Shown: positions 1 to 64,000 of the stretch, one piece after another
How positions within the stretch are numbered: position 1 is the stretch's first letter
Layout: every line of letters starts with the position of its first letter
Origin: a virus
Lineage: Duplodnaviria; Caudoviricetes
Strand: one strand, 5' to 3'
Length of the DNA stretch: 64,000 nt
Virus record (IMG/VR): IMGVR_UViG_3300032138_000009
Coordinates: 1 to 64,000 of that record
The notes under the pieces: generated by a model
What the model was told of the DNA's origin: nothing
Database searches by the model: none
The model's input: only the letters and a program-made list of their open reading frames with translations
Translations under genes and position numbers: made by a program

Positions 1-471
1 TGTAATGATTTCGATGGTGGTACAACTTTGCTGGACTACAAGACCAGTAAGCGCTATGGTGCATACCTCCCAGAGGATTATTATCGCCAGCTGATTATCT
101 ACGCATTCTTGTACACATTAGAGATGGGCGAGATGCCGAAGTTTGTGGGCGTTAATTACCTTCGCTTTGATGATACCTTCTTTGTGAAAGTTACACAGAG
201 CGTGCTTGATGAAGCCAAGGACTTAATTAAGATGGTACACAACTGTTTAAAAGAGCGTGAGGAATATGAGGAACGCTATGAACAGAAACCCCAGAATCTT
301 TGTAAGTGGTGTTCGTTTAATAAGCAACACAACGGTGGACCGTGCGACGTGGTAATTCCTAAATGGAAACCTAAGTTTAAGAAAAGTAAAGAGACATATG
401 CAGATATTGATACAAAGATGAAGGGACAAATAGAGCTTGATAACCAAGAACAGTTTCCCGAGTTTGATTAA
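1..471 (+). CDS. Cas4-like/RecB-family PD-(D/E)XK nuclease, 5' truncated by window edge
   Basis: Frame open from base 1 (CNDFDGGTTLLDYKTSK); DYK motif, RQLIIYA motif, C-terminal CKWC...C Fe-S ligands. Confidence 0.8.
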   Translation, partial: CNDFDGGTTLLDYKTSKRYGAYLPEDYYRQLIIYAFLYTLEMGEMPKFVGVNYLRFDDTFFVKVTQSVLDEAKDLIKMVHNCLKEREEYEERYEQKPQNLCKWCSFNKQHNGGPCDVVIPKWKPKFKKSKETYADIDTKMKGQIELDNQEQFPEFD

Positions 472-479
472 GAGTAATC

Positions 480-488
480 TTTATATAT
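480..488 (+). promoter_or_regulatory. Archaeal TATA box (CTTTATATA), probably leaderless transcript
   Basis: Intergenic; ATG at 510 lies 22 nt downstream; same motif at 2398, 4956, 27999 and 52030(-). Confidence 0.7.
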
Positions 489-509
489 GTCCTCGTTCTA
501 AGAAATTAC

Positions 510-1460
510 ATGGCGCGCGATGATTATGGAGCCATAAACGTGATTTCTGAGGAGGAACGCGAAATCCTAGGCATAGGAGGCTCCAAGAAACCTGAAGAGG
601 ATGACGAAAAGTTATTCGAGACTATCGGTAAAGCTGCTGATAAGATTGGGGAGACCCAAGTAGGTAAGAAGATAGGAACTATAATCACTATCGTGTTGCT
701 AGCGCTTCTGAGTGGGGGGGCCAACATGTCTATCATTCACGATTACTTTAATGGTGATGAAGATATTGGTCCCATCGGGGGCTGTCTACAGACAGACGCC
801 ACCAATTATAACCCACAAGCTACATTCGACGACGGAAGTTGTAACTTTTTAGTTATTATATATGGTTGCACTAATCCCGAAGCTGAAAACTATGATGAGC
901 AAGCTACACATGATGATGGACGTTGCGTAATTTTAAACGACGGTAATGGTAGTGCAAATGAAACAGCTGCTATCTATGGTTGTATGGATATAGATGCTAA
1001 TAATTATGATGACAAAGCTACTGAAGATGATGGTTCATGTGATTATGAGGATGAATATGAAGAACCTGAATGTAATTCTACATCAGTACTTTTTTACCCC
1101 GGCTGGTATGACCAAGAAACAGAAAATATGTCTGTTTACTGGGTGAACGAAACAGCTGAAGGTATATCCGTATTAACAGATATAGATGCTGAGTGTAGTG
1201 ATTATGATGCATCTGTGTTAGTTTATGTGGACGTATGGCACGAAGAGTCTGGTGATTATAATTGGACAGACATATATATGACTGTTAGTGGTGATAATTG
1301 GGATGACCACTGGTTTAATTTCACTTTCGAAGAACTTAACGAAACAGAAGGTGATTGGGCTATGTGGGTAGCATTACTCGTATGGGACGAGGTAGATGAA
1401 ACATATATATTCCAACAACAATTTGAAATCCCAATGATACGAGTGGAGGCTCCTGAATAA
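510..1460 (+). CDS. Type II membrane surface protein with three Cys-paired DDGSC repeats and acidic beta-rich C-terminal domain
   Basis: TM segment IGTIITIVLLALLSGG; repeats IYGCTNPEAENYDEQATHDDGRC etc.; 9 N-X-S/T sequons after the TM. Confidence 0.75.
   Translation: MARDDYGAINVISEEEREILGIGGSKKPEEDDEKLFETIGKAADKIGETQVGKKIGTIITIVLLALLSGGANMSIIHDYFNGDEDIGPIGGCLQTDATNYNPQATFDDGSCNFLVIIYGCTNPEAENYDEQATHDDGRCVILNDGNGSANETAAIYGCMDIDANNYDDKATEDDGSCDYEDEYEEPECNSTSVLFYPGWYDQETENMSVYWVNETAEGISVLTDIDAECSDYDASVLVYVDVWHEESGDYNWTDIYMTVSGDNWDDHWFNFTFEELNETEGDWAMWVALLVWDEVDETYIFQQQFEIPMIRVEAPE
774..1040 (+). repeat. Three intragenic GC-x5-NY-x3-AT-x-DDG(S/R)C repeats
   Basis: IGGCLQTDATNYNPQATFDDGSC / IYGCTNPEAENYDEQATHDDGRC / IYGCMDIDANNYDDKATEDDGSC. 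Confidence 0.9.
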
Positions 1461-1525
1461 TGTGTTGCATAGACTGTGGTTGTTGTAACAAATGTGCGTG
1501 CCCATGTTGTAAGGAGGAGTCGTGA
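1460..1525 (+). CDS. 21-aa Cys-rich metallothionein-like micropeptide MCCIDCGCCNKCACPCCKEES
   Basis: Not in ORF track; TAATG coupling to upstream stop and GTGA coupling to the next start; 9 of 21 residues Cys. Confidence 0.65.
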   Translation: MCCIDCGCCNKCACPCCKEES

Positions 1526-1656
1526 ACGCAACAGATATGTTGCATTTAACAAACAAATTAGATATGATATTATCAACAGTAGATGATATTAAACAGATGC
1601 TGGTCAAACAGCAGATGTTAAAATATGAAGAATTAAAAGAGGAATTAAATGAGTAA
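1522..1656 (+). CDS. 44-aa coiled-coil micro-protein
   Basis: GTG start with AGGAGG SD at 1512-1517; (M)NATDMLHLTNKLDMILSTVDDIKQMLVKQQMLKYEELKEELNE; overlaps next start. Confidence 0.6.
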   Translation: MNATDMLHLTNKLDMILSTVDDIKQMLVKQQMLKYEELKEELNE

Positions 1657-1975
1657 TCATAAGAAAGATGCAGCAAACCCTGATGGGAACTTCGCTAACT
1701 TCATGATGATGTTAGTAGCAGCACCAGTCGTAATGGCTTGGGTAGGACTATCTATATTCTTAGTAACAATGGCATTCCGTCACCCAGAGATAGTAGAAGA
1801 TATAGAATCTTATAAGTCAGTATTACTAATCATAGGGTCACCTGCATTAGTTATTATATATAAGGTATTAGAGTTATGGACTGCTCAACAGAACAGTCAG
1901 ATAGAACAAACAAGAAAGGGTACATTCCGTAATGGGGATGACCATGAACACGAAGAAGAGGAAATAAAAAAATGA
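1649..1975 (+). CDS. Two-TM membrane protein, holin-like topology
   Basis: Two hydrophobic helices and a highly charged C-terminal tail (DDHEHEEEEIKK). Confidence 0.6.
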   Translation: MSNHKKDAANPDGNFANFMMMLVAAPVVMAWVGLSIFLVTMAFRHPEIVEDIESYKSVLLIIGSPALVIIYKVLELWTAQQNSQIEQTRKGTFRNGDDHEHEEEEIKK

Positions 1976-2079
1976 ACGACTTTGAAGTAAAAGAGTTGTA
2001 CGACCAAGTACAAAAAATGCAAGAGCAATTGAATGCACTGAAAGAAAGCAACTGTAAATGTTGCGAGGAGAAACTATGA
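1972..2079 (+). CDS. 35-aa coiled-coil micro-protein with CKCC tail
   Basis: ATGA overlaps at both ends; MNDFEVKELYDQVQKMQEQLNALKESNCKCCEEKL. Confidence 0.6.
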   Translation: MNDFEVKELYDQVQKMQEQLNALKESNCKCCEEKL

Positions 2080-2390
2080 CAGAAGAAGTAACAACAGCAT
2101 GTAAAGCAGCAAAAACGGCTGTAACAGCAGCAGAAGGAATATTAGCAACAGCGGTAGCAGCAGCGGCAGTAACAGCGGCAGCAATACCACCGTTAGCAGC
2201 AGATGAAGCAGCAGCAGCAGTTGCAGCAGGAGCAGAACTAGGACTTAATCCAGCTGCCGATGCATGGTTAGCCGCAGCAACAGCAGCTCTAGCCGCAGCA
2301 ACAACAGCAAATGCAAATGCAGACGCAGCAGTAGTAGTTGCGACAGCAGGAGTAGGCGCAGCTAAAACGGCAGAGACCGCAGCCTGTTAG
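2076..2390 (+). CDS. Ala-rich (47/104) helical protein
   Basis: ATG at 2076 with GAGGAG SD and ATGA overlap (track start 2058 is upstream); GCA-rich codons. Confidence 0.7.
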   Translation: MTEEVTTACKAAKTAVTAAEGILATAVAAAAVTAAAIPPLAADEAAAAVAAGAELGLNPAADAWLAAATAALAAATTANANADAAVVVATAGVGAAKTAETAAC

Positions 2391-2397
2391 AAGTAAA

Positions 2398-2427
2398 CTT
2401 TATATAGGTAGAGATTCTACCTGTATA
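2398..2427 (+). promoter_or_regulatory. TATA box with overlapping inverted repeat (AGGTAGA-gat-TCTACCT), possible operator
   Basis: CTTTATATA 2398-2406; arms at 2406-2412 and 2416-2422, extendable to 2401-2427. Confidence 0.6.
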
Positions 2428-2428
2428 T

Positions 2429-2491
2429 GGGCTCTCGCTGAAGGGCCAAGGCTCCACAGGATACTTAACGCAAGTGCCATCGTGGGAGCCC
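2429..2491 (+). ncRNA. Structured 5' leader / small RNA, unclassified
   Basis: GC-rich island starting at the predicted TSS; GGGCTCTC (2429-2436) pairs with GGGAGCCC (2484-2491); internal hairpins. Confidence 0.5.
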
Positions 2492-2507
2492 CAACATGGA
2501 GAAAACT

Positions 2508-2978
2508 ATGTCAAATAACACAACAAACGAAACAAGCAACAACAATACTGCATTGGATACAAATCAGACTGCAAATGATACAAATACAACCAGTAATGTT
2601 ACTGCAAATGATGTAAGCGAATCTGGAATGTTAGATGGTCTAATGGATGCATTACAAGACTCACCCGAGCTTATGCTCGCGGTTGCAGTTATAGGAGCAC
2701 TAGTTGCTTATATTGCATACACTGTACCAGCAGTTAGGATGATGGTTATGCCATATCTTAAGAAATACGATGAAGAAATTCTCGAATTATTAGATAAGAA
2801 CCTAACAGCAGCACAGGTTAAAGCTTACGAGAAGCTGGATGAAGCAGCTCAAAAGCATGTAAAAGATGCAATGCTCAGAAATGTAATAATGTCTGCATAC
2901 GACCAAAACGATGATAAATTCGTAGCCGTCGTTAAGACAGAAGCAAAAGACGCTTTAGCAGAAGCTAAAAAGCTTTGA
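2508..2978 (+). CDS. Single-TM membrane glycoprotein with sequon-rich N-terminus
   Basis: GGAG SD before ATG 2508; 8 N-X-T sequons in first 32 aa; TM LMLAVAVIGALVAYIAYTV; helical C-terminal domain. Confidence 0.7.
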   Translation: MSNNTTNETSNNNTALDTNQTANDTNTTSNVTANDVSESGMLDGLMDALQDSPELMLAVAVIGALVAYIAYTVPAVRMMVMPYLKKYDEEILELLDKNLTAAQVKAYEKLDEAAQKHVKDAMLRNVIMSAYDQNDDKFVAVVKTEAKDALAEAKKL

Positions 2979-3322
2979 ACGAAGTAGAATATGAGCAGCG
3001 GTTACGCCAGCGGGTAGGAGAAGGAGAATATGAACGTCATAAAGAACTTGTACGCTTGCTGGCTCGCAATCTCGCTCTTGAAGATATTTTGTGGGAAGAA
3101 ATTACTATACATATTCGGGACATTAACTTACGAACAGAGCTCTTGCGACAAAGAAATTCAATCGTTCGTGACATACATACGGAATTCAGAGCGTTAAATA
3201 TAGAGATACCTACAGTATTAGAGACTACAACTGAAGGTTTCGCTAGCTTTTTAGAGGATTTAAACGATGACAACACAAGTGAAGAACGAATCGAAGAAAC
3301 TACAAGCAGCACTGACAGGTAA
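2975..3322 (+). CDS. Probable terminase small subunit
   Basis: TTG start coupled by TTGA overlap; helical 115 aa directly upstream of and overlapping TerL. Confidence 0.55.
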   Translation: MNEVEYEQRLRQRVGEGEYERHKELVRLLARNLALEDILWEEITIHIRDINLRTELLRQRNSIVRDIHTEFRALNIEIPTVLETTTEGFASFLEDLNDDNTSEERIEETTSSTDR

Positions 3323-4949
3323 AGGTGTACATGATTCAAGAGCTTTAGAGAATATATTCGAAGATTGTAGACACAGTGAAGAAAAAATGAAAAAATTGAT
3401 ACGTGCCTTCTGTGGTGCATATCTATTAGACAATAAACAACGCCCTTTACAACTAAGACCACTTCAAGAAATCATAGTTGTTAAGTCGTTAACTCATCCT
3501 AAACACAGTAAACAAAGAAAATTAGCTATTCTAGCTCCAAGAGGTAGTGGAAAATCATACGCACTCGCTGTTGCGGCTACAATATATATGTTTTTTAAGA
3601 GATTTAGAGATTTAATCTTTGTTTTGGCTCCATCAGAGGACCAAGCAGCATTAATCTTTGGATATATCTATAGAAATTTTAAAGATAATAAGTTCTTAGA
3701 TAGCTTAGTAGATAATTATAAATTTCACAATAAGCCCCATATACGCATGAAGGGGGGTACAATGTTGCGTAGAGCTCCATTAGCGCCTAGTAATCAAGGT
3801 CAATCCATACGTGGGCAACACCCTACGTTCTGTATTGTTGATGAGTCCCCACTCATCGACGATAAATTGTTCATTGATAATGTAGAACCAGCGATAGTTT
3901 CAAATATGGCCCCTTTCATAAATTTAGGTACACCAAAGTCTAAAGACAACCATATGCATCGTTATTTATATGATGACGCTTATGCAGAAACATGGACACG
4001 GTTACATTTTACATGGAGAGATGCAGTGGAAACAGGTGATGCTTATTCACCAGCATATACTGAAGAAGATATGTTAACTAAAATGATGGAGTGGGGTGAA
4101 GACTCTATTTACTGGAGAACTGAATATGAATGTGAATTTGTGGAAAGTATTTCGAATGTATTTAATCCAGAAAAAGTTAAGGGATGTTATGATGACTACG
4201 AACTCTACGAACCGGGAACCTATGAGCATGGCGGCAAAAATTGCACTGTTGCTGTTGACATTGGGAAATCTGTCAATAGTACTGTTATTAGTGTTTGGGC
4301 TAGGGAGCAAGATGAATTCGGGGATATCGCACGTCTCATATATCTTGAGGAAATCAATCCTAGAACCGGTGGGCATGACATACCATATCAACGAAAACGT
4401 ATTATGGATATTGCTCGTGGTTTTAGCGTTGGTCAGGTTATTATTGATGCTACGGGGATTGGTGGTGCTATTGAGCAGGACATCAGATTAGAGTGTATTC
4501 AAAGTACCCCTCAGATTCATTTTTTACCATTTATATTTACAGGAGGACCCAGAGGAAGTAAAACTCAAATATATAGAGATTATGTTTCCTTTATGCAACA
4601 ACGTAAGATTAAAGTTCCCAATCCAGAACCATTAGATATGGTGTCTCGTAAAGTGATTAATAAATGGTTTAGGGAACATGTTGATTTAGAATATGTTATG
4701 GATGCTGCTAATAAGACAGAACGCATTAGCGCACCCGATACTAAACATGACGATTACTGTGATAGTTCAGTTTTAGGTATACATGCAACTTTAGCTATGT
4801 TACCCGGTACTGCAACGGTGGCTGCTTCCCAATCTGGTCAATCTAGAGCTAATCAGCAACTAAATTCTAATATAGGCAGACATTCAGGAGTTTCCCTTTT
4901 TAGAACAAAAGGACGTAATTTCAATCCAAAAGGTAAGTTTTCATTATGA
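3267..4949 (+). CDS. terL: Terminase large subunit
   Basis: Walker A APRGSGKS, Walker B CIVDES, RNase H-like nuclease VAVDIG ... HDDYCDS. Confidence 0.95.
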   Translation: MTTQVKNESKKLQAALTGKGVHDSRALENIFEDCRHSEEKMKKLIRAFCGAYLLDNKQRPLQLRPLQEIIVVKSLTHPKHSKQRKLAILAPRGSGKSYALAVAATIYMFFKRFRDLIFVLAPSEDQAALIFGYIYRNFKDNKFLDSLVDNYKFHNKPHIRMKGGTMLRRAPLAPSNQGQSIRGQHPTFCIVDESPLIDDKLFIDNVEPAIVSNMAPFINLGTPKSKDNHMHRYLYDDAYAETWTRLHFTWRDAVETGDAYSPAYTEEDMLTKMMEWGEDSIYWRTEYECEFVESISNVFNPEKVKGCYDDYELYEPGTYEHGGKNCTVAVDIGKSVNSTVISVWAREQDEFGDIARLIYLEEINPRTGGHDIPYQRKRIMDIARGFSVGQVIIDATGIGGAIEQDIRLECIQSTPQIHFLPFIFTGGPRGSKTQIYRDYVSFMQQRKIKVPNPEPLDMVSRKVINKWFREHVDLEYVMDAANKTERISAPDTKHDDYCDSSVLGIHATLAMLPGTATVAASQSGQSRANQQLNSNIGRHSGVSLFRTKGRNFNPKGKFSL

Positions 4950-4955
4950 CGAAAT

Positions 4956-4964
4956 CTTTATATA
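4956..4964 (+). promoter_or_regulatory. TATA box for head operon
   Basis: CTTTATATA between TerL and portal. Confidence 0.65.
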
Positions 4965-4994
4965 CTGATACCAATTACTATTTAAGTGGTAGCC

Positions 4995-6287
4995 ATGGCG
5001 ATTTTTGACAGAGTACGAAGAGCTTTCGCCACAACCGGAAGCGAACCTCCCTTTAAAGAGGATGACCCAGTAAGTTTTGGAGCAGGTATAATCAAACGAT
5101 TAAACCTATCTAATAACTTTTCTTATGGGACTAAAAAGAAGTATGAAGAACATTTAGGAAGACCTAGAATATATATGGACGTATATCTATCTGACCCTAT
5201 AGTTAGAAGTTTGATAGACCTTCCTTGTTTTTATGCAGTTAAGGATAATTTTGATATCGTAACAGATGACGATGATAAAAGAGAACGCATAGAAGAAATG
5301 TTTAGAGATATAAACATAGAGAATATTTTATATGGTTGGGTTAGGAACGCCAGAATTTTTGGAACAGGCTACTTAGAATGGACTGGAGATAATCTAGTTT
5401 TACGTTCTAGCCAGAATATGTATGTCCAAAGAAATGAACATGGACAAATTAAATACTATTATCAAGATATTGGTGATGATAAAGATAATATTCATTTTGA
5501 ACCTGAAGAAATATGTGCTTTATTAAATAACCCTTTTGATGATTACGCGTATGGGTTATCAGATATTCACCCTATTCTTTATTTAATAGATTTAAAAGAT
5601 TATGCAGAAAGAGATATAGGAGCTGCTTTGAATAAATACGCTTCGTCTCGATTTGATATATCGTGTGGTTTACCAGATATGCCTTACGGACCTGATAAGA
5701 TTAATGAAGTAGTAGATGCTTTTAACAACTTAGCTCCGGGCGAAGATATCATTCACGGTAATGATATAGAAATTAAAGAACTTCAAGGTACTCAACGTGC
5801 CTTTGAGTATGGTAAATATACAGACGATATATTAGATAAAATACATATGGCACTAAAGGTCCCTAAAACTATGTGGACCGACCCAGATAAGGCTCGTCCA
5901 ATTTTCGAACCTTATGTAAGATATCTACAAACTATGATTGAATCTGCTTTGAATGCCCAGTTAATGCCTCAAATAGAGGATGGCGAAGCGAAATTTAAGT
6001 TTAGGCAAATTAATGTAGAAGACGCCTTTACTAAAGCAAAGACAGATATGATTTATTTATCTGAAGGAGTATTATCACCCGGCGAAGTTAGGGAAGAGAG
6101 AGGTCTCGACCCAGAAGGAGTAGTCGAATTAGATATGCTAAAGGACGTAGCTGTTAAACAAGCTGGACAATCGGATAAGAACGCTAATGTTTCTGGTGGA
6201 AAAGACACCGACAAGAAAGAAGAGAGCGCTAGAGCACAGAATCGTGGTAACCAACCCGCTGCCAATGCGACAGGAGATAGAGCATGA
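4995..6287 (+). CDS. Portal protein
   Basis: About 430 aa between TerL and protease; GTGYLE and PFDDYAYGLSDI segments; alternative GTG start at 4986. Confidence 0.85.
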   Translation: MAIFDRVRRAFATTGSEPPFKEDDPVSFGAGIIKRLNLSNNFSYGTKKKYEEHLGRPRIYMDVYLSDPIVRSLIDLPCFYAVKDNFDIVTDDDDKRERIEEMFRDINIENILYGWVRNARIFGTGYLEWTGDNLVLRSSQNMYVQRNEHGQIKYYYQDIGDDKDNIHFEPEEICALLNNPFDDYAYGLSDIHPILYLIDLKDYAERDIGAALNKYASSRFDISCGLPDMPYGPDKINEVVDAFNNLAPGEDIIHGNDIEIKELQGTQRAFEYGKYTDDILDKIHMALKVPKTMWTDPDKARPIFEPYVRYLQTMIESALNAQLMPQIEDGEAKFKFRQINVEDAFTKAKTDMIYLSEGVLSPGEVREERGLDPEGVVELDMLKDVAVKQAGQSDKNANVSGGKDTDKKEESARAQNRGNQPAANATGDRA

Positions 6288-7549
6288 GTTATGAAAAATG
6301 TGTAGTATCCGTAGGAGCTACCTTAAAAAAGCGTGGTGTTGATAATCACGAAGGGCTAGCTAGTTCTATGTGTAATACATGGGCGGACCAGAACGGTGTA
6401 GAGAGGGAGTTTGGGAGAACTCTAGTAGAAGGAGATAAAAGAAGGACCTTTGCTTTATCATTAGGAGAAAGCGAAGATATATCATTTACTGAAGAGGAAG
6501 GAGTACAAACAGCAACATTTCCTGTTATTGCTATAACTTCAGGGCCTCATGAGTATGAAGAAGATGATATACAGCAAAAGGTTTATATAGAACCTGAGGT
6601 GTTAAGAAAGGATATAGAAAGTTTTAAAGAGCTTCCTATATATCTGAACCATCAAAGGACATCAGACGATTTAATTGGCATGGCTGCTAATCCTGAGGTG
6701 TTTGAGATGGATAATGGAATGACCGCAATTAAGATGTTAGCTACTGTAGATAACAAAACTGAGAGTGGTAAAGAAGTGCTAGAAAAAGTAAAGGAAGGGG
6801 ATATGACTCATGTAAGCATTGATTGGTTTTCCAATGATGTAGATGTGATGGGTGATACATTCGCAACGAATATTCGCCCTACAGAGGTGAGTTTTATTGA
6901 TAATAATACAATGGACCCCGTCTGTAAGGAATGTACAATTGAAAATGATAATGAAACGTGTGATTTGCATGCTAAGAAAGATGACCACGACTGCGGTTGT
7001 GGAGGTCATGAAGGAGCGTGTGAATGTTCAGACGGGAAACAAGAGGTAATAAATATGACTGAAGAAACTCCTGTGAAATCCGAGGCAGAAAACATAGTCG
7101 AACGCGAATTTGCGTCACTACGTACACAACTTGAAGAAGCAACAGCTTCAAAAACGGAAATTGAATCCCAGTATAATGATGCTATGAAAGAAATCGAAGC
7201 ATTTAAATTAGCTGAGGAAGAGAGAGCCGCTAAAGAAGCAGAAGCTAGAAAAGTTGAAACCGTAGAAGCAATTATATCCAAAGAAATCTTATTCAATACA
7301 ATTGATGAAGACAAAAAGGATGCACGCGTCGAGGAATTAACTGCTTGGGATGAACCAAGGCTGACTGGTTTCAGCGAAGCTCTTGCTGCAATGCCGGTAC
7401 CTGAAGAGACCGAAAGAACCTTCGGAAAGGGTAAATCCAACGAGGGTGAAGAACTGTCTCCAACAGAGACCGAAAGGCAATTTGCAGTCAAGATGGACGA
7501 AAAAACTGGGCGATTTAAATTGAACCCAGAAGTACTAAGAGGTAATTAA
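6284..7549 (+). CDS. Prohead maturation protease fused to coiled-coil scaffold
   Basis: IYLNHQR (His) and HVSIDW (Ser) motifs, EVSF; C-terminal acidic coiled coil; precedes capsid genes. Confidence 0.8.
   Translation: MSYEKCVVSVGATLKKRGVDNHEGLASSMCNTWADQNGVEREFGRTLVEGDKRRTFALSLGESEDISFTEEEGVQTATFPVIAITSGPHEYEEDDIQQKVYIEPEVLRKDIESFKELPIYLNHQRTSDDLIGMAANPEVFEMDNGMTAIKMLATVDNKTESGKEVLEKVKEGDMTHVSIDWFSNDVDVMGDTFATNIRPTEVSFIDNNTMDPVCKECTIENDNETCDLHAKKDDHDCGCGGHEGACECSDGKQEVINMTEETPVKSEAENIVEREFASLRTQLEEATASKTEIESQYNDAMKEIEAFKLAEEERAAKEAEARKVETVEAIISKEILFNTIDEDKKDARVEELTAWDEPRLTGFSEALAAMPVPEETERTFGKGKSNEGEELSPTETERQFAVKMDEKTGRFKLNPEVLRGN
7055..7549 (+). CDS. Nested in-frame scaffolding protein (164 aa)
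   Basis: In-frame ATG in context aagaggtaataaatATG, nearly identical to the 7552 and 28812 initiation regions. Confidence 0.65.
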   Translation: MTEETPVKSEAENIVEREFASLRTQLEEATASKTEIESQYNDAMKEIEAFKLAEEERAAKEAEARKVETVEAIISKEILFNTIDEDKKDARVEELTAWDEPRLTGFSEALAAMPVPEETERTFGKGKSNEGEELSPTETERQFAVKMDEKTGRFKLNPEVLRGN

Positions 7550-7551
7550 AT

Positions 7552-7944
7552 ATGGCAACAGAAATATTACTGAATGACGGTGGTGCACCAGCACGTATCC
7601 TTCCATTTGTAGCAGGTGAAGACGTCACCGCTGGTAATGCTTTAACAGTAAATACTAGTGGCGAAGTCGTAAATGCTAACAGTGGAGACTCTACAAATAA
7701 ATTTGCAGCAGTCGGATATGCGCTAACAACCATTACGTCAGGCAACATAGCCAGTGTTATCACTGGACACGGTGTTGTTCTAAACGTAAATTGTGCAGAT
7801 GTAAATGCTGGCATAGCAATGATGATGGGGACCACAGATGGTCGTCTTCTAACTGCAACAGCAGCAGCAGCTGGACCTATTGCGCAAGCAACTACGTTAG
7901 AGAACAACAGTGCAGCTGGGCTCACTAAGGTGATAACCCACTAG
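7552..7944 (+). CDS. Capsid decoration/cement protein
   Basis: 130 aa Gly/Ala/Thr-rich beta protein between scaffold and MCP; AGEDVTAG...VGYA pattern. Confidence 0.65.
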   Translation: MATEILLNDGGAPARILPFVAGEDVTAGNALTVNTSGEVVNANSGDSTNKFAAVGYALTTITSGNIASVITGHGVVLNVNCADVNAGIAMMMGTTDGRLLTATAAAAGPIAQATTLENNSAAGLTKVITH

Positions 7945-7955
7945 GTAGGTAAATT

Positions 7956-9044
7956 ATGGTCGCATTATCAGATAATACAGCACCCGGTCTACTTACTTCC
8001 CTTAACACAGGAGCTTACGCAGCTACCGGTGGAACAGGGGAACGTGTTCTCATAGATTATAAGGACGCAATCAAAGATTATAAGGTCACAGACCTTGCAG
8101 CTTTGAGTATGTTCGCAGAACCTATGACCACAGAGACTGGCGGTGATATTGATATCACATTCGCAAAACCCTCAATGGGTATGGAAGAAATCAACGAAGG
8201 AAACACTCCTAAGTATCAACACACTAACTTACGCTCCGAGAGAGTGTCTGTTGGCGAGTGGGGACTTGCAGTAGGTGTAACCCGTCGTATGATAGAAGAT
8301 TCGAGATTTAACGAAGTAGAGATGGCTTTAAATGAAGCACGCAGGGCGGTAGACCGTCATGTTACAAAACACACTATTTATGCTTTGCTAGGTATCCTTG
8401 ATGCTGGTTTTGGAACCGGTGTTGACGGAGCAAGCATAGTATCAGGAACAACTGAGGCTAATATTGTAGACTTTAGCGATAATGTCTATGGTGGATTCCT
8501 TGGAAAAGGTTCTGAAATTAATGTGGGACGTAACTATTCATATGGTCTTACAGCATCTGGCACGCTTCAAACAGGTCACTATGTAACTGCAACATCATCA
8601 ACAGCTGGTGATATTGCATTGAGTGACTTAACTGACGCTATGGAACTTATTGGTGGACACGGCTTTACAGCTAACACATTAATGATTTCCCCAGCACACT
8701 ACAAAAGTTTATTGAATTTAGCAGACTTTACTACAGCAATAAGTTCAACGGCAAATGAGTCGTTCCCTTATGTTGTAGAAGAAACTGCTCCATTCAAGAA
8801 TACTCTTGGAAGTGGTCTTGTAGGCAGCATCTATGGATTAAACATTGTTACAAACGCATGGTGTCCTAGCGATAGGGTTTTCATGTGGGACAACTCTGTT
8901 AAACCAATGAGTTATGTCGAGAGAAGGCCATTGACTGTAGAAGAAGCAAATCCGGGATTCGGAATTGTTGGTTCTTATATGTCGATGAGATACGGATTGA
9001 AGATTACAAGTCCAATGTCCGGTGTAGTTATTATAAACGCTTAG
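7956..9044 (+). CDS. Major capsid protein (HK97 fold)
   Basis: 362 aa in head operon; EINEG, VSVGEWG, LMISPAHY, VGSIYGLNIVTN patterns. Confidence 0.9.
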   Translation: MVALSDNTAPGLLTSLNTGAYAATGGTGERVLIDYKDAIKDYKVTDLAALSMFAEPMTTETGGDIDITFAKPSMGMEEINEGNTPKYQHTNLRSERVSVGEWGLAVGVTRRMIEDSRFNEVEMALNEARRAVDRHVTKHTIYALLGILDAGFGTGVDGASIVSGTTEANIVDFSDNVYGGFLGKGSEINVGRNYSYGLTASGTLQTGHYVTATSSTAGDIALSDLTDAMELIGGHGFTANTLMISPAHYKSLLNLADFTTAISSTANESFPYVVEETAPFKNTLGSGLVGSIYGLNIVTNAWCPSDRVFMWDNSVKPMSYVERRPLTVEEANPGFGIVGSYMSMRYGLKITSPMSGVVIINA

Positions 9045-9059
9045 TTCGTTTATTTAACA

Positions 9060-9103
9060 AGGGCTCAGGGAGTGGGCCCTAATCACTCCCACTTTATTAT
9101 TTT
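9060..9103 (+). terminator. GC-rich hairpin/possible H-type pseudoknot plus T-rich tail after MCP
   Basis: GGGAGTG(9068-74)/CACTCCC(9084-90) and AGGGCTC(9060-66)/GGGCCCT(9074-80), then TTTATTATTTT. Confidence 0.55.
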
Positions 9104-9111
9104 AAGGAGTC

Positions 9112-12100
9112 GTGAGAAGGTTGGCATTACCAAATACAAACACTAGAATACCGGGTACATGGCGCTCCGATGCTACGGGGGCCTTCCCTCGTCTATCTAC
9201 TCATGGGAGTGTAATTGGTGGTAATGTTAGAGGAGCACCTGTAGAACTTACCGCAGGAACTTCTGGATATGCTTTAGTAGCAGATGATACAACTGAATCT
9301 GGTCTAGCATGGGCATCTTTTGCGGGTTCTAATTATTATGTTTCTTCTATAGCTTTTAATACATCTACTGGAGTATTAACTCTAGGTAGGTCTGGGTTAG
9401 GAGATTTAACTCAAGACTTAGATGGTCGTTATTCTACCCTATCTTCTCCATTAACAACCAAAGGAGATATATGGGTTTATGGAAGTGCAAACACTCGACT
9501 ACCTGTAGGTACAGATAGTTATGCTTTAGTAGCAGACAGTAGTACAGCTACTGGTTTAAACTGGGCAGCTAATTCCGATGCTAATTATTATACAACTTCT
9601 GCTTCATTAAGCGCTGGTACTCTTACAGGAGTTATTGCTGGCGGTGGTTCTAATTGGACTGCTGACATAAGCGCTGTAGCTACTGGTTCTATTACATCTT
9701 CTACTCAATACTATAATACTTTTTATAATGCTGCTACTGGTCTGGTTGGTAGTAGTCGTCTACAAACAGATGGCTCTAATAATATAATACTTAGTGGAGC
9801 TAGTAATATAGCTAAGACTGCGGCAGATTTCCAGTCAACTCTAGGGGTAAGTGGAACTTTAACGGTTAGTGGAGCTACCAATATTATAGATACACTTAAT
9901 GTAACAGGAAATACAATAATAGAAGGTACTTCCTTATTATCAGGTAATACAACCATAACAGGTTCATTAGCTGGTACAACTAGTGCCAATTTTGGTACTA
10001 CATTAACAGCAACGGGAGCTACTACAATGTTGGGAGGAGGTACTGCCTCTGGTAATTTATACGTCAAGACAGGTAGTAGGAACCAGATGCATATGGACCC
10101 TACCTTAGAAGCTGCTAAAATGGTTATTAGAGATTCAGGTGGTACAGCAGATATATCTGAGTTTATGTATTATCCTAGATTATCTTTAGAACAGGATGCT
10201 ACAGACCCTACTGGCCCTGCGGCCAATGCGGGATATCCATCTATATACTTTTTAAAATATGGACCATCTGGTGTATCTAGTCCTGTAGGAGGAGACCCAG
10301 TAGGATGGAGACAGGTAGCTTCAGGAGCAGCTGGAGCATCTACCGCCCCTCAGTATATGGTGTGGGAATATAGTACTGATATGGATGGGGCTAATTTTTC
10401 TGAGAAGTTAAAATTAAAGAATGATGGTACATTAACAACCACAACTTTTGCTGGCGCATTATTAGGTACTATAGATAGTACTACTACAGCAACAACACAA
10501 TCTGCAAGCGATAACTCTACTAAGGTAGCGACGACAGCTTATGCTGATGCAGCCGCCGCAGGTGGGGGAGGAACAATTGGTGGTTCTATCACTGACAACC
10601 AAGTAGCCTTTGGAGCTTCTACAGCAAACAGTATAGAAGGGTCGGCCAGCTTTACGTGGGATGGGGCCAATTTTAATATTACTGGTAGTAGTCCTAAAAT
10701 TATAGTAGATGGTGGTGGAAGCGATGATGCTTCTATCGAACTGAGAGAATCTTCTCAATATGGAGGTAGAATGTATTACGATGGTGATTCTGGTACCTTT
10801 ATGAAGTTTACTACAATAGATGGTGGAACTGAGAAGATAAGAATAGCTTATGATAGATATGGTGCTGTATTTTTAGGAAGCGCTCCTACTGTAGATGCTA
10901 GTAGTACTCCTACAATGTATTTAACATCAGGCGGTGACGTGGGTATAGGTACAGAAGCACCTTCAAAGAAATTAGATGTTCGTGGTGGTGCTACTTTTTC
11001 AGGTAGTATATATGCTTCTGGAAGTGACCTTGGTGGATATATATCAAGAACGGATACTAACGAAATGGCAATTTATGCCGGAGATGGCACTAAAGGTATT
11101 CACCTCGCACCCTCTATTAACTATTTGACTGCGCCTTCAACTAGATGGCAAGTTCAATCTGATTTTAGAGTTAATAGTACTAAACAATTACAGTTCGGAG
11201 ATGACGAACATTATATTTATAGTGATGGTACTGATTTAATATTAAAAACTGTCACAACAGCTACTAATGGTATAATACTAGATGCTAAAGTAGATACCAC
11301 CTTTAAGATAGATGGTACAACTAAAATGACTTTAGATGCTGATGGACAATTAGGTATAGGTACAACTACCCCTAGCTTCCCTTTACATTTATATGGAGCT
11401 GCAACACAAGAAGCAAGAATACAGTCTACTGATAGTGGTGCGTATTCAAGACTTCAATTAAAATCCCATGATGCAGGATATGGTCAACTTCTTTTTGGAG
11501 ATAGTGCAGCAGATGGCGCAGGAGCATTAAATTATACACATTCATCTGACACTCTAGATATTAGCGCAGCTAACGCTGTTCAATTATCTATAACAGATAA
11601 TTTAATTACACTAGGTGATGGCGTAGTATTAGCACCACACTCAAGTGATAACTTTACAATTGACTCTCCTAACGGTATAGTTTTAGATGGTACATCAGCA
11701 ACTAACGGTGTACAGTATCACGATGGTGGTACAGAGTTATTGAGGATTCAGAACTCAAGTAGTAATCCTATTATTAGGACTATGCAAGATTCTAAAGATT
11801 TAATTTTTCAACAGTTTGATGCAACTGAAGTAATGCGTATAACTGATAATGCAAGAGTAGGTATAGGCACAACTGCACCAAACGCTAAGTTAGAGATTCT
11901 TTCTACCACAGAACAACTAAGATTATCCTATGATGGTTCTTATGAATCTAAATTTACAGTGGACAGTGCTGGTGTTATGACTTGGACCAGTGACAGTACT
12001 CACTTTTATAAACCGGGTAATGGTCTGAATTATTTCAATGGGGGCTCAGGAGAAAATAGATTATATGTTTTCGATAACAACGATTCAGCTTATGCTACTT

Positions 12101-15100
12101 ATAGTGGAAAATATCTTACCCTTAGAGATGGTAGTGCAAATCAAGATGTATATCTAAATGCAGAAGGTGCTTCTTATTTTGTTCATAGAGTTGCTTTTGG
12201 AGGTACAGTTCCATTATCAGACATTGGGATAACCGTTTGGCAAGGGATGTCTCTTAAAGAACAAGGCTCTGCTACGGCTGACACTGCTGATTACGGACAA
12301 TTCTGGGTTAAGAATGACACCCCGAACAAACCATACTTCACCGATGACGCTGGTACAGATTTCGATTTAACTGCAACAGGGACTGCGGCTACGCCCGGTG
12401 GTTCTGATACTCAAATTCAATTCAATAATGCAGGTGCCTTTGGTGGAGTATCCGGATTTACCACGACAGACGACGGTTCGGATATAGTTCTAACAAGTGC
12501 TACAGCATCTAAACCAACATTTACTATAACTAATACAAATGCAGATGCTAATTCGTCCTTTTTAATATTTAATAAAAATACCGCAAGTCCTGCGGTTGGA
12601 GACAATCTAGGTTATATTAGATTTGATGGTAAAGATAGTGCAGGAGGTAGTCCTACCTATGCTGATATATTCGCTCAATCTACCAATGTAACAAATCTTT
12701 CTGAAGAAGGAGCTATAAGATTCCGAACTTCTACTGGTGGAAGCATGGCAGACTTAATGATTCTATCAGGAGCTAATGTAGGTATAGGCGTAACTTCACC
12801 CGATGCAAAATTACACATTGATGCACTATCAGAAGGTCAGGGACTTATTGTTGATAGTGATTATTCTACTGGCGACCAAATAAGGGTTCTCAAAGATGGT
12901 TCCACTAGTAAAATGGGGAAGGTAACATTTGATGGAACTAATATGGTTGTGGGTGCTTGGGGTGGAAGTACAGGTATTAGGTTTTGGAATAATGCAGAAG
13001 GAATGCGTCTTACTGGTAGCAACTTAGGTATAGGCACAACTGCACCCGCTCATAGATTAGATGTAGTAGGAACAACTCAACTCTCAGGTAATTCAACTAT
13101 AAGAGGTACACTAGCTATTGAACATACTAATTCTCAAGGTAATCATATCTATACAGACAGTGATGGAAATTTAGTATTGGGTGGCCAAAGTACTGCGGGT
13201 ACTGATGACTATGTTTGGTTAGGTGATGATGATGGTAATGTAGGTATAGGTGTATCTGGTACTTCATATAAACTAGACGTAGTAGGAACGACCCAACTAT
13301 CAGGCAATGCTGTTATAACGGGTACGCTTGGTGTTACAGGTATAGCTACTCTAGCTGATGCTTCTGTTTTAGCTTCGAGCGCTGCTCCAACAGCAGATGC
13401 TCAGATAGCTAATAAGAAATACGTGGACGATAGTATCTCTACAGAAACGCCCGGCGGCTCTGATACTCAAATGCAATATAATAACGGAGGAGCTTTCGGT
13501 GGGGCTTCATCTGTGGTATATGATGATGGTGGTGGACATTTAAAACTAACTGGAACTAGTCAACTACAGTTCAGTGGAAGTAGTCATTATATTTACCAGA
13601 ATGGTGATGATATTAATATTGTGAATAGTGCTGCTAATGGAGAAATACGCTCTGATGCTGAAGTACGTCATCGGTGGTATATAAATGGAAGCCAAATGCT
13701 TCAAGTAGATGATTCAGGAGATATGATTTGGATGAATGCTGGGTCAGAGAAAGGAAGGTTTGATGTCTCTGCTGGTAGGTTAGGCATAGGCACAGCTGCA
13801 CCTAATCATGCACTAGAAGTAGCAGGGACTATCAGAATTGATAATGGAACTACAGATAATGAGTTACAATTCGACGGTGCTGAAACTGTACTAGAACAAT
13901 CAGGAAGTGCTATATTTAAACAGCGTACATGGGATGGAAGCGGTTATTATGTTCCTATACTTTGGACAGGAACAGCTGCTACTCAAAATATAAAATTACA
14001 TGGGGGTATGACAACTTTATCTGGAACCCAGATGGAACAAAGTGGTTCCTTTATATTAACTAATGGAGCAATCACATCAAACCCCGGCACTAACCACTTA
14101 TGGGCATCTGGTTCAACATTATTCTGGGGTGGCGCACAAATTGGTACAACTACGCCCGGTGCTGGAGCTATTCAAGGTACAGCCACAGCAGGAGAAGTTG
14201 CTTATGGTGATGGAAGTAACTCTATTACAAGTACCTCGAATTTTACGTTTACAGATGATAGTGGCATGACTATTACTAGCGCTACAGCTAGCAAACCAGT
14301 TTTAATGCTTAAAAATACAAATGCTGATGCTAATGCAGCAGAATTACAATTCTATAAGAGTACCACAGATGAAGCTGTTAATGATTATGCGGGTAAGTTG
14401 TCTTTCTATTTCGATAATGATGCCGCTCAGAAAACATTAGGGGCTAAGATTTATTCTACTGCTCAATCTGTTACTGATGGTGCAGAAGGTGGGTATCTTT
14501 ATTTTTCAACTATGAAAGCTGGTACAGAAACTATTACCATGACTATGAAATCAGGGAATATTGGCTTTGGAGAGTCATCTCCGGGGTATCAATATTCTTT
14601 CAGTGACCGAGCTACCTCAGACACTAATATTCTGATTGAAGGTAATGATGCAAATTGGTTATGGCAAAATAAAACAGATGGGTCTCTTCTTTGGAAACAA
14701 AACACAGATGGTGTTTCAGCAATGACATTAACATCTGGTGGTAATCTAGGTATAGGCACAACTTCACCTACTGCTGAATTAGATGTAAGGGGTTCAAGTT
14801 CTGCTGGAATGGCAGCCTTTGTTTCAGGTACAGGAAACGGTACCTACCCAGTAATGCATGTAGTAGATTCAGCTGATACCGAAGTTGCTTGGTTTGAAGG
14901 TAATAGGGCAGGAGACACGGGTGCTTATATAGGCGTTAGACACTGGCCCACATCTGCTACTGAGAATGCAAGGTCAGGAATAAAATTCCAAAGTAAAGAC
15001 GATGGTGGAGCACTAACTAATTATGCCACACTACAAATGCGTGTTGATGATTATACTGGTGGTACTGAGGACGGTAAACTTAAAGTCCTTGTTATGGCTG

Positions 15101-17841
15101 ATGGCACTGAAACAGAGTCAGTAAACTTTTCTAAGAATGGAATTATAATAGATGAATATACGCGTCTACAACGTAATACTTCTACTAATGGTTTATATGT
15201 AACAGATTCTGGAGGAAACCCTGTTCCACTTGCTTTGGCTTCAGGTGGAGCACTTCTTTTAGATAATACAACTGCTAATAGAATGTATAGAACATCAGGC
15301 AAGCTCCAGATAGATACTACAGAAACATTAAAGGTTGGTGGAGCTTTAGAAACAACAGGTAAAGCAGTAATCGGGGCTGCAACAATGCCTACTAATAATG
15401 GCATCCGAATCAATGATACTGTAGAGTTGCCTCAACAAGCTGGAGACCCTACTAACGTGGCTAGTGCTGGAATATTTTGGGTTAAAAGTACTTCCCCAAC
15501 CACACCATGGTTTACAGCTAGTGATGGGACAGATACGGATTTGACAGCGGGCGAAGCAAACGTTTTCACTGGAGGAGTTACTGACACATACATCCCTATA
15601 GCTACAGCAACAGACGTGTTGGGTGATTTCTTACCTGCCTATGTGGACTTAACTACAGACAAGAACGTATTTTTAGGAATAGTTCCCGCCAGTCTTACTG
15701 CTTCTGCGGATTACAACACCGCTTTCGGTTATCTTGCTTTGGAAAACCTTACAGATGGTTCTAATAATACAGCACTAGGGATGAATGCTGGTAATGACCT
15801 CACTCAGGGCTATGCCAATGTTTTCGTTGGTTATGGTTCTGGAGGATGGAAAACTACCGAAGCTAGAAACACTGCCGTGGGATATGCAGCGGGCCCTACT
15901 GCTGGTGGAGGAGACAATGTTAATGTAGGGGTATATGCGGGCTATTCGCATACTGGTAATTATTGTGTTATCATAGGTTCTGATGCAGCATATAATACTA
16001 CAGGTGTAGACAGTTCTGTTATCATAGGAAGACAGGCATGGGGGACTGGTGTTGGAACTGGAGATGACAATGTAGTGATAGGTTCTTTAGCAGGGCAAGA
16101 TTTAACAAGCGCTGCACAGACCGTCTTAATAGGTTCTAATGCTGGGTCCAACTTAACAACCGGCACTTACAATACAGTTATGGGATATGATGCTTTAAAA
16201 GCATCAGTGGGAGGTACCTATAATGTAGCCCTCGGATGGATGGCTATGCGCTATCATGCTGAAGCTGCGTCCGGATATAATGTATCTGTGGGCTCTAAGT
16301 CTATGTATAATATTGCTACCGGAACTGCTAATGTAGTTCTGGGTGATTCGGCCATGTATGGTAAAGGGGGTACTCTTAATGAAGCTAATGTTGCTATTGG
16401 TGCATCTGCACTTTACACAGCGTCGGGTACTTCAAACAATGTAGCTGTAGGACATTATTCCATGAACGCCGCTACAACAGGAGTAAAAAATGTAGCAGTA
16501 GGAGCTACAACATTAGATGCTCTAACAACCGCAAGCGGTAATACAGCTGTGGGATATAATGCTTTAACTACTTCTACAACAGCACACGAGAATACAGCTG
16601 TAGGACAAGATGCAGGTAAGGTACTCACTGGACAATACAATGTTATTATGGGTAGTTCAACTGCACCAGCAGCTACTAGTATGAATAATGCGGTGGTTAT
16701 AGGAAGACAAGCTATGGGAGGAGGAGCTGCATCTGGTGATGGCAGCGTTACAATTGGATTTCAAGCTAATTATAGTAATGTATCTACTGAAGGTAATACT
16801 GTTATTATAGGTTATCAAGCAGGTTATACTAATGGTGATGCTACTACTAGCTTAGGTGGTAGAGATAATGTACTTATAGGATATAAGTCAGGATATAATC
16901 TAAGTTATTCTGCACGTAATGTAGCAGTCGGATATAATACATTAACTAATGCAGGTAATAATTCAGAACATAATGTAGCAATAGGATATACAGCATTAGG
17001 AGATGACGCTGGCACACTTGCAGGAGATAGTAATATTGCTATTGGAAGTGCTACGATGTATCGCTTATCTGGAGCTTCGAGTGAAAATATAAGTATAGGG
17101 GGTAGTTTTGCTAAGGATTCTGCTGGAACTGTAGGAGAATATAATATAAGTATTGGTTCGGAAACATTAACGGCTATGGCTGGTGCTTCAGCCTCACGAG
17201 GTAATATAGCTTTTGGTAAACAGACTTTGAACTCATTAACAACAGGTAACTACAATTTAGCCATAGGGAGAGGGGCTTTGACCGATTTAAATCAAGCTAC
17301 AACTAATCTACAATACAATATGGCTATAGGTCCATATGCAGGTCAACATTTACAAACTGGTTCTAACAATGTGTATGTAGGCCCATCTGCTGGACCTTCT
17401 GCTAGTACCTCTGAATCCAACAAACTTTATATTCATAATGCTGCTGGCACTCCACTTATCGGAGGAGACTTCTCGGCGGGCACCGTAACTATAGACGGTA
17501 CACTAAGCGCTACAGCGAAAAGCTTTAATATAGAGCATCCACTATATAAAGACAAGAGATTAGTGCATGGGTCTCTAGAGGGCCCTGAGCATGGTATATA
17601 CATCAGGGGCACTATAGAGGCAAAAGAATATGGTTGCGAAATAGAGCTTCCTGAGTACTGGGATGCTATGTGTGAGGATTACTCAGTACAACTCACGCCT
17701 CATGGACCTTACACTGTCTACATTAAAGAGAAGCAGAAGGATAAAGTCATGATAGCGTGTACAAATAAAGATTATAAATTTGATTATTATGTTGTTGGTT
17801 CAAGGACCGACGAAACATTAGAGGTGGTACAGGATGGTTAA
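9112..17841 (+). CDS. Giant fibre/adhesin protein 1 (2909 aa)
   Basis: Recurrent (V/L)GIGTTxP modules, about 14-aa NTAVG/NVAIG beta-roll repeats, C-terminal KSFNIEHP...EGPE domain; exact start uncertain. Confidence 0.85.
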   Translation: MRRLALPNTNTRIPGTWRSDATGAFPRLSTHGSVIGGNVRGAPVELTAGTSGYALVADDTTESGLAWASFAGSNYYVSSIAFNTSTGVLTLGRSGLGDLTQDLDGRYSTLSSPLTTKGDIWVYGSANTRLPVGTDSYALVADSSTATGLNWAANSDANYYTTSASLSAGTLTGVIAGGGSNWTADISAVATGSITSSTQYYNTFYNAATGLVGSSRLQTDGSNNIILSGASNIAKTAADFQSTLGVSGTLTVSGATNIIDTLNVTGNTIIEGTSLLSGNTTITGSLAGTTSANFGTTLTATGATTMLGGGTASGNLYVKTGSRNQMHMDPTLEAAKMVIRDSGGTADISEFMYYPRLSLEQDATDPTGPAANAGYPSIYFLKYGPSGVSSPVGGDPVGWRQVASGAAGASTAPQYMVWEYSTDMDGANFSEKLKLKNDGTLTTTTFAGALLGTIDSTTTATTQSASDNSTKVATTAYADAAAAGGGGTIGGSITDNQVAFGASTANSIEGSASFTWDGANFNITGSSPKIIVDGGGSDDASIELRESSQYGGRMYYDGDSGTFMKFTTIDGGTEKIRIAYDRYGAVFLGSAPTVDASSTPTMYLTSGGDVGIGTEAPSKKLDVRGGATFSGSIYASGSDLGGYISRTDTNEMAIYAGDGTKGIHLAPSINYLTAPSTRWQVQSDFRVNSTKQLQFGDDEHYIYSDGTDLILKTVTTATNGIILDAKVDTTFKIDGTTKMTLDADGQLGIGTTTPSFPLHLYGAATQEARIQSTDSGAYSRLQLKSHDAGYGQLLFGDSAADGAGALNYTHSSDTLDISAANAVQLSITDNLITLGDGVVLAPHSSDNFTIDSPNGIVLDGTSATNGVQYHDGGTELLRIQNSSSNPIIRTMQDSKDLIFQQFDATEVMRITDNARVGIGTTAPNAKLEILSTTEQLRLSYDGSYESKFTVDSAGVMTWTSDSTHFYKPGNGLNYFNGGSGENRLYVFDNNDSAYATYSGKYLTLRDGSANQDVYLNAEGASYFVHRVAFGGTVPLSDIGITVWQGMSLKEQGSATADTADYGQFWVKNDTPNKPYFTDDAGTDFDLTATGTAATPGGSDTQIQFNNAGAFGGVSGFTTTDDGSDIVLTSATASKPTFTITNTNADANSSFLIFNKNTASPAVGDNLGYIRFDGKDSAGGSPTYADIFAQSTNVTNLSEEGAIRFRTSTGGSMADLMILSGANVGIGVTSPDAKLHIDALSEGQGLIVDSDYSTGDQIRVLKDGSTSKMGKVTFDGTNMVVGAWGGSTGIRFWNNAEGMRLTGSNLGIGTTAPAHRLDVVGTTQLSGNSTIRGTLAIEHTNSQGNHIYTDSDGNLVLGGQSTAGTDDYVWLGDDDGNVGIGVSGTSYKLDVVGTTQLSGNAVITGTLGVTGIATLADASVLASSAAPTADAQIANKKYVDDSISTETPGGSDTQMQYNNGGAFGGASSVVYDDGGGHLKLTGTSQLQFSGSSHYIYQNGDDINIVNSAANGEIRSDAEVRHRWYINGSQMLQVDDSGDMIWMNAGSEKGRFDVSAGRLGIGTAAPNHALEVAGTIRIDNGTTDNELQFDGAETVLEQSGSAIFKQRTWDGSGYYVPILWTGTAATQNIKLHGGMTTLSGTQMEQSGSFILTNGAITSNPGTNHLWASGSTLFWGGAQIGTTTPGAGAIQGTATAGEVAYGDGSNSITSTSNFTFTDDSGMTITSATASKPVLMLKNTNADANAAELQFYKSTTDEAVNDYAGKLSFYFDNDAAQKTLGAKIYSTAQSVTDGAEGGYLYFSTMKAGTETITMTMKSGNIGFGESSPGYQYSFSDRATSDTNILIEGNDANWLWQNKTDGSLLWKQNTDGVSAMTLTSGGNLGIGTTSPTAELDVRGSSSAGMAAFVSGTGNGTYPVMHVVDSADTEVAWFEGNRAGDTGAYIGVRHWPTSATENARSGIKFQSKDDGGALTNYATLQMRVDDYTGGTEDGKLKVLVMADGTETESVNFSKNGIIIDEYTRLQRNTSTNGLYVTDSGGNPVPLALASGGALLLDNTTANRMYRTSGKLQIDTTETLKVGGALETTGKAVIGAATMPTNNGIRINDTVELPQQAGDPTNVASAGIFWVKSTSPTTPWFTASDGTDTDLTAGEANVFTGGVTDTYIPIATATDVLGDFLPAYVDLTTDKNVFLGIVPASLTASADYNTAFGYLALENLTDGSNNTALGMNAGNDLTQGYANVFVGYGSGGWKTTEARNTAVGYAAGPTAGGGDNVNVGVYAGYSHTGNYCVIIGSDAAYNTTGVDSSVIIGRQAWGTGVGTGDDNVVIGSLAGQDLTSAAQTVLIGSNAGSNLTTGTYNTVMGYDALKASVGGTYNVALGWMAMRYHAEAASGYNVSVGSKSMYNIATGTANVVLGDSAMYGKGGTLNEANVAIGASALYTASGTSNNVAVGHYSMNAATTGVKNVAVGATTLDALTTASGNTAVGYNALTTSTTAHENTAVGQDAGKVLTGQYNVIMGSSTAPAATSMNNAVVIGRQAMGGGAASGDGSVTIGFQANYSNVSTEGNTVIIGYQAGYTNGDATTSLGGRDNVLIGYKSGYNLSYSARNVAVGYNTLTNAGNNSEHNVAIGYTALGDDAGTLAGDSNIAIGSATMYRLSGASSENISIGGSFAKDSAGTVGEYNISIGSETLTAMAGASASRGNIAFGKQTLNSLTTGNYNLAIGRGALTDLNQATTNLQYNMAIGPYAGQHLQTGSNNVYVGPSAGPSASTSESNKLYIHNAAGTPLIGGDFSAGTVTIDGTLSATAKSFNIEHPLYKDKRLVHGSLEGPEHGIYIRGTIEAKEYGCEIELPEYWDAMCEDYSVQLTPHGPYTVYIKEKQKDKVMIACTNKDYKFDYYVVGSRTDETLEVVQDG

Positions 17842-20800
17842 TGTAACAATCACCCCATTAAGTGGTTCGCTTGCTTTAGATGGAAGTATAGGTACGAAGC
17901 CTACTCCATCTGCAACTACTATAGGATATGTATGGGCTTCGGGAACAAATAATGCTGGCCTTTGGTATACTGATGGAGCTGGAACAACTGCACAACTTAA
18001 TGCCGCAGCAGGAGGAGGAGATATAGGTGGTACAGTCTCCGATAACTATATTCCCATTGCTGATGGTGATGATACTCTTGCCAACTTTACTCCTGCATAT
18101 GTAGAAGGGTATAATATTATTATAGGTAGAACTGCACAAAACACAACCACAGATGCAGACGACAATACAATGCTAGGTCACAACGCAGGTTATGCATTAA
18201 CAACTGGAGATAGGAATGTTTTTATAGGTAGAAATGCAGGAGACCAAACAACCACTGCTAATAGTAATGTAGCTATAGGAAGATATGCTATGGGTGGTGC
18301 AGGAGCTACTGTAGCATATTCCGTTGCTATAGGTACTCAAGCTAATAATTCGATAGGAGGTACTTCGACTGGTGTAGGACATATGTCTAATTATGCAGCA
18401 GGTCAACATAAGACTGCTGTTGGATATCAAGCTAATTTATATCCATCTGGAAATGATAATACAGCTGTAGGTCATCAGGCCCTTCTTGGTGCATCTGCTG
18501 GAACTGTCTCGGCTTATAGTAATGTAGCAATCGGTAAACAAAGTATGGCATCAGCTACTACAGCACATAGCAATGTGGTTGTAGGTAATCTAGCGGGTTA
18601 TACTCTTACAACAGGATATTACAATACTTATATAGGTAAGGACGCAGGAAGTGGTGCCACTACAAGTGCTCACAGTAATGTGGCTGTAGGATTTGATGCA
18701 TTATCCTCGAATCATGGTGCAGGAAATGTAGCTATAGGTAGAGGAGCTTTACGTACTACTACAGATGCTAATCAGGTTGCTATAGGATATAGTTCTTTAG
18801 CATCTAATACAGCTGGAGAAAAGAACACGGCTGTTGGATATGATACACTTACAACAAACACCACAGGTAATTATAATACTGCTATGGGACATCAAGCGCT
18901 CGCATTAAACGTTCATGGTGATTATAATACAGCGTTTGGATATAAGGCTTTATTAGCAGCAGCCACTGCTGATGGCACTGGTGGTAATACTGCTATAGGT
19001 GGCTATATGACTTTAGGAAGTGTAACAGCAGGTATTCGTAATAATGCGATGGGTCATTCTGCTGGACACACACTAACTACAGGTAACTATAATGATTTTA
19101 TAGGCTACCAAGCAGCCTATTCTAATGTACATGGAGATTATAATGTAGCTATAGGAAGAGCTGCTTTATATTATAATACACCTGCTGATGGAGCAGGAAG
19201 AAACGTAGCAATAGGTTCTTGGGCTTCTTATGGTCCCGGCACGACTTTTGCGATGACTGGTACTACAGCTATAGGTTATGCTGCTGGATATTGGACTTCG
19301 GGTAACGCTAATGTTTGGATAGGAGAAGGAGCTGGTTATGGTGGTGAAGCTGTTGGTAATACATCTACTCAATCTGTATCTATAGGTGCTGAATCTTCTA
19401 AAGCTATAACTACTGCTAATAATCACGTAGCCGTAGGATATGCCGCAGCTAATGATATCACGACTGGGGCTGATGGAGTTTATATAGGAAAAACAGCTGG
19501 ACAAAAATTAACAACCCAGAATTATAATGTTGTTATAGGGGCAGATGCAATGAATGCAGCTACAGGAGTTTCTGATTCAGTTGTTATAGGTAGACAAGCT
19601 ATGGGTGGAGCTGCTGCTACAGGAGATGACAATGTTATAATGGGATATAGAGCAGCTTATGATTTAACTACTGGATATAGTAATGTAATAATGGGTCATT
19701 CTTCTGCTGAAAATATAACAGAAGGGCATAAAAATATTATTGCTGGACATTCAGCAGGTGGTGCAATAACTACTGCTCATAGTAATGTAGCCATAGGATA
19801 TCAAGCTTTAGACTCAACCACAGTAGGTTCAGAAAACGTAGCAATAGGTGCTTACGCTGGACAAGCTTTGGTTGGAACAACTAGTAGTGTTTATGGAGGT
19901 TTTAGTGTTTTTGTTGGACATACAGCAGGATATCAAATGACAGGTAATGTCAGCTATGGTGGTAACACAATGGTAGGACATGCTGCTGGTTATAGTGCTA
20001 CTGGAGCTGATAGGTCCACAGGTATTGGTGCTTCAGCTATGTATTATGCTGATGGTGCAAAATATAATACAGCTGTTGGAAGAGTAGCTGGAGCTTATGC
20101 AAAAGGAACAGGTAGTACTCATGTAGGAGATTCCTCTGGATATAGAGTTAGTGGTAATTATAATACTTCTGTTGGTTATGAAGCTTTATCAGGTGCTTCG
20201 TCAGGAACAGGTTATGGAACAGCAAAAGAGAATGTAGCTATAGGAAGGCAAGCACTAGCGAGTGTAACTTCAGCCAACAGAAATACAGTAGCAGGATATA
20301 CAGCAGGTTTCTCTATGACAGATGGTCATAACAACAATATATTTGGTTATCAAGCAGGTTACGCTATAACAACTGGCTTCGGTAACGTTCTAAGTGGATA
20401 CCAGACAGGTAAAGCTTTAACTGATGGAGTATACAACACCATGACTGGAGTTCAGGCTGGTTTATATGAAACAGGTGATTATAACGTAATGATGGGACAT
20501 CGCGCTGGAGAAGGAGGTTCGGGAGACCCTGATACTCTACGCAGTGTTTTTATCGGATATCTTTCAGGATATAGACAATCAGGAGCTAGTTATAACGTAG
20601 CTGTAGGAACTTATTCCGCAGCAGGTGCTGACTTCTCTGGTGGGTCTAATGTTATGATGGGATATTCAGCAGGGCAGAACGCCACTACAGCTAATGCAAA
20701 CGTATTTTTAGGATATTATGCAGGTTCTAGTGGAACTACAGCACAACATAATGTAGTCATAGGAAATCAAGCAGGTCAAGAATTAACTACAGGTACACAA

Positions 20801-23602
20801 AACGCATTTGTAGGAAGTAATTCAGGTAGATATATAACCATAGGCCATAATAACATAGGAATGGGATACGGTGCACTTAATGCACTTGTAGAAGGAGACA
20901 AGAATATAGCAATTGGTTCCTTTGCTGCAAATGCTACAGTATCCGCAGATGGTGTGGGAAACAACATAGCTATAGGTTATCAAGCTATGACTACAAATAC
21001 CACAGGTGTAGATAACGTAGTAATAGGTGGTAATGCCTTAGATTCCAACACTGGTGGTAAAAATGTTATTATTGGTACAAATGCAGCTCAAGGTGCAACT
21101 ACTATGGACGCTTCAACGATTATAGGTCATCAAGCAGCAGGTGGTGGCGCCCCAACAGGAGATTATAATACGATTGTTGGATATCAAGCTGGATATGCAT
21201 TAAATGGTGCAGTAGAAGCCAATGTGTTCTTGGGACATAGAGCTGGTTATACTAATACTACTGGAGGTAGTAATACATACATAGGTTATACTGCTGGACA
21301 TTCAGCTACTATAGGAGAAAAGAACGTAGCTATAGGACATAGTGCATTATATACTAATGTTGATGGAGATAAAAATATAGCTATAGGTTGGCAAGCTCTG
21401 TATTCACTGGAACCAGCAGGAGATGCAGGTGAAAATACTGCTGTGGGTCATCAAGCAGGTCGTTCTGTAACTACAGGAACAGGTAACGTATTTTTAGGAC
21501 ACAAGGCTGGTTATAACACAGACCACGACACTGAATCCAACAAATTAGTTATAGCTAATTCAAATACTACAACTCCATTAATTGATGGAGACTTCTCAAG
21601 TGCTTCTGTCACTATAAACGGTAACTTATCTTCTCATCATCTATCACCAGTAGCAGATGATACATATACCTTAGGAACTCCTGCCAAACAATGGCAAGAG
21701 TTGCATATAAGTGATATAATATATAATAAAGGTTATATTCACATGGCTGATAGCACAGGTTTAGCAGGTACAAATCGAATATATGCTTCTGGTGCTAACT
21801 TATACTGGAACACTTCAAAATTAAATGACCAATCTTCTACAGCAGTGGAAACAGGTACCGTTTGGGAAGGACCAAGCAGTACTACTTATCCATTAGCTTT
21901 CGTAGAGGACCAAGGAGGTAGATTACTAAGAACTGAAAGTGCTGCTAACTTCCCAGCTTATCTTTCCTATAATACTACAACTGCTTTAATGACTGTACGT
22001 AATACATCTTTCTATACAATGAAATTAGGAGGTAGTGCTGCAATGGGTTCTATCGTTACAGGAGGAGACACTTCAAATTCAGATACAGCTTTAGCTACTA
22101 GTAGTTTCGTTATGGATAATGCAGGAAGTACCAGTCCGGGTGGTTCTGATACTCAAATTCAATTCAATAATGGGGGTGCCTTTGGTGGTGTAAGTGGATT
22201 TACTACAACTGATGATGGTTCTGACGTTACCTTAACAAGCGCTACAGCTAGTAAACCTGTATTTACAATAGAAAACACTAACGCAGATAATACTCCACCG
22301 GGATTAACATTTTATAAAAATACAGCAAGCCCAGCTTCTGGAGACCAAGCAGGTAGTATAAAGTTTGACAGTGAAGAAGCAACAAGCGGCGATAGAAAAA
22401 CATACTGGGAAATACAATCTCGTATTAATGACCCTACTAACACAACACCTAACGGTCAATTAAATTTCTATGGACTTGATGGGGACAGTCCCGGTTTTAT
22501 TCATCAGTTCCAATTTATAAACAGTCAATTCTCTGTTCTTGATAGCAATGGAGTAGGACCAACAATGTCTTGTACTGGAACAAATGGTGGACAATTTAAA
22601 ACAGCTGGTTCAAAGATGAGGCTACAAGCCAAGTCAGATTCTACTGGTGAAATCCACATGATGGCTAATTATGTAGGTATTAACACAACTTCACCTACTA
22701 ACCTGTTATGTGTATCAGGTAATGCTAGCCCAATGAGATTATATGGAACTAGTACTGGTAAAGTAGAGTTCGATGTATCTACTTCTGGAGACTTCACTAT
22801 AGATTCTGATGATGATATAAGATTAGATGCAGGTGGTCAAGATATAGTATTAAAGGGTGCTGGTAGTGAATTTGGTAGATTAACCAACAGTTCTCAAGAT
22901 TTTATTATACAGAACACTCAGAATGATAAAGATATAATATTTAAAACTGTAGATAATACTTCCACAACAACTGTAATGACTATTGATGGTTCTGAATCAA
23001 GAGTAGGCATAGGCACAACTGCACCTAACAATACTTTAGAAGTAGCTGGGGTTATTCGTGGTACCAATTATATATGGCAAAAACAAGATGGTACACCCGG
23101 AGTATTGTTTGGGAATGGTGGAGATGCAGATATTTACTATGATGGCACTAATATGATTTTTAACGCAGCTCGTGTTGGTAGTGGTAAAGAATCACACATA
23201 ACTACTGTACATGCTAGTGGAGCTTCGTTTCAAAAAGACTTAGGAGAATCTTTATTTATACGTGCAATTCATGGTGGTTTTGACCAAAATGCAATCTTAG
23301 CAGCAGCACCTAATATTCAATATGTAGCACCAGCTGGTCCAAGTGCTCCCGGTACCTCCGCCATTCCAACCGAACTACCACTTGCTGAAGCTGGTAATGA
23401 AGGTTTAGAAATAACAGTTATGCAAACATGGGCAGCGGACCCTACGGCGGCCTTACAGGTCCAAGCATCAACTGGTAGTCCGGATGTTATTTATGAAGGG
23501 GGAAGTAATACTGCCTCAGCAAATGTATCAGTAGCTGCTTATCGAGGAGCAAATAAAACTTTCATTCAGGTTGCGGAGGCTATTTGGGTGGTGAAAGGAT
23601 GA
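17834..23602 (+). CDS. Giant fibre/adhesin protein 2 (1922 aa)
   Basis: Long NxAIG/NTAVG beta-roll region (about 18100-21550) and modules shared with fibre 1. Confidence 0.85.
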   Translation: MVNVTITPLSGSLALDGSIGTKPTPSATTIGYVWASGTNNAGLWYTDGAGTTAQLNAAAGGGDIGGTVSDNYIPIADGDDTLANFTPAYVEGYNIIIGRTAQNTTTDADDNTMLGHNAGYALTTGDRNVFIGRNAGDQTTTANSNVAIGRYAMGGAGATVAYSVAIGTQANNSIGGTSTGVGHMSNYAAGQHKTAVGYQANLYPSGNDNTAVGHQALLGASAGTVSAYSNVAIGKQSMASATTAHSNVVVGNLAGYTLTTGYYNTYIGKDAGSGATTSAHSNVAVGFDALSSNHGAGNVAIGRGALRTTTDANQVAIGYSSLASNTAGEKNTAVGYDTLTTNTTGNYNTAMGHQALALNVHGDYNTAFGYKALLAAATADGTGGNTAIGGYMTLGSVTAGIRNNAMGHSAGHTLTTGNYNDFIGYQAAYSNVHGDYNVAIGRAALYYNTPADGAGRNVAIGSWASYGPGTTFAMTGTTAIGYAAGYWTSGNANVWIGEGAGYGGEAVGNTSTQSVSIGAESSKAITTANNHVAVGYAAANDITTGADGVYIGKTAGQKLTTQNYNVVIGADAMNAATGVSDSVVIGRQAMGGAAATGDDNVIMGYRAAYDLTTGYSNVIMGHSSAENITEGHKNIIAGHSAGGAITTAHSNVAIGYQALDSTTVGSENVAIGAYAGQALVGTTSSVYGGFSVFVGHTAGYQMTGNVSYGGNTMVGHAAGYSATGADRSTGIGASAMYYADGAKYNTAVGRVAGAYAKGTGSTHVGDSSGYRVSGNYNTSVGYEALSGASSGTGYGTAKENVAIGRQALASVTSANRNTVAGYTAGFSMTDGHNNNIFGYQAGYAITTGFGNVLSGYQTGKALTDGVYNTMTGVQAGLYETGDYNVMMGHRAGEGGSGDPDTLRSVFIGYLSGYRQSGASYNVAVGTYSAAGADFSGGSNVMMGYSAGQNATTANANVFLGYYAGSSGTTAQHNVVIGNQAGQELTTGTQNAFVGSNSGRYITIGHNNIGMGYGALNALVEGDKNIAIGSFAANATVSADGVGNNIAIGYQAMTTNTTGVDNVVIGGNALDSNTGGKNVIIGTNAAQGATTMDASTIIGHQAAGGGAPTGDYNTIVGYQAGYALNGAVEANVFLGHRAGYTNTTGGSNTYIGYTAGHSATIGEKNVAIGHSALYTNVDGDKNIAIGWQALYSLEPAGDAGENTAVGHQAGRSVTTGTGNVFLGHKAGYNTDHDTESNKLVIANSNTTTPLIDGDFSSASVTINGNLSSHHLSPVADDTYTLGTPAKQWQELHISDIIYNKGYIHMADSTGLAGTNRIYASGANLYWNTSKLNDQSSTAVETGTVWEGPSSTTYPLAFVEDQGGRLLRTESAANFPAYLSYNTTTALMTVRNTSFYTMKLGGSAAMGSIVTGGDTSNSDTALATSSFVMDNAGSTSPGGSDTQIQFNNGGAFGGVSGFTTTDDGSDVTLTSATASKPVFTIENTNADNTPPGLTFYKNTASPASGDQAGSIKFDSEEATSGDRKTYWEIQSRINDPTNTTPNGQLNFYGLDGDSPGFIHQFQFINSQFSVLDSNGVGPTMSCTGTNGGQFKTAGSKMRLQAKSDSTGEIHMMANYVGINTTSPTNLLCVSGNASPMRLYGTSTGKVEFDVSTSGDFTIDSDDDIRLDAGGQDIVLKGAGSEFGRLTNSSQDFIIQNTQNDKDIIFKTVDNTSTTTVMTIDGSESRVGIGTTAPNNTLEVAGVIRGTNYIWQKQDGTPGVLFGNGGDADIYYDGTNMIFNAARVGSGKESHITTVHASGASFQKDLGESLFIRAIHGGFDQNAILAAAPNIQYVAPAGPSAPGTSAIPTELPLAEAGNEGLEITVMQTWAADPTAALQVQASTGSPDVIYEGGSNTASANVSVAAYRGANKTFIQVAEAIWVVKG

Positions 23603-23608
23603 GGAAAG

Positions 23609-23617
23609 CTTTAAATA
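23609..23617 (+). promoter_or_regulatory. TATA box (GGAAAG-CTTTAAATA)
   Basis: ATG at 23640 about 22 nt downstream; same 15-mer at 60449-60463 on the - strand. Confidence 0.65.
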
Positions 23618-23639
23618 TGATAACGGGAGTAAAGTATAT

Positions 23640-23849
23640 ATGAAGGTGCAGGAGCGTGACGAGCTTTTAGTCCGTATGGATGAGCGTGTAAAAACCGTAT
23701 TCAACCGTATGGAAAAGTTTGAAACGCTTTTCACTAATCATTTGCACCACCATCAGATGTGGGAAGATGAAATTAAGCAGTCCATGTGGAGATGGATAGC
23801 TATGTTAGTTGCTCTCGCTGGTGGTACAGGCGCTATGGGGATGATGTAA
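23640..23849 (+). CDS. Small coiled-coil plus C-terminal TM protein (XhlA/holin-like architecture)
   Basis: LLVRMDERVKTVFNRME coil; WRWIAMLVALAGG TM. Confidence 0.55.
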   Translation: MKVQERDELLVRMDERVKTVFNRMEKFETLFTNHLHHHQMWEDEIKQSMWRWIAMLVALAGGTGAMGMM

Positions 23850-24316
23850 TGGCAGTAAGTATATCATGGAATTCTACATTTAGAAATAGAGTCCGTTTGT
23901 TAGCGGGTATAGAACAAGAAGAATTAGATAACTCTACAATAGATATATTAGCCAATATAGCTGCTGAATGGTTTAATGAAAACACTAGTGGTACTTTTAC
24001 TCTTAATGACGATAATACTTATGATAATGCTGTTATGTATTATACGTGTTATCTATCGTGCCTCGCCCAGAATGGTGTAGGCGTTGACAGGATTGCTATA
24101 GGTGACCTTCAAGTTTACTACGACACATCCGAATACGAGGTCTGGGAAACTTTAGCTAATCAAGCACTTATCATGAAGAAGAGCTTGAGTATTAAGCGAA
24201 CTGAATATAATGCTGCTCCTTACCTCGGAAAAGTTAACTGGCTCAAGAACGTTAAAGGGGTTGATGCCACTAAGAATATGTATCCGTCGGTAAAGGGAGT
24301 AGATTACAGTGCTTAG
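23849..24316 (+). CDS. Head-tail adaptor
   Basis: TAATG coupled start at 23849; RNRVRLLAG...IAIGDLQVYY pattern; position. Confidence 0.65.
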   Translation: MAVSISWNSTFRNRVRLLAGIEQEELDNSTIDILANIAAEWFNENTSGTFTLNDDNTYDNAVMYYTCYLSCLAQNGVGVDRIAIGDLQVYYDTSEYEVWETLANQALIMKKSLSIKRTEYNAAPYLGKVNWLKNVKGVDATKNMYPSVKGVDYSA

Positions 24317-25295
24317 TAATCAAGGAGTTAGGCCCGGTCATGTTAATATGGCAAGAGTTTTACGTCAACTCAGGCATAGGTCTGGACAGAGTCGTATGGT
24401 AACTTATCATCGACCTGCTATTTATGGTAAAGATAATTATGGGGTAGAAGGAGGTACTATTGTTACTCAAGAACTTTTATATCCTAATTTACCAGCTCTA
24501 ATACGCCCTGCAATGACTGCCGACTTTAGATTAGAAAAAGCTGGCGCTAACATTATAGGTGTAGCACGAGTTTATACCCCTAATATGCAAACCATAAAGG
24601 GATATTCTAATTTTGACCAAACAATTACTAATCCTAACTTTGATGAAATAGAGGGCTGGGATAGGTTTATAGATAGCCAAAGAACTATATACCATGTTCC
24701 TACTAGCGGAACCTCTGGATGGACATCTGGGAGCGCAGATGTTACATTTGCATCTGATGGTCAACAAATCACAGCTACATTAGGCACTGATTATAATGGC
24801 ACGTTTTATTTAACTACGGGAGCTCAAAATACGCTAGAAGCTGACAGAATAAAGTTCCAAATAATGGCTAGTGGAGCAAGCAATATAGCGCTCAGTAACT
24901 TTAAGAGTTTTAATGGAGGCACTCAGGATACCAACTATCAAATTAAGTATACACCTGCTTCATTGAGCATACCTACAGGTAGTTGGTTAACTATAGATGT
25001 ACCATTTGTCTCAGGAACAGTAGGCAGTGGAACTTCTATATATATGGACGGAACCCGTTATGCTGTAACAGTTACAACAGGCTCTAGTTTTGATTATGAA
25101 GCTAATTTCAGAGATTTTGAATTTAAGGTATCTGGAGCAGCTAGTGGTAATACTGTTATGGTTAGAAATATAAAGTTTTATAAATCTATATCATGGCACG
25201 TACATTCATTAAAAGAATTAAATAGTGATTTTACTACTTATAATTGTGTGAGAACTCGTGGTAATCGTGATTCTCGTAGGAGGGCTTATTCATAA
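24309..25295 (+). CDS. Head-closure-like protein with inserted beta-sandwich domain
   Basis: VTYHRP...ALIRP...ARVYTP N-part and WHVHSLKE...YNCVR C-part flank a Ser/Thr/Gly-rich insert of about 165 aa. Confidence 0.5.
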   Translation: MLSNQGVRPGHVNMARVLRQLRHRSGQSRMVTYHRPAIYGKDNYGVEGGTIVTQELLYPNLPALIRPAMTADFRLEKAGANIIGVARVYTPNMQTIKGYSNFDQTITNPNFDEIEGWDRFIDSQRTIYHVPTSGTSGWTSGSADVTFASDGQQITATLGTDYNGTFYLTTGAQNTLEADRIKFQIMASGASNIALSNFKSFNGGTQDTNYQIKYTPASLSIPTGSWLTIDVPFVSGTVGSGTSIYMDGTRYAVTVTTGSSFDYEANFRDFEFKVSGAASGNTVMVRNIKFYKSISWHVHSLKELNSDFTTYNCVRTRGNRDSRRRAYS

Positions 25296-25297
25296 AC

Positions 25298-25786
25298 ATG
25301 GCATCTGACCACATTAATAACGTAGAGAGAACATTGATTGATAATTTAAGAACCGGGACTTATAGTGGAGGTACTGCTTGGTCTTCCTCAGATATAACAG
25401 TGTTCGGACAATTTCCTGAACCAGAAGATATTAAATATCCTTGTATGGTAGTAGAAATGGTCGCTAATGGTGTTGATGAACAGTTCATGGGTATGAATGT
25501 AGATGGAAGTACTGGCGAACTTTATGGGATAGGGTTTAGAATTCATTTAGCAGTACAACGAGAAAGTTCTATCACAGTAGGCTCTACCCCTTATAAACAA
25601 CGTAGACTATTAAATTATTTGATGCTTCAAGCAGCTAATGTTCTTATGGATTGTGATTTTTCATCTTCGGGTACTGAAATAGACCAGCGTTCTTTTGGAG
25701 GGTTTACTGAAATCGGATATAATGCCTCTCTTGAGGTGTGGGCGGCTTCCACCACTATGTTACTAGTTTTCAAAAATACAAGATAG
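25298..25786 (+). CDS. Tail terminator/completion protein
   Basis: ITVFGQFPEPEDIKYPCMVVE pattern; 162 aa in neck block. Confidence 0.6.
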   Translation: MASDHINNVERTLIDNLRTGTYSGGTAWSSSDITVFGQFPEPEDIKYPCMVVEMVANGVDEQFMGMNVDGSTGELYGIGFRIHLAVQRESSITVGSTPYKQRRLLNYLMLQAANVLMDCDFSSSGTEIDQRSFGGFTEIGYNASLEVWAASTTMLLVFKNTR

Positions 25787-25787
25787 T

Positions 25788-27977
25788 ATGACACTAGAAG
25801 AATATAAAGGTAAATATTCTGATACTGAAGCAGGTCAGGACGCATTTGCCACTACTGAGTTTGGTTTTGATATATGGATGCCCTTTGCTAAACAATGGAA
25901 ACAATCTCTTACTGATGGTGCCATGACTGAGGGTTCTAATAAGTGGACCGTAGCTCCTAAATCAGTTGGAGCAGAGAGTGCAAATCAAGTGACAAAAGAT
26001 TGGTCTCCAATGTTTGACTTATTTAGAGAAAATTTTGATGAAGCTTATAATGCATATCCTAAAACAGCTGCTAGAGTAGCAAGTTCAACAATGGGAAGAG
26101 AACTAGGAAAAATTTTATATGATGCGCAATTAATCCCACCCTCAATCAATAAACAATCAGGAGTGGGAAAATATATGGCAACCACAGGAGAAACTAAAGA
26201 CTATTTAGTTATGGAATATTTGGAAAATAATAAAGGTAATACTAAAGATTGGAATGTTGATAATGTTAGTGGTCCAGCTAAATTTTTATCTTCAGGAGCC
26301 AAAAAAGGATTTTCTGAGTTGAGTGCCCATAGTATTGATTTTTTAGCTGAAACCGACCAAGAAGCTGCTAATTTAGAATATATGTTAGCACGAATGTCTC
26401 ATAGTTTAACTAAGGACCAAAAAAAGGCAGGCTTTTTGGACAATATTCAAGGTATTGAAGTTACGACTGAATTAGGCACTAAATATTTTTCTGACGCATA
26501 TAATGAGTTGAGTCATATGGAAAACCCACAAAAACAACTCGAAAAGGGTGCTAAAATTGCAGCTAAAAGAATTATGAAAGAATATAATAAAATAGGTGGT
26601 TCTCTTTCAAACGCATATGGAGAATTAAGTAAAGGTGCAAAGAAAAGGATAGGTCATGGAGGTAAAACTGGTGTTGAGACTGCGTCATATATAGGAGCTC
26701 AGTTGGTAGATAGGTTTTGGGAAGTTACTGAGAGGATGTTTAAACAGACAAACGGTGAACAAATAAAGGGAGGAGCATACTTATACCAAATACCTTTGAA
26801 AGGTTCAGAAATAATGGTTGGAAAAAAAAAGTTGTCACCCCTCATAGGTTTTATAAGAATAGAACCTGTTTTTAAAAAAAATAGTTTTAAAGCTGGTACG
26901 GCTCCAAATTATGGTGATTTAATATTACAAAAAATAGCGACACAAGCTCTTGTAATAGATATAAGTAGTGTTAAAGGTAAGAGTGCTGATGAAATAGCTG
27001 CATTCTTGGAGACTCTACACGGAGATACAGCTAACCCAAATGTCTTAGGATTAGTGAATAATTGGTTGATGTCAGATGCTCATTTTAATTTAGGAATGTC
27101 GCTCGGGGAAGCTACCGCGCTAGGTAAAGATATGGATGCTCAGGTAGCTAACACAACTGTATTTACTAGTCAAAGGTTAGAGCATATAGGTTCATCATTG
27201 TGGGTGTATACTCAGGGTGGTGTTGACCATTTATCACCTAAACCATTCGTACAAGCTGTTAAAACTCTTACTACTCCTGAGATTGCTGCAAGTTTAAAAG
27301 AGCAATTTGAAAACTTTTTAAACCCAAAGAAAGGAAAGGCCGGAAAGCAAATGGCTAAGAAATATGCAAAGTTTTACGAAGAAGCAATTAAAAGGTCGCA
27401 AGCCATAACAAAAATATGGATTAAATCTATTAAACGACAATGGAGTAATTGGAGTGGAGTAAAGAATTCTATCTTTGGAAAATCATACGGATATACAGGT
27501 CCAAAATCTGGAAGAGGGGAGGGTGCCGCAGCTGCTTGGTTTATGAATTATAATAGAGACCCCGGTGGTTGGGCAGAGTTTAAAAGTAAAACAGGTCAAG
27601 GTAATATCCAATATATTTTGAAATTGTTAGGAGGTCAGGAATCTAGCGCAGGACAAATGCCCGGATATAAAAATGCAGTTCCAGTGCAGGGAACAGGAAC
27701 ACCTATGATATTAGAAGGAGGACAACTGAGGCCAGCAACTCCTGAGGAAATTACAACAAAACGCGGGGACCAAGGTGTTCGTTGGGCTGACGAGTCTACT
27801 CTTGTTGATGGACAAGTTGGTGTAGGTACTGATGTATTTCTTCACGGAGGAACACAGATGGGAGGAGGTATTCATAGACCTGAAGCTAGGGGAACTCTTA
27901 ATCCTTTCTTAGTTACGAAAGGTCAATTGGAATCACCATTCTGGGGACTATCTGCAAAGGGAAAGAAGATTAAGTAA
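25788..27977 (+). CDS. Uncharacterised 729-aa basic protein in neck block
   Basis: Long ORF; no recognisable family. Confidence 0.6.
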   Translation: MTLEEYKGKYSDTEAGQDAFATTEFGFDIWMPFAKQWKQSLTDGAMTEGSNKWTVAPKSVGAESANQVTKDWSPMFDLFRENFDEAYNAYPKTAARVASSTMGRELGKILYDAQLIPPSINKQSGVGKYMATTGETKDYLVMEYLENNKGNTKDWNVDNVSGPAKFLSSGAKKGFSELSAHSIDFLAETDQEAANLEYMLARMSHSLTKDQKKAGFLDNIQGIEVTTELGTKYFSDAYNELSHMENPQKQLEKGAKIAAKRIMKEYNKIGGSLSNAYGELSKGAKKRIGHGGKTGVETASYIGAQLVDRFWEVTERMFKQTNGEQIKGGAYLYQIPLKGSEIMVGKKKLSPLIGFIRIEPVFKKNSFKAGTAPNYGDLILQKIATQALVIDISSVKGKSADEIAAFLETLHGDTANPNVLGLVNNWLMSDAHFNLGMSLGEATALGKDMDAQVANTTVFTSQRLEHIGSSLWVYTQGGVDHLSPKPFVQAVKTLTTPEIAASLKEQFENFLNPKKGKAGKQMAKKYAKFYEEAIKRSQAITKIWIKSIKRQWSNWSGVKNSIFGKSYGYTGPKSGRGEGAAAAWFMNYNRDPGGWAEFKSKTGQGNIQYILKLLGGQESSAGQMPGYKNAVPVQGTGTPMILEGGQLRPATPEEITTKRGDQGVRWADESTLVDGQVGVGTDVFLHGGTQMGGGIHRPEARGTLNPFLVTKGQLESPFWGLSAKGKKIK

Positions 27978-27998
27978 ACTTTAACATAAGAGCATAAG

Positions 27999-28007
27999 CT
28001 TTATATA
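27999..28007 (+). promoter_or_regulatory. TATA box for tail operon
   Basis: AAG-CTTTATATA in 100-nt intergenic gap. Confidence 0.65.
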
Positions 28008-28077
28008 GGACAAACCATTATTAATTACAGAATGAAATGGATTGTTGTCTAGACAAAAAAGTAAGAGGTATTAAAAA

Positions 28078-28800
28078 ATGGTATATTTCCTAGGAAGAGA
28101 TGTAAGTGTTTACATCGGTACGGAATCAAACACAGCCGATAAGAATATCGCAGTCGCTAGTGGTGCAGCGGACGGAACTACAGATGTACAAATCAAAGTT
28201 ACTGGAACAAGCAACTACGACTATTTCGCATATTCTTTGGCAGAAGGTACAGCCACTTCAGGTTGGCCCGCAGCTGTTTCTGATGTTACTGGTGTAGATG
28301 TAAGTATAGGTGCTACTGATGAAGACATCACCTATATAGGTCAGAAAGGTACTGGAAAGGTAGAAATCAAAAGTGAGTACACCCTTTCATTAACCAGAAA
28401 AAAGAGTAATAACACATGGGACACAATTTTCAATGGTCCAATATTAACAACGTCAGCAGAAGATGGAGCTGGTAAACATGGTGCACGCTGGGGTCTCGCA
28501 GGAGATTATGGTAATAGCACAGATGCAGCGCCTTTGATAGCAAACGGATTAGCTAATCCTAAAGATTATAATAACTCAACAACTGTTCAAGCAGGATATA
28601 GATTATTAATAGTTTTTAAGAGTGGAGCTACTGGTGAAATTATGGAATTCCCTAATTGTTTAATCCAGTCTCACACTGTTTCTATTAACGCAGATGGAAC
28701 TTCAGAGGAAACTATGGAATTTATAACACAACAGCGAGCTCTACAAGGAGCTGATGGAGATACTTTTAATCTTACAGAAACTGTCTTGGCGGATTATTGA
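28078..28800 (+). CDS. Tail tube protein paralog A
   Basis: Strong GAGGT SD; position before chaperone/TMP; clear paralog of the next gene. Confidence 0.75.
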   Translation: MVYFLGRDVSVYIGTESNTADKNIAVASGAADGTTDVQIKVTGTSNYDYFAYSLAEGTATSGWPAAVSDVTGVDVSIGATDEDITYIGQKGTGKVEIKSEYTLSLTRKKSNNTWDTIFNGPILTTSAEDGAGKHGARWGLAGDYGNSTDAAPLIANGLANPKDYNNSTTVQAGYRLLIVFKSGATGEIMEFPNCLIQSHTVSINADGTSEETMEFITQQRALQGADGDTFNLTETVLADY

Positions 28801-28811
28801 GGTAATTAAAT

Positions 28812-29405
28812 ATGGCATATTTTTTAGGAAGAGATTGTTCAGTTTATATTACAACTGAGGACACGCAAGCAGCAAGTTTTGCCGGATGTTCGATAGCTGG
28901 AGCTGTCGGCTTCAACGCAACTTCAGGAACAGCAGGAGTTCATAACTTCGCTGTACCTTTAGCAACTGGAACCGGTGGAACCGCACAAGCAGACTTAGTA
29001 GGAGTAGATTTATCAATCGGCGCAGTCGATGAAGATATAACCTACGTAGGTAAAAGGCAAGTAACTAAAGCAGAAATCAAAAAGGAAACCACAGTATCAT
29101 TAACACGAAAAAAGAGTGCCATCACATGGGACGCTATTTTCAATAATGGTGGTAGACAAGGATGTGCAAACGCATCAGAGATTTCGTCGCTACAAGAACC
29201 AACCATTGACACAGGATATCGTATACATGTAGTTCTAAGTGGAACTACAGACGTATTCAGTGTGCGGGGTTGTTGCGTACAGTCACACACAGTTTCTGTT
29301 AACGCAGATGGAACATCAGAAGAAACCATGGAGTTTATGACTTATATTACTCCTAAGGTAACTAACGCTGCTGTTGTAACTGCTTTAACTGCTGCTGAGT
29401 TGTAG
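28812..29405 (+). CDS. Tail tube protein paralog B
   Basis: Shares YFLGRD.SVYI, GVD.SIGA.DEDITY, SLTRKKS, QSHTVS.NADGTSEETMEF with paralog A. Confidence 0.75.
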   Translation: MAYFLGRDCSVYITTEDTQAASFAGCSIAGAVGFNATSGTAGVHNFAVPLATGTGGTAQADLVGVDLSIGAVDEDITYVGKRQVTKAEIKKETTVSLTRKKSAITWDAIFNNGGRQGCANASEISSLQEPTIDTGYRIHVVLSGTTDVFSVRGCCVQSHTVSVNADGTSEETMEFMTYITPKVTNAAVVTALTAAEL

Positions 29406-29417
29406 ATATAAAACACG

Positions 29418-29446
29418 GAAGGGGCAGGCTTGAGCCTGCGCTCTTC
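29418..29446 (+). terminator. 12-bp GC-rich hairpin after tail tube genes
   Basis: GAAGGG-GCAGGC-ttga-GCCTGC-g-CTCTTC. Confidence 0.55.
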
Positions 29447-29469
29447 TACCAAGAAAAGGTGATTTAAAA

Positions 29470-29859
29470 ATGACAGAAGAAGAAATAAAAGAAGAAGAAG
29501 AAACCACAGAGATGTGGTCAATGGATGACTTGATTGCACTTACTGATGAAGTACAACAAGCTGAAACAAATTTTAGAGGAAAAACAGTAAAATATCAATT
29601 TTGTGAACTTGTAGAAAAAGAAGAACCAAAATTTAAACCTGTTGCGGACACTGCATCTGAAGAAGAAAAGATGGCAATGTATACGGAATTAGGCGGAAAA
29701 AGAATTTTATCAATGCTCGAAAAGGCTAACGAGAAAAAACCAGATGGACCTTGTATAACAAAAGACCACTGGGGTCTACTCCCAACTACATTAAGATATC
29801 AAATATCTAATGAAATAATGGGTGTAGAGCAGGAGAGCCGAGAAAATTTTCCTCTCTGA
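29470..29859 (+). CDS. Tail assembly chaperone (G-like)
   Basis: Acidic 129 aa between tube and TMP; slippery site at its 3' end. Confidence 0.7.
   Translation: MTEEEIKEEEETTEMWSMDDLIALTDEVQQAETNFRGKTVKYQFCELVEKEEPKFKPVADTASEEEKMAMYTELGGKRILSMLEKANEKKPDGPCITKDHWGLLPTTLRYQISNEIMGVEQESRENFPL
29844..29850 (+). other. -1 ribosomal frameshift slippery heptamer A AAT TTT
   Basis: X XXY YYZ in the correct frame; -1 frame reads TCC TCT CTG ATG into the downstream ORF. Confidence 0.7.
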
Positions 29860-30182
29860 TGACAAACTCGCTTGATGCGGTACAATTATATGTTCCTTTA
29901 ATGAAGGAAACGAATATGACGTGGGAGGAAATTAAAAAGACCCCTCGTTTTGAATTAGAAGGTATTCTAGCAGCATGCCACGAGTATAGCCTCTTACATT
30001 CTATGGATGGTTATGATGCTAAGGATATAAGTGATATGGCGAAGCATAGACCTAGTGTTCGCCAAGATTGGAATAGATACATGGCCCAAAAACGTAAATA
30101 TGAATCGTTAAGTGGAATCCATGGTGATGAAAGTGATAAAGAAGCAGCAGTGGCTGAATTGAAATCTAAGATAGGAAATTGA
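29859..30182 (+). CDS. Tail assembly chaperone T-like segment (GT fusion partner)
   Basis: -1 frame relative to upstream ORF; MTWEEIKKTP motif; directly before TMP. Confidence 0.65.
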   Translation: MTNSLDAVQLYVPLMKETNMTWEEIKKTPRFELEGILAACHEYSLLHSMDGYDAKDISDMAKHRPSVRQDWNRYMAQKRKYESLSGIHGDESDKEAAVAELKSKIGN

Positions 30183-30186
30183 TAAA

Positions 30187-33100
30187 ATGGGTTTCGCAGG
30201 TCAAGTATTTGCGGCAAGAGTAGCCGTTGGGTTAGCAATGCCTTCTCCTAAGGCTTTTTCACAGGCAGGGCAGGCAATAGGAGGTTTCGCCTCCAAGATG
30301 TATGCTAATTTGAATAAAAGTAGTATATCATCAGCATCTAGAACCTTAGCTACTCAAAAAAAGAACCTTGCAGCAGCTAATAATGCTCTTAAAGACCATA
30401 CTAAAAAACAAGGTTCGATGGTTGAGGCTGGTACTAATGCTCAACTAGCACGTATTAAAAAGTTATATGGGGATGTAGGTAAGGCTGCTATGGCTAGTGC
30501 TGGTTCCATGAAAGGCTTAAAGGCTACTATGGGAAGCACTAAAGCTGCTGGTAAACTTTTTGGAAACCTTAGTAAAGATATGAAAGATGCTGGCGATTAT
30601 GCCAAGATGATGAAAAACTTTTCTAAACTTTCAAAAGATGAGAGAGCTGAGGTTTTTGCTACATTCGAAGCTAGAAAAAAGGCTCATTCTCGTTTAATTA
30701 ATACCAGCAAAAAACGAGAAGCGTTAGGAAAAGAAAAGGTCCAACAAATTAGAGATGAAATAGCTGTTTTACAATCTCAAGAAGATGAATTTAAAGGTTT
30801 TGATAAAGCTCGTAATAATGCAGATGATAAATATAACAGAAAGAAAAAGAAACATTTATCAAAGCAGAAAGAGGCCACCGAAGGTGTTACAAAAGCTCAA
30901 AAAGAACTTGAAACACAAGAAAAGTCTCAACTTCAAATCCAAGAACATCTCATCCGTTCTTCTAACGATATGGCAGTATCTATGAAATCGAATTTTGTAG
31001 ACGCAGTAAGAGAATCTGTATCTGCACTTACAGCTTTATATTATAAACTTGAACAAAACAGTTCACAATTGATTGAATTTGAGCGGGAATTAATGAACGC
31101 TAACTCCGTTTTCCGCGTTACTAACGATGAACTATTTTCCGTTGGTAATCAAGTTGTACAATTTGGACAAGAATTCGGTATGGAAATGCAGAACGGTGCA
31201 ACTGGGCTCTATCAACTTGCATCCGCAGGTTTAAGCGCGGCTGACGCAATGACAGTGTTAAACGATACACTCAAATTGTCTATGGCTGTACAGGGAGACC
31301 ACAATACTATTTCTAAACTCGTTACACAGACCTTGTTTGGTTTCGAAATGGAAATGAATCAGGCAGGATTAGTAGCAGATAAATTCGCCTATGCTATACA
31401 GAAGTCTCTTATTGAGTATCAAGATTTAGCAAGCGCTGTTAAGTTTGCTCTACCTTTCTTTACCTCTACAGGGCAATCTATAGACCAACTGTTAGGTGCT
31501 TTACAGGTCTTGACTAATAGAGCCTTAGAGGCTGGTATAGCAGGTCGTGGATTAAGGCAGGGCGTAGCAGAGCTTGCTGAGAGTATAGGAGATGCTACAG
31601 CTAACTTTAAGAAGTTTGGTGTAGAGGTTGTTGATGCTGAAGGTAATATGCTTCAATTAACAGAAATAGCAGCTAATTTCCATGAAGTATTAGATGAAGG
31701 AGTTATAAATGATACTGAATTACTTACGTCTTTAATTCAAGATTTGAATGTGCGTGGTGCAACTGCGTTTGTTCACTTAGTTCAAGCATCTGATGAATTT
31801 ACTGAAGCTGTGGAAGCAACAGCCAATGCTGGTGGAGAATTAGATGAGATGATTAAGATTCAGAATATGTCTATTTCTTCTCAAATTCAAATATTAAGAA
31901 ATAATATAGCCATGATGTCTTTGTACCAAGATGCCGCTTATGAAGGAACTGGTTATATGAATGCCTTTCATGAGGGCGTTTCTAAAATGACAGAATCTCT
32001 GCAAGGTTTACTTGTGACAAACATAAATGGGACTTATGTATTGACTGAATTTGGTAAATCTCTTGAAACTTTTGCTATTAAAGGAGTTAAAGAGTTACAA
32101 GGAATATTAGACAATATATTACCTTTAGCAGAGAAATTCCTAGAAGTAACCAAGTTGGGTGTAGAAGTATTAAAAGTATACCTAATTCCAGTTAAATTGA
32201 TAGTCAAGGCTCTCCAAATAATGGGACCACAGATGACTAAAGTAGTTATAGCTTTTCATTTATTTAATAAAATAGTACCTATTACAGCTGCTTTACAGTA
32301 TAGTCTCAGTTTAGCTATGATGAATCATTCTAAAGTAACAGCAACTGATACGGCGAATATGTTGAATAATACTCTAGTAACTAATGCCCATAAAAATGCC
32401 ACAATTACCTCTTTAGTAGTTCAAAAACTAGTTAATACTGAAATGTGGAAAGGTATAGCTGTTAAGATATATGACTTAACTTTAGGTAAATTAAGATTAA
32501 TTTTAGAAAATAGAATAATTGCTACAGATACTGTTGGATTGGCTGTAACTGATGCAAAAATAGCAGGTTGGTTTATTAGAGATAGGCTACAGTCAAAGAA
32601 TATTTTAGGACTCATATGGGAAAATATATTAAATATTAAAAAGAACACGATTACTGCTATGTCTGCTGCTAAAGAAAGTTTATTGAATGCTCAGATGGCA
32701 ATAAAATTGTGGCTTTCAAAAGCTGCTTATCCCCATCTTCAAGCTGAATATATGCTTGAATTCCGTAAGAATTTCTTACGCAAGATGTCCATTAAACAAT
32801 TGATTTGGAAGAATATTTTAGCTATAAAAGAGAATATATTAACAAAAATAGGTAACGCTCAAATGGCTATAAAGGTTGCATTGTCAAAAATAGCATATGG
32901 AACCGACATGAAACGTCTCCCTTTAGAGTTTAGAAAGAATTTCTTGGCTAAAATGTCTATCAAACAACTAATAATGAAAAATATTTTAGTCACAAAAGAG
33001 ATTATTATGGAAAAAGTTAGAAATGGAATAATGGCTATAAAACTTGCACTTTCTAAAGCAGCATATGGCACTGATATGAAACGTCTCCCACTAGAATTTA

Positions 33101-34677
33101 GAAAGAATTTTTTAAGAAAGATGTCTATAACTCAATTAATACAAAAGATAGCGTTACAGACATATGAACATACAGTTATGAAAATCAAATTAGCACTTTC
33201 ATATGTTATATATGGTACTGATATGAAACAATTTTCATTAGAGTTTAGACAAAACTTTTTAAGAAAAATGACTATATCACAACTCATATCTAAAGCATTT
33301 TGGCAAGTTATAGAAAATGTGCAAACTAAAATAAGTAATGCGTATAAAACTATAGCTGCTGCATTGACTATGAAGAATATAAAAGCTCAATGGTCTGAAA
33401 TATTCGCAAAGATAACAGGAAATAGCCTTTCTGTAGCAGAGAATATTCAAATGAAAGAAAATATTTTCTTGCGAATGTGGAAGAGTACTGAAACTATACG
33501 TGGAACAATAGCTCAAGCATGGAATAATGTGGTTCACTTCCTTGGAAATACACTATTATTAAATGGTTGGATTCTATTAACCCAAACTATACCAACTAAA
33601 ATATATGATACATTAGTAACAACTTATAATTCGATAGCAAAATGGTGGAATACTTCTGTAGAAGGAGCTAATACACTAGCTAAAATAGGTAATCTCGCTG
33701 TTACCGCTGCCGCAGTAATAGTATTTATACTTTATGCATTAACGACTGGTATAGTTACAATAGCTACATGGGCATGGAATATAGCTTTATATGCCAATCC
33801 TGTGGGACTTATTGTTTTAGGAGTTATAGCTCTCATAGTTGCATTTGTAATATTTGCAGTTAAGATAAATGAGCAGATAGATTTATGGTCTATATTTGGT
33901 ATGATAGCTAGACACACTCTTGATATGATTTTATGGCCATTTAAGGTATTAGGTGGTATAATTATGGGTGTAGGAAATGCTGTATGGGCTGTTTTAGAAG
34001 GACCCTTATTTAAATTAGGAATGTTCTTAAGTCATTTCTTCAAAATGTTAATGTACTATGTGAAATTAATAGGTAATTGGTTTATGGAAAAAATAATTAA
34101 TCCAGTAGTTGCTGGATTTAAGTGGATATATGCAATTGTTAAAAAGTGGGTAATAGACCCAATCGTTGGTTTCTTTATCAAAACTAAAGAACTATTAGAA
34201 ACACTTAAAAACCCTATATTTACTCTTGGTGAATGGTTAATGAAACATATTTTTGACCCTGTTATAAGTGCAGTCACAAAAATCTGGAAATTCATTAAGA
34301 AAATTGTAAAAGGAGTTAAGAAAGTGGGTGGTGCATTCTTAGGAAAGGTTATGGATTATCTTGGTTTTGCTGAAGGAGGGTATGTTAATCCAATGTCTGA
34401 AGGAGGCCGTACGAGAGCGCGTGGTCCTTATTTAGTAGGAGAAAAGGGTCCCGAATTATTCATGCCGCAAGGTCCGGGAAAAATAATTCCAAACAAAGAC
34501 TTAAATACTCAGCGCGTTAAGAATATGTTAAGCAAATTTGAAGGCGATGCTGGCGCGATTGCTGATAAAGCATTTCAACGTATTAGCTCTAATATTAGTG
34601 TAGACCGTTTAGAAGTGAGAAAGGCAAACATGCGAGGAAGTAGAATTGGAATAGATACCTTTGGAGGGAACATTTAA
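30187..34677 (+). CDS. Tape measure protein
   Basis: 1496 aa helical; TP901-like core; C-terminal GFAEGG...GPYLVGEKGPELFMP motif. Confidence 0.9.
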   Translation: MGFAGQVFAARVAVGLAMPSPKAFSQAGQAIGGFASKMYANLNKSSISSASRTLATQKKNLAAANNALKDHTKKQGSMVEAGTNAQLARIKKLYGDVGKAAMASAGSMKGLKATMGSTKAAGKLFGNLSKDMKDAGDYAKMMKNFSKLSKDERAEVFATFEARKKAHSRLINTSKKREALGKEKVQQIRDEIAVLQSQEDEFKGFDKARNNADDKYNRKKKKHLSKQKEATEGVTKAQKELETQEKSQLQIQEHLIRSSNDMAVSMKSNFVDAVRESVSALTALYYKLEQNSSQLIEFERELMNANSVFRVTNDELFSVGNQVVQFGQEFGMEMQNGATGLYQLASAGLSAADAMTVLNDTLKLSMAVQGDHNTISKLVTQTLFGFEMEMNQAGLVADKFAYAIQKSLIEYQDLASAVKFALPFFTSTGQSIDQLLGALQVLTNRALEAGIAGRGLRQGVAELAESIGDATANFKKFGVEVVDAEGNMLQLTEIAANFHEVLDEGVINDTELLTSLIQDLNVRGATAFVHLVQASDEFTEAVEATANAGGELDEMIKIQNMSISSQIQILRNNIAMMSLYQDAAYEGTGYMNAFHEGVSKMTESLQGLLVTNINGTYVLTEFGKSLETFAIKGVKELQGILDNILPLAEKFLEVTKLGVEVLKVYLIPVKLIVKALQIMGPQMTKVVIAFHLFNKIVPITAALQYSLSLAMMNHSKVTATDTANMLNNTLVTNAHKNATITSLVVQKLVNTEMWKGIAVKIYDLTLGKLRLILENRIIATDTVGLAVTDAKIAGWFIRDRLQSKNILGLIWENILNIKKNTITAMSAAKESLLNAQMAIKLWLSKAAYPHLQAEYMLEFRKNFLRKMSIKQLIWKNILAIKENILTKIGNAQMAIKVALSKIAYGTDMKRLPLEFRKNFLAKMSIKQLIMKNILVTKEIIMEKVRNGIMAIKLALSKAAYGTDMKRLPLEFRKNFLRKMSITQLIQKIALQTYEHTVMKIKLALSYVIYGTDMKQFSLEFRQNFLRKMTISQLISKAFWQVIENVQTKISNAYKTIAAALTMKNIKAQWSEIFAKITGNSLSVAENIQMKENIFLRMWKSTETIRGTIAQAWNNVVHFLGNTLLLNGWILLTQTIPTKIYDTLVTTYNSIAKWWNTSVEGANTLAKIGNLAVTAAAVIVFILYALTTGIVTIATWAWNIALYANPVGLIVLGVIALIVAFVIFAVKINEQIDLWSIFGMIARHTLDMILWPFKVLGGIIMGVGNAVWAVLEGPLFKLGMFLSHFFKMLMYYVKLIGNWFMEKIINPVVAGFKWIYAIVKKWVIDPIVGFFIKTKELLETLKNPIFTLGEWLMKHIFDPVISAVTKIWKFIKKIVKGVKKVGGAFLGKVMDYLGFAEGGYVNPMSEGGRTRARGPYLVGEKGPELFMPQGPGKIIPNKDLNTQRVKNMLSKFEGDAGAIADKAFQRISSNISVDRLEVRKANMRGSRIGIDTFGGNI
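32686..33290 (+). repeat. Four tandem intragenic TMP repeats (periods 168, 168, 147 nt)
   Basis: MAIK.ALSK.AYGTDMKRLPLEFRKNFL.KMSI.QLI repeated. Confidence 0.85.
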
Positions 34678-37600
34678 TGATACCAACTAAACGAAATCAT
34701 TTTTATACGAAAGAAATAATAAGTAACGCAGTGGGAGTGCGTCCACAATTTAAAGATTTATCTGTAGGCAATGCAGAAACTACTTTAACATTTAAAGCAG
34801 GATTAGGAGCTACACAGTGGGTAGTTTCAGGTAATATAAGTGAAACTCCTTTTCCCAATATGGGAGAATTAGTGGGTGGTTTTCTACAAACATATGTCAC
34901 AGGTATGAGTCTATCTGGAACATCTACACTACCTTCTCTTTATTCTTATAAGATACAAAATGGATTTCCTATATCTGAAGGAGGATTTACTCTAGCTACA
35001 GGAACTACTGATTTATTTGGTACTACTAGCAGTACTATTGGTGATGCTCTTTGGATTTCATCCGCTCAATTTGATACTGGAGAAGTATGGCTTGAAGAGA
35101 CTTTCGATGGTAGTAATAAATCTATGGGAAGTAAATTAGTATTACCCGGAGGAGGAAATGCCGCAATGACTATGGAAGATGCATACGTGAAACCTAAAGA
35201 TGGAGCTGAAGCTATAACTTTTGGTGGAGATGCTTTCTTTGGTGGAGGGGGAAGTAATAGTGTAGAAACTAATTTAGGTAAATATTTCTCTATAGGAGGT
35301 CCTTCTGGTACATCTACAGAAGATAAAAGAATATATGTCCGTCCTAAATCTAAAAATAGAATACAAGGGCTTTGGACTGCACTTGATGACCACCGCGATG
35401 ATAAACAAAAATGGCAAATATATGAACCTTACTGGAAATGGGACGCAATAAGACCTATTTTAAAATTCGGAAAAACTAACCCCGCTGATGGTACTTTACC
35501 TGACGGAGATGCTACCCCACACAATACAATATTCAATAGAATTTGGAAGGATAATACAACTTTATCATCTTGGGATGTCCCTTGGGGAAATGTGATGGAA
35601 AGTACTATGACTCTAGTTCCTTCGGAAGAAGGAGGAGAAGGACAATCTTTAAATGTTAAGTCTCATTGGTGGCGTACTCCAACTCCATCTAATAATTTTT
35701 GGAGTGTTACTGCTAAAACTACAGCTGTTGATTACCAAAAGTCCCCTTATAACCCTGATGATTTTAGTACGCCAATTCAAACTTCTTGGGCATCAATATA
35801 TGACATACCTTACCCTATTCCACTAGATGCGGGCGGTCTTAGCGAAATCAATCAAGACCTTATCGGAAATAGAACTCATGGAGACCAGCGTACGGTATTA
35901 CCTGAGATTAATATAAATATGAAAATAGCTCAATTGTTATCTTCCCCTGCACTGAATATAAAAACAGCTAGTCAGGCAGGAACTAATGGAATTGCTTATG
36001 GATTTGTAGATGGTACTGATGGATATGACACACAAACTCTAAACACTTATGCTTACCATAATAAGACTTTTTGGCGTAGTGTGGTTGTTACCTTTTCAAA
36101 TTATAAACCAGAAGAGGTAAGTAATAGTTGTACAATGGATGAATTTATCAGATATGGATTAGATTATGCTTATGGAGTCAAGACTCCTGATGGTGGAGTA
36201 GCAGGGGTGGGAAACAAGGTATCTGTGGCAAATAGACAATTAGGTTCTAAGATAGTTACAGGATTGGTTTTTTCTGCCTTTTATGGAGCTTCAGGAGGTA
36301 GTGACAATGGTACATATGATGACGCCAAGAATAAATTCATTGATAATAATTCTATTTATGCATATTCATTACCTGTGTGTGCTTTTGCCAGTGGAAACAC
36401 TAGTAATACAAAATTTGGTCTATGGGCTAATATAGCAGCTGGACCATCACCATACGTACCCCCATCGACGTTATTACATTGTCCTCTCATAGGAGAATTA
36501 ACAGGTTCAAGTAGAGCTAATTATCCATATGTAAAAATACCCCGAAATGAATTTTTTAACGTAAAATTTGTTTTTGATGTTCAACAGCCATGGAGTAAAA
36601 ATACTAATTATGGATGGTATATGGAAGAAAATGTAGAACCAGCTATTAGCTATGCATCTAATTTAGAATCGGGAGTTCCAATCAGGGCTTATTTTGATAA
36701 TTTAGGTATTACTACTACCAGTGGTGCATCGTTGGCGGATATGGAAGTAGCAGAAATGTCAAAGAAAAAACCATACATTAATTTAGCTTTACCTGCTTTT
36801 GACGTAAGTAATAATAGTCCCCATTACTATATGAGTTGGATAGATAGACAAGGAGTAAATATGCAAACTTTATCTGACCGTGATGAAGTAAGAGGTACTC
36901 CTGAGCATTTTCCTCGACATATGACTATATGGGTTAATAACTTTACGTTTGCTCCTATAGGTGATGGAACTCCTCCATCGTGGGCAAATTACCAATCTTG
37001 GTTTAGTGATGACTATTGGGTTTCTGACGAGCAAATGTACCCTGTATTAAAAAGTGATGGTACAGTCTCGCAGTCGGGAAGTTGGTCAGGACCAAATCCT
37101 ACCGCTACTGAACTTCTTATAGATAGTATTAAATTTAAATATTGGAATGCTCCTATCACTCAAAACTCTGCTGGTGCAGGTATGACTAGTAGATTTTTCA
37201 AAGGAGAATCACTGTCAATACCTAGCCCAGTAGCTAAAGTAACTGATGCAGCTGACGATTATGGTACTGGATTTTCACCAGATGGGGAACTCAAGCCAGT
37301 AATGCCCGGTCAATATCTTACTTTAGGATATAAAGATTGGGATTGGTTTAACATAGTAGGAGGTGCTGGTACTGGAGGTACAAGCACTGGAAGTAAATCA
37401 GCCTATATGTTAGCAAATAATTTTTCTACGAAGGAATTCGACCAGATGCCAAGGGCTACTCCTACTGCTGCATGGATAAGTAATGGTGGGTATGATGGTG
37501 ATGGTGCAGAATCTTATTTTACTGGGTATTCTATGTTTGCAGACGTACAAGGTTCTTATTCAACAGTATCAGGAACGGCTACACAAAGTAAATTCTCTAA

Positions 37601-40478
37601 GGTATTTGTAGCATCTGGTAATACTGTGGACCCTGAGACTACATTTGGTGGTAGTGGTGCATGGCCCGGATATGTCGACGGTGCATATATATGTATGGGA
37701 TATGATGGTGATGGAGACTGGTTAAGTACTGATGGTCTTACTCAAAAAGGATTTATGAAATTAACTCTTTCTTCTGGTAATTCATCACCACATAATGATT
37801 TACCAGAAAGTGACACTTGGGGATATGCAGTACCTCGAGAAAACCCTTTAACTTCAGCTAAGATAATATCAGTAGCAGGAGAAGGAATAGCTGGTACTCA
37901 TGAACAAGGTTTTACTTATAGTGCGGGGGGACATAATTTAATAGCAGTAGATGATATGGATATTTTCCAAGAAGATTTAGATGATGAATATATTATCTAT
38001 AGAGCGGGTTGGTATCAAGATAGTGAAATCTTACGAGATGGACCTGATGTGATGGCACCCTTTACAGACGCTACTTGTGTAACTACAAATAATGCAAGCG
38101 GATTAACTCTTAATTCAGCTAATGGTAATATAGAAATAGGTATGGCTGTATCTGGTGCAGGTATACGTAATAATACTTGGGTAGTTAAAAGTGGTTCCAC
38201 TACATCATTTGGTCTAAGCCGTCAGGCAAAGGCTACAGCAGACCCCGTTACATTAACATTTAATAGAGCTTCTCGTACTGCTTTAGGCTATAAACATACT
38301 GTTAAATTACTCAAAAAAGATATGTCTACTAATACAATATCTTTAAGAGTGACCAGTGGAAGTACTGATATATCGACAGGAATAACAAAAGCCGACGATG
38401 ATATGACAGATTTATGTGTTGGTTCGAACTTATATAGTTTATATATTTCACCCAAAAGATATTGGATGGATATGATGTTTTCCCCACCGAATTGGGGTAC
38501 AAGACAATATGAAAATTTCTGTTTTGTGGGAGAAACTCCTGCCACTGGAAGTATATCTACACAGCTGGGCAGTACATATAACGAAGCACAATACTCTTAT
38601 GATTTAACTAATATGGATACTAGAGGTATGGCCGCAGTCCCTACCCATCCATGGATTCTGGGAGTAGATGAAAAATCTTCTCTTATACTTAACCAAGACT
38701 ATGGATATGGTTCATATGATGAGGAGAAAAATGCAGGTGGAGAAGCAGCTGAGGTAGTACCAGTTTTAAATACTGAAACATATTTTGACCTCAGGAAGAT
38801 GGTAGAAACTGCTACGCCGGGACCACTTGAAGAAGTTAGTCTGGTTATAGGGTTAGAAGATGAAGTTAATGATAAGAGTGTTACCATAGTGGGAGATGAT
38901 ACTACATTAGACACATCTGGAAGTACCTATTATAGACCTCAGTATGTATGGGAATATTACGATGAACTACCTGAAATAAAAAAGTTCCGAATAGAACCTT
39001 CTTTTGATGTATTGAGTCCCGATATCAATCTATATGAATTATCAAAACAACCTATAAATAATCTTAGATTTAAGTGGGATGAAAGTGCTGAGGATGTGTG
39101 GTATAGACATTTAATAATCAGTCCAAGTGGAGCTATTGAAAATAAATATCATAATTGTAGTTTCTGGGCACCTCTTAATGAGAGTGATGTTAATTGGTCC
39201 AATAAATGGCATAAATATTATACTACCAATTTATCAGGAATGACTGCTAAAAATTTAAAAGGACAGTCCTCAATATCAACCACTAAGGCAACTTATATAG
39301 CTTATTATCAACCTGTTATTAACGGATTGTCTGGATATGCTACATGGAGAAATTCTAATGCACCCGGACTTTCTATGACAGATGATGGAGCGTGTGCAAC
39401 TACGGGAAGTTATAAAGAACTAACAAACTCTATGTATTTTGATATGTCTACAGGTGCTGCTTCTACAGCAGGAGTTAATCCTTGGGCAGAAGCTTGGAGT
39501 TTAGTTATACATTGTAATCCAAATAATCAAGATGCAGCGGCTGCTACTAAAACTCAGGGTATGACTGTGTGTGGAGTTGCTCAGATGGCTGGAGCGATGA
39601 ATTCTGGAACTTCAACGCAGTCACTCGACTATCCACCTACTATCTTTCAAGGAAATACTACTCTAACCGCTTCTGGAGCTATGACTTGGGCAGCTTGGGC
39701 AACTACGCCGGGACAAGGTGGTTTTGATTTATTACACGTATATATAAAAGATAATAAAGTATTTTGTCAATATAATCACGAATATAAACTGTATGGTGAC
39801 AATTCTTCCCCACGGCCTTTTGCTGCGGGTGCTAGATATGAAGGATTATTACTATCTTCGTCTACAAACTATGCTTTAGATGGAACGGAGAAACTATCTA
39901 TAACCTTAATATGGGATGAAAAATTAGGAGCTGATGTGGAAACTAGTTCTTCTGTACTTAACAACGAACAATTCAGGATGTATATTAACGGACAATTAGA
40001 AGATAGCACCAGTACCACATTAGGCTCAGTTGGAATCCCACAGGGTACAGTGTTAGGCCCAATATCACCGGGAGGATTTGGAAGAAGTAATTATTCTAAA
40101 TTTGTGATTGGAGTATTTGACACTGCTCATGGGGGAATGTCAGGAGGAGTGGGTCCAAGTATAAGTAATATAGCAGCAGGAGTTGGTTCAGCTCCAAGTA
40201 GTATAACCGCTCCCGGCTATGATGATAGAATTAATGGATATCATGGAACGATAGAAGAAATCATATTATATCCTTATGCTTTAATACCAGTTCCTAATGC
40301 AGGAGAATTTGAGCTAGTAACTAGAGGTATTCCTGACTATAGTTCAAGTGCTTTGACGGCATCAGAATTAAATTATAATGCTAGATTGTTCGTTTATGAT
40401 TATACTAATGTTAGAGGTAAGTCATCATCAGCAGTAGCGTCTTCACCTAATGTACAATGGAAGGTGACGGGTGTATGA
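34677..40478 (+). CDS. Large tail-tip/receptor-binding protein with C-terminal LamG/ConA-like domain (1933 aa)
   Basis: After TMP; ITLIWD...RMYINGQL...FVIG...YHGTIEEIILYPYAL LamG pattern. Confidence 0.65.
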   Translation: MIPTKRNHFYTKEIISNAVGVRPQFKDLSVGNAETTLTFKAGLGATQWVVSGNISETPFPNMGELVGGFLQTYVTGMSLSGTSTLPSLYSYKIQNGFPISEGGFTLATGTTDLFGTTSSTIGDALWISSAQFDTGEVWLEETFDGSNKSMGSKLVLPGGGNAAMTMEDAYVKPKDGAEAITFGGDAFFGGGGSNSVETNLGKYFSIGGPSGTSTEDKRIYVRPKSKNRIQGLWTALDDHRDDKQKWQIYEPYWKWDAIRPILKFGKTNPADGTLPDGDATPHNTIFNRIWKDNTTLSSWDVPWGNVMESTMTLVPSEEGGEGQSLNVKSHWWRTPTPSNNFWSVTAKTTAVDYQKSPYNPDDFSTPIQTSWASIYDIPYPIPLDAGGLSEINQDLIGNRTHGDQRTVLPEININMKIAQLLSSPALNIKTASQAGTNGIAYGFVDGTDGYDTQTLNTYAYHNKTFWRSVVVTFSNYKPEEVSNSCTMDEFIRYGLDYAYGVKTPDGGVAGVGNKVSVANRQLGSKIVTGLVFSAFYGASGGSDNGTYDDAKNKFIDNNSIYAYSLPVCAFASGNTSNTKFGLWANIAAGPSPYVPPSTLLHCPLIGELTGSSRANYPYVKIPRNEFFNVKFVFDVQQPWSKNTNYGWYMEENVEPAISYASNLESGVPIRAYFDNLGITTTSGASLADMEVAEMSKKKPYINLALPAFDVSNNSPHYYMSWIDRQGVNMQTLSDRDEVRGTPEHFPRHMTIWVNNFTFAPIGDGTPPSWANYQSWFSDDYWVSDEQMYPVLKSDGTVSQSGSWSGPNPTATELLIDSIKFKYWNAPITQNSAGAGMTSRFFKGESLSIPSPVAKVTDAADDYGTGFSPDGELKPVMPGQYLTLGYKDWDWFNIVGGAGTGGTSTGSKSAYMLANNFSTKEFDQMPRATPTAAWISNGGYDGDGAESYFTGYSMFADVQGSYSTVSGTATQSKFSKVFVASGNTVDPETTFGGSGAWPGYVDGAYICMGYDGDGDWLSTDGLTQKGFMKLTLSSGNSSPHNDLPESDTWGYAVPRENPLTSAKIISVAGEGIAGTHEQGFTYSAGGHNLIAVDDMDIFQEDLDDEYIIYRAGWYQDSEILRDGPDVMAPFTDATCVTTNNASGLTLNSANGNIEIGMAVSGAGIRNNTWVVKSGSTTSFGLSRQAKATADPVTLTFNRASRTALGYKHTVKLLKKDMSTNTISLRVTSGSTDISTGITKADDDMTDLCVGSNLYSLYISPKRYWMDMMFSPPNWGTRQYENFCFVGETPATGSISTQLGSTYNEAQYSYDLTNMDTRGMAAVPTHPWILGVDEKSSLILNQDYGYGSYDEEKNAGGEAAEVVPVLNTETYFDLRKMVETATPGPLEEVSLVIGLEDEVNDKSVTIVGDDTTLDTSGSTYYRPQYVWEYYDELPEIKKFRIEPSFDVLSPDINLYELSKQPINNLRFKWDESAEDVWYRHLIISPSGAIENKYHNCSFWAPLNESDVNWSNKWHKYYTTNLSGMTAKNLKGQSSISTTKATYIAYYQPVINGLSGYATWRNSNAPGLSMTDDGACATTGSYKELTNSMYFDMSTGAASTAGVNPWAEAWSLVIHCNPNNQDAAAATKTQGMTVCGVAQMAGAMNSGTSTQSLDYPPTIFQGNTTLTASGAMTWAAWATTPGQGGFDLLHVYIKDNKVFCQYNHEYKLYGDNSSPRPFAAGARYEGLLLSSSTNYALDGTEKLSITLIWDEKLGADVETSSSVLNNEQFRMYINGQLEDSTSTTLGSVGIPQGTVLGPISPGGFGRSNYSKFVIGVFDTAHGGMSGGVGPSISNIAAGVGSAPSSITAPGYDDRINGYHGTIEEIILYPYALIPVPNAGEFELVTRGIPDYSSSALTASELNYNARLFVYDYTNVRGKSSSAVASSPNVQWKVTGV

Positions 40479-43400
40479 GCTCCGCAAAATGGTATTCTGA
40501 TAGTGATGCTTCTACTGCCGCTACTACAGCTACAGTAATGGATAAAAGATATGTTCAATTTACATTTAATGATAAAGATATCTCAGCACTTTATATAGAC
40601 TGGGGTGATGGTGAAGGTAGGAGTGTAGATACTGCTAATTATCAATGGATGCAATATCCTACACCAGTACAAGAGCCTATAGTATCCCATACATACACAG
40701 CTACAGGTAATTTCGATATATGTGTTCAGACTATAAACCAAAAAGGTATAGTCTCTAAATATTATGCTTCGGGCGGCTCTATCAGTGGTTCTGTTACCCC
40801 ATTTGAATATAGGAAAAGTATAGAGCGAATGGTTGTTTCTGATGGTCCCGCAACTGCTATTATGAAGTGTGAAAATCGAACTGTAAAATCAGGTATAGAT
40901 AACAGCATATTTGATGAGATAGGGTCAGGGCAAGTATATGCTCAAATTCCCCCTATACTTAATGCTACTGAGTATGGTTATTTACCAAGCAAGATTAAGC
41001 TAGCCATAACTGCGGTACTGGTGGACTCTACTAGAAGTAGTAGTTCTGAAGGTTTGGATGTGATAAGTACTGATGGAGGTTCACGTCGAGTAGAAAAAAT
41101 CTATATGGAGCTTGATACTGAAGATGCAGGAGATGGAACTTATGATGGACCTCAGAATATATTAACTCTTGCAACTGATATATCTGGTAATGCTGCTGCG
41201 ATAGATGGAGCTGCTATATCTCAGATATTAAAGGTAGAATATAGAAACCCTAAAGTAGGTAGTTCATATCTCACTGATTATACGCGCAACGAAGTCTTTA
41301 ATAGATTGAAGATATTTTTAACTGCATTTGATTATGCATCTGACGGTGGTACATTTCGTCCAATTACATATGTCTCTGCTGGTAGTCCAATTAAATCAGT
41401 AGATGATTTATATAGATATATAACTATGGATTTTTCACAAAGTAGAGCTAAAGCATCTAATGTGAGTAATTCAAAATATCGTTATGACAATGGGAAAGGG
41501 ATTTTCGACCTTGAAACATTCCAATGGAGTATAACTGGTACTAACTATTTTAATAATAATACAAGACAGACAAAAGAAACTAAGAGGATTGACTATACTT
41601 ATATGCCTCGTCCTTTTGGATTGAGAGGTAATGATACATATGGTTCTACTGGAACTCAAGCACTTTATAATGGGAAGTGGGTGGAGAATACTACTGCAAC
41701 TACAGCCTCTACTTCTTACATCGTGGACCAGTTTGCTTTGGATGACTTTGGTAGATTTTATGACCAATATCATTTAGTTAGAAATTCAATGCAGCCCTCT
41801 AGTTCTGCTGATGCTACTGGCACTACTGTCAGTTCATTAATAGATAATAAACCTTACGTCTTTAGAATAACTCCTCCAGTTAATTGGACTGGAGCCAACG
41901 ATGATACACAATCCGCTACAAAGATAGATGCACCGGGTATGGATACAGCAGATGGTAATTATACTGCGGATTATACTTCTGAGGCTTTTAATAATGCTTA
42001 TGAGAATGAAGTTAGTTTTACAGGAATGAATGGTGCAAGTTTCAAAGATATAGATAATGCTTCGAGAAAGGCCAATGAATACTTCCTTTTACTTTTTCCT
42101 AAGAAGACTAATAAGGTTTTCTTTAATATGACTAATTATGCTAATAAAATGATGTCTGATTGGGCTAATGCTACAGGTTTAACTATAGCAGGTGTTTATT
42201 ATTTGGGTGTCGAAAAATCTGGAACTATTAATCAAGTAGCAGAATGGAAAGCTTTAGAATTTGAGGACACAACTAGCATTTCTAAAACATATGCTAATAC
42301 CACTAATGGTAATAGTCTTTCTGGTTCATATGTTACCAAAGAAGAATCCTTTACCAAATCAGGATATATATCTTTTGATACACCTTCAGATTGGGACGCT
42401 ATATCTTTAGATAATTTATGTGGAGGATACTATAATAGTACTGACCAAACAGCTACAGGTAGTTTGAGTATTAAAATTACTGGTACTATCTCTGGTAATG
42501 CTGATAATGGTTTAGTTGGTAGATATTTAGTAGTTACTGGTTCAAGTATAAGTGACCAAATGACAGAGCATTTTAATATACCCCCAGATGTAGGAGCATT
42601 TAAATATATAGCTTTCCCTAGTGGTACTAATAATATGCCTCTATGGTTAGGACAAGGACTTGGTTATGGTTGGGATGGTGATGATACTTTATATTTCCAC
42701 TATGGAGAAAATAATGCTACTCACTATAATGTTGAAGGACTTACTGAAGATGACCCCATTAAGTGGATTATTAGACGTATTAATATTTATGATGTTATAG
42801 ATGGCCCTTCTAAAGTTTATAAGGGTTCTACTGCTGCTGATTTACCTCCTGTAGATGCAGGGCCAACCGAAGCTGGTGCCGGTGTTACGTGGAATGGTAC
42901 TTATATGATAGCTACAACTGGTTCAGGAGTAGGTGCTGCTCTAGAAGCTGCGTGGAAAGATACAGATTTATATGCTTTAAAAATAGCTGTTAATGGAACT
43001 GGTGGTGCAGCAACAAAACCAAAAGCAGAAATGTGGAATGTTTTTGACGCTACAGAAGGACACACTGCTGTAATAAAAGAAATAGATGATAGTGCTTATA
43101 ACCTTAATTCTTTAGCTATTACTAGTTCTATAAGTATGTCGAGGGCAGGCAGTTACTATACCACTATTTCTAGAAAGGGTAAAGTCTTTATCGTAAGGAC
43201 AGGAACTCCACTCCAAGAAATAGCTTTCTCAAGTGTAGCTCTAGGTGACACAACTACACCTTCATCCGCTTTCACTACTTCTTCAGTGCCTTCTAGCCTA
43301 TATGGACACCTCCATAAAATTAGAGAAATACAAAGTAATGATGTTAGGGTTTACTGGGATGAACAACAGAAAGATGGCACATATGTAAGAATATGGGGTG

Positions 43401-43567
43401 TGATTAAGGGTATTAATGAAACATATGCTACAGGTGGACCTAGAGCTATAACGTCTTATGATTTTAATTTAATGGTAGAAGAGATAGCTTTATTAGATAT
43501 AGATGGCGACTTAATGACTGATGTATTTCCTATAGGGGGTATACAAGATGCTAGAAGCTACTCCTAA
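40475..43567 (+). CDS. Tail-tip protein with N-terminal PKD domain and Dit-like C-terminus
   Basis: ATGA coupled start; IDWGDG...VSHTYTATGNF PKD motif; VRVYWDE...WGVI...YDFNLMVEE C-terminal pattern. Confidence 0.6.
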   Translation: MSSAKWYSDSDASTAATTATVMDKRYVQFTFNDKDISALYIDWGDGEGRSVDTANYQWMQYPTPVQEPIVSHTYTATGNFDICVQTINQKGIVSKYYASGGSISGSVTPFEYRKSIERMVVSDGPATAIMKCENRTVKSGIDNSIFDEIGSGQVYAQIPPILNATEYGYLPSKIKLAITAVLVDSTRSSSSEGLDVISTDGGSRRVEKIYMELDTEDAGDGTYDGPQNILTLATDISGNAAAIDGAAISQILKVEYRNPKVGSSYLTDYTRNEVFNRLKIFLTAFDYASDGGTFRPITYVSAGSPIKSVDDLYRYITMDFSQSRAKASNVSNSKYRYDNGKGIFDLETFQWSITGTNYFNNNTRQTKETKRIDYTYMPRPFGLRGNDTYGSTGTQALYNGKWVENTTATTASTSYIVDQFALDDFGRFYDQYHLVRNSMQPSSSADATGTTVSSLIDNKPYVFRITPPVNWTGANDDTQSATKIDAPGMDTADGNYTADYTSEAFNNAYENEVSFTGMNGASFKDIDNASRKANEYFLLLFPKKTNKVFFNMTNYANKMMSDWANATGLTIAGVYYLGVEKSGTINQVAEWKALEFEDTTSISKTYANTTNGNSLSGSYVTKEESFTKSGYISFDTPSDWDAISLDNLCGGYYNSTDQTATGSLSIKITGTISGNADNGLVGRYLVVTGSSISDQMTEHFNIPPDVGAFKYIAFPSGTNNMPLWLGQGLGYGWDGDDTLYFHYGENNATHYNVEGLTEDDPIKWIIRRINIYDVIDGPSKVYKGSTAADLPPVDAGPTEAGAGVTWNGTYMIATTGSGVGAALEAAWKDTDLYALKIAVNGTGGAATKPKAEMWNVFDATEGHTAVIKEIDDSAYNLNSLAITSSISMSRAGSYYTTISRKGKVFIVRTGTPLQEIAFSSVALGDTTTPSSAFTTSSVPSSLYGHLHKIREIQSNDVRVYWDEQQKDGTYVRIWGVIKGINETYATGGPRAITSYDFNLMVEEIALLDIDGDLMTDVFPIGGIQDARSYS

Positions 43568-44594
43568 GATTTATATTGAAGGAAGAGAAGTCGACTACCT
43601 TCAAGGTGGATATAAAAATGATGGTAATCTCACTGCTGCATCTTTATCATTTACACTCCCCCTGACTTTTGCGGGTCTTAAAAAACTATGGAATAAAGAG
43701 GTAACTTTTTTTCTTAATGAGCACGATAGTGTTCCTGTATTTAGAGGATGGATACGAAGAGTGAAAGAAACCTTTTCAGAAGTAGAATTATATGCAGAAG
43801 ACGCTTTAGGTTATATGTCAAAAGGTGGTGAAGAGACAGAGGCTAAGGTGAATTTAACTAACTTTGATAATTTGGATGGTTTAAATGCTGGAGCTTGTAT
43901 ACAGGAACTCCTTTTAAAAATTAAATTGGATGGAAAGTTGAAGACAGATATAATAGGAGATACTGACCCAGTATTGCACACTTCATCTCCCTTCAGAGGT
44001 ACTCTGGTAGCTTTAGATATTGTAAAAGCATTATTAGGTAGAGCTATAAATACTGATGGGGATTTACCTCGACCTAATATAGGTCGTATTGTTGACGATG
44101 GAGAATATTCTCAATTTGTTATAGAACTGGAAAGTGATTTAGACACCGCAATACCTAAATTTATTTTCACAGAGAAATTTAATATTAAAGATATAGACAT
44201 TACTAAGAAACGCATTCCTACTGTTATAATAGTTAATGGAGATAATACTAGTGGAAAATTTATTCATGATGGAGCTTTAACTGCTCTAGACCGTACATAT
44301 CTTGAAGTGGAAAATAAGAGTTTAAAATCCCCAGCAGCCTGTAAAGAGTTTGGAGCTAGAGTATTTGAAGCTAATGCGAGAAATCAATATGAATATAAAA
44401 TTGTTTTAATAGGTGGAGGATATTTATTAGAAAATGACGTAATACAAGTTGCTACGGACGACCCTGAATTTAGTGGTATGTTTAGAATAATAGGAAAGAG
44501 TATTTCATTTAGTCCTACTGATTATTCTATAGCTGTAATGATAAATAGAAAACCACCTACACTAGCTCAATATATTAGTAGTAGAGATGATTAA
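43548..44594 (+). CDS. Baseplate hub/Tal-like protein
   Basis: 348 aa; VFRGWI...VELYAEDALGY and C-terminal LLENDVIQV...FRIIGKSI hub pattern; last gene of the + operon. Confidence 0.6.
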   Translation: MLEATPKIYIEGREVDYLQGGYKNDGNLTAASLSFTLPLTFAGLKKLWNKEVTFFLNEHDSVPVFRGWIRRVKETFSEVELYAEDALGYMSKGGEETEAKVNLTNFDNLDGLNAGACIQELLLKIKLDGKLKTDIIGDTDPVLHTSSPFRGTLVALDIVKALLGRAINTDGDLPRPNIGRIVDDGEYSQFVIELESDLDTAIPKFIFTEKFNIKDIDITKKRIPTVIIVNGDNTSGKFIHDGALTALDRTYLEVENKSLKSPAACKEFGARVFEANARNQYEYKIVLIGGGYLLENDVIQVATDDPEFSGMFRIIGKSISFSPTDYSIAVMINRKPPTLAQYISSRDD

Positions 44595-44890
44595 GTTCGT
44601 GGATATCCAGTGTCCCATATTTGTGGACTTCCTGAACCTGAAACATTATTGATTCTATTAACTCCCCAATAATTTCCACGGTTGGCCATACCACCTTGAG
44701 ATTCACCACTAGAGGGATTCATTGTTCTGGCAGATATACTTCCACTAGGCATCCATCTATCTAATTGTTCTGTTGATGTACCTGCTATAGGACCTAGATA
44801 ATGTACTCCATCTAACTTTCCGTCAGCTGTCATACCTGCGTTTCGGCCCATCTTGCGTCCATATCCAGTTATATCTGTTTCAAATGTCAT
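44591..44890 (-). CDS. Gly/Ser-rich hypothetical protein
   Basis: 99 aa; convergent stop overlap with hub gene. Confidence 0.5.
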   Translation of the reverse strand: MTFETDITGYGRKMGRNAGMTADGKLDGVHYLGPIAGTSTEQLDRWMPSGSISARTMNPSSGESQGGMANRGNYWGVNRINNVSGSGSPQIWDTGYPRT

Positions 44891-44892
44891 AA

Positions 44893-45054
44893 TTAATTAT
44901 CGTGTAAACACCAATAACTCCATGAATTTCCTTCTTTAACGATATCTACATATGTATCTGCACCTAATGTTAAAGAATTAGTAGCAGTAGATAGTGCATC
45001 TGCTGCATCAGACATAGTAGCGTATCCAGTGCCTTTTAAAACTGTAGTTGCCAT
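44893..45054 (-). CDS. 53-aa hypothetical protein
   Basis: Not in track; GGAG SD; MATTVLKGTGYATMSDAADALSTATNSLTLGADTYVDIVKEGNSWSYWCLHDN. Confidence 0.55.
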   Translation of the reverse strand: MATTVLKGTGYATMSDAADALSTATNSLTLGADTYVDIVKEGNSWSYWCLHDN

Positions 45055-45065
45055 GTTTTATTCTC

Positions 45066-46931
45066 CTAAATCTCGCATTTGTCGCCGACACAAGCATACT
45101 CAGCTTTTCCTTGAGTATTGTCATTGAGCTCGTATTTAGACAATTGCTTATAGTCTATTCTGGGCAGCTTCTTTATAAGCCTTTCGTAGGTTCTAGCATC
45201 AATTTCCTCATAAGGAGCTAATTCATACTTCCCACCATCATAGGGTAAAAAGGATACTCCATTAATAATATCCCAATTTTGATAAACCCAGTTACCTACT
45301 TCAAACCATTCATCATCTCTAACATATACAGTCATACTAGCATTATGTTCACACCAGTTATGTTGTAAGTTTTTATAGTGTTTAAGTTGGTCGAGGGCTG
45401 TTACATCTTTCCTAGTGAGACACCCATCTGGAGACTTAACAGGAAACTCCACTACCCATGTGGTAGCATCTTTTTTACTCTGACCATTCTCAGGATGACA
45501 CTTCATACCACTATCTTTCATTAATTTAAACAATGGGTCTCGGGCTGCTATACGATAGCGCCTAATATAATATTGAGACCAGCGTGGATGTACTCCTGAT
45601 GCAGAATCTACGAGTTGTGAAACTGTGCCTGAAGGTTTAACACAAGTGGTTGCTACTGACACATTTACACCTAATAACTTGGCAGCCTTACGAGATATCC
45701 TCAGAACACGGCTTTTAAGCGCCGATAGGGCCTCCGATGTCATTAGTGAGGGGTTATCCATCTGACCGGTTAAACTGACGCCTAGAAGCCGTTCTACGTC
45801 ACAATTCCTTTTCCACGATTCTCTAAGATATGGAAAGTAAGTAAATGTGCTCTGTATAACACCTATCCATGTAGCAGTCTCAACCTTATCTAAAAGGGTG
45901 TCTAAATCATCCTCTGCTCTAACTACCACTTCACTAAGATTGCAGAACTCCATATCCCTAAGCATTATTTCGCCACAAGGGTTAGTGCCTTGGATTAATG
46001 GAGCATATCTGCGAGATGGAGCTTTCTTCTGTGCTGAGTCAAGATTAAATATACCTCTTTCCCCTGTGCCAGATAGAGCTAATGCTGCCCATTCTCTTAA
46101 GAACTCTCCTGCTGATGGTTTCTCTCTAAATATTGCACTGTTATTTGCCATAGCTCTCTTAATAGGGAAGGGCCATTCTTTTGCATGACGCATATCCTTA
46201 TCATCTAAATCACTCAGAGATATCTGTGAACTACGTCTAACACCACCTACTACTACTATTTCTGCTATCTGATTACATATGTCATGAGCTTCTAACGTAG
46301 TAAGTTTACGTCCTTGTGCATTGTGCATTGTTTCTCTTATGAAGTCGTGTAACTTAACAAGAGGTTGTGGACCAGATGCTCTGCCACCCATTGTTCTAAG
46401 GCGAGCTCCTTCTGGTCTTATTTGTGAATAATCAAAATAAATATTCTGTCCATCATATAAGTTTTCCATAAGCATCTTTACTGAATCAGCCCAGCCAGCT
46501 TTGGAATCAAATATAGGAATAGTTTCTGAACCTTGAGCAGATTTTATTACTGGTATTTCTGGTAGCTTTTCTACTTCTTCTTTCTCAACTGAGAATCCAA
46601 AACCAGTACCACACATTAAGATATAAAGACATTCTGAAAATGCTTCGACTGTGTTTATCTTTGCGAAAGCACAGTTATATATACATGTGTTATCAAATTT
46701 AGCAGCAGGCCCAGCAGCCCAAAGGAAACGCATAGAGGGCATTACCGCAAATTCTAACATATACTTCCTTATCTTATGAATAGTTTTCTCTGGTATATCT
46801 GGGTTTTTTGAAATTATAAAAGTTAAAAATCTTTCTATTGTTTCGGGCCAATTTTCTCTTCTCTTCTCTTCTCCCTTCCAGCGGGAGTATGTTCGTTTAT
46901 ATATAAATTTTGATACTTCGTTTTTAAACAT
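45066..46931 (-). CDS. nrdJ: Class II adenosylcobalamin-dependent ribonucleotide reductase
   Basis: GTNPCGEI, TTCVKPSGTVS, YNC, C-terminal ACVGDKCEI; start 46931 or 46940. Confidence 0.95.
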   Translation of the reverse strand: MFKNEVSKFIYKRTYSRWKGEEKRRENWPETIERFLTFIISKNPDIPEKTIHKIRKYMLEFAVMPSMRFLWAAGPAAKFDNTCIYNCAFAKINTVEAFSECLYILMCGTGFGFSVEKEEVEKLPEIPVIKSAQGSETIPIFDSKAGWADSVKMLMENLYDGQNIYFDYSQIRPEGARLRTMGGRASGPQPLVKLHDFIRETMHNAQGRKLTTLEAHDICNQIAEIVVVGGVRRSSQISLSDLDDKDMRHAKEWPFPIKRAMANNSAIFREKPSAGEFLREWAALALSGTGERGIFNLDSAQKKAPSRRYAPLIQGTNPCGEIMLRDMEFCNLSEVVVRAEDDLDTLLDKVETATWIGVIQSTFTYFPYLRESWKRNCDVERLLGVSLTGQMDNPSLMTSEALSALKSRVLRISRKAAKLLGVNVSVATTCVKPSGTVSQLVDSASGVHPRWSQYYIRRYRIAARDPLFKLMKDSGMKCHPENGQSKKDATTWVVEFPVKSPDGCLTRKDVTALDQLKHYKNLQHNWCEHNASMTVYVRDDEWFEVGNWVYQNWDIINGVSFLPYDGGKYELAPYEEIDARTYERLIKKLPRIDYKQLSKYELNDNTQGKAEYACVGDKCEI

Positions 46932-46974
46932 TTTTACCACTCCATTTGCGGTTCATTACTATAGGATTGACCCC

Positions 46975-46983
46975 CTATAAAAG
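46975..46983 (-). promoter_or_regulatory. TATA box for nrdJ
   Basis: CTTTTATAG on - strand about 45 nt upstream of start. Confidence 0.5.
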
Positions 46984-46996
46984 GCTTTTTACAAAA

Positions 46997-47113
46997 CTAT
47001 TTATAGTCTATTAAAACGCGGCATCCGCAAGTGCAATCTTCATCTTCATCACACTTACAGACTTGATTTGATGTTTCAAAACCTGCCGCAAAATTACTAC
47101 TTAATTCAGGCAT
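46997..47113 (-). CDS. 38-aa Cys-cluster micro-protein
   Basis: TAATG coupled; MPELSSNFAAGFETSNQVCKCDEDEDCTCGCRVLIDYK. Confidence 0.5.
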   Translation of the reverse strand: MPELSSNFAAGFETSNQVCKCDEDEDCTCGCRVLIDYK

Positions 47114-47307
47114 TAGTCGTCTTGAGCGCCGAGCTTAGAACCTAGTTCTTTAACGGCTTCTAGGTATCTTACATTAGGAGTATGTTCCCATGAGTCTACG
47201 CTAGGTTTATCTTTATCTTTAGCAGGTAAATCATTATAACTCAATAGTGGTTTATGTCCTTCTCCTAAAGATTCGTTAATTTTTGCTTGGCTAACGTCTA
47301 GTGCCAT
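47113..47307 (-). CDS. 64-aa hypothetical protein
   Basis: TAATG coupled start MALDVSQAK (track start 47328 likely too long). Confidence 0.55.
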   Translation of the reverse strand: MALDVSQAKINESLGEGHKPLLSYNDLPAKDKDKPSVDSWEHTPNVRYLEAVKELGSKLGAQDD

Positions 47308-47429
47308 TATTTCATCTCCGCAACACATGCTTTACAAAGAGATTTATTACTCCTTGGGGCGCAAGTGTGCATCAATGCTTCTTTCTTAGGTGCAGCTTTT
47401 TCTGCTTTTACTTTCTTTGATAGTGCCAT
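47307..47429 (-). CDS. 40-aa Lys-rich micro-protein with HxC-x8-CxxC
   Basis: GGAG SD; MALSKKVKAEKAAPKKEALMHTCAPRSNKSLCKACVAEMK. Confidence 0.55.
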   Translation of the reverse strand: MALSKKVKAEKAAPKKEALMHTCAPRSNKSLCKACVAEMK

Positions 47430-47438
47430 ATTTACTCC

Positions 47439-47666
47439 TTAATTTACTGGTACGAAATTATTACTCTCATCCATGTATCCCATTTGTCCAGATTCATGAA
47501 CGAACAGTTTTTTATCGCCCTTTGATTTTTCTTCAACTTTTTCTTCAACTTTTTCTTCCATAGTTTCCTCTTTTGGTTCTTCAGCAACGACTTCAACTTC
47601 TATGCCTTCGTCTTTAACTTCTTCAACCACTTCCTCTACGGTCTTTTTTGCTGATTTTTTTGCCAT
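47439..47666 (-). CDS. Glu/Lys-rich low-complexity protein
   Basis: 75 aa; EEKV tandem repeats. Confidence 0.6.
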   Translation of the reverse strand: MAKKSAKKTVEEVVEEVKDEGIEVEVVAEEPKEETMEEKVEEKVEEKSKGDKKLFVHESGQMGYMDESNNFVPVN

Positions 47667-47668
47667 AC

Positions 47669-48010
47669 TTAATCCTCTTCCTCAATCTTAGCGAACTCTT
47701 CACCAATGATTGTTGATTTATGCATCTCAGTCTCAGCCCATGGGACTATAGTTCCTGAGAGTCCTGTAATGGAATCGGTGACTCCACTCCATGCGTATGT
47801 TGCTATATCATTAGGGTCGTCCCCTGCTTTGATATCTGCGTTTGGGACAACAGTGTCCCAGTATCCAGAAAGGCCATTTGGACTGCATACAGCTCTAAAT
47901 CCTACACAAACCCCTGTTGGGTCTACGTTAGGATATACTTCGTAGCGTGCTACGTATACATCTGCATAACATCCATCGTTTCCGGAACATTTTATAGTTA
48001 TTACTGCCAT
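47669..48010 (-). CDS. Hypothetical 113-aa protein
   Basis: Strong AAAGGT SD; intact ORF. Confidence 0.6.
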   Translation of the reverse strand: MAVITIKCSGNDGCYADVYVARYEVYPNVDPTGVCVGFRAVCSPNGLSGYWDTVVPNADIKAGDDPNDIATYAWSGVTDSITGLSGTIVPWAETEMHKSTIIGEEFAKIEEED

Positions 48011-48035
48011 ATTAATTACCTTTTTTATCTTTGCG

Positions 48036-48191
48036 TTAATATTTACGCTTTTTTACTCGCTTCTTTTTCGCTTTAGGCTTCACTTTTTTAGGGAGCTTAC
48101 GCTTCTTCGGCGTCTCCTTCTCCCATTTTTTCGCCATCTTCGGCTTGTTCTTGTACATCCAAGCCCTCTGCTTCTGACTCTTGAACGGCAT
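48036..48191 (-). CDS. 51-aa highly basic putative DNA-binding protein
   Basis: Not in track; MPFKSQKQRAWMYKNKPKMAKKWEKETPKKRKLPKK...; 25/51 K+R; GGAG SD. Confidence 0.65.
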   Translation of the reverse strand: MPFKSQKQRAWMYKNKPKMAKKWEKETPKKRKLPKKVKPKAKKKRVKKRKY

Positions 48192-48477
48192 CTTCTTCGT
48201 TCTCCTTTTGTAATTCTTCTATATATAATTGCCAATCTGGAATCATATCATTCTTATCAAGGAATGCTTGAAGAATTTCGTTGTTCTGTTGTAATGCTCC
48301 TTGCATTTCACCAACAGCTTTTTCTGCTTGTGTGAGTCTATCACCCAACATTCGAGTTTGGCCTACAAGCCAATTCATGTTTTCCATAGTCTGAGCTGGT
48401 CCAGAACCCTTTTCAAGTTCCTTTGCCCATGCTTCTACGTCGTTCATACGTTTCTCTAGTCTTTTTAGGTTTGCCAT
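48097..48477 (-). CDS. Coiled-coil hypothetical protein
   Basis: AAGGTG SD; heptad pattern; acidic tail overlaps the basic gene. Confidence 0.6.
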   Translation of the reverse strand: MANLKRLEKRMNDVEAWAKELEKGSGPAQTMENMNWLVGQTRMLGDRLTQAEKAVGEMQGALQQNNEILQAFLDKNDMIPDWQLYIEELQKENEEDAVQESEAEGLDVQEQAEDGEKMGEGDAEEA

Positions 48478-48497
48478 TTTTATTCACCTTTTTCATT

Positions 48498-49562
48498 TTA
48501 TCCGCAAGAGCAATATTTCTCTTTGCAGACGTTTAACTCATGTAACTTATCACATGAGTACCTATTTATACCTTTCGCTCTAAGAGCATCTATTTTACTT
48601 CCTGCTTTATCGGGGTCGTTATGATACCATCCCCAATTACCCGCAGGCTCATTATAGATACTTTTAAAGACAAAGGATATGTCCTTATCGGACCATCCAG
48701 CGTTGATTAACTCAAACGCTATGACCTTATTATCGTCGTGGCTGCTCTGTCCACGCTTTATATTACGCTCTATTAGCTCTATTATACACTCTCTAGGGGG
48801 CTTAATATATTCACTGGTTATTGGAGCATGTGTAATAGAGCTTGTAGCTTCTCTTATCTTATTAAGCATATAGTCGATACTGTTAGATACAGTATGTCTT
48901 ATATCTCTTTCATCACAAAGGAACTCTACGAAGTTTCGTTGAGCCTTTCCACTTTTTTCAGGAGGAATTATTCTTCCAGTGTCTTCCATAGCGATTGCAT
49001 AAAGTTCTTCTATACTCATTTTCATCACATCATCTACGGAAAATTGAGTGCACCATACACCAGTAGGGGTGCCCTCTATTTTAGATATATAAGCAGTATT
49101 TACTATACGTCTCATACAAGATATACTATTGTTAATACAAATATCATCTAATGTATGTAAAAAGTATTTCTTTTTAAGATGTCTTAAGTATGTTTGTATA
49201 GCTTCCCTTTTTAAATGTCGTGGGATATCTACAGGAGTAACAAAGTCTATATTCATTTGAAATCCTTTTCCACCCGTAAGATATATTCTAGGAATAATCT
49301 TTAAAGGTTTACAATATCTACGTATAAATTTTCTTATATCCTTTAGACATTTATTCACATCCTTATTGTCATCAAAATCGAACCATATGGTATTAATGAG
49401 AGCAGATTCATAATCTGTCTTATCTGTACCGCTGTCTTCAAAGACATAAACACTAGCATAACAGTTCTTTTTACCGTTATACTTATCTATTTGTTCTTCG
49501 AGTCTTTCGACGTCGTGACATTTTGCGATTCTTGCTGGGATTCCGAATTCTCTAAAATACAT
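48498..49562 (-). CDS. Archaeo-eukaryotic primase, PriS-PriL fusion
   Basis: IWFDFD motif I, TGGKGFQ motif II, RRIVNT motif III; C-terminal PPREC...YSC...C...CSC cluster. Confidence 0.8.
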   Translation of the reverse strand: MYFREFGIPARIAKCHDVERLEEQIDKYNGKKNCYASVYVFEDSGTDKTDYESALINTIWFDFDDNKDVNKCLKDIRKFIRRYCKPLKIIPRIYLTGGKGFQMNIDFVTPVDIPRHLKREAIQTYLRHLKKKYFLHTLDDICINNSISCMRRIVNTAYISKIEGTPTGVWCTQFSVDDVMKMSIEELYAIAMEDTGRIIPPEKSGKAQRNFVEFLCDERDIRHTVSNSIDYMLNKIREATSSITHAPITSEYIKPPRECIIELIERNIKRGQSSHDDNKVIAFELINAGWSDKDISFVFKSIYNEPAGNWGWYHNDPDKAGSKIDALRAKGINRYSCDKLHELNVCKEKYCSCG

Positions 49563-49870
49563 ATATCATTCCTTGTTGGTTCTATTATAGCATCTCCTAC
49601 TTTTTCTAATACTTCAATCTTCTGAACCCAATCAGTAGGTATTGCTAGTATATCAATTCCATCTGTGTCAGACCAATGGTGTACCAGTATTAAAGCCTTT
49701 CGGTCTTTAACCACTAATTCACCTACTGTTTCACATACTGCTAAATGTTCTTCTGGGTTAGCACCATTTAGGGTATGTATTTTTATCTGTTCTGCTGCGT
49801 CATTCCATGTGACTTTTACTATGGGGCCCACGCCCCCTATTCCGCTTGCTTCGTTATCCATTCTTTCCAT
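49487..49870 (-). CDS. Small beta-barrel (Sm/SH3-like) hypothetical protein
   Basis: VKVTWNDA...CETVGELV...IPTDWVQKIEVL pattern. Confidence 0.5.
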   Translation of the reverse strand: MERMDNEASGIGGVGPIVKVTWNDAAEQIKIHTLNGANPEEHLAVCETVGELVVKDRKALILVHHWSDTDGIDILAIPTDWVQKIEVLEKVGDAIIEPTRNDICILENSESQQESQNVTTSKDSKNK

Positions 49871-50196
49871 TCCTCGAATAATTGTGACACTATATCGTTA
49901 TCTCCCCACGTAACAAAATACTTTGCATTAGGTGGAGTATCATCAACGAATATTGGATTTTTAGGTCTATCAAATATTAATCTATCATAAGGTATTTGAT
50001 TTATATATAACCAATCTTCTGTCATCATTTTCATTTCCAGAGTATTATTTCTTTCACACCATATAGTTATATGATGTCCTTGTTCTACCAACCACTGCAT
50101 GAACTCTGTAACATTTACTAGTGGTTGTGCGTGTTTCTTTAACAAATCATCTTCTTCTTTACAAATGACCCCATCTAAATTAAAGATGAAATTCAT
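49837..50196 (-). CDS. HAD-superfamily phosphatase-like protein, degenerate active site
   Basis: FNLDGVIC (DxDG with D to N), WCER, FDRP, FVDD. Confidence 0.65.
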   Translation of the reverse strand: MNFIFNLDGVICKEEDDLLKKHAQPLVNVTEFMQWLVEQGHHITIWCERNNTLEMKMMTEDWLYINQIPYDRLIFDRPKNPIFVDDTPPNAKYFVTWGDNDIVSQLFEEWKEWITKQAE

Positions 50197-51758
50197 TTTT
50201 TCCTCGGCGTTCTCATACCACCTCTAGGTCGAGGTGCTTTCTTTGAACGAGGAACATGTCTTTTCTCCCATACTTTAGCTAAATCTAACCAACGCTGTTC
50301 AATAATAGGCCAATCATATTCTTTTTTAGCTTTAGTACGGGCTGCTTTACCAGCTTTTAATTTTTTATCAGCATTATGATAATAATAATCCAAAGCATCA
50401 GCAATAGCTACCGATGAACATATAGCTCGTTGAGGAGCTGCTCTTGCAGGAGTATCCCACCACATATCTTTATAAGGAAGTAATATACCTGCTTCACATA
50501 TGTCTTCTTCTAGTAGTTTATCTCTGCCATTTATTTTCTCATCACCACCGGGCTTCCCTCCCAAAGGATATAAAGGAATGTCTGCTGTTTCAGGGTTATC
50601 TTCTTTAATTATCTCCCATGCAGTAGTATAGTTAGTTACAGCGACAGGAACCCCGCAAGCCATTGCTTCTATAGTGGGTATACCGAAACCTTCTCCAGCT
50701 GTTGGTAGAACGAATACATCCATACAATTATAGAGATGTACCATACTATCCTCATCTAGTGATTCCCCTGCATCTAAGACTCCCATCAAAGGAGGAAGTA
50801 AATAATCTTCTATCCCATAATCAGCTGCAAAGGAAGGAAATTTCCACCCCATTGCATCATTCCAATCCATATGTAATATAAGTTTAGTATCTTCAGGTGT
50901 TAAGTCATTCCTATCAACAAATTCCTTAAATCCCTTTATTAATTGGGGAATATTTTTTCTATGTTGATTTCTAGCTACACAACCTACGACGAAAGCTCCA
51001 TCAGCTATATCTTTAAGAGGTTTTTTCCCGTATTTAGGTTCTAGTATGGGTTTGAAAAAATTACAATCTACTCCATGAGGTATATACCATGACTCTTCAC
51101 ATCTTTCAAACTCTTCTTCCATACAAAGTTGGCCATATCTAGACATACAAACTTTATAATCTATTTGGTCTAATAATTCTTGCCAGCTATGTATACAGGG
51201 CTGTCCATCAAAAGGTATAGTAGCTGCCCATTTCCATGGTGGGCCTTCTGATACAGCTCTAAAAAGATTATTCATAGTATTCTTTCTTTCTTTTGCTGTT
51301 AACATTTTCCCAGTGTCAGGATTATATAATGGTATGGTGGCTTGTTTAGGTTGTTTAGTTTGTGCTACATGCATAAACATTTGAAAATCTAAATGTGTCC
51401 ATATAATATCTGGTTTAAAATTCTTTGTCCATTCATGAAAACTCTTTTCTCCAAACCTTTCTTGGCCGGGAAACATTATAGGTAAATTCTCCCATGCAAC
51501 AGTTTCTTCAGTTTGTCCTAAAGGCCATTCAGTTTCATATTTAGAATGGGATGGATTTTGACATCCTCCATAACCTACATGATGACCTTCTTTTACTAAA
51601 AGTGCAGATACGTTCTTAGTGTTGGTTCCAAATCCAGTAGGAGCCCAAGGGCTATCTGATACTGGCATTATTCTCAACTTACCTTTCTTAGGAGTATCGA
51701 ACTTTATTTCCTTATTTGGTTCGGGCTTAAGGCCCACAGGCTTTTGTGGCTGTATCAT
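50193..51758 (-). CDS. GT-B (GT4-like) glycosyltransferase
   Basis: VARNQHRKNIP; FVLPTAGEGFGIPTIEAMACGVPVAVTN. Confidence 0.9.
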   Translation of the reverse strand: MIQPQKPVGLKPEPNKEIKFDTPKKGKLRIMPVSDSPWAPTGFGTNTKNVSALLVKEGHHVGYGGCQNPSHSKYETEWPLGQTEETVAWENLPIMFPGQERFGEKSFHEWTKNFKPDIIWTHLDFQMFMHVAQTKQPKQATIPLYNPDTGKMLTAKERKNTMNNLFRAVSEGPPWKWAATIPFDGQPCIHSWQELLDQIDYKVCMSRYGQLCMEEEFERCEESWYIPHGVDCNFFKPILEPKYGKKPLKDIADGAFVVGCVARNQHRKNIPQLIKGFKEFVDRNDLTPEDTKLILHMDWNDAMGWKFPSFAADYGIEDYLLPPLMGVLDAGESLDEDSMVHLYNCMDVFVLPTAGEGFGIPTIEAMACGVPVAVTNYTTAWEIIKEDNPETADIPLYPLGGKPGGDEKINGRDKLLEEDICEAGILLPYKDMWWDTPARAAPQRAICSSVAIADALDYYYHNADKKLKAGKAARTKAKKEYDWPIIEQRWLDLAKVWEKRHVPRSKKAPRPRGGMRTPRKK

Positions 51759-51767
51759 TGTAAGACC

Positions 51768-51962
51768 TCACTGTTTAATAGCGATGATGTCTTTTTTATT
51801 AACAATAACAGTTCCTTTATCTCCTGTAAGATATACAAAATTATCGTCGTCATTTGTTATCATTCCTCTTCCAACTTTCGTTCTCTCTTCTTCACGCCAC
51901 ACAACCTTAACTTCAGCTTCTTTAAGAAACGAAGAAAGCCTTTTACTATCATTTTCATCCAT
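51768..51962 (-). CDS. Small Sm-like fold protein
   Basis: VKVVW...GMITNDDDNFVYL...VIVNKKDIIAI pattern. Confidence 0.45.
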   Translation of the reverse strand: MDENDSKRLSSFLKEAEVKVVWREEERTKVGRGMITNDDDNFVYLTGDKGTVIVNKKDIIAIKQ

Positions 51963-52029
51963 TTTATCACTCTTTTTATTATTTGGAGCGACACACGTGC
52001 CGTCCTAGAGAATATATATTTAAACATAG

Positions 52030-52038
52030 TATATAAAG
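52030..52038 (-). promoter_or_regulatory. TATA box (CTTTATATA) for the GT/primase operon
   Basis: Intergenic between PolB stop and 51962 start; second TATA-like run adjacent. Confidence 0.65.
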
Positions 52039-52047
52039 TTTTTGGCA

Positions 52048-54267
52048 TCACATCCACTCCATTAGGCTTTGTTGTTTTTTATCTACTAAGGTCAGTGGGG
52101 GTTTCTTTTTAACCCATTCTGATAATGAAAACTTCTGTAATAAAACACTTATGGTATCCCAATAGTAGAAAATATCAATTTCTTCTACATCCTTTACCAA
52201 TTCTTTTATTTTATATCCATCTTTAGTTCTCACATAATAAAAGGTTGTCCCCGCTGAAGGAGTCATTCCAATTGATTCACCTTGAGCTATTAGTTTTAGT
52301 ATTAAATCAGTTTCAGACTTATAATCTTCCTTCTTCCTATGCATAGCTCTACGCATAATAAAATCAGAAAGTTCATATTCTTGTAAGTCATATAATTTAT
52401 CTACAAAGTCACCATTAATAGTATTATTCATACGTCCATCTATTATTTTATCTAATACTTTAAGGTAGAACTTAGAACGACTTGTAGATTTAAAAGTACT
52501 TCCATGTTTGATTAAACTTCCATCTTCATTTCTAAGCACATAGTTTCCTATCTGCAACCACACACCCTCTTTATAGTAGTCTTTATCCATAGTTATATGC
52601 TCAGGCTCACAACTACTAAAAGAATGTTTCATTAAAATTCTTAATCTTTTAACTAACCAATCAACATCCACATCAACATTAGTATTAATCCCATCAGTGT
52701 GTACATATACCACAGCATCTTCTCCATACCTAGCACGGATGACGTCGACACCCGCCAAGAGTAACCAACGGGCAACCGCTGTGATAGTGAGCCCCACACC
52801 CATATCACCGTAAGAAATATAAGGATTAGCATTTGCACCATAGAAAGTATTCACCATGATTTTAAGAGCATTAGATTTACTCTTATCTTCTTTCGTGGAA
52901 CCAAGTTTATAAGGTTTTCGCATTTCCTTAAATTCAGCACACATATTATATAGACAGCTCTTCTCAGAGTGGTCTATTTTAAGCATTACTCTTTTACCCA
53001 CCTTGTTGTCAGGTACATAAAGTATGCCATCTTTCTCTTCTAATATATCTGAGTAGTCATCATAGCCTACAATTCTAGAGGTATCTGGGCCCAAATTAAG
53101 CGCCATAGCTATAGAAGGATAGAAAGAACCAAAGTCTACCTTTATATTTCTCTCATGGTATCCAGCTTGATATAGTTCAATATGAGCAGCTTGATAGTTA
53201 CCTTTATCAGCTTTATAAATCTCTGGGTGACGCTCTTTGTTTCTATCTAACGTTACTATACGTTGCTCAAATAAGCTCCTACCTTGTAAAATTTTAGTTA
53301 TATAACTTGCTGGAGCATTGACATATGTTGCCAGTGGAACGCATAGTGTCTCTGCGACATACTGTATTTGGGGAAAGTAGTGATTATATAAAAACATGGT
53401 ACAATCTACATCAGATAAGACGTAGTCATTTATTTCTTCCATGCTATAATCGAGAAGGTCTTTGTTCCCAAAATCAAGCTCTAAGGGGTCTAACCCAAAG
53501 CTCTGAGACACAGACTTTAGACCTCGGGGAATCCCTGATAGGGAATAGTCTAGTCTTGTCCAACGTAGTAAATCGAGGATTATGCGTCCTCCAGCGTTCA
53601 TCTTTAAATCTTTCTGGTCTTTAGGGTTTTCCCAACCCCAAACAGAATTATCTCTATTAAGAATTTTCTTATATCCTTTAAGCCCATGAAACCTAGCCCT
53701 ATGTAATATTTGTGGTATATCATAACCTACTAAGTTATAACCAACCAATATGTCAGGGTCATAGTCATTAATATATTCGGCAAACTTAAGTATAACATTC
53801 CTATCATCTTCACCATCCCATAACAACACATCACGCTCTCCAGTGGAAGTTACTATACCTATCGCTACGACAGGATACTTCTCTCCAAAAGGAAAGGAGC
53901 CATCTGGAGAATGAGTTTCTATATCGAATACGAGAGTTTTTAAAGGGTCCGTATTTGGATATTCTTTAAAGAACTCAGGATGTTCTATAAGTAGTCGTTC
54001 AAGCAGGGCTTCTCTTCCACCATCATAAAGCGCTTGTGGTGGAACTGTATCACTCATAGGTAAATACTCATGTTTAGTTAGTTTTACAGTTTTATCACTC
54101 GCAATAGTTCTATATTTAGAACCTTCTTCATTTTGTAAATAGTAATAAGGACTATAAGGACTCTTAACTGCTTCAGTTTTTCCATTCCTATATACTTTAA
54201 CTTTAAGAGATTTATCCCTTAAGTCTATAGTTCTATGGTTAATCGTTGCTATCAGTGGTACTTTCAT
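52048..54267 (-). CDS. polB: Family B DNA polymerase with 3'-5' exonuclease and C-terminal PIP box
   Basis: FDIET, GYNLVGYDI, YVLSD; DFGSFYPS, KIMVNTFYG, VHTDG; QQSLMEWM. Confidence 0.95.
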   Translation of the reverse strand: MKVPLIATINHRTIDLRDKSLKVKVYRNGKTEAVKSPYSPYYYLQNEEGSKYRTIASDKTVKLTKHEYLPMSDTVPPQALYDGGREALLERLLIEHPEFFKEYPNTDPLKTLVFDIETHSPDGSFPFGEKYPVVAIGIVTSTGERDVLLWDGEDDRNVILKFAEYINDYDPDILVGYNLVGYDIPQILHRARFHGLKGYKKILNRDNSVWGWENPKDQKDLKMNAGGRIILDLLRWTRLDYSLSGIPRGLKSVSQSFGLDPLELDFGNKDLLDYSMEEINDYVLSDVDCTMFLYNHYFPQIQYVAETLCVPLATYVNAPASYITKILQGRSLFEQRIVTLDRNKERHPEIYKADKGNYQAAHIELYQAGYHERNIKVDFGSFYPSIAMALNLGPDTSRIVGYDDYSDILEEKDGILYVPDNKVGKRVMLKIDHSEKSCLYNMCAEFKEMRKPYKLGSTKEDKSKSNALKIMVNTFYGANANPYISYGDMGVGLTITAVARWLLLAGVDVIRARYGEDAVVYVHTDGINTNVDVDVDWLVKRLRILMKHSFSSCEPEHITMDKDYYKEGVWLQIGNYVLRNEDGSLIKHGSTFKSTSRSKFYLKVLDKIIDGRMNNTINGDFVDKLYDLQEYELSDFIMRRAMHRKKEDYKSETDLILKLIAQGESIGMTPSAGTTFYYVRTKDGYKIKELVKDVEEIDIFYYWDTISVLLQKFSLSEWVKKKPPLTLVDKKQQSLMEWM

Positions 54268-54359
54268 AATTTACCGTTTATCTCCTTCAACACTTTAAGT
54301 ATTGACCTCAAAGTTGAGGCAGATGTATCAATCTTCGTTGCTTTCGCCATCCTTTTCAT
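54264..54359 (-). CDS. 31-aa basic micro-protein coupled to polB
   Basis: MKRMAKATKIDTSASTLRSILKVLKEINGKL; ATGA overlap with polB start. Confidence 0.4.
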   Translation of the reverse strand: MKRMAKATKIDTSASTLRSILKVLKEINGKL

Positions 54360-54597
54360 TTCCTTCTTCTATATCCCATTCTTCTATCAACCATATAGCT
54401 TCTCTTATTCCATTAGCTAAAGCTGTATGATACTTTTGGTCTATATTCATCTCATCATCCCAACTTGCTGATGCTATTTTAATCTCATCTTCTAGTTGTA
54501 TAGCCATCATCTTATGGTAATTTACTGCACTATACAATAAATCAATCCATTGTTCACGCTTTTTTTCACTATCCACTGATAATTGATTAGTTTTCAT
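54328..54597 (-). CDS. Hypothetical helical protein
   Basis: 89-aa ORF coupled in operon. Confidence 0.55.
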   Translation of the reverse strand: MKTNQLSVDSEKKREQWIDLLYSAVNYHKMMAIQLEDEIKIASASWDDEMNIDQKYHTALANGIREAIWLIEEWDIEEGNEKDGESNED

Positions 54598-54907
54598 TTC
54601 TATATAATTCAGCTTCTTCTGGAGTCATTCTATTAAATAGTTTATCCATATTATTAGTCATTAGTTCTGAAATTTTAATGTCATATACATCACATAAGCG
54701 TTGTAGATACCATAAGACATCTCCGAGCTCATCTATAATAAGGTCAGTATTGTCTACTCTATCTCTTATTTCTTTCTTATATGCTCCACCAACTTCACCA
54801 GCTTCATTCATCAAACCTATCATTAGGTATTCTTTCTCTCTACGTTTAGGATACTTCGCTGTTCTGCGAGTAAAATCCTTATATGTTTCTTCTATTCCTT
54901 TTACCAT
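54587..54907 (-). CDS. mazG: MazG-like NTP pyrophosphohydrolase
   Basis: GLMNEAGEV...DELGDVLWY motifs. Confidence 0.9.
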   Translation of the reverse strand: MVKGIEETYKDFTRRTAKYPKRREKEYLMIGLMNEAGEVGGAYKKEIRDRVDNTDLIIDELGDVLWYLQRLCDVYDIKISELMTNNMDKLFNRMTPEEAELYRNEN

Positions 54908-55221
54908 ATGTTTATCTCCTCTGGTATTCTTTTATTTCTTATCATCCACATTCTCTGAGCAGGTAAGTATCTATATACTAAATCTGCCTTCTTATCTGAT
55001 TGTATAACCCAAGGTTTTACTATCACTAAGTCATTCATACGAACCCACATACGTTTCTTTAGTCTGCCGGGTATACGTATCATTCTTGTTAGACCATCTT
55101 CACAAAGAGCTATAAGTCTAGAACCTCCTGACATTTCTTTTACTACCCCAAGTAGTTCATTATGTCTAGGTATTCTAGCTCTCTTTATAATGGGACTTGA
55201 TTCTTTCGATTTCTTCTTCAT
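54901..55221 (-). CDS. eif1a: Archaeal translation initiation factor 1A
   Basis: RIP...ELLGVV...CEDG..R..RIPGRLKKRMWVR..DLVIVKPW...KADLVYRY matches aIF-1A; GGAG SD before ATG 55221. Confidence 0.9.
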   Translation of the reverse strand: MKKKSKESSPIIKRARIPRHNELLGVVKEMSGGSRLIALCEDGLTRMIRIPGRLKKRMWVRMNDLVIVKPWVIQSDKKADLVYRYLPAQRMWMIRNKRIPEEINIW

Positions 55222-56647
55222 TATAGTCTCCTTCTGCGTGCAGTAAGAACTCTTCAAAACTTTTTATCCTTGAGTCTTTATATGTCTTAAAGGGTTCATA
55301 TGCATCTGTCTCTATATCTATCGCTGTCTTTGCTCTCTCACCCAGCTTAATGTCGTCGCCAGTAAACGGGTCAACAATTTTGATATCGCTACAAAAGCGC
55401 CCCCCGTATTCCACAGCCACGGCAGGCCAGTTTTTTGCCATAAAGTCTTTTGTTTCTTCAATTAATTCACTCCAATTTATTTTTGCTACAGGTTCCTCAA
55501 AGAGAGGACTCTTGTAATATAATTTCTTACCCTTATCTTCATCCATTTCTAGGAATCCAGTCATAAGTAGGGCTCCTAATATGGGTTCTATCTTAGTGAA
55601 AGGTAAGCCAGCAGCCTTAGCTGCTTTCTTTATCTCATTAGTAGACATACGAATAGTGTCGCCATCTGCAAACCCAAACCTATCTATCCTAGTGTTAGGA
55701 AATAATTTCAGTATGTCAGTACCATGACTAGGCATATGGAGACATTCAGACACAAAGGAATTAAGATAGATGCGTAAACCTAACCAATTATGTTTGGGGG
55801 TTACTAAACCATATTGGGTTCCATCTTTCTCTACCCTAAGTATCTCGTCAGGATAAAACCTAGCCACAGCGTTTATAAGTTTCAATAGATATTGCACTTT
55901 AGACCTAGATACAGGAAAAGCACTAGGTATAGCTTCAAATAAGAAAGGCGCACATGGATTTTTTATATGTAGTGCGTCTTCATCATCTCTCTCTATAACA
56001 GCCTTAAGCACATGTTCTTTTAACTTCTCTATCTCTTCATCAGACATAGTTGTTAGTTTAGTTTTAGGAACTGCACTATCCATTAGTTTATGCTTAAGCA
56101 CTCTTTCAGTCTGCTCTACAGTAGGATTAGTATGCATTATCATACACCTTCTTTCTAATTCCGCATCGAAATAGGCTGCTCCTTTAGTATTCTCTACAGC
56201 TACACACATAAATACATACTTAGCGTATATCTGTGTTTCTACAGTATCCCCTATAGTTACATCAGTTCGCTTTCTAAATGCACTCCTTCCATCACCCCAT
56301 GTTTTAACTACTTCTATTACTGCTTCTGGTAGTTTCTGAGCTTCAGGTATAGCTATAAATCTAGCTCTGTTTATCTTCTCAGCATCATACCATACCGCAG
56401 TTTCGGAAAGATGTTCCAATACATAGTAAAACTCTTCGGGCAACAAAGAAAAAATAGCATCCATAATAACAGTCTTTCCTGTTCCTGAGTAAGCCTTTAT
56501 AACAAAGTTATTATCCTCTAAGAGATAGGAAAGGCATGAACTAAGGGCTAGTTCATCCTCTCCTAATATAGGATTTAAAGTGCCATCTTCTTTTCTAACA
56601 TTATGAAAATATCTAGTTAAGTCATACAACTCAAACTTTTTTGGCAT
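55175..56647 (-). CDS. MCM-like AAA+ ATPase/helicase lacking N-terminal domain
   Basis: Walker A AYSGTGKT, atypical Walker B IAIPE, Arg finger LERR, C-terminal winged-helix-like segment. Confidence 0.6.
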   Translation of the reverse strand: MPKKFELYDLTRYFHNVRKEDGTLNPILGEDELALSSCLSYLLEDNNFVIKAYSGTGKTVIMDAIFSLLPEEFYYVLEHLSETAVWYDAEKINRARFIAIPEAQKLPEAVIEVVKTWGDGRSAFRKRTDVTIGDTVETQIYAKYVFMCVAVENTKGAAYFDAELERRCMIMHTNPTVEQTERVLKHKLMDSAVPKTKLTTMSDEEIEKLKEHVLKAVIERDDEDALHIKNPCAPFLFEAIPSAFPVSRSKVQYLLKLINAVARFYPDEILRVEKDGTQYGLVTPKHNWLGLRIYLNSFVSECLHMPSHGTDILKLFPNTRIDRFGFADGDTIRMSTNEIKKAAKAAGLPFTKIEPILGALLMTGFLEMDEDKGKKLYYKSPLFEEPVAKINWSELIEETKDFMAKNWPAVAVEYGGRFCSDIKIVDPFTGDDIKLGERAKTAIDIETDAYEPFKTYKDSRIKSFEEFLLHAEGDYNEEEIERIKSHYKES

Positions 56648-56837
56648 CCTCTTCCTCTTTGGCTTCGGCTATCTTTCTTTTCCTTCTATCATACCAACGG
56701 TCTCCAGCCAACCACATAGGTGGTTGTCTACCATATATATCCTCATACCATTGGAATATCCATTCCTCTATATCGTGTTCTGTGACTGCATAGTCAATCT
56801 CCGATAATCTTTCTAATATATATTTATTTAATTTCAT
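56631..56837 (-). CDS. Hypothetical protein
   Basis: 68-aa ORF in operon. Confidence 0.5.
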   Translation of the reverse strand: MKLNKYILERLSEIDYAVTEHDIEEWIFQWYEDIYGRQPPMWLAGDRWYDRRKRKIAEAKEEEDAKKV

Positions 56838-56925
56838 TTCTAATCTTTCTCCATACTAGATATAAAAGTCCTACTAACGGCCCATCTATTATTGCTAAGA
56901 ATAATAGCCATTCTGTTAAGGTCAT
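56824..56925 (-). CDS. 33-aa single-TM micro-protein
   Basis: MTLTEWLLFLAIIDGPLVGLLYLVWRKIRNEIK; ATGA coupled. Confidence 0.55.
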   Translation of the reverse strand: MTLTEWLLFLAIIDGPLVGLLYLVWRKIRNEIK

Positions 56926-57611
56926 ATCCATTTTTCCCTTGCTCTCCGTAAGTCTAACACATTGTTATCAACTAAACGCACAGCAATACTTTTTAGTTCC
57001 TTGTCTTCTATACCACTAAAGTGGTCCTTCAATAAAAGGAACAAGTCTATTAGAGATATAGGTTCTCCATCTTTATCTTTAAGAAATTCTACTACTTCTT
57101 CAGGAACAACCCATTTATATTCTTGTTCCTCAGAGTTTAATAGAGAGGGTCTATACTTCTCAGCCACGAAAGGTTTTTTATCTAGTATATTAATATTATA
57201 CCCCTTTACTGGCCTTCCAGTAGATGTTTTTATCTTACCTCTTTCAATTTCAAAAACTATATCTGTAGGGTTTTTATTATCATTTATTATATTAGTAAAA
57301 AGCTTTTGAAAAAGTGTGTGGGTGGCAAGAGTAACTGATAAATACGATACTTCTGTTATACCTCCACCACTGTAGTGGCTTTGGTCATGATAAACCCCGT
57401 AAGTAAATTCGTTTATCTTAGCTACTCCTTGCACACAAAAAACACATTCACCTTCCTTTGCCCAACATTTTGTTCTCTTTCCACTCCCTTGATTCCAATG
57501 TTTTACTCTATGGATAGGAGATATAAAAGCGAATTGGACAAGAGTCTTCATCGACTCTTCTAACCATACTCTTTGACTTCTCTGTGACTGAATAAAATCG
57601 CTATAACTCAT
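56922..57611 (-). CDS. Putative Zn-binding ssDNA-binding protein (T4 gp32-like)
   Basis: H-x10-C-x6-CxxC and DIVFEIER...KGYNI OB-like segment; next to helicase. Confidence 0.45.
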   Translation of the reverse strand: MSYSDFIQSQRSQRVWLEESMKTLVQFAFISPIHRVKHWNQGSGKRTKCWAKEGECVFCVQGVAKINEFTYGVYHDQSHYSGGGITEVSYLSVTLATHTLFQKLFTNIINDNKNPTDIVFEIERGKIKTSTGRPVKGYNINILDKKPFVAEKYRPSLLNSEEQEYKWVVPEEVVEFLKDKDGEPISLIDLFLLLKDHFSGIEDKELKSIAVRLVDNNVLDLRRAREKWI

Positions 57612-58012
57612 TTAATGGTTATCTTTTTACCATCCAAACTTTTATCTTTCTGGATTTTAATATCTAATACACCATTATTTAAATTAGCTGTTACGTCATC
57701 AGGATTTAACATAGTCTCAAATCTCTTTTCAAAACTATAATCTCTTCCTTCTGTCTCAGCCTTTACAGATACTTTAAACTTACTAACATTCAAATCTATA
57801 TCTTTCTTTTGGACACCGGGCATATCTATGGTGAGGGTTATGTTATGTTTATTATCTTCCCAATCACCTATATCTTTCTCTTCTCGCATAGAAGGAACTT
57901 GTATGCCTGAAAAACGTGGACGACCTTCATACCATCCTCCAGTTTTTTCCATCATATCCATCCAAGTATCCATTATCTCTCCCAAAGCCTCATCTATAGG
58001 ATTCTTTTTCAT
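57608..58012 (-). CDS. Small heat shock protein (Hsp20)
   Basis: TIDMPGVQKKDIDLNV...VTANLNNGVLDIKIQK alpha-crystallin motif. Confidence 0.9.
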   Translation of the reverse strand: MKKNPIDEALGEIMDTWMDMMEKTGGWYEGRPRFSGIQVPSMREEKDIGDWEDNKHNITLTIDMPGVQKKDIDLNVSKFKVSVKAETEGRDYSFEKRFETMLNPDDVTANLNNGVLDIKIQKDKSLDGKKITIK

Positions 58013-58014
58013 AT

Positions 58015-58227
58015 CTAATCCTCTATCTTTGATACTTTTTGGTCTACTCTTTTCATCACACGGAAGTATGGCTTACTTGCACCTTCTTTCCAATATGAGT
58101 TTCTGAACATAACATACTCTTCACCAGCTTCATTCTTGCCTGTGTAGTATACGTTTCCGTTCTTATCTGTGTTCCGGAACAATCCGGCTACCAATTCTAG
58201 TTCTGTCTTTTTTCTTTCTTCTGACAT
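58015..58227 (-). CDS. Small beta-rich hypothetical protein, possible nucleic-acid binder
   Basis: AGLFRNTDKNGNVYYTG...VMFRN...KPYFRV. Confidence 0.5.
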   Translation of the reverse strand: MSEERKKTELELVAGLFRNTDKNGNVYYTGKNEAGEEYVMFRNSYWKEGASKPYFRVMKRVDQKVSKIED

Positions 58228-58232
58228 ACTTC

Positions 58233-58442
58233 TCACTCCATACCCAGAGTTACTGGGTTATTTAAAGCTTTCGCTTTCACTATCTTTCCAGTTTTAGCAT
58301 CTACATATGCTCCAAACTTCGACACCTGTATCTCTTCTACAGGTTCTATCTTACTTTTTTTGTAGTCTTTATGTCTGGGTGCAGGACAATCTATATCATC
58401 CTTAATACTACCCATACATATACCACAGAGTCGCCTAGCCAT
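58233..58442 (-). CDS. Zn-finger micro-protein
   Basis: CGIC-x7-C-x4-H. Confidence 0.55.
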   Translation of the reverse strand: MARRLCGICMGSIKDDIDCPAPRHKDYKKSKIEPVEEIQVSKFGAYVDAKTGKIVKAKALNNPVTLGME

Positions 58443-58713
58443 AGTGTCTGCTTACGTCTCCTTGTTGATTCATCTGCTGAATATTAATCTCTAACAATTT
58501 ATCACCATACTTTTCCATTAGTTTATCTAAGGTAGAGGTGAAAATATCACTAACATCTATATTTCTATCTGGAACCAACTCCATATGGAAAGTTCCTATT
58601 CTCATAACATGTGTCATCTGAGTATCTTTCTTTGCAGTTTCTATCTTAGCTGCTATTAGTTCACTTGCCATATCTGCTATGGCTCCTGTATCATTAGAAG
58701 ACGAATCGGTCAT
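58435..58713 (-). CDS. Hypothetical protein
   Basis: 92-aa ORF, coupled. Confidence 0.55.
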   Translation of the reverse strand: MTDSSSNDTGAIADMASELIAAKIETAKKDTQMTHVMRIGTFHMELVPDRNIDVSDIFTSTLDKLMEKYGDKLLEINIQQMNQQGDVSRHYG

Positions 58714-58960
58714 CTACTAACTCCAGTTTTATTAATACCTTTCTTAGGTTTTTTATCATTCCTTGCGTCTCTCCTATATCATTAGATAGGTGACTTATCT
58801 TATCATCAAGAAACTCTATACGTTCTACGACATCTTCTATGTTCTTCATAAAAGGATACCAATTACTTTCTTCTTCGTATCTTTGAGTTCTTCTGATTAT
58901 TCCGTCTGCCCACATTGTATGGCTTTCTTCCGTTTCTTTTTCCTCTTGTTTCGTTCTCAT
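58694..58960 (-). CDS. Coiled-coil hypothetical protein
   Basis: 88 aa with heptad C-terminal half. Confidence 0.5.
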   Translation of the reverse strand: MRTKQEEKETEESHTMWADGIIRRTQRYEEESNWYPFMKNIEDVVERIEFLDDKISHLSNDIGETQGMIKNLRKVLIKLELVDDRFVF

Positions 58961-59222
58961 ATTTATTCCTCTTTAATGTTTTCATTAATATCTTATTCTT
59001 GCGTGGGTTTATGTGATAGTCTTGACCTGTCCATGCGTCTTTGTAATATCTTACATATCCCATCCAATAATCTCTACAGTTTTCTTCAGTAGGTTCTAAA
59101 CCTCTTATCTTACACTTCTCCATAAGACGCTGAACCATCTTATTTGTCTTACCTTTAGCCCATATGCGTTCAAAGGCTTCCCATCTTTCATTACGTCGTG
59201 GTTGTTTATTCTCTTCAGTCAT
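58863..59222 (-). CDS. Basic hypothetical protein
   Basis: 119-aa ORF. Confidence 0.5.
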   Translation of the reverse strand: MTEENKQPRRNERWEAFERIWAKGKTNKMVQRLMEKCKIRGLEPTEENCRDYWMGYVRYYKDAWTGQDYHINPRKNKILMKTLKRNKYENETRGKRNGRKPYNVGRRNNQKNSKIRRRK

Positions 59223-59307
59223 CCTTTATACTCCCACAGTGAGGACAATTAAAGTTATGAGCTTTCTTCATACCTATATAGTCTCCACCACATCTTATAC
59301 ATCTCAT
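59215..59307 (-). CDS. 30-aa CxxC..CxxC Zn-ribbon micro-protein
   Basis: MRCIRCGGDYIGMKKAHNFNCPHCGSIKDD; ATGA coupled. Confidence 0.6.
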   Translation of the reverse strand: MRCIRCGGDYIGMKKAHNFNCPHCGSIKDD

Positions 59308-59387
59308 AACCAATACACTCCTATTATCATTCCAAAGCCTAAGCCAAATAGGAATCCAGATAACATATCTAATTGTTGATTAGTCAT
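59304..59387 (-). CDS. 27-aa TM micro-protein
   Basis: MTNQQLDMLSGFLFGLGFGMIIGVYWL. Confidence 0.5.
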   Translation of the reverse strand: MTNQQLDMLSGFLFGLGFGMIIGVYWL

Positions 59388-59493
59388 ATAGACCAATCCC
59401 TAATTCTTCTTCAGCCATCTCTACAGCTATATCAAATAAATATTCACTCGTTAAGCATAACTCACGAGCCATAGCTAATACTTTTTCATTCAT
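59380..59493 (-). CDS. 37-aa acidic micro-protein
   Basis: MNEKVLAMARELCLTSEYLFDIAVEMAEEELGIGLYD; overlaps both neighbours. Confidence 0.45.
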   Translation of the reverse strand: MNEKVLAMARELCLTSEYLFDIAVEMAEEELGIGLYD

Positions 59494-59668
59494 AGTGTTT
59501 CCTCACTTCTTTCTTTATAGTATCACGAACAGCATCTTCTATCTGTTGCCCGAAAAGATTTAAAAACATTTCGGCTTGTTTAGTTGTTATTAGTCTATCT
59601 CTTTCTCTTATTATATGCCTAACCATTGAAGGTGTTATTCTTATAACTATAAGTCTTTCTTCTATCAT
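59486..59668 (-). CDS. Hypothetical protein
   Basis: GAGGT SD before ATG 59668. Confidence 0.5.
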   Translation of the reverse strand: MIEERLIVIRITPSMVRHIIRERDRLITTKQAEMFLNLFGQQIEDAVRDTIKKEVRKHYE

Positions 59669-59777
59669 ACTAATAACCTCGTATAACATACATAACAGTA
59701 AGGACTACCATTAGTATCTTTGTATTTAACATAGTTTAGTGCTAACTTGCATCTGCACGTGTTACAATCTACTGTGT

Positions 59778-60119
59778 TCATCCAAACATACCATTAGCTG
59801 TATTATCTAAATCCATATTGATTTTATCGAGTGCGGCCATACGTTTCTCTACCTCACCCATTCTACCTTTAGCATTAGATAACATCATTTCAAAGACTTT
59901 AACTAAGGCTAATACAGACATCTCTTGCCATCTGTTAAGTTTATAATACTTATTAACCTTTTTTAAGTTTGGCCCTATCGCTGTTATTTCTAACTCATTA
60001 AATACCTTTACTAGAAGTTCCCACTCTTCTATCTCTTCTTCAGACATTAAATCTTTAAGAGATAAAACAGCATCTTCATCATTGTATTGGGCTAAGAACC
60101 CATCGAGTAACTCACCCAT
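59778..60119 (-). CDS. Hypothetical helical protein
   Basis: 113-aa ORF. Confidence 0.55.
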   Translation of the reverse strand: MGELLDGFLAQYNDEDAVLSLKDLMSEEEIEEWELLVKVFNELEITAIGPNLKKVNKYYKLNRWQEMSVLALVKVFEMMLSNAKGRMGEVEKRMAALDKINMDLDNTANGMFG

Positions 60120-60121
60120 AT

Positions 60122-60427
60122 TTAAATGACCATTCGGTCTATACGGTAAGCTCTAACATGTTGAGGGTATTGATTTGCATATTGTTTAAGGTTGTATCTA
60201 TTATCTACACCCACAGCATATACCATACCTTCACTTGATACTCTTACATCTTCTACTAAGATATTTCTAACTGACTTACTATCACTATCATGTTTCCATG
60301 TAGTAAAATCGAAAGCAGTTCTATTCTCAGGATTATACCTGAAGCTGACTTGTTTGTGGTTTCCTGTTCGCTGATAGTGTTCAGCCGCTTTGTAAACCAT
60401 ATCAAATATTTTTGTTCTCATTGACAT
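60122..60427 (-). CDS. Standalone WYL-like domain protein
   Basis: VSFRY...RNILVEDV...YAVGVD...RAYRIDRM matches the WYL pattern. Confidence 0.55.
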   Translation of the reverse strand: MSMRTKIFDMVYKAAEHYQRTGNHKQVSFRYNPENRTAFDFTTWKHDSDSKSVRNILVEDVRVSSEGMVYAVGVDNRYNLKQYANQYPQHVRAYRIDRMVI

Positions 60428-60448
60428 AACCTAACAGTGTCTAAAGGG

Positions 60449-60457
60449 TATTTAAAG
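60449..60457 (-). promoter_or_regulatory. TATA box (GGAAAG-CTTTAAATA), leaderless
   Basis: ATG at 60427 is 22 nt downstream. Confidence 0.65.
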
Positions 60458-60537
60458 CTTTCCCCAACCCCCATATCACTGATTGAATCATATAGACCCT
60501 TAACTGGTCTATCCTTGAAATCTCTAATGGGATGATA

Positions 60538-60669
60538 TCACTCATAGTTCATAGTTTTTTCGTTATAGGTAAACTTTTTGGGCGTGCATACAACACACCT
60601 CCATTTACCTTCAGCATCTATAACTATAGCTCTGCCATCGCATCTATCACATCTACTTCTTGTTAACAT
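60538..60669 (-). CDS. 43-aa Zn-ribbon micro-protein
   Basis: MLTRSRCDRCDGRAIVIDAEGKWRCVVCTPKK... Confidence 0.6.
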   Translation of the reverse strand: MLTRSRCDRCDGRAIVIDAEGKWRCVVCTPKKFTYNEKTMNYE

Positions 60670-60677
60670 ATTCCCCC

Positions 60678-60944
60678 TCATGTAAACCATAAATAGTAAC
60701 CTATTACAGTTAAACATATTAGGTTGCCTACAGTATATAATAGTATCTCTCTTATACTATAATCTTTCTTTTTAGTCATTACTTTCCTTTGAACTGCTTG
60801 AACACTCTTCACTTGGAAATGAGGTATAGCGTTCCAGCACTCATCACATAGATATGCTCTAATGTGTGGTTCCTCAGACATATAGTGTATCTTACATCTA
60901 TTACAGTTATGCCATAATGCTTTGTAGTATGTGGGTTTATCCAT
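60678..60944 (-). CDS. Zn-finger protein with C-terminal TM
   Basis: CNRC...CDEC; ILLYTVGNLICLTVIGYYLWF. Confidence 0.6.
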   Translation of the reverse strand: MDKPTYYKALWHNCNRCKIHYMSEEPHIRAYLCDECWNAIPHFQVKSVQAVQRKVMTKKKDYSIREILLYTVGNLICLTVIGYYLWFT

Positions 60945-61080
60945 AAAAATTATCCTTTGGTGCTTTATCTCTACCTAATCCTTTAGCATAACAGTCATCA
61001 CATACATATACTTTAAAACTCGATGACCATAAAGTTACTCTATGGCAGTATATACATTCTAATCTTTTACTTTCTTTCAT
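60937..61080 (-). CDS. 47-aa Zn-ribbon micro-protein
   Basis: MKESKRLECIYC...VCDDC; ATGA coupled start. Confidence 0.6.
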   Translation of the reverse strand: MKESKRLECIYCHRVTLWSSSFKVYVCDDCYAKGLGRDKAPKDNFYG

Positions 61081-61190
61081 TTGCTTACCCTCCATAGGTA
61101 ATACTCTATAACTAGGAATGTCCATATCACTCCAAAGAATATTATATCTAAATGGTTTGGGCTATCATATTCACTTAGTCTTTCAATCAT
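61077..61190 (-). CDS. 37-aa TM micro-protein
   Basis: MIERLSEYDSPNHLDIIFFGVIWTFLVIEYYLWRVSK. Confidence 0.5.
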   Translation of the reverse strand: MIERLSEYDSPNHLDIIFFGVIWTFLVIEYYLWRVSK

Positions 61191-61720
61191 TTTATAATCT
61201 GTTCATATACTTTCTGTAAGTTCCATCTCAGTGGTGCTTTCAACCGTTCTATAGGGATAGCATGCTTATCAAACCAATCCCATTTAACACTCTTATGTTT
61301 ATATTTTTTACTATATAAATATTTGGCTTGAGCTGGTGTTATAGCCCATGCTTTCTTGTTTCTAAATTCTTCTCTTCTGATACATATAAGCGATATACCG
61401 CCCTTCCTCACTAACTGCTCTCCTTCCTTTATCTGATGAGCAGCGATAGAACGGCCACTACCATACCATAGAGGAAAGCTAGTAAGGTTCCTACTAGTTT
61501 TAGCCTCAAGCATAATTGGTCTTCCTCTGTATACGCTAAAGAAGTCTGCTGGTTGTTTCTCTGCAACAGCAATCTTAACGAATCTGTTAATGTCATTTGT
61601 ATCTTGTATCCTAAACCACCATATATGTTTAGCACTTCTCAGCGACCTACGTATCTCATTCTCAAAATTTTTCCCTGTATCTCCCTTTCTCTTTCGTTTT
61701 ACCATAGTTAGTAGCTCCAT
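61187..61720 (-). CDS. Holliday junction resolvase (RecU/Hjc-like PD-(D/E)XK)
   Basis: GKNFENEI...ADFFSVYRGRPIMLEAKTS. Confidence 0.75.
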   Translation of the reverse strand: MELLTMVKRKRKGDTGKNFENEIRRSLRSAKHIWWFRIQDTNDINRFVKIAVAEKQPADFFSVYRGRPIMLEAKTSRNLTSFPLWYGSGRSIAAHQIKEGEQLVRKGGISLICIRREEFRNKKAWAITPAQAKYLYSKKYKHKSVKWDWFDKHAIPIERLKAPLRWNLQKVYEQIIK

Positions 61721-61800
61721 TGAGCCATTATAGGCTTAATATATATATCTATAGGGGCTATATATAGCTTGTGTAATAGAACATGCATAATAGAGCCTCT

Positions 61801-61923
61801 TCAAAAGAAGTCTAAGATATCCAATATTCCTACTGAACAGGTCGCACATTGTCCTGCATATAAATCTGCTTCTGCTAATGATATTCGTTTAGCACACATA
61901 CGGCAGTATCTATCTATCATCAT
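61801..61923 (-). CDS. 40-aa Zn-ribbon micro-protein with PIP-like tail
   Basis: MMIDRYCRMCAKRISLAEADLYAGQCATCSVGILDILDFF; coupled to ligase stop. Confidence 0.55.
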   Translation of the reverse strand: MMIDRYCRMCAKRISLAEADLYAGQCATCSVGILDILDFF

Positions 61924-62750
61924 CTATATTCCTCTGGAAATTGCTCAAAGGTGCATTCTTCAGGAGTCTTATCATATCTCCACATCTTAAACTTAGGATG
62001 CCTTATACTTCCTGAAGGATACCACCCATTACCTTTAGCAGTAAAGACTGTGCCTATCTGTGCTTCGGGTTTCTCAGTAAATAACTTACGTTGAGTATCA
62101 GTTAGACCCCCACATGTCACATATACTTCTTTGTCAGCTAACGTTCCTATAACTGCACCAACCTGTCCTTCATATTTAGTTCCTTTATCAGCAGGTCTGA
62201 AACCCACACAAGTATAATCTACTTCTACTACTGTTTTCATTCTAGCCCAAGCATTCTTATCACTATAAAAACTACTACTATTCTTAAAGACTAGACCTTC
62301 ATACCCTTCATCCATAACATACCTATTCCATGCAATTTTCCATTTAGGTGTTCTCCATGTTTTCAAAGGATATACAAATCCAAAATTATTTTCTCGTAAT
62401 ACATGTCTATCTAAAGTATTTAATCTCTCAGCTAAAGGTTCTTCTGTTAAATCCTGTCCTTTATATTTCACACAGTCAAAGGCATAGAAGTGTCCATCAC
62501 AGTCATGTCTATGCGCCCAATGACTATTCTTCATAAACTCACCAAGTATCATAGTCTCATCTTTCTCATATGTGTCCAGATGTCCTGATGCCTTTAGTTT
62601 CCCTGTTCGAGAATATATATTCCATTCTCCGTAAGACATAACCATACATCCCCACATACCATCCATCTTTAACTGAACTATGTCATACTCTTCAGGTATA
62701 GTCATACCGTCATAGTATCTCAACTCTTTAAACTTTGGCCTATCCATCAT
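61920..62750 (-). CDS. lig: Minimal ATP-dependent DNA ligase
   Basis: KMDG adenylation motif, LGEF, YAFD, YEGLVFK, ARMK, OB fold with SIRHPKF. Confidence 0.9.
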   Translation of the reverse strand: MMDRPKFKELRYYDGMTIPEEYDIVQLKMDGMWGCMVMSYGEWNIYSRTGKLKASGHLDTYEKDETMILGEFMKNSHWAHRHDCDGHFYAFDCVKYKGQDLTEEPLAERLNTLDRHVLRENNFGFVYPLKTWRTPKWKIAWNRYVMDEGYEGLVFKNSSSFYSDKNAWARMKTVVEVDYTCVGFRPADKGTKYEGQVGAVIGTLADKEVYVTCGGLTDTQRKLFTEKPEAQIGTVFTAKGNGWYPSGSIRHPKFKMWRYDKTPEECTFEQFPEEYR

Positions 62751-62926
62751 AGTTGGTCACGCATATAATCCCTAACCATCTTTATACTATCTCTTAAAGA
62801 TTCATTATCCGTAATCTCAGCTACTTCAAAATCTAAATCAGCTATAAACATAGACATTACTCTCGGTGTCATATAGTCCTTGAGTATTTTTAATATGTGT
62901 AATGCTTCTGTCCTACTTGTTACCAT
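62747..62926 (-). CDS. 59-aa hypothetical protein
   Basis: MVTSRTEALHILKILKDYMTPRVMS...; ATGA coupled to ligase. Confidence 0.5.
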   Translation of the reverse strand: MVTSRTEALHILKILKDYMTPRVMSMFIADLDFEVAEITDNESLRDSIKMVRDYMRDQL

Positions 62927-63001
62927 AGTTTCTCGGTCTCAATATCATCTTTTTCTTGCTACGCCCTAAGCGTTTATCCATCCATACTAATAGTTCTCTT
63001 A

Positions 63002-63181
63002 TCATTCTTCTTCCTCGTCTAAATCAGGTTTCCATATACCATTATCCACTATACCTTTAAGCCATTCATCTTGATATCTCAGTGGCATTTGATAATGTAT
63101 TATCTCGGCTATCGTGCTGATAGCGAATTTCAGTGCTTCTATCTCTTCGTTCTTTATCTTTTGATACTCTTGTATTTTCAT
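63002..63181 (-). CDS. Hypothetical protein
   Basis: GGAG SD before ATG 63181; downstream of TATA 63215-63223. Confidence 0.55.
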   Translation of the reverse strand: MKIQEYQKIKNEEIEALKFAISTIAEIIHYQMPLRYQDEWLKGIVDNGIWKPDLDEEEE

Positions 63182-63214
63182 TTTTGTTTCTCCTAATATC
63201 ATAATATTTCATTT

Positions 63215-63223
63215 TATTTAAAG
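63215..63223 (-). promoter_or_regulatory. TATA box (CTTTAAATA)
   Basis: Same motif as 23609 and 60449. Confidence 0.6.
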
Positions 63224-63239
63224 GTTGTGGTAGAGAGAG

Positions 63240-63774
63240 ATATAACCCAAAACAAAACTAAGAGATGTTCTCACATCAACACATCTATATACTTATCTTA
63301 ACTACCGCTTAGGCTGTTGTGCAGGGGTATATGTGCTATCAGTATACCACAGCCATCCTTGTTTATCACTCGCAATGAGCTTACTCCTTGATGCTTGAAA
63401 GGTATACCTGCGTTCTCGGTCTAAGTAAAGATGTGTGTTCTCATAACTGTGAACGTATATCTTTATCTCCTCACCAGCAGAACGCTTTGATAGGTCTCGC
63501 TTGACGTAAAGGTAGACGCATAATGATTAGCTAATCTCCTTTACTTGGTTCTCTTATAGGTATCACCATATTGATACCATACCTATCTCATAGTGTTTAG
63601 TCCTACTCATCCTACTTATAGATAGAGGTAGGGGTGGCCTTGTGTTATCACTATGTATATCTCAGTGGCTTCTGGGCGTATGATTCAAGTCTCTACCACT
63701 TTAGTGGGATAGAAGCGGAAAAAGGAGGTAAAATATGAGCCAACAAAAAAATGTTGTATTCCACTTCTATCCTA
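63240..63774. ncRNA. Hairpin-rich non-coding region (candidate structured RNA or origin)
   Basis: About 530 nt with no convincing long gene; at least six stems, several with G-U pairs on the + strand. Confidence 0.4.
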
Positions 63775-63996
63775 TCACTGTGTTTTGAGTTTATCGTATG
63801 CTATTCCCATAGCATCTTGTATTTGTTTCTGTGTTCTTATACGGCCATCAGAAGTATATAGGTTCAGTCCGTTATCAGATATAACTTCGTTAATCTCTTC
63901 AGCAGACCATTTCTTATCTCCATACTTCTCATGACATATAGCCTTGATGAGTTTCATGCGAGGCTTCCCTAACTTTCCTATTACATTCATGCCCAT
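63775..63996 (-). CDS. Hypothetical protein, may start beyond the window edge
   Basis: 73-aa ORF at window end. Confidence 0.5.
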   Translation of the reverse strand: MGMNVIGKLGKPRMKLIKAICHEKYGDKKWSAEEINEVISDNGLNLYTSDGRIRTQKQIQDAMGIAYDKLKTQ

Positions 63997-64000
63997 ATAA

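Follow-up and report, generated by a model that had tools for sequence, protein, structure and literature searches.

Genes and features of the region

The window, i.e., the whole stretch of 64,000 nucleotides analysed here, belongs to a tailed virus of marine archaea that is magrovirus-like and about 77 kb long. Magrovirales-like features are present in the form of TerL, portal, MCP, PolB, RNR, an ATP-dependent ligase and aIF-1A (8.6e-16), and the HK97-type head and packaging genes stand beside a family B DNA polymerase of the virus itself and genes of archaeal type. The MCP gene occupies 7956-9044. The region described below comprises the first two late transcription units of this virus (Table 1). 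A preliminary description of the sequence had reported six ORFs joined by stop/start overlaps and a seventh with its own promoter, all of which are present, and its account of the encoded proteins (Cys, TM and Ala content, and a glycoprotein) agrees with our re-counts in the translations.

Table 1. Features of the two late transcription units and the adjoining terminase gene (coordinates in the window)
Feature	Coordinates	Strand	Basis
Archaeal-type promoter	473..509	+	TATA TTTATATA 480-487
F4, type II membrane protein, 316 aa	510..1460	+	ORF list; TM, sequons, domain model
9-Cys peptide, 21 aa	1460..1525	+	ORF list; tblastn homologues
F8, predicted coiled-coil peptide, 44 aa (cc44), GTG start	1522..1656	+	ORF list; relatives
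F2, 2-TM protein, 108 aa	1649..1975	+	ORF list; 45/45 loci
F5, coiled-coil/Cys peptide, 35 aa (cc35)	1972..2079	+	ORF list; 30/45 loci
Ala-rich protein, 104 aa (110 aa from 2058)	2076..2390	+	ORF list; frame kept, 3 contigs
Second promoter, hairpin, leader and Shine-Dalgarno	2388..2507	+	Conserved in 68 loci; RNAalifold
F3, single-TM protein, 156 aa (160 aa from 2496)	2508..2978	+	45/45 loci
p115, 115-aa helical protein, TTG start, putative small terminase	2975..3322	+	Position alone
Large terminase subunit TerL	3267..4949	+	PF03237 1.4e-8, phrog_2 4e-33

The ORFs of 21, 44 and 35 amino acids are all shorter than 60 amino acids. Every ORF, including those of 21-44 amino acids and the Ala-rich one, shows coding-type evolution (dN/dS 0.12-0.40). 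Since the reading frame is kept in homologues and pairwise dN/dS is low (0.33 for cc44, 0.37 for the Cys/coiled-coil family and 0.14-0.20 for the Ala-rich gene), the small ORFs are more than chance occurrences and can be taken as genuine, as had been proposed.

A single TATA box was said to head the chain of six ORFs and a separate promoter to precede the single-TM glycoprotein, and both are found. The first TATA box lies 22 nt 5' of ATG 510, a spacing that points to an mRNA with no leader or almost none, and a second copy of TTTATATA is located at 2399-2406. The context (A/C)TTTATATA is common to the promoter at 480 and the genes at 2399 and 4957. Over the entire window the motif is not enriched (18 observed vs 11.5 expected); the sites at 480, 2399, 4957 and 28000 are each intergenic and 5' of genes. 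From F4 onwards the stop/start junctions read TAATG, GTGA, ATGAGTAA, ATGA and ATGA, and the F3 stop overlaps the start of the next gene in the TTGA at 2975-2978. Overlapping starts are the general rule throughout these genomes.

The second TATA box is followed by a small hairpin and then by a conserved leader of ~65 nt at 2428-2491, which is closed by GGGCUCUC/GGGAGCCC. A GGAG Shine-Dalgarno motif (2498-2501) lies 6 nt 5' of ATG 2508, and an alignment of 33 relatives supports this ATG as the start of F3. The leader is kept in 68 loci and can be folded into 12 pairs, five of which show compensatory changes (RNAalifold), while a search of Rfam gave no match to it.

A recombination-prone cassette with two universal genes

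Comparison of the nuclease-to-terminase interval among 45 non-redundant loci reveals that the region is a recombination-prone cassette and not a fixed seven-gene machine. The interval spans 976-3838 bp and harbors more than 30 ORF families, with F2 and F3 being the sole universal members (2 of the 7 genes, each at all 45 loci); these two can thus be regarded as core genes and not morons. F4 is present at 37 of the 45 loci, and the Cys and coiled-coil peptides are patchy. The nearest relative of the window (TerL 99%) carries a swapped cassette, and the breakpoint with respect to the nearest relatives is sharp and located at 2388, by the conserved leader. F4 and F2 occur as two co-varying allelic types, which are exchanged between otherwise near-identical genomes. 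Non-membrane genes also occupy this slot in relatives; among them are a paralogue of a head cement/decoration-like gene and one for a basic domain, which occurs elsewhere as a fused part of a large head-module protein. The preliminary description had proposed a dedicated envelope module, to be judged by whether its seven ORFs are conserved together; as they are not co-inherited, the proposal fails for the set as a whole, and what stands is that conserved viral membrane proteins are encoded beside the terminase genes in a late context.

The 21-residue peptide, which has 9 Cys, could be identified with tblastn at 11 of 152 loci (54-90% identity) and groups with the Cys-cluster family F5. The F5 peptide of the window begins with a coiled coil and ends in a cluster of Cys residues, and F5 is nearly always encoded directly 3' of F2 with a -4 overlap (ATGA in the window). 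F8 is present at 15 of the 45 loci and, whenever present, lies immediately 5' of F2; the order F8-F2-F5 is invariant wherever these genes occur. Weak matches of F5 were obtained with phrog_10610 (2e-4) and phrog_937 'hemolysin' (0.06), and neither F8 nor F5 showed significant similarity to ORFs located upstream in distant lineages. The Ala-rich protein (47 Ala of 104 residues) is encoded outside the window only in L093, L115 and L127, and is 97% identical to the L127 copy, with flanks that are 72-80% identical. Judging from these comparisons, the Ala-rich gene behaves as an accessory insert that moves independently.

The universal 2-TM protein F2

The hydropathy profile of F2 has two spans (~14-37 and 52-74) with an acidic loop between them, followed by a charged, acidic, His/Glu-rich C-terminal tail (11 Asp/Glu and 3 His), and the charge distribution suggests an N-in/C-in topology. 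F2 has a dN/dS of 0.14, and its invariant residues include P26, W31, G33, E53, Y55, G63, P65, W77 and Q81. At 27 of 33 loci selected by their TerL, F2 is conserved above TerL itself (median identity 88% vs 77%). The family is composed of 93 clusters at 50% identity and, as far as sequence searches tell, is virus-only. No relatives were detected in 185,579 prokaryote species genomes, and the sole returns from the ESM Atlas are virus clusters without a name. Searches of GenBank phage records with F2 and F3 (tblastn) gave no match, and F2 and its distant relatives had no match in Pfam, PHROGs, NCBIfam or the PDB, holin families included. For the module proteins as a whole, Pfam, PHROGs, NCBIfam and PADLOC yielded no match that rose above noise. 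A long allelic form of F2 (e.g., L001:1418-1942) has one more TM at its N-terminus; the idea that a 69-residue protein (F10) is a detached copy of this TM was rejected, the two having no significant similarity.

The genomic context of F2 differs among lineages. In three other lineages it is flanked by the portal gene on one side and the head genes on the other; it can be found directly 3' of the portal gene, and an F4-like gene and F2 also sit between the portal gene and that of a head-module protein of 636-819 amino acids. Thus, the lysis-cassette position emphasised earlier is replaced in other lineages by one adjoining the portal gene. The adjacency of F4 and F2 is kept in a lineage in which F2 is only ~30% identical. 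In one lineage, tail-anchored coiled-coil proteins of 70-81 amino acids are encoded directly 5' of F2; of 12 such proteins, 3 match phrog_1193, an XhlA-type 'hemolysin', with E values of 0.001 at best, and one matches a holin PHROG at 0.08. These XhlA-like matches are weak and could reflect coiled-coil and TM composition.

F3 and its coupling to the terminase genes

F3 is predicted to have an external, sequon-rich N-terminus of ~45 residues (8 sequons within residues 1-30 of the 156-residue form), a TM at ~57-76 (numbered from the 2496 start) and a conserved, all-helical cytoplasmic C-terminal domain with five predicted helices; the AF2 model is likewise helical, at low confidence (pLDDT 43). 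F3 has a dN/dS of 0.21 and its metagenome homologues form at least 2191 clusters at 90% identity. JGI names given to some of these homologues ('RNA polymerase subunit F', 'MotA') are not backed by any domain and were set aside. The p115 gene starts with a TTG inside the F3 stop and overlaps TerL at its 3' end. Of 66 unique homologues of p115, 54 likewise begin with TTG at a TTTGAA junction that contains the F3 stop, so that translation of p115 probably depends on F3. By its position and its overlap with TerL, p115 is a putative small terminase subunit; it had no match in Pfam, PHROG or PDB profiles, TerS families included, and searches of PDB profiles with F3 and p115 returned nothing.

The surface protein F4

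F4 has a conserved cytoplasmic N-terminus (residues 1-50), a TM at ~51-73 and an exterior with three Cys-bounded repeats (86-182) and a variable Ig-like beta-sandwich (193-316); it contains 9 N-x-S/T sequons and has a dN/dS of 0.15. Mean pairwise identity is 44% in the beta-sandwich vs ~72% in the N-terminus and repeats. The C-terminal domain, which is the sole confident part of the F4 model (AF2 pLDDT ~90), resembles generic Ig-like domains (VIA Z 10-12), and its matches include the GH2 second domain, HAP2 domain III and transglutaminase barrels. Foldseek searches of the PDB and BFVD, as well as VIA-wide searches, gave generic Ig/Fn3-like matches and no functional lead. The Cys repeats resemble the extracellular repeats of large T9SS/CHU_C surface proteins.

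Possible functions of the conserved core

The most likely reading, which we hold tentatively, is that the conserved core targets the cytoplasmic membrane of the host at a late stage of infection and thereby lets the virions out. This core consists of F2 with its coupled coiled-coil/Cys peptides, F4, and F3 coupled to the putative small terminase, with interchangeable small soluble genes between them. F2 would be the holin-like membrane-disrupting subunit, its small coiled-coil partners may modulate it, and F4 and F3 would assist, or help to set the timing, at the surface of the cell and at the packaging machinery. We infer any such activity on the membrane, and we place egress first because F4, F2 and F3 are the sole sizeable late membrane proteins and the layout of F2 is holin-like, resembling that of the proposed HFTV1 lysis pair gp33-gp34; the predicted membrane proteins of the 81-kb record are these three, a tape-measure-like protein and a few micro-ORFs (35-88 amino acids). 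With ~100 residues, two TM segments and a charged C-terminal tail, F2 has the layout of a class II holin, and the location of the cassette just 5' of the terminase parallels that of lambdoid lysis cassettes; the XhlA-type matches 5' of F2 in another lineage point weakly in the same direction. However, the conservation of F2 is unusually high for a holin, the module proteins show no homology to holin, PVAP or lysis families in Pfam, PHROGs, NCBIfam and the PDB, and the location of F2 between portal and head genes in three lineages fits a role in assembly at least equally well.

Such a role would be that of a membrane-anchored platform for head assembly and packaging, in which the cytoplasmic helical domain of F3 would hold the small terminase at the membrane, and F2 together with F4 would nucleate or chaperone portal and prohead assembly there, with a function like that of T4 gp40 with the gp20 portal. 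We consider this rather unlikely, though it accounts for several observations: a single conserved promoter and leader serves F3, p115 and TerL, and the F3-p115 overlap is widely kept; in other lineages F2 follows the portal gene directly, or stands with an F4-like gene before the head-module protein; the variable slot of relatives holds the cement/decoration-like paralogue and the basic head-module domain; and conservation as strong as that of F2 would suit a protein whose viral partners are fixed. Nevertheless, none of the proteins has homology with known assembly factors, p115 owes its small terminase label solely to its position, internal assembly has no need of a glycosylated ectodomain or a hypervariable surface domain, and membrane-bound assembly is not known among archaeal tailed viruses.

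Alternatively, the membrane proteins could remodel the surface or exclude superinfecting viruses by blocking the entry of related viruses, or by masking or altering a receptor, from within the membrane of the infected cell, with specificity set by the variable ectodomain of F4. In favour of this, the distal beta-sandwich of F4 is its most variable part and its cytoplasmic end is conserved, its Cys repeats are typical of extracellular proteins, and the swapped F4/F2 allelic types form a pattern expected at a virus-virus or virus-host interface; phages have small membrane proteins for such work, e.g., T4 Imm and HK97 gp15. We nonetheless think exclusion unlikely, given that typical exclusion genes are accessory whereas F2 and F3 occur at every locus and are strongly constrained by purifying selection, that the gene context is late and structural and not early, and that the nine proteins match 0 PADLOC families. 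As F4 is missing at 8 of the 45 loci, at most F4 fits exclusion.

Of distinctly low probability is a variant of egress in which F2 and F3 form a new system, unrelated to holins and PVAP, that is coupled to packaging via F3: a highly conserved 2-TM disruptor would act together with F3, whose translation is joined to that of the terminase downstream of a structured RNA leader, and lysis would then be timed by packaging. We are just as doubtful that the genes share no function at all and that a recombination hot-spot between conserved sequences simply gathers unrelated small genes, their coupling being due to genome compactness. The size range and gene content of the interval, its sharp breakpoint at the conserved leader, the independent movement of the Ala-rich gene and the general occurrence of overlapping starts all agree with such a hot-spot; however, the universality of F2 and F3, the F4-F2 adjacency that survives at ~30% F2 identity and the fixed F8-F2-F5 order do not. 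Membrane fusion, another option raised earlier, has no supporting feature.

Comparison with known systems

How tailed viruses exit from archaea without murein has yet to be settled (PMC10791045), and neither Magrovirales nor tailed archaeal viruses at large have any known egress genes (PMC10791045, PMC5434244, PMC11706807). The magrovirus literature searched makes no mention of membrane or lysis genes, and the sole holin-like genes proposed for Poseidoniales viruses are those of a different order, Adrikavirales. The initial guess of seven ORFs is here narrowed to F2 and F3, which are universal, virus-only and strongly constrained, plus their frequent partner F4, and these three are the best candidates so far for host exit of such viruses. 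The hosts belong to a group that ranks among the most abundant archaea in surface ocean waters, and a recombination hot-spot with two F4/F2 allelic types matters for strain-level virus-host dynamics, whatever its function.

Lambdoid lysis cassettes (lambda S-R-Rz, and phage 21, whose S21 is a class II holin) lie just 5' of the terminase genes. F2 resembles class II holins in being small, with two TM segments and a charged C-terminal tail that is presumably cytoplasmic, and resembles the lambdoid cassette in being a late gene that precedes the packaging genes and has small coupled partner ORFs. It differs from class II holins in having no sequence or profile similarity to them, no dual-start motif and much higher conservation, and the cassette differs from its lambdoid counterpart in lacking endolysin and spanin genes. 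Since the host is without murein, no endolysin is expected, and no hydrolase domain was found in 1-6300 with Pfam and PHROGs. XhlA-XhlB of the Bacillus prophage PBSX pairs a coiled-coil membrane protein with a holin, a likeness that is seen in one distant F2 lineage through marginal phrog_1193 matches; there is no amidase partner in the cassette described here, and cc44 and cc35 have no TM span, so that the XhlA-like combination of a coiled coil and a C-terminal TM is not seen in the window.

PVAPs such as STIV C92 and SIRV2 P98 are, to our knowledge, known only from viruses of thermophilic archaea. F3 may resemble these proteins in its predicted single TM followed by an all-helical cytoplasmic domain and, like them, is virus-only (PMC10791045), but PVAPs, whose TM is N-terminal, have ~95 residues (~10 kDa) as opposed to 156 in F3 with its sequon-rich external N-terminus, and no homology between the two was found. 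T4 gp40, which is connected with membrane-bound prohead initiation, is similarly a small membrane protein genetically linked to portal and packaging, again without homology. T4 Imm, HK97 gp15 and TP-J34 Ltp are, like the proteins described here, small viral membrane or surface proteins, and F4 has a variable, exposed domain; these exclusion proteins are however products of early or lysogenic accessory genes, whereas F2 and F3 are core late genes. For the haloarchaeal tailed virus HFTV1, gp33-gp34 has been proposed as a late lysis transcript that is embedded in the structural genes (personal communication; PMC12542753). Although homology between gp33 and F2 is not detectable (hhalign probability 0.8%), gp33 has 110 residues, two TM segments and a charged tail and is followed by an overlapping ORF of 52 amino acids, a layout that F2 matches.

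The virus and its record

The viral contig in record IMGVR_UViG_3300032138_000009 has 81,208 bases, the first 3589 of which recur in divergent form over its last 4 kb (77220-81208, corresponding to L155:13220-17208 among our numbered IMG/VR loci of relatives). The two copies share 78-84% nucleotide identity overall and 94% across the gene of the 108-aa protein F2, which has two transmembrane (TM) spans, and the genes between F2 and the single-TM protein F3 are not the same. Since the end repeat is divergent and the intervening genes differ, the 81-kb record is most likely a chimera in which two strains were assembled together and overlap at the ends, with a real genome of ~77 kb; a separate contig of 77,318 bases encodes a protein identical to F4, the 316-aa type II membrane protein of the window. 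The virus belongs with the magrovirus-like tailed viruses that infect marine archaea, and its minus strand carries genes for a family B polymerase, ribonucleotide reductase, ATP-dependent ligase and glycosyltransferase. Five giant ORFs (2909, 1922, 1496, 1933 and 1036 aa) lie on the plus strand within 9112-23602 and 30187-43567, and the 1496-aa one, with four hydrophobic segments, may be the tape measure protein. Membrane or lysis genes go unmentioned in those magrovirus papers that were searched for them, and proposals of holin-like genes are limited to another order.

Organization of the cassette

Downstream of the nuclease, seven tightly packed ORFs are followed by a 115-aa ORF, p115, a putative small terminase. 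The overlapping junctions of the chain (TAATG, GTGA, ATGAGTAA, ATGA and ATGA) and the protein features given in the preliminary description were borne out on checking, and no tRNAs or Rfam matches were found in this region.

Features of the window, and families found in 45 non-redundant loci
Feature	Position	Strand	Match	Loci
PD-(D/E)XK/Cas4-like nuclease, 3' end	1-471	+	PF12705, 2e-5	
F4, 316 aa	510-1460	+		37/45
F8, 44 aa	1522-1656	+		15/45
F2, 108 aa	1649-1975	+		45/45
F5, coiled coil and Cys cluster	1972-2079	+		30/45
Ala-rich gene	2076-2390	+		
F3, 156 aa	2508-2978	+		45/45
p115	2975-3322	+		
Large terminase (TerL)	3267-4949	+	phrog_2, 4e-33	
Portal	4986-6287	+	PF04860, 9e-12	
130-aa gene adjoining major capsid gene	7552-7944		Head scaffold/decoration PHROGs	
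aIF-1A	54901-55257	-	8.6e-16	
Hsp20-type chaperone	57608-58012	-	1.9e-10	
RecU-like resolvase	61187-61720	-	5e-9	

Boxes of the form TTTATATA occur at 480-487, 2399-2406 and 4957-4964; 22 nt separate the first from ATG 510 and the third from GTG 4986, and the second is followed by a leader region of ~100 nt upstream of F3. This upstream element (2388-2507), common to 68 loci, comprises the TATA box, a hairpin showing covariation and a ~65-nt leader with an 8-bp closing stem, after which come GGAG and ATG 2508. Compensatory changes are seen in five pairs of the leader, which has no Rfam match. The element precedes the F3-p115-TerL operon, is more conserved than the flanking genes and coincides with a recombination breakpoint. 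p115 lacks an in-frame ATG, and its TTG start is embedded in the F3 stop (TTGA) in 54 of 66 unique homologues, which suggests translation by termination-reinitiation.

A recombining cassette

Using TerL and F2 as queries, we collected 152 IMG/VR loci, across which tblastn recovers the order nuclease, F4, variable part, F2, variable part, F3, p115, TerL and portal. In the 45 non-redundant loci that span it, the nuclease-to-p115 interval ranges from 976 to 3838 bp. F8 is always immediately 5' of F2, and F5 immediately 3' of it, nearly always with a -4 overlap. All cassette families have dN/dS of 0.12-0.40 and are thus coding genes. The Ala-rich gene is confined to the window and three other contigs, and is 97% identical to that of L127 between flanks of 72-80%. 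In relatives the F5-F3 slot is filled by other small genes, among them ones for basic proteins and a CCDCCC protein; two loci (L091:3616-4023; L094) have a paralogue of window gene 7552-7944 there, which matches both Phage_cement_2 (2e-6) and PHROGs of head scaffold/decoration. The closest relatives of the window, L001-L003 (TerL 99%), are 98.4% identical to it from 2388 onward, show no nucleotide similarity to 1055-2387, and carry the other allelic form of F2 of ~175 aa, with an additional N-terminal TM span and a core ~30% identical. Given this variable content and the swapped cassette, the seven ORFs are not co-inherited. The ORFs themselves stand as first described, and their reading as one dedicated envelope module (for lysis, membrane fusion or superinfection exclusion) is supported in part. 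A better description is a core of conserved membrane proteins restricted to viruses (F2, F3 and usually F4) within a recombining late-gene cassette.

The membrane-protein core

F2, F3 and F4 are the only predicted membrane proteins of the record besides the tape-measure-like 1496-aa protein and a few early-region micro-ORFs. In the two-TM core of F2, certain Pro, Gly and Trp residues are invariant, and there is an acidic loop. In a set of loci selected for their TerL similarity, F2 has a median identity of 88% to the window versus 77% for TerL, and it exceeds TerL in 27 of 33. Searching 1.8 billion representatives with a profile yielded 93 F2 clusters (45 below 1e-10); those inspected are all small two-TM proteins with helical, His-containing tails, and in none of the collections searched does the family occur outside viruses. 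In most of the distant F2 relatives the C-terminal tail has two His at a fixed spacing of ~11 residues, and neighbouring peptides bear Cys clusters (CCC, CxCC, CCDCCC); metal binding is a possibility.

Only residues 193-316 of F4 have a confident predicted fold, an Ig-like beta-sandwich, which is its variable part and for which no specific structural relatives were found. Its three Cys repeats match those of large secreted proteins bearing T9SS or CHU_C sorting domains, supporting an external location. F3, very abundant in marine metagenomes, is predicted to cross the membrane once, between an external end rich in sequons and a cytoplasmic helical domain that is conserved.

Three more distant lineages place F2 within the head block: TerL, portal, F4-like type II protein, two small ORFs, F2, 819-aa protein (DUF5824/DUF3721), cement-like protein; portal, 70-aa tail-anchored coiled-coil protein, F2, 810-aa protein; and portal, F2, 121-aa single-TM protein, 636-aa protein. 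This makes F2, and in many cases F4, a late gene linked to morphogenesis genes across lineages. The 636-819 aa protein (L227:10321-12780, L187:10411-12843, L217:10886-12796) contains DUF5824, DUF3721 and phrog_7595 segments, and the last is matched by a basic 98-aa cassette protein of L066, which hints at head-module domains being fused or split.

Possible functions

Egress is the leading, though unproven, candidate role of the core, and we rank it tentatively first of four readings, at somewhat less than an even chance, because a lytic virus has to get through the membrane and F2 and F3 are universal, late and membrane-bound, with no other candidates. Against it stand the lack of supporting homology for F2 and the other module proteins in family and profile searches, the unusually high conservation seen for F2, and its location next to the portal gene. 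The last two, with the F3-p115 coupling, favour the main rival, in which the proteins would form a platform for assembly and packaging anchored in the membrane; we consider this unlikely. Exclusion or surface remodelling, at least for F4, agrees with its hypervariable ectodomain and the swapped F4/F2 allelic types and is slightly less probable again, and a purely accidental gene collection is the least probable of the four.

Egress is further favoured by likeness to known systems. The layout of F2 is that of class II holins, and its partner proteins in one lineage share the architecture of XhlA, with weak 'hemolysin' and holin PHROG matches. F2 and its coupled ORF also have the same architecture as HFTV1 gp33-gp34, the one transcript proposed to serve lysis in a tailed virus of archaea (PMC12542753), which is likewise embedded among structural genes.

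Follow-up and report, generated by a model that had tools for sequence, protein, structure and literature searches.

Can a reading frame of 21 codons, nine of which specify cysteine, be a gene, and what could its product do? The question is raised by the first 2 kb of the window, that is, bases 1-64000 of an 81,208-bp IMG/VR virus record, where the frame, here called cys21, lies in a chain of small genes (Table 1). Its Cys residues (2, 3, 6, 8, 9, 12, 14, 16 and 17) form the pattern CC-xx-C-x-CC-xx-C-x-C-x-CC, and Phe, Trp, Tyr and His are all absent from the window's peptide, the Cys content of which is 43% as compared with ~0.8% in the viral proteome. The 316-aa ORF before it ends in TAA (1458-1460), whose last base is the A of the cys21 ATG (TAATG); the 44-aa ORF that follows begins with a GTG (1522-1524), overlapped by the TGA (1523-1525) of cys21 (GTGA). 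An earlier note on this DNA had described the frame, its CC, CxC and CxxC motifs, its lack of aromatic residues and both overlaps, all of which were re-derived from the letters of the window. Two further signals are absent from that note: a GGAGG Shine-Dalgarno (SD) motif ahead of the start, which is found at -16..-5 of 16 of the 2631 ATGs of the window (0.6%), and the SD of the next gene, g44, formed by the last codons of cys21 itself, AAG-GAG-GAG. Genes as short as cys21 are invisible to standard gene callers, and neither the ORF tracks nor the public protein sets that were examined contain it.

Table 1. Features of the cys21 locus and related Cys-cluster ORFs. Positions refer to the window unless a related contig (L number) is given.
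Feature	Position	Strand	Description
g316	510..1460	+	Upstream gene of the chain; membrane-anchored, Cys-containing repeats
SD of cys21	1445..1449	+	GGAGG, 10 nt 5' of the ATG
cys21 (form A)	1460..1525	+	Micro-gene, 21 codons, 9 Cys; stand-alone between g316 and g44
AAGGAGGAG	1511..1519	+	K-E-E tail codons of cys21, also the SD of g44
g44	1522..1656	+	Helical peptide of 44 aa with no Cys; its translation is coupled to that of cys21
g108	1649..1975	+	Small protein; two hydrophobic segments, charged C-terminus
g35 (form C)	1972..2079	+	'MNDFE' helix peptide with 3-Cys end N-C-K-C-C-E-E; in form C the core is the C-terminal tail of the ~25-residue helix peptide
TerL	3267-4949		Large terminase
433-aa ORF	4986-6287		Candidate portal, from its position directly downstream of the terminase only
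Cys/His-rich linker	6911..7036	+	42-aa segment with 7 Cys and 3 His, part of the 421-aa post-portal protein
Capsid protein	7956-9044		HK97-type
Form A'	L092:2598-2657		Stand-alone directly before g108
Form B	L103:3105-3179		Stand-alone directly after g108
Form B	L120:1380-1451		Stand-alone directly after g108
Form B	L065:2371-2442		Stand-alone directly after g108
Form B	L058:1317-1388		Stand-alone directly after g108
Form B	L080:5087-5134		Stand-alone directly after g108
Form D	L067:4140-4343; also the end copy of the record		Acidic N-terminus, C-C-D-C-C-C, then a helical region

The composition of the frame is far from what chance yields in this DNA. Among 100 dinucleotide-preserving shuffles of the window, none contained an ATG-started ORF of 12-40 aa with at least nine Cys; the highest Cys number reached was seven and the mean of the maxima was 4.8. 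Elsewhere in the window, Cys-rich frames do arise antisense or in alternative frames to genes rich in Ala, Thr and Gln, because TGY reads ACA or GCA on the opposite strand, and composition alone was therefore not taken as proof. The reality of cys21 is settled by comparative sequence evidence.

For this comparison, 80 of the 556 TerL relatives in IMG/VR were fetched, and a Cys-density scan recovered cys21 in diverged genomes with 66-99% TerL identity. Viral contigs were also searched with three DNA patterns, anchored in the N-terminal half, in the C-terminal half or in the 5' flank only, and metagenomes were scanned with the N-terminal pattern. Some Cys are fixed by such patterns, which leave free codons 10 to the end, codons 1-11 or, at few loci, the whole ORF; the fully unbiased samples are only the 5'-flank search and the synteny survey, and these are small. 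From marine viral and metagenomic contigs, 17 distinct nucleotide versions were obtained. All nine Cys are retained in 16 of them, the exception being the L122 group with a remodelled C-terminal half and seven Cys, and none of the 17 is decayed or interrupted by a stop. The C-terminal-half search returned exactly the same loci as the N-terminal one, so the two halves never occur apart, and neither it nor the 5'-flank search yielded a copy with a lost Cys or a stop; the latter found 12 intact copies and one locus where a different micro-gene takes the place of cys21.

The substitutions have the pattern of a coding frame. Both TGT and TGC are seen at every Cys position among the versions compared. 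Four Cys codons are left free by the N-terminal pattern, and there the mean pairwise difference is 0.37 at the third position and 0.00 at positions 1-2; the variable codons 10, 13 and 15 reach 0.46 at their first two positions. Lys11 is invariant while its codon alternates between AAA and AAG, and Ile4 and Asp5 (GAT/GAC) are likewise conserved with synonymous variation, giving the family motif M-C-C-I-D-C-[GE]-C-C-[DENV]-K-C-x-C-x-C-C-K-E-E-x; pairwise dN is 0.06-0.16 and dS is saturated. The translation signals are also kept: GGAGG or GGAGA stands 10-11 nt 5' of the start in the 16 aligned versions, L132 excepted (the version that also carries one His in its tail), AAG GAG GAR is retained in 14-15 of 16, and most versions have the stop/next-start overlap (ATGA or GTGA). 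Some versions have an in-frame ATG further upstream, but in others a TGA cuts this extension off, and the start is therefore fixed at M-C-C. The earlier note had looked to homologous loci for Cys-conserving synonymous variation and had regarded stops or the loss of Cys codons there as evidence against its reading; the TGT/TGC alternation is what it anticipated, and loss is confined to the single 7-Cys lineage. We are thus close to certain that cys21 is a translated, selected gene, and the comparison indicates that selection acts on its Cys residues, on Lys11 and on the reading frame. For a gene of 21 codons, this is unusually clean comparative evidence of selection.

The opposite reading, in which cys21 arose by chance, mirrors an antisense gene or is a DNA or RNA element, draws on the Cys-rich shadow frames mentioned above and on one antisense frame that, in five versions examined, runs without a stop for 106-185 codons. 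However, the third positions of the plus-strand frame, at which substitutions cluster, are the second positions of this open antisense frame, and since each synonymous Cys flip changes its second position, the antisense frame is not under selection. The codon-aligned antisense frame contains stops in two of the first seven versions, and the other two plus-strand frames contain stops in all versions. An RNAalifold consensus of 16 versions with their flanks gave -0.47 kcal/mol and 0 covarying pairs, that is, no conserved RNA structure. Together with the shuffles and the conserved SD, start and Cys codons, this bears out the claim of the earlier note that the frame is no chance ORF, and the reading as chance, shadow or element is essentially refuted by the comparison, with a negligible probability left to it.

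The peptide has so far been seen only in marine viral and metagenome contigs among the databases searched. The pattern M-C-C-I-D-C has no match in 185,579 species-representative genomes and thus points to neither a provirus nor a host, and a DNA pattern of the Cys spacing only, run on genome and viral contigs, returned mostly (TGY)n trinucleotide repeats and nothing informative after filtering, so that it does not bear on cellular peptides of that spacing. The virus itself is tailed and has no cultured relative, the best TerL identity being ~23%. Its group is widespread in the ocean: IMG/VR contains 556 relatives by TerL, and ocean metagenomes yield 441 clusters of g108, all of the latter unnamed and unannotated. 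It encodes a family-B DNA polymerase, an adenosylcobalamin-dependent ribonucleotide reductase, an ATP-dependent ligase, a glycosyltransferase and a full-length archaeal/eukaryotic-type initiation factor 1A (109 bits against an NCBIfam cut-off of 91). Because the virus encodes aIF-1A, its host is probably archaeal. The magrovirus and Poseidoniales-virus literature examined does not mention cysteine or metallothionein, and a literature search for phage or archaeal metallothioneins gave nothing relevant.

The gene order of the family is nuclease, g316, [cys21, g44], g108, g35, variable genes, g160, g115 and TerL, the bracketed pair being optional. Many relatives have g316 directly followed by g108, while others have g44 with no Cys gene; many relatives encode a homologue of g44, whether or not a Cys gene precedes it, and Cys micro-genes are found directly before or after g108. 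No Pfam or PHROG family was found for g316 and no annotated relative for g44 or g108, both of which have zero Cys; by inspection of its sequence, g108 is a putative two-TM protein. The last 4 kb of the same record hold a second, divergent copy of the module, which shares 99.2% identity with L007 and 79-94% with the start of the window. In this copy g316 adjoins g108 and cys21 is missing, and the g108 protein is 99% identical to that of the window; therefore, the cys21-g44 pair (1460-1648) is a strain-level indel within one co-assembled population. Of 31 distinct related genomes, about a third have no Cys-cluster peptide. Judged by this distribution, cys21 is an accessory, optional and strain-variable cassette, and since it is dispensable its role is conditional and cannot be read from its context. 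The optional cassette, and the modular family to which we turn now, were both missed by the earlier note.

The Cys-cluster ORFs of the module have a common core, C-x-C-x-C-C followed by acidic residues, which occurs in several arrangements (Table 1). It is found as stand-alone peptides at two sites around g108, in addition to that of the window type, and L058 has two stand-alone copies. It is also found as the C-terminal tail of the MNDFE helix peptide, where the number of Cys varies from one to nine among genomes, and as an N-terminal cluster ahead of a helical region. The g35 protein of the window matches phrog_10610 (function unknown; E=2e-4), and its tail is, from the sequence, a 3-Cys remnant of the same core. 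Taken together, these arrangements argue that the Cys core is a modular element, either free or fused to helix peptides. ESM Atlas scores for the two fused forms stayed below 0.9 and carried no information. BLASTP did not align g44 with the helix of the N-terminal-cluster fusion, so that a Rosetta-stone link between these two was dropped. A programmed -1 frameshift fusing cys21 to g44 is unlikely, too: a TAA lies four codons 5' of the g44 start and inspection found no slippery heptamer. A similar stand-alone Cys peptide is encoded by an unrelated virus (L094:7837-7908).

Profile searches assign the peptide to no family. Seven Cys peptides gave no Pfam match at E<=10, metallothionein and Fer4 included, although the composition filters of HMMER make this a weak negative; PHROG and NCBIfam profiles matched neither cys21 nor its kin, and a PDB search with the family profile returned nothing. 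By contrast with this lack of relatives, the descriptive features of metallothioneins are all present: a mass well under 10 kDa (21 codons), Cys arranged as C-C, C-x-C and C-x-x-C (nine of 21 residues, and the same in 16 of 17 versions) and, in the window's peptide, no aromatic residue or His. Metallothioneins are also very small, extremely rich in Cys and modular in Cys number. The nine Cys of the M(II)3Cys9 beta-domain of vertebrate metallothionein and a C-terminal C-x-C-C motif are further metallothionein features that cys21 matches. The shortest member was formerly considered to be the 26-residue Neurospora crassa Cu-thionein (PMC4755600), and one fungal family is marked by a conserved CCC motif (PMC13107397), which recurs in the fused viral forms. 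Compared with the N. crassa protein and the vertebrate beta-domain, cys21 is shorter and denser in Cys and has no sequence homology to either; unlike metallothioneins, it is encoded by a virus, in a late structural operon, is optional, and often has its core fused to a helix. The metallothionein-like reading of the earlier note therefore holds for composition and fails for sequence relationship: no similarity to a described metallothionein sequence family or solved metallothionein structure was found in Pfam, NCBIfam or the PDB. Metallothionein is a compositional class, so that 'membership' carries little mechanistic weight, and as far as its sequence tells, cys21 is metallothionein-like by composition and of no described family by descent.

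We propose, with about even confidence, that cys21 encodes a metallothionein-like Cys-cluster peptide, a metal-thiolate mini-module acting with the small-protein module around it. The gene, which lies shortly before the terminase genes, would be translated from a polycistronic mRNA by means of its own strong SD and with stop/start coupling to the genes on both sides, and the product would be ~20 residues long, Met1 probably being removed. Metal binding, the metal bound and the biological role are inferred from the sequence: with nine thiolates within 16 residues and a reducing cytoplasm, coordination chemistry suggests that a small metal-thiolate cluster most likely forms, in which the peptide wraps soft metal ions such as Zn(II), Cd(II) or Cu(I), and the acidic tail would keep the peptide soluble. 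By analogy, Cu(I) clusters as in N. crassa metallothionein (PMC4755600) are equally possible. Because the Cys element is found free or fused within a small membrane/coiled-coil module, the peptide probably acts with that module, either storing or buffering metal or serving as a metal-dependent clasp. The variable Cys dose and copy number would fit a capacity-type function, as in metallothioneins, and for this reason we rank buffering or sequestration, for which the chances approach even, above a clasp.

A clasp, in which the Cys cluster joins g44, g108, g35 or oligomers through metals or disulfides and does not act as a buffer, is in our estimate rather unlikely, although part of the evidence leans its way. 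In many relatives the core is covalently attached to MNDFE or another helix peptide, and stand-alone copies always adjoin g44 or g108, with stop/start overlaps that suggest stoichiometric co-production. Against this, g44 and g108 offer no thiol as a direct partner, fused tails range from one to nine Cys and the gene is optional, which would be unusual for a precise structural joint, and g44 has no detectable homology to the helix of the N-terminal-cluster fusion. To the cross-linking role that the earlier note had raised, then, the frequent fusion to a neighbouring helix peptide lends indirect support, while the Cys-free neighbours and a missing correlation with the Cys/His-rich linker of the post-portal protein do not. 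This linker, in a putative protease-scaffold, occurs in every one of 31 distinct related genomes regardless of the small Cys peptides, and co-occurrence was accordingly rejected (rho=0.11, p=0.54). Redox activity as a miniature ferredoxin, with C3-x-x-C6-x-x-C9 and C12 ligating a [4Fe-4S] cluster, is improbable. The three Cys, which recall the ferredoxin loop C-x-x-C-x-x-C in the segment C-I-D-C-G-x-C, are invariant in the window's type, the only PDB neighbour of the single sequence is a clostridial 2[4Fe-4S] ferredoxin over just this segment (E=7.7, not significant), and 16-residue maquettes do bind [4Fe-4S] if the Cys spacing is kept (PMC10946529). However, the full motif C-x-x-C-x-x-C-x-x-x-C-P is not there: the next Cys follows at x-x and not x-x-x, neither the defining Gly nor the C-P is conserved (Gly7 is found in 10 of 16 versions and Pro15 in 4 of 16), the CxxCxxC motif is absent from distant members, the invariant core of the family as a whole being C-x-C-x-C-C, no Fer4 match appeared and five extra Cys would be left unexplained.

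Two other readings place the function outside a metal site, and we rate both lower still. As a leader ORF, cys21 would sense Cys-tRNA or sulfur through its nine Cys codons and gate the coupled downstream genes, the peptide itself being functionless. It shares with attenuation leader peptides its tiny size, its enrichment in a single type of codon and its coupling to genes that follow directly; in addition, positions 7, 10, 13 and 15, none of them Cys, can vary freely, the SD of the next gene sits inside it, and in the window a hairpin able to sequester that SD can form (z=-2.2). What makes this reading quite improbable is that conservation extends past Cys to I4, D5 and K11, with synonymous variation and fixed Cys spacing, that the same core occurs in frame within longer proteins, that no alternative RNA structure is conserved among the 16 versions, and that the downstream partner differs by genome, being g44, g108 or another micro-gene. 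The fusions and the conserved residues point instead to a function at the level of the peptide. The least probable of the readings that keep a functional peptide is a precursor modified by host enzymes, be it a RiPP-like thioether or thiazole peptide or a lipid-modified membrane anchor. Some RiPP cores are similarly short and Cys-dense, as are the ribosomal SCIFF/ranthipeptide precursors, and S-acylated Cys-rich tails near membranes in eukaryotic viruses bear a loose resemblance to cys21. Yet a leader region is missing, as the core begins at residue 2, no NCBIfam or Pfam precursor family matches, and the complete 81-kb record encodes no radical-SAM maturase or YcaO, nor any glutaredoxin or thioredoxin.

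If the metal-thiolate reading is correct, cys21 would to our knowledge be the first viral metallothionein, smaller than the shortest classical one (26 residues), and a natural minimal metal-thiolate module that evolution has moved between free and fused states. A broader view, which the sequences only tentatively suggest and which we consider more doubtful than not, is that abundant marine archaeal viruses carry a rapidly reshuffled toolkit of their own, made of such ribosomal modules, to capture or redistribute scarce or toxic Zn, Cd and Cu late in infection. In that case the trace-metal quotas of ocean archaea would change as a direct result of infection, and the toolkit may include the shortest natural metallothionein-like peptide known. 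The elements in question comprise free peptides of 15-24 residues and tails on helix peptides.

The slot before g44, the 44-aa Cys-free ORF that directly follows the 21-codon, 9-Cys micro-gene cys21 in the window, is also the position of another conserved micro-gene family of 15–22 aa, which is defined by the motif R-Y-K-K-L-L-E-[SAN]-I-G-E-E (see the table). The window itself has no member of this family, which is represented by 11 nucleotide versions with plentiful synonymous Leu/Ser/Arg/Gly changes. At two loci, L125 and L131, the R-Y-K-K-L-L-E gene follows the Cys peptide immediately through an ATGA overlap, and the two are therefore tandem micro-genes. In the pre-terminase module of three genomes without Cys-cluster peptides (L041, L042 and L044), a small basic peptide of ~35–40 aa is encoded, with the 4-Cys end motif C-P-D-K-x-G-x-x-C-x-G-C-R-x-G-N-P-C.

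At the end of the virus record, its start recurs as a divergent second copy that is 79–94% identical to window positions 1–3589 and 99.2% identical to L007. Therefore, the record wraps round a unit of ~77 kb and joins two strains that co-occur. Both cys21 and g44 are absent from this end copy, which encodes a C-C-D-C-C-C protein.

Locations of features other than cys21. L380 covers the end of the same virus record (G000).
Feature	Location	Strand	Remarks
Divergent second copy of record start	L380:13220-17208 = G000 77,220-81,208		Outside window; spans nuclease to TerL N-terminus
C-C-D-C-C-C protein of end copy	~L380:15560-15750
R-Y-K-K-L-L-E family members	L032:3689-3736; L040:3070-3123; L048:3660-3707; L125:413-466; L131:487-537
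Tandem Cys/His-rich peptide pair	L098:11098-11358; also L116, L110, L100, L108, L118		43 aa + 38 aa
Stand-alone 9-Cys peptide	L094:7837-7908	(-)	23 aa
Cys/His-rich linker	window 6911-7036, inside ORF 6284-7549		42 aa with 7 Cys, 3 His

Small Cys-rich peptides are also encoded by other viruses. The stand-alone peptide of L094 terminates in C-x-C-x-C-C-K-E-E, as in the cys21 family, and is flanked by a highly basic 120-aa protein and a nuclease-like 121-aa protein; no homology of its virus to the window's virus family is detectable. The contigs with the tandem Cys/His-rich pair are likewise viral and unrelated to the window's virus. The 38-aa peptide of this pair contains 13 Cys and has the C-terminal end C-K-C-C-K-E-E, and three paralogous ~135-aa proteins are encoded downstream of the pair.

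Directly 5′ of the Cys ORF, a CUCCU (window 1450–1454) is able to pair with the g44 Shine-Dalgarno sequence (1512–1518), and the predicted hairpin encloses the entire cys21 (MFE −31.1 kcal/mol, z=−2.2). This pairing is restricted to the window and is not conserved in the relatives compared. Further downstream, the small g108 protein (window 1649–1975) combines two hydrophobic segments with a charged tail; by inspection, this layout appears holin-like. None of its 441 protein clusters in ocean metagenomes is named or has a Pfam domain; one is on a contig binned as Flavobacteriales, which is probably a mis-binning. In the 421-aa post-portal protein, a Cys/His-rich linker separates the N-terminal part from the coiled-coil C-terminal part. 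This linker, which each of 31 distinct related genomes has, resembles a structural metal site of the putative protease-scaffold protein.

Follow-up and report, generated by a model that had tools for sequence, protein, structure and literature searches.

A conserved structured RNA in the replication-gene block of marine viruses that appear to infect archaea

RESULTS

Genome layout and probable host of the virus

The window analyzed here is the first 64 kb (64,000 nt) of an 81,208-bp virus record from IMG/VR. Its plus-strand half (1 to 44.6 kb) encodes the terminase, portal, major capsid, and tape-measure proteins as well as giant structural proteins, and a minus-strand block (45 to 71 kb) encodes ribonucleotide reductase, a family B DNA polymerase, MazG, HSP20, a RecU-like resolvase, an ATP-dependent ligase, MoxR/CobS-like and VWA/CobT-like proteins, and a minimal PolX. 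Two giant proteins (2,909 aa, 9112-17841, and 1,922 aa, 17834-23602, both on the plus strand) contain many repeats of virion-structural or tail-spike-like domains, matching phrog_6002 and phrog_4636 over 5 to 13 stretches. The end of the record (77219-81208) is a diverged copy of its start (1-3589), with identities of 84% over 1-1450, 94% over 1649-1997, and 79% over 2386-3589. Rather than an exact terminal repeat, the pattern suggests that a circular or terminally redundant genome of ~77.2 kb was put together from two related strains.

Within the replication block, the minus-strand ORF 54901-55257 encodes the archaeal initiation factor aIF-1A, scoring 109.3 bits against a curated NCBIfam cutoff of 91. 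The viral protein is 35 to 50% identical to cellular copies, equally so in two archaeal phyla, and it therefore does not resolve the host phylum. A TerL search returned only relatives at 23% identity or less, and no close cultured phage was found by it. The presence of aIF-1A, the BRE/TATA-like boxes described below, the lack of a close cultured phage, and the CobS and CobT genes, which have been reported from magroviruses and from other tailed viruses of archaea (PMC10160649, PMC8651126), suggest that this is an uncultured marine tailed virus of archaea and that its group appears to infect archaea. The family B DNA polymerase was counted toward the same archaeal setting.

A long noncoding gap in the replication-gene block

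A sequence-only reading of the window had singled out a stretch of about 530 nt near its right end as the only long gap in a tightly packed genome, and proposed either a large structured RNA or a replication origin. The gap is as described: 63203-63774 holds no ORF of at least 40 aa and is the longest such interval of the record, the runner-up measuring 317 nt. Since the family alignment places the true start of the downstream gene at ATG 63181, the noncoding stretch amounts to ~593 nt. All six frames are closed by multiple TAA, TAG, and TGA stops, and a protein-coding gene, standard or recoded, was rejected because stops of all three kinds occur in every frame.

At the downstream edge, outside the RNA fold described below, lies a box, AACCTTTAAATA (63215..63226, minus strand), which we read as a putative archaeal TATA box (TTTAWATA). 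It belongs to a recurrent element, aaCCTTTA(A/T)ATA, found 25 to 50 nt upstream of gene starts, with copies at genome positions 63224, 71034, 73344, and 75470 on the minus strand and 71680 and 76423 on the plus strand, and weaker copies at 58268, 60458, and 68119. We take this element to fit the archaeal TATA consensus, TTTAWATA, with a purine-rich BRE. In the early region, the boxes are preceded by TTATAT and TATATACCCCCTCGA-like boxes. The recurrent boxes are probably archaeal BRE/TATA promoters that delimit transcription units, and the one at 63215..63226 would probably be the promoter of the next unit (small protein, ligase, RecU-like resolvase). The first gene of that unit, encoding a small protein beginning MKIQEY, has its SD sequence AGGAG at 63194-63190 and its start at ATG 63181 (63169..63194, minus strand), a start conserved in the relatives. 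The small proteins next to the gap correspond to 63002-63202 and 62747-62926. The AT-rich box had been proposed to drive an RNA divergently on the plus strand; it matches the genome's BRE/TATA-like boxes, which face their downstream minus-strand genes, and because these recurrent boxes point toward the minus-strand genes, we do not regard it as a divergent plus-strand promoter. A sigma-70 promoter and an intrinsic terminator were dropped from consideration as irrelevant to an archaeal host.

The element recurs at the same place in marine virus contigs

Related loci were gathered from IMG/VR, ENA, and JGI marine contigs by an alignment-based CobT search, which succeeded where a single-protein CobT search of IMG/VR gave no match, and by identical-protein look-ups. 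The CobT-like protein has hundreds of marine relatives, and the same element lies in the same place and orientation in more than 60 marine virus contigs whose neighboring CobT-like protein is only 47 to 80% identical. Two loci, L155 and L179, come closer, with a CobT 97% identical to that of the window. Scanning marine metagenomes with the pattern of the 5' hairpin (H1, see below) gave 62 further loci. In all loci, the element is single-copy and co-oriented with the genes. Its length ranges from ~230 to 700 nt (~552 nt in the window), the 46 distinct copies fall into two subfamilies, and blocks of it are 92 to 96% identical, in the same orientation, in relatives whose CobT is only ~50% identical.

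Wherever the flanks allow a judgment, the context is CobS-CobT upstream and a 59-aa protein (p59), the ligase, and the RecU-like resolvase downstream. A homolog of the small MKIQEY protein adjoins the element in 37 of 62 loci, and in about 9 of these 37 it lies upstream. Some loci are rearranged (L125, L175, L183, L184, and L185): the ATP-dependent ligase has moved upstream of CobS, the small MKIQEY-type gene lies upstream instead of downstream, and the element still sits between the CobT side and the p59/RecU side. The ORF preceding the element also varies, being a small membrane protein with a ..WMWM.. motif, a 90-aa protein, or CobT with a short ORF, and it stops at differing distances from H1. 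In most subfamily A relatives, this ORF encodes ~46 to 52 aa with a hydrophobic stretch ending in ..WMWM.. and lies directly before H1 (for example, 5198-5350 in L049 and 2040-2180 in L008); the window has the different, 90-aa ORF there.

Other searches yielded no further members. Querying a phage collection at the DNA level, either with the gap or with a 25-kb part of the window, gave no match; a 15-mer scan of IMG/VR gave mostly chance matches; and a loose-pattern scan of a collection of cellular genomes gave at least 120 matches, all by chance, with no true member among the matches listed. Among 401 sampled Nitrososphaerota genomes searched with the DNA, none showed the element, and the only match was one of 25 nt to its AT-rich tail.

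A 5' hairpin and a three-segment closing stem supported by covariation

We aligned the 46 distinct full-length copies with MAFFT on sequence only (alignment A3) and defined the helices on the window sequence. As controls, the 3' partner of each helix was slid by 1 to 3 columns, and columns were shuffled 300 times, a procedure that ignores phylogeny. Over 41 tested pairs, 94.3% of cells are canonical, compared with 40 to 51% with slid partners (A3, n = 46), and compensatory double changes occur in 20 of the 41 pairs versus 4 to 9 in the slid controls. Taking the four helical elements (H1, Pa, Pb, and Pc) one by one, all 300 column shuffles, which ignore phylogeny, fell below the real alignment in both percentage paired and covariation score. 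RNAalifold, applied to eight close relatives, recovered H1, Pa, Pb, and Pc independently, along with ~10 interior hairpins, with 93.7% of cells canonical.

The 5' hairpin H1 (63704..63778, minus strand) is an inverted repeat that begins on the stop codon of the upstream ORF. It consists of an outer GUG/CAC stem (63778-63776 with 63706-63704), a 3-nt AUA bulge (63775-63773), and a 14-bp stem (63772-63759 with 63720-63707; inverted repeat I5), which the sequence-only reading had correctly located at 63707-63772. An apical mini-hairpin, CAAC-U7-GUUG (63741..63756, minus strand), carries a U-rich loop; a T-rich run of 3 to 8 T between short complementary arms is found at this apex in nearly all relatives. 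In 45 to 46 distinct relatives, 99.7% of H1 cells are paired; among the compensatory changes, two positions switch from A-U to G-C, and another example is a position with five pair types. In distant members, the otherwise invariant GGAUAG/CUAUCC becomes GGACAU/GUGUCC or GGGUAU/AUAUCC, again in a compensatory manner.

The remaining conserved helices join the 5' region to the 3' end. The outermost, Pa, pairs GUGGUAGAGA (63690..63699, minus strand) with UCUCUACCAC (63227-63236), a perfect 10-bp match in the window (I9) whose arms are ~450 nt apart. Double changes affect 7 of its 10 pairs, for instance GUGG/CCAC to UUGG/CCAA and UUGG/CCGA, and GUGGUAGAG/CUCUACCAC to GUCGUAUAG/CUAUACGAC and to GUGGUGAAG/CUUCACCAC. 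The 9-bp stem once proposed to close two hairpins at 63627-63697 gives way to this helix: its pairing is not conserved, and 63690-63699 pairs with 63227-63236 instead. Inside Pa, an internal loop has CUUGAAUCAUAC (63678..63689, minus strand), nearly invariant in subfamily A, facing UAUAUCUC (63237-63244). The segment formed by UAUAUCUC and the Pa 3' strand (63227..63244, minus strand) is the 3' end of the structured RNA and its most conserved block, being one of those with 92 to 96% identity in relatives with a CobT-like protein ~50% identical. Pb follows, with GCCCAGAA (63670..63677, minus strand) pairing with 63245-63252; its central pair covaries, being A-U in 12, U-A in 11, and C-G in 2 sequences. 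On the 3' side, the alignment places a U-rich tract, UUUUG, and then the Pb strand UUUUGGGU within 63245..63257 (minus strand), a region in which AGUUUUGUUUNGGG is nearly invariant in the family. The innermost helix, Pc, pairs CUGAGA (63660..63665) with UCUUAG (63258..63263), both on the minus strand; 5 of its 6 pairs show double changes, a count reached by none of the 300 shuffles. The two internal loops of the closing stem measure 12 by 8 and 4 by 5 nt.

Enclosed by Pc is a variable interior of hairpin modules (63264..63659, minus strand; alignments and RNAalifold). It ranges from ~100 to ~550 nt among relatives, with modules gained, lost, and moved; a protein-coding interior was rejected on this length variation and on indels whose lengths are not divisible by three. 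Among the recurrent modules are AGAGAACCAAG, GUCAAGCGA, GGUGAGGAGAUAUAG, and AAGGAGUAAGCUC..GAGUGAUAAACAAGG. Two perfect palindromes that had drawn the attention of the sequence-only reading, AGGTATACCT (63400) and GATTAGCTAATC (63525), are present in the window but are not palindromic in the relatives, and a kissing-loop role was dropped since they are not conserved. A tertiary contact of the H1 loop with the interior GGUGAGGAG module was likewise rejected, the module being missing from short members, as were a K-turn at the internal loops and a hammerhead at the CUGAUGA modules, whose sequences do not fit and for which Rfam has no match.

Conservation and covariation across the 46 distinct copies thus bear out the first of the two original proposals, a large structured RNA, and we consider it very probable, judging from comparative data, that the gap encodes a real, conserved one. 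Its predicted fold is well supported: H1, followed by a closing stem in three segments (Pa-Pb-Pc) that would join the 5' region to the 3' end, hold sequence-invariant internal loops, and enclose the variable hairpin modules.

An origin with iterons is not supported

The second proposal, an origin with iterons, found no such footing. The gap contains only two-copy direct repeats of 9 to 12 nt, and the GC skew shows no inflection at 63.5 kb. Cumulative skew peaks at ~44.5 kb and reaches its minimum at 71-75 kb, and the skew is negative on both sides of the gap, although skew follows gene orientation in this genome, which weakens it as a test for an origin. No AT-rich unwinding stretch occurs in the gap beyond the 12-bp TATA-like box with its leader. 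An element acting as duplex DNA, whether an origin or a protein-binding region with cruciforms or iterons, would account for the genome's longest gap, for its many inverted repeats, and for its highly conserved blocks. It is hard to reconcile with compensatory changes between strands 200 to 650 nt apart, and the asymmetry of G·U pairs between the strands (see below), the lack of repeated binding sites, and the absence of a skew signal at the gap also speak against it; we regard it as highly improbable.

A transcript that primes replication deserves somewhat more credit, while still appearing unlikely. Such an RNA would start DNA synthesis as a persistent hybrid or a structured primer, in the manner of ColE1 RNA II or of transcript-primed phage origins. 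The RNA indeed lies inside the replication block, with PolX, the ligase, and the RecU-like gene at hand and PolB further on, and beside a promoter, and its size is near that of RNA II (~550 nt). On the other hand, the skew extremes lie elsewhere (44.5 and 71-75 kb), iterons and an unwinding stretch are lacking, and the closing stem ties the two ends of the RNA together, a poor fit for a primer, which needs its 3' part to hybridize to DNA. The likeness to ColE1 RNA II and transcript-primed phage origins extends to a structured transcript of ~550 nt, replication functions, and a nearby promoter, whereas the RNA described here differs in having its ends paired together, in showing no origin signals, and in having no evident RNA I-like antisense partner.

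The H1 loop is antisense to an ideal translation start

The 3' side of the internal loop of H1, GCUCAU-AUUUU-ACCUCC (63724..63740, minus strand), is single-stranded in the fold and is the exact antisense of an ideal SD sequence plus AUG, the plus strand reading GGAGGU-AAAAU-AUGAGC over the same positions. CUCAU and ACCUC are conserved in both subfamilies, separated by a spacer of 2 to 10 nt, and the reverse complement of the loop is an idealized copy of the virus's own consensus start region. Pairing of the loop with viral start regions averages -9.6 kcal/mol, compared with -7.8 ± 0.5 kcal/mol for shuffled loops. No single viral mRNA stood out as its target, and no full complement of the loop was found elsewhere in the genome; the idea of a specific viral mRNA target was dropped. 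An antisense of its own consensus start region would bring the virus no obvious benefit. Since the loop is the antisense of an SD plus AUG and resembles the anti-SD end of 16S rRNA, it may point to an action on translation-initiation regions, and it would be the sole hint of function that the sequence offers.

The minus strand is the likely functional strand

The conserved helices hold ~128 cells that are G·U on the minus strand, against ~35 A·C cells that would be G·U on the plus strand, and at single positions of H1, U·G or G·U occurs on the minus strand in 33, 23, and 12 sequences. The RNAalifold energy is better for the sense (minus) strand in four of five subgroups and for the antisense strand in one. 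Whole-sequence energies show a weak preference, the sense strand being more stable in 29 of 46 members (mean, -2.2 kcal/mol), and the folding z-scores of the gap RNA relative to shuffled sequence are -5.24 for the minus strand and -2.50 for the plus strand. The sequence-only reading had argued from a G-U bias for an RNA on the plus strand, antisense to the genes. The bias is real for one interior hairpin, that at 63427-63464 (present as 63426-63443/63448-63465), in which three A·C mismatches on the sense strand become G·U on the plus strand, but this hairpin is not conserved, and in the conserved helices it is the minus strand that holds the G·U pairs. It is common only to the closest relatives (L133 and L148), other modules replacing it elsewhere. 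The G·U asymmetry and RNAalifold speak against the proposed strand.

On these grounds, together with the lack of a TATA-like box within 110 nt upstream of H1 in the 46 members and the orientation of the boxes, the functional strand is likely the minus strand, the sense of the flanking genes, a call that is moderately well supported. We hold with the same confidence the joint statement that the minus strand would be functional and the RNA transcribed with the upstream genes.

An antisense RNA on the plus strand, possibly ending in a mini-ORF after the perfect SD at 63724-63738, has to be weighed against this. A 17-codon ORF (63736-63789, plus strand) does lie behind the perfect GGAGGT SD in the H1 loop, antisense to the operon, and its SD and ATG are conserved in the family. 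Its length in relatives runs from 2 to more than 25 codons, and it enters the conserved arm in all three frames (frame 0 in 19 members, the others in 8 and 10); as length, frame, and sequence all vary, a conserved small peptide was rejected. The plus-strand reading could further draw on the three G·U pairs of the 63427-63464 hairpin, on the one subgroup with a better antisense energy, and on the AT-rich box being nearly palindromic, which might permit bidirectional use. It would leave C·A mismatches in H1, Pb, and Pc in most members, the BRE-like side of the box faces the minus-strand genes as in the genome's other boxes, and the folding z-score is the weaker of the two (only -2.5 versus -5.2). 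Together with a mini-ORF of no fixed length or frame, this makes a plus-strand RNA quite improbable.

Predicted limits of the transcript

Taken on the minus strand, the RNA would have no promoter of its own and would be the last element of the unit carrying the minimal PolX and the cobS- and cobT-like genes. Its end would directly precede the BRE/TATA-like box from which the next unit (small proteins, ATP-dependent ligase, and RecU-like resolvase) would be read. A riboswitch or 5' leader was rejected: in most members the promoter box separates the RNA from the next gene, which, with the ability of the small gene to sit upstream, makes a leader of the downstream gene unlikely.

The same boundaries invite another explanation, that the RNA is the 3' untranslated end of the cobS/cobT unit, acting in cis only, as a site for 3'-end formation or protection, for processing, or for insulation from the following promoter. 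It runs from the stop codon of the last gene to the next BRE/TATA-like box and lacks its own promoter; its position and orientation are fixed in all loci, and conserved U-rich tracts occur in the H1 loop and before the Pb 3' strand. The U-rich run in the H1 loop could also cause archaeal termination before most of the RNA is made, which, like the lack of a terminator after the RNA, counts against the transcript proposed above. Against a cis-acting boundary element, a scan found no terminator-like site after the RNA, the neighboring small gene occurs on either side of it, and four members have no box downstream, the Pa 3' strand running directly into the SD and ATG of the next gene. Moreover, a length of 230 to 700 nt, invariant internal loops, and a modular interior far exceed the known needs of 3'-end formation or processing, and would make it unusually large and ornate for such a purpose. 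We consider this explanation possible and rather unlikely.

No match to known RNA families

The Infernal comparison suggested by the sequence-only reading did not place the RNA in a known family, neither in the window nor in 35 related loci. At the gathering threshold, the 4,227 covariance models of Rfam 15 gave no match in the 64-kb window or in 19 related loci; at E values up to 1, there was none in 16 related loci, and at E values up to 10, the region 63000-64000 gave only chance-level hits (E of at least 0.8). The models covered include GOLLD, ROOL, HEARO, OLE, RNase P, SRP, 6S, Y RNA, riboswitches, ribozymes, and group I and II introns. ARAGORN found no tRNA or tmRNA gene in the window.

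A group I or II intron was rejected on several counts. There is no split gene, and the small gene downstream comes with an SD and a start of its own and, in many members, a separate promoter box; the ORFs on either side are complete genes that bear no relation to each other from member to member, which excludes an intron; and no Rfam intron model matches a catalytic core (P3-P8 with the G-binding P7, or domain V). Such introns are also not known to have a closing stem of ~24 bp joining both ends, as predicted here. A bulge-helix-bulge (BHB) or circular-RNA stem of the archaeal kind, in which a 4-bp helix separates two 3-nt bulges on opposite strands, was rejected as well, since inspection of H1 and Pa-Pc showed only one 3-nt bulge (AUA, 63775-63773) and no second; a relaxed motif of the type that some archaeal endonucleases cleave is possible.

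DISCUSSION

The best explanation that we can offer, one to which we give about an even chance, is a minus-strand structured noncoding RNA of ~552 nt (63778 to 63227) that would form the 3' end of the cobS/cobT unit. As far as comparison of the loci can tell, this predicted RNA has a constant place among the replication genes of an uncultured marine virus group with apparently archaeal hosts. Rather than serving as a DNA site, it would act as a folded particle, probably joined by protein partners and possibly trimmed out of the operon transcript. That it acts as a stand-alone or trans-acting RNA is, in our judgment, about as likely as not.

One functional surface of such a particle would be the H1 loop, CUCAU-N(2-10)-ACCUCC, through which the RNA would most plausibly act on translation-initiation regions or on a factor recognizing them. 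We advance an action on translation initiation tentatively, and with clearly less confidence than the existence or the strand of the RNA. A bolder proposal, no more certain, is that this is the first class of large structured noncoding RNA confined to tailed viruses of marine archaea, magrovirus-like or related ones, and that it reprograms or buffers translation initiation. Under that proposal, a stable RNA particle would expose a loop copying the anti-Shine-Dalgarno end of 16S rRNA together with an anti-start codon, and would serve as a decoy or sponge, its targets being start regions or else a factor or defense enzyme that recognizes the anti-SD, in a virus that also carries aIF-1A.

A loop of this kind resembles that of the base-pairing small RNAs of bacteria and archaea that mask the SD sequence and start codon, inasmuch as the exposed CUCAU...ACCUCC complements an SD plus AUG. 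The RNA described here is nevertheless 5 to 10 times larger than those RNAs, its complementarity is to a generic consensus and not to one target, and the spacer between the halves of its loop varies from 2 to 10 nt among relatives.

GOLLD and ROOL are large "ornate" noncoding RNAs of phages and bacteria, catalogued as Rfam families, whose function is not known. They share with the present RNA a length of several hundred nucleotides, many hairpins, frequent carriage by viruses, conservation with covariation, and no obvious cis-regulatory role. The present RNA differs in having no Rfam match in sequence or structure and in its apparently archaeal host. Whereas GOLLD and ROOL lie near tRNAs, it lies in an operon between replication genes, and its architecture centers on a closing stem in three parts around a modular interior.

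In full-text searches of the literature, no paper turned up on large structured RNAs of archaeal viruses, nor any described family with this architecture, context, or host. The best reading is that the family, which is not catalogued in Rfam, appears to be a new class of large structured RNA. A set of 8,495 unnamed structured-RNA candidates has been mined from IMG/VR (Fremin and Kyrpides 2023, PMC10690425); these come from the same data source and are the same kind of object, and part of the element may be among them.

The family is well suited to structural work, as it offers more than 46 distinct sequences, two subfamilies, natural minimal versions of ~230 to 280 nt, and clear covariation, a richness that makes chemical probing, cryo-EM, and the design of minimal constructs feasible. 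H1 together with Pa provides a sequence marker for spotting this virus group in metagenomes. Large, intricately folded RNAs are rare, and each of the earlier known examples has proved to be either a ribozyme or a ribonucleoprotein scaffold or to embody a new regulatory principle. The fixed place of this RNA in the replication module and a loop mirroring the viral ribosome-binding site give concrete, testable hypotheses, and, if the hosts are truly archaea, those archaea would be among the most abundant of the ocean.
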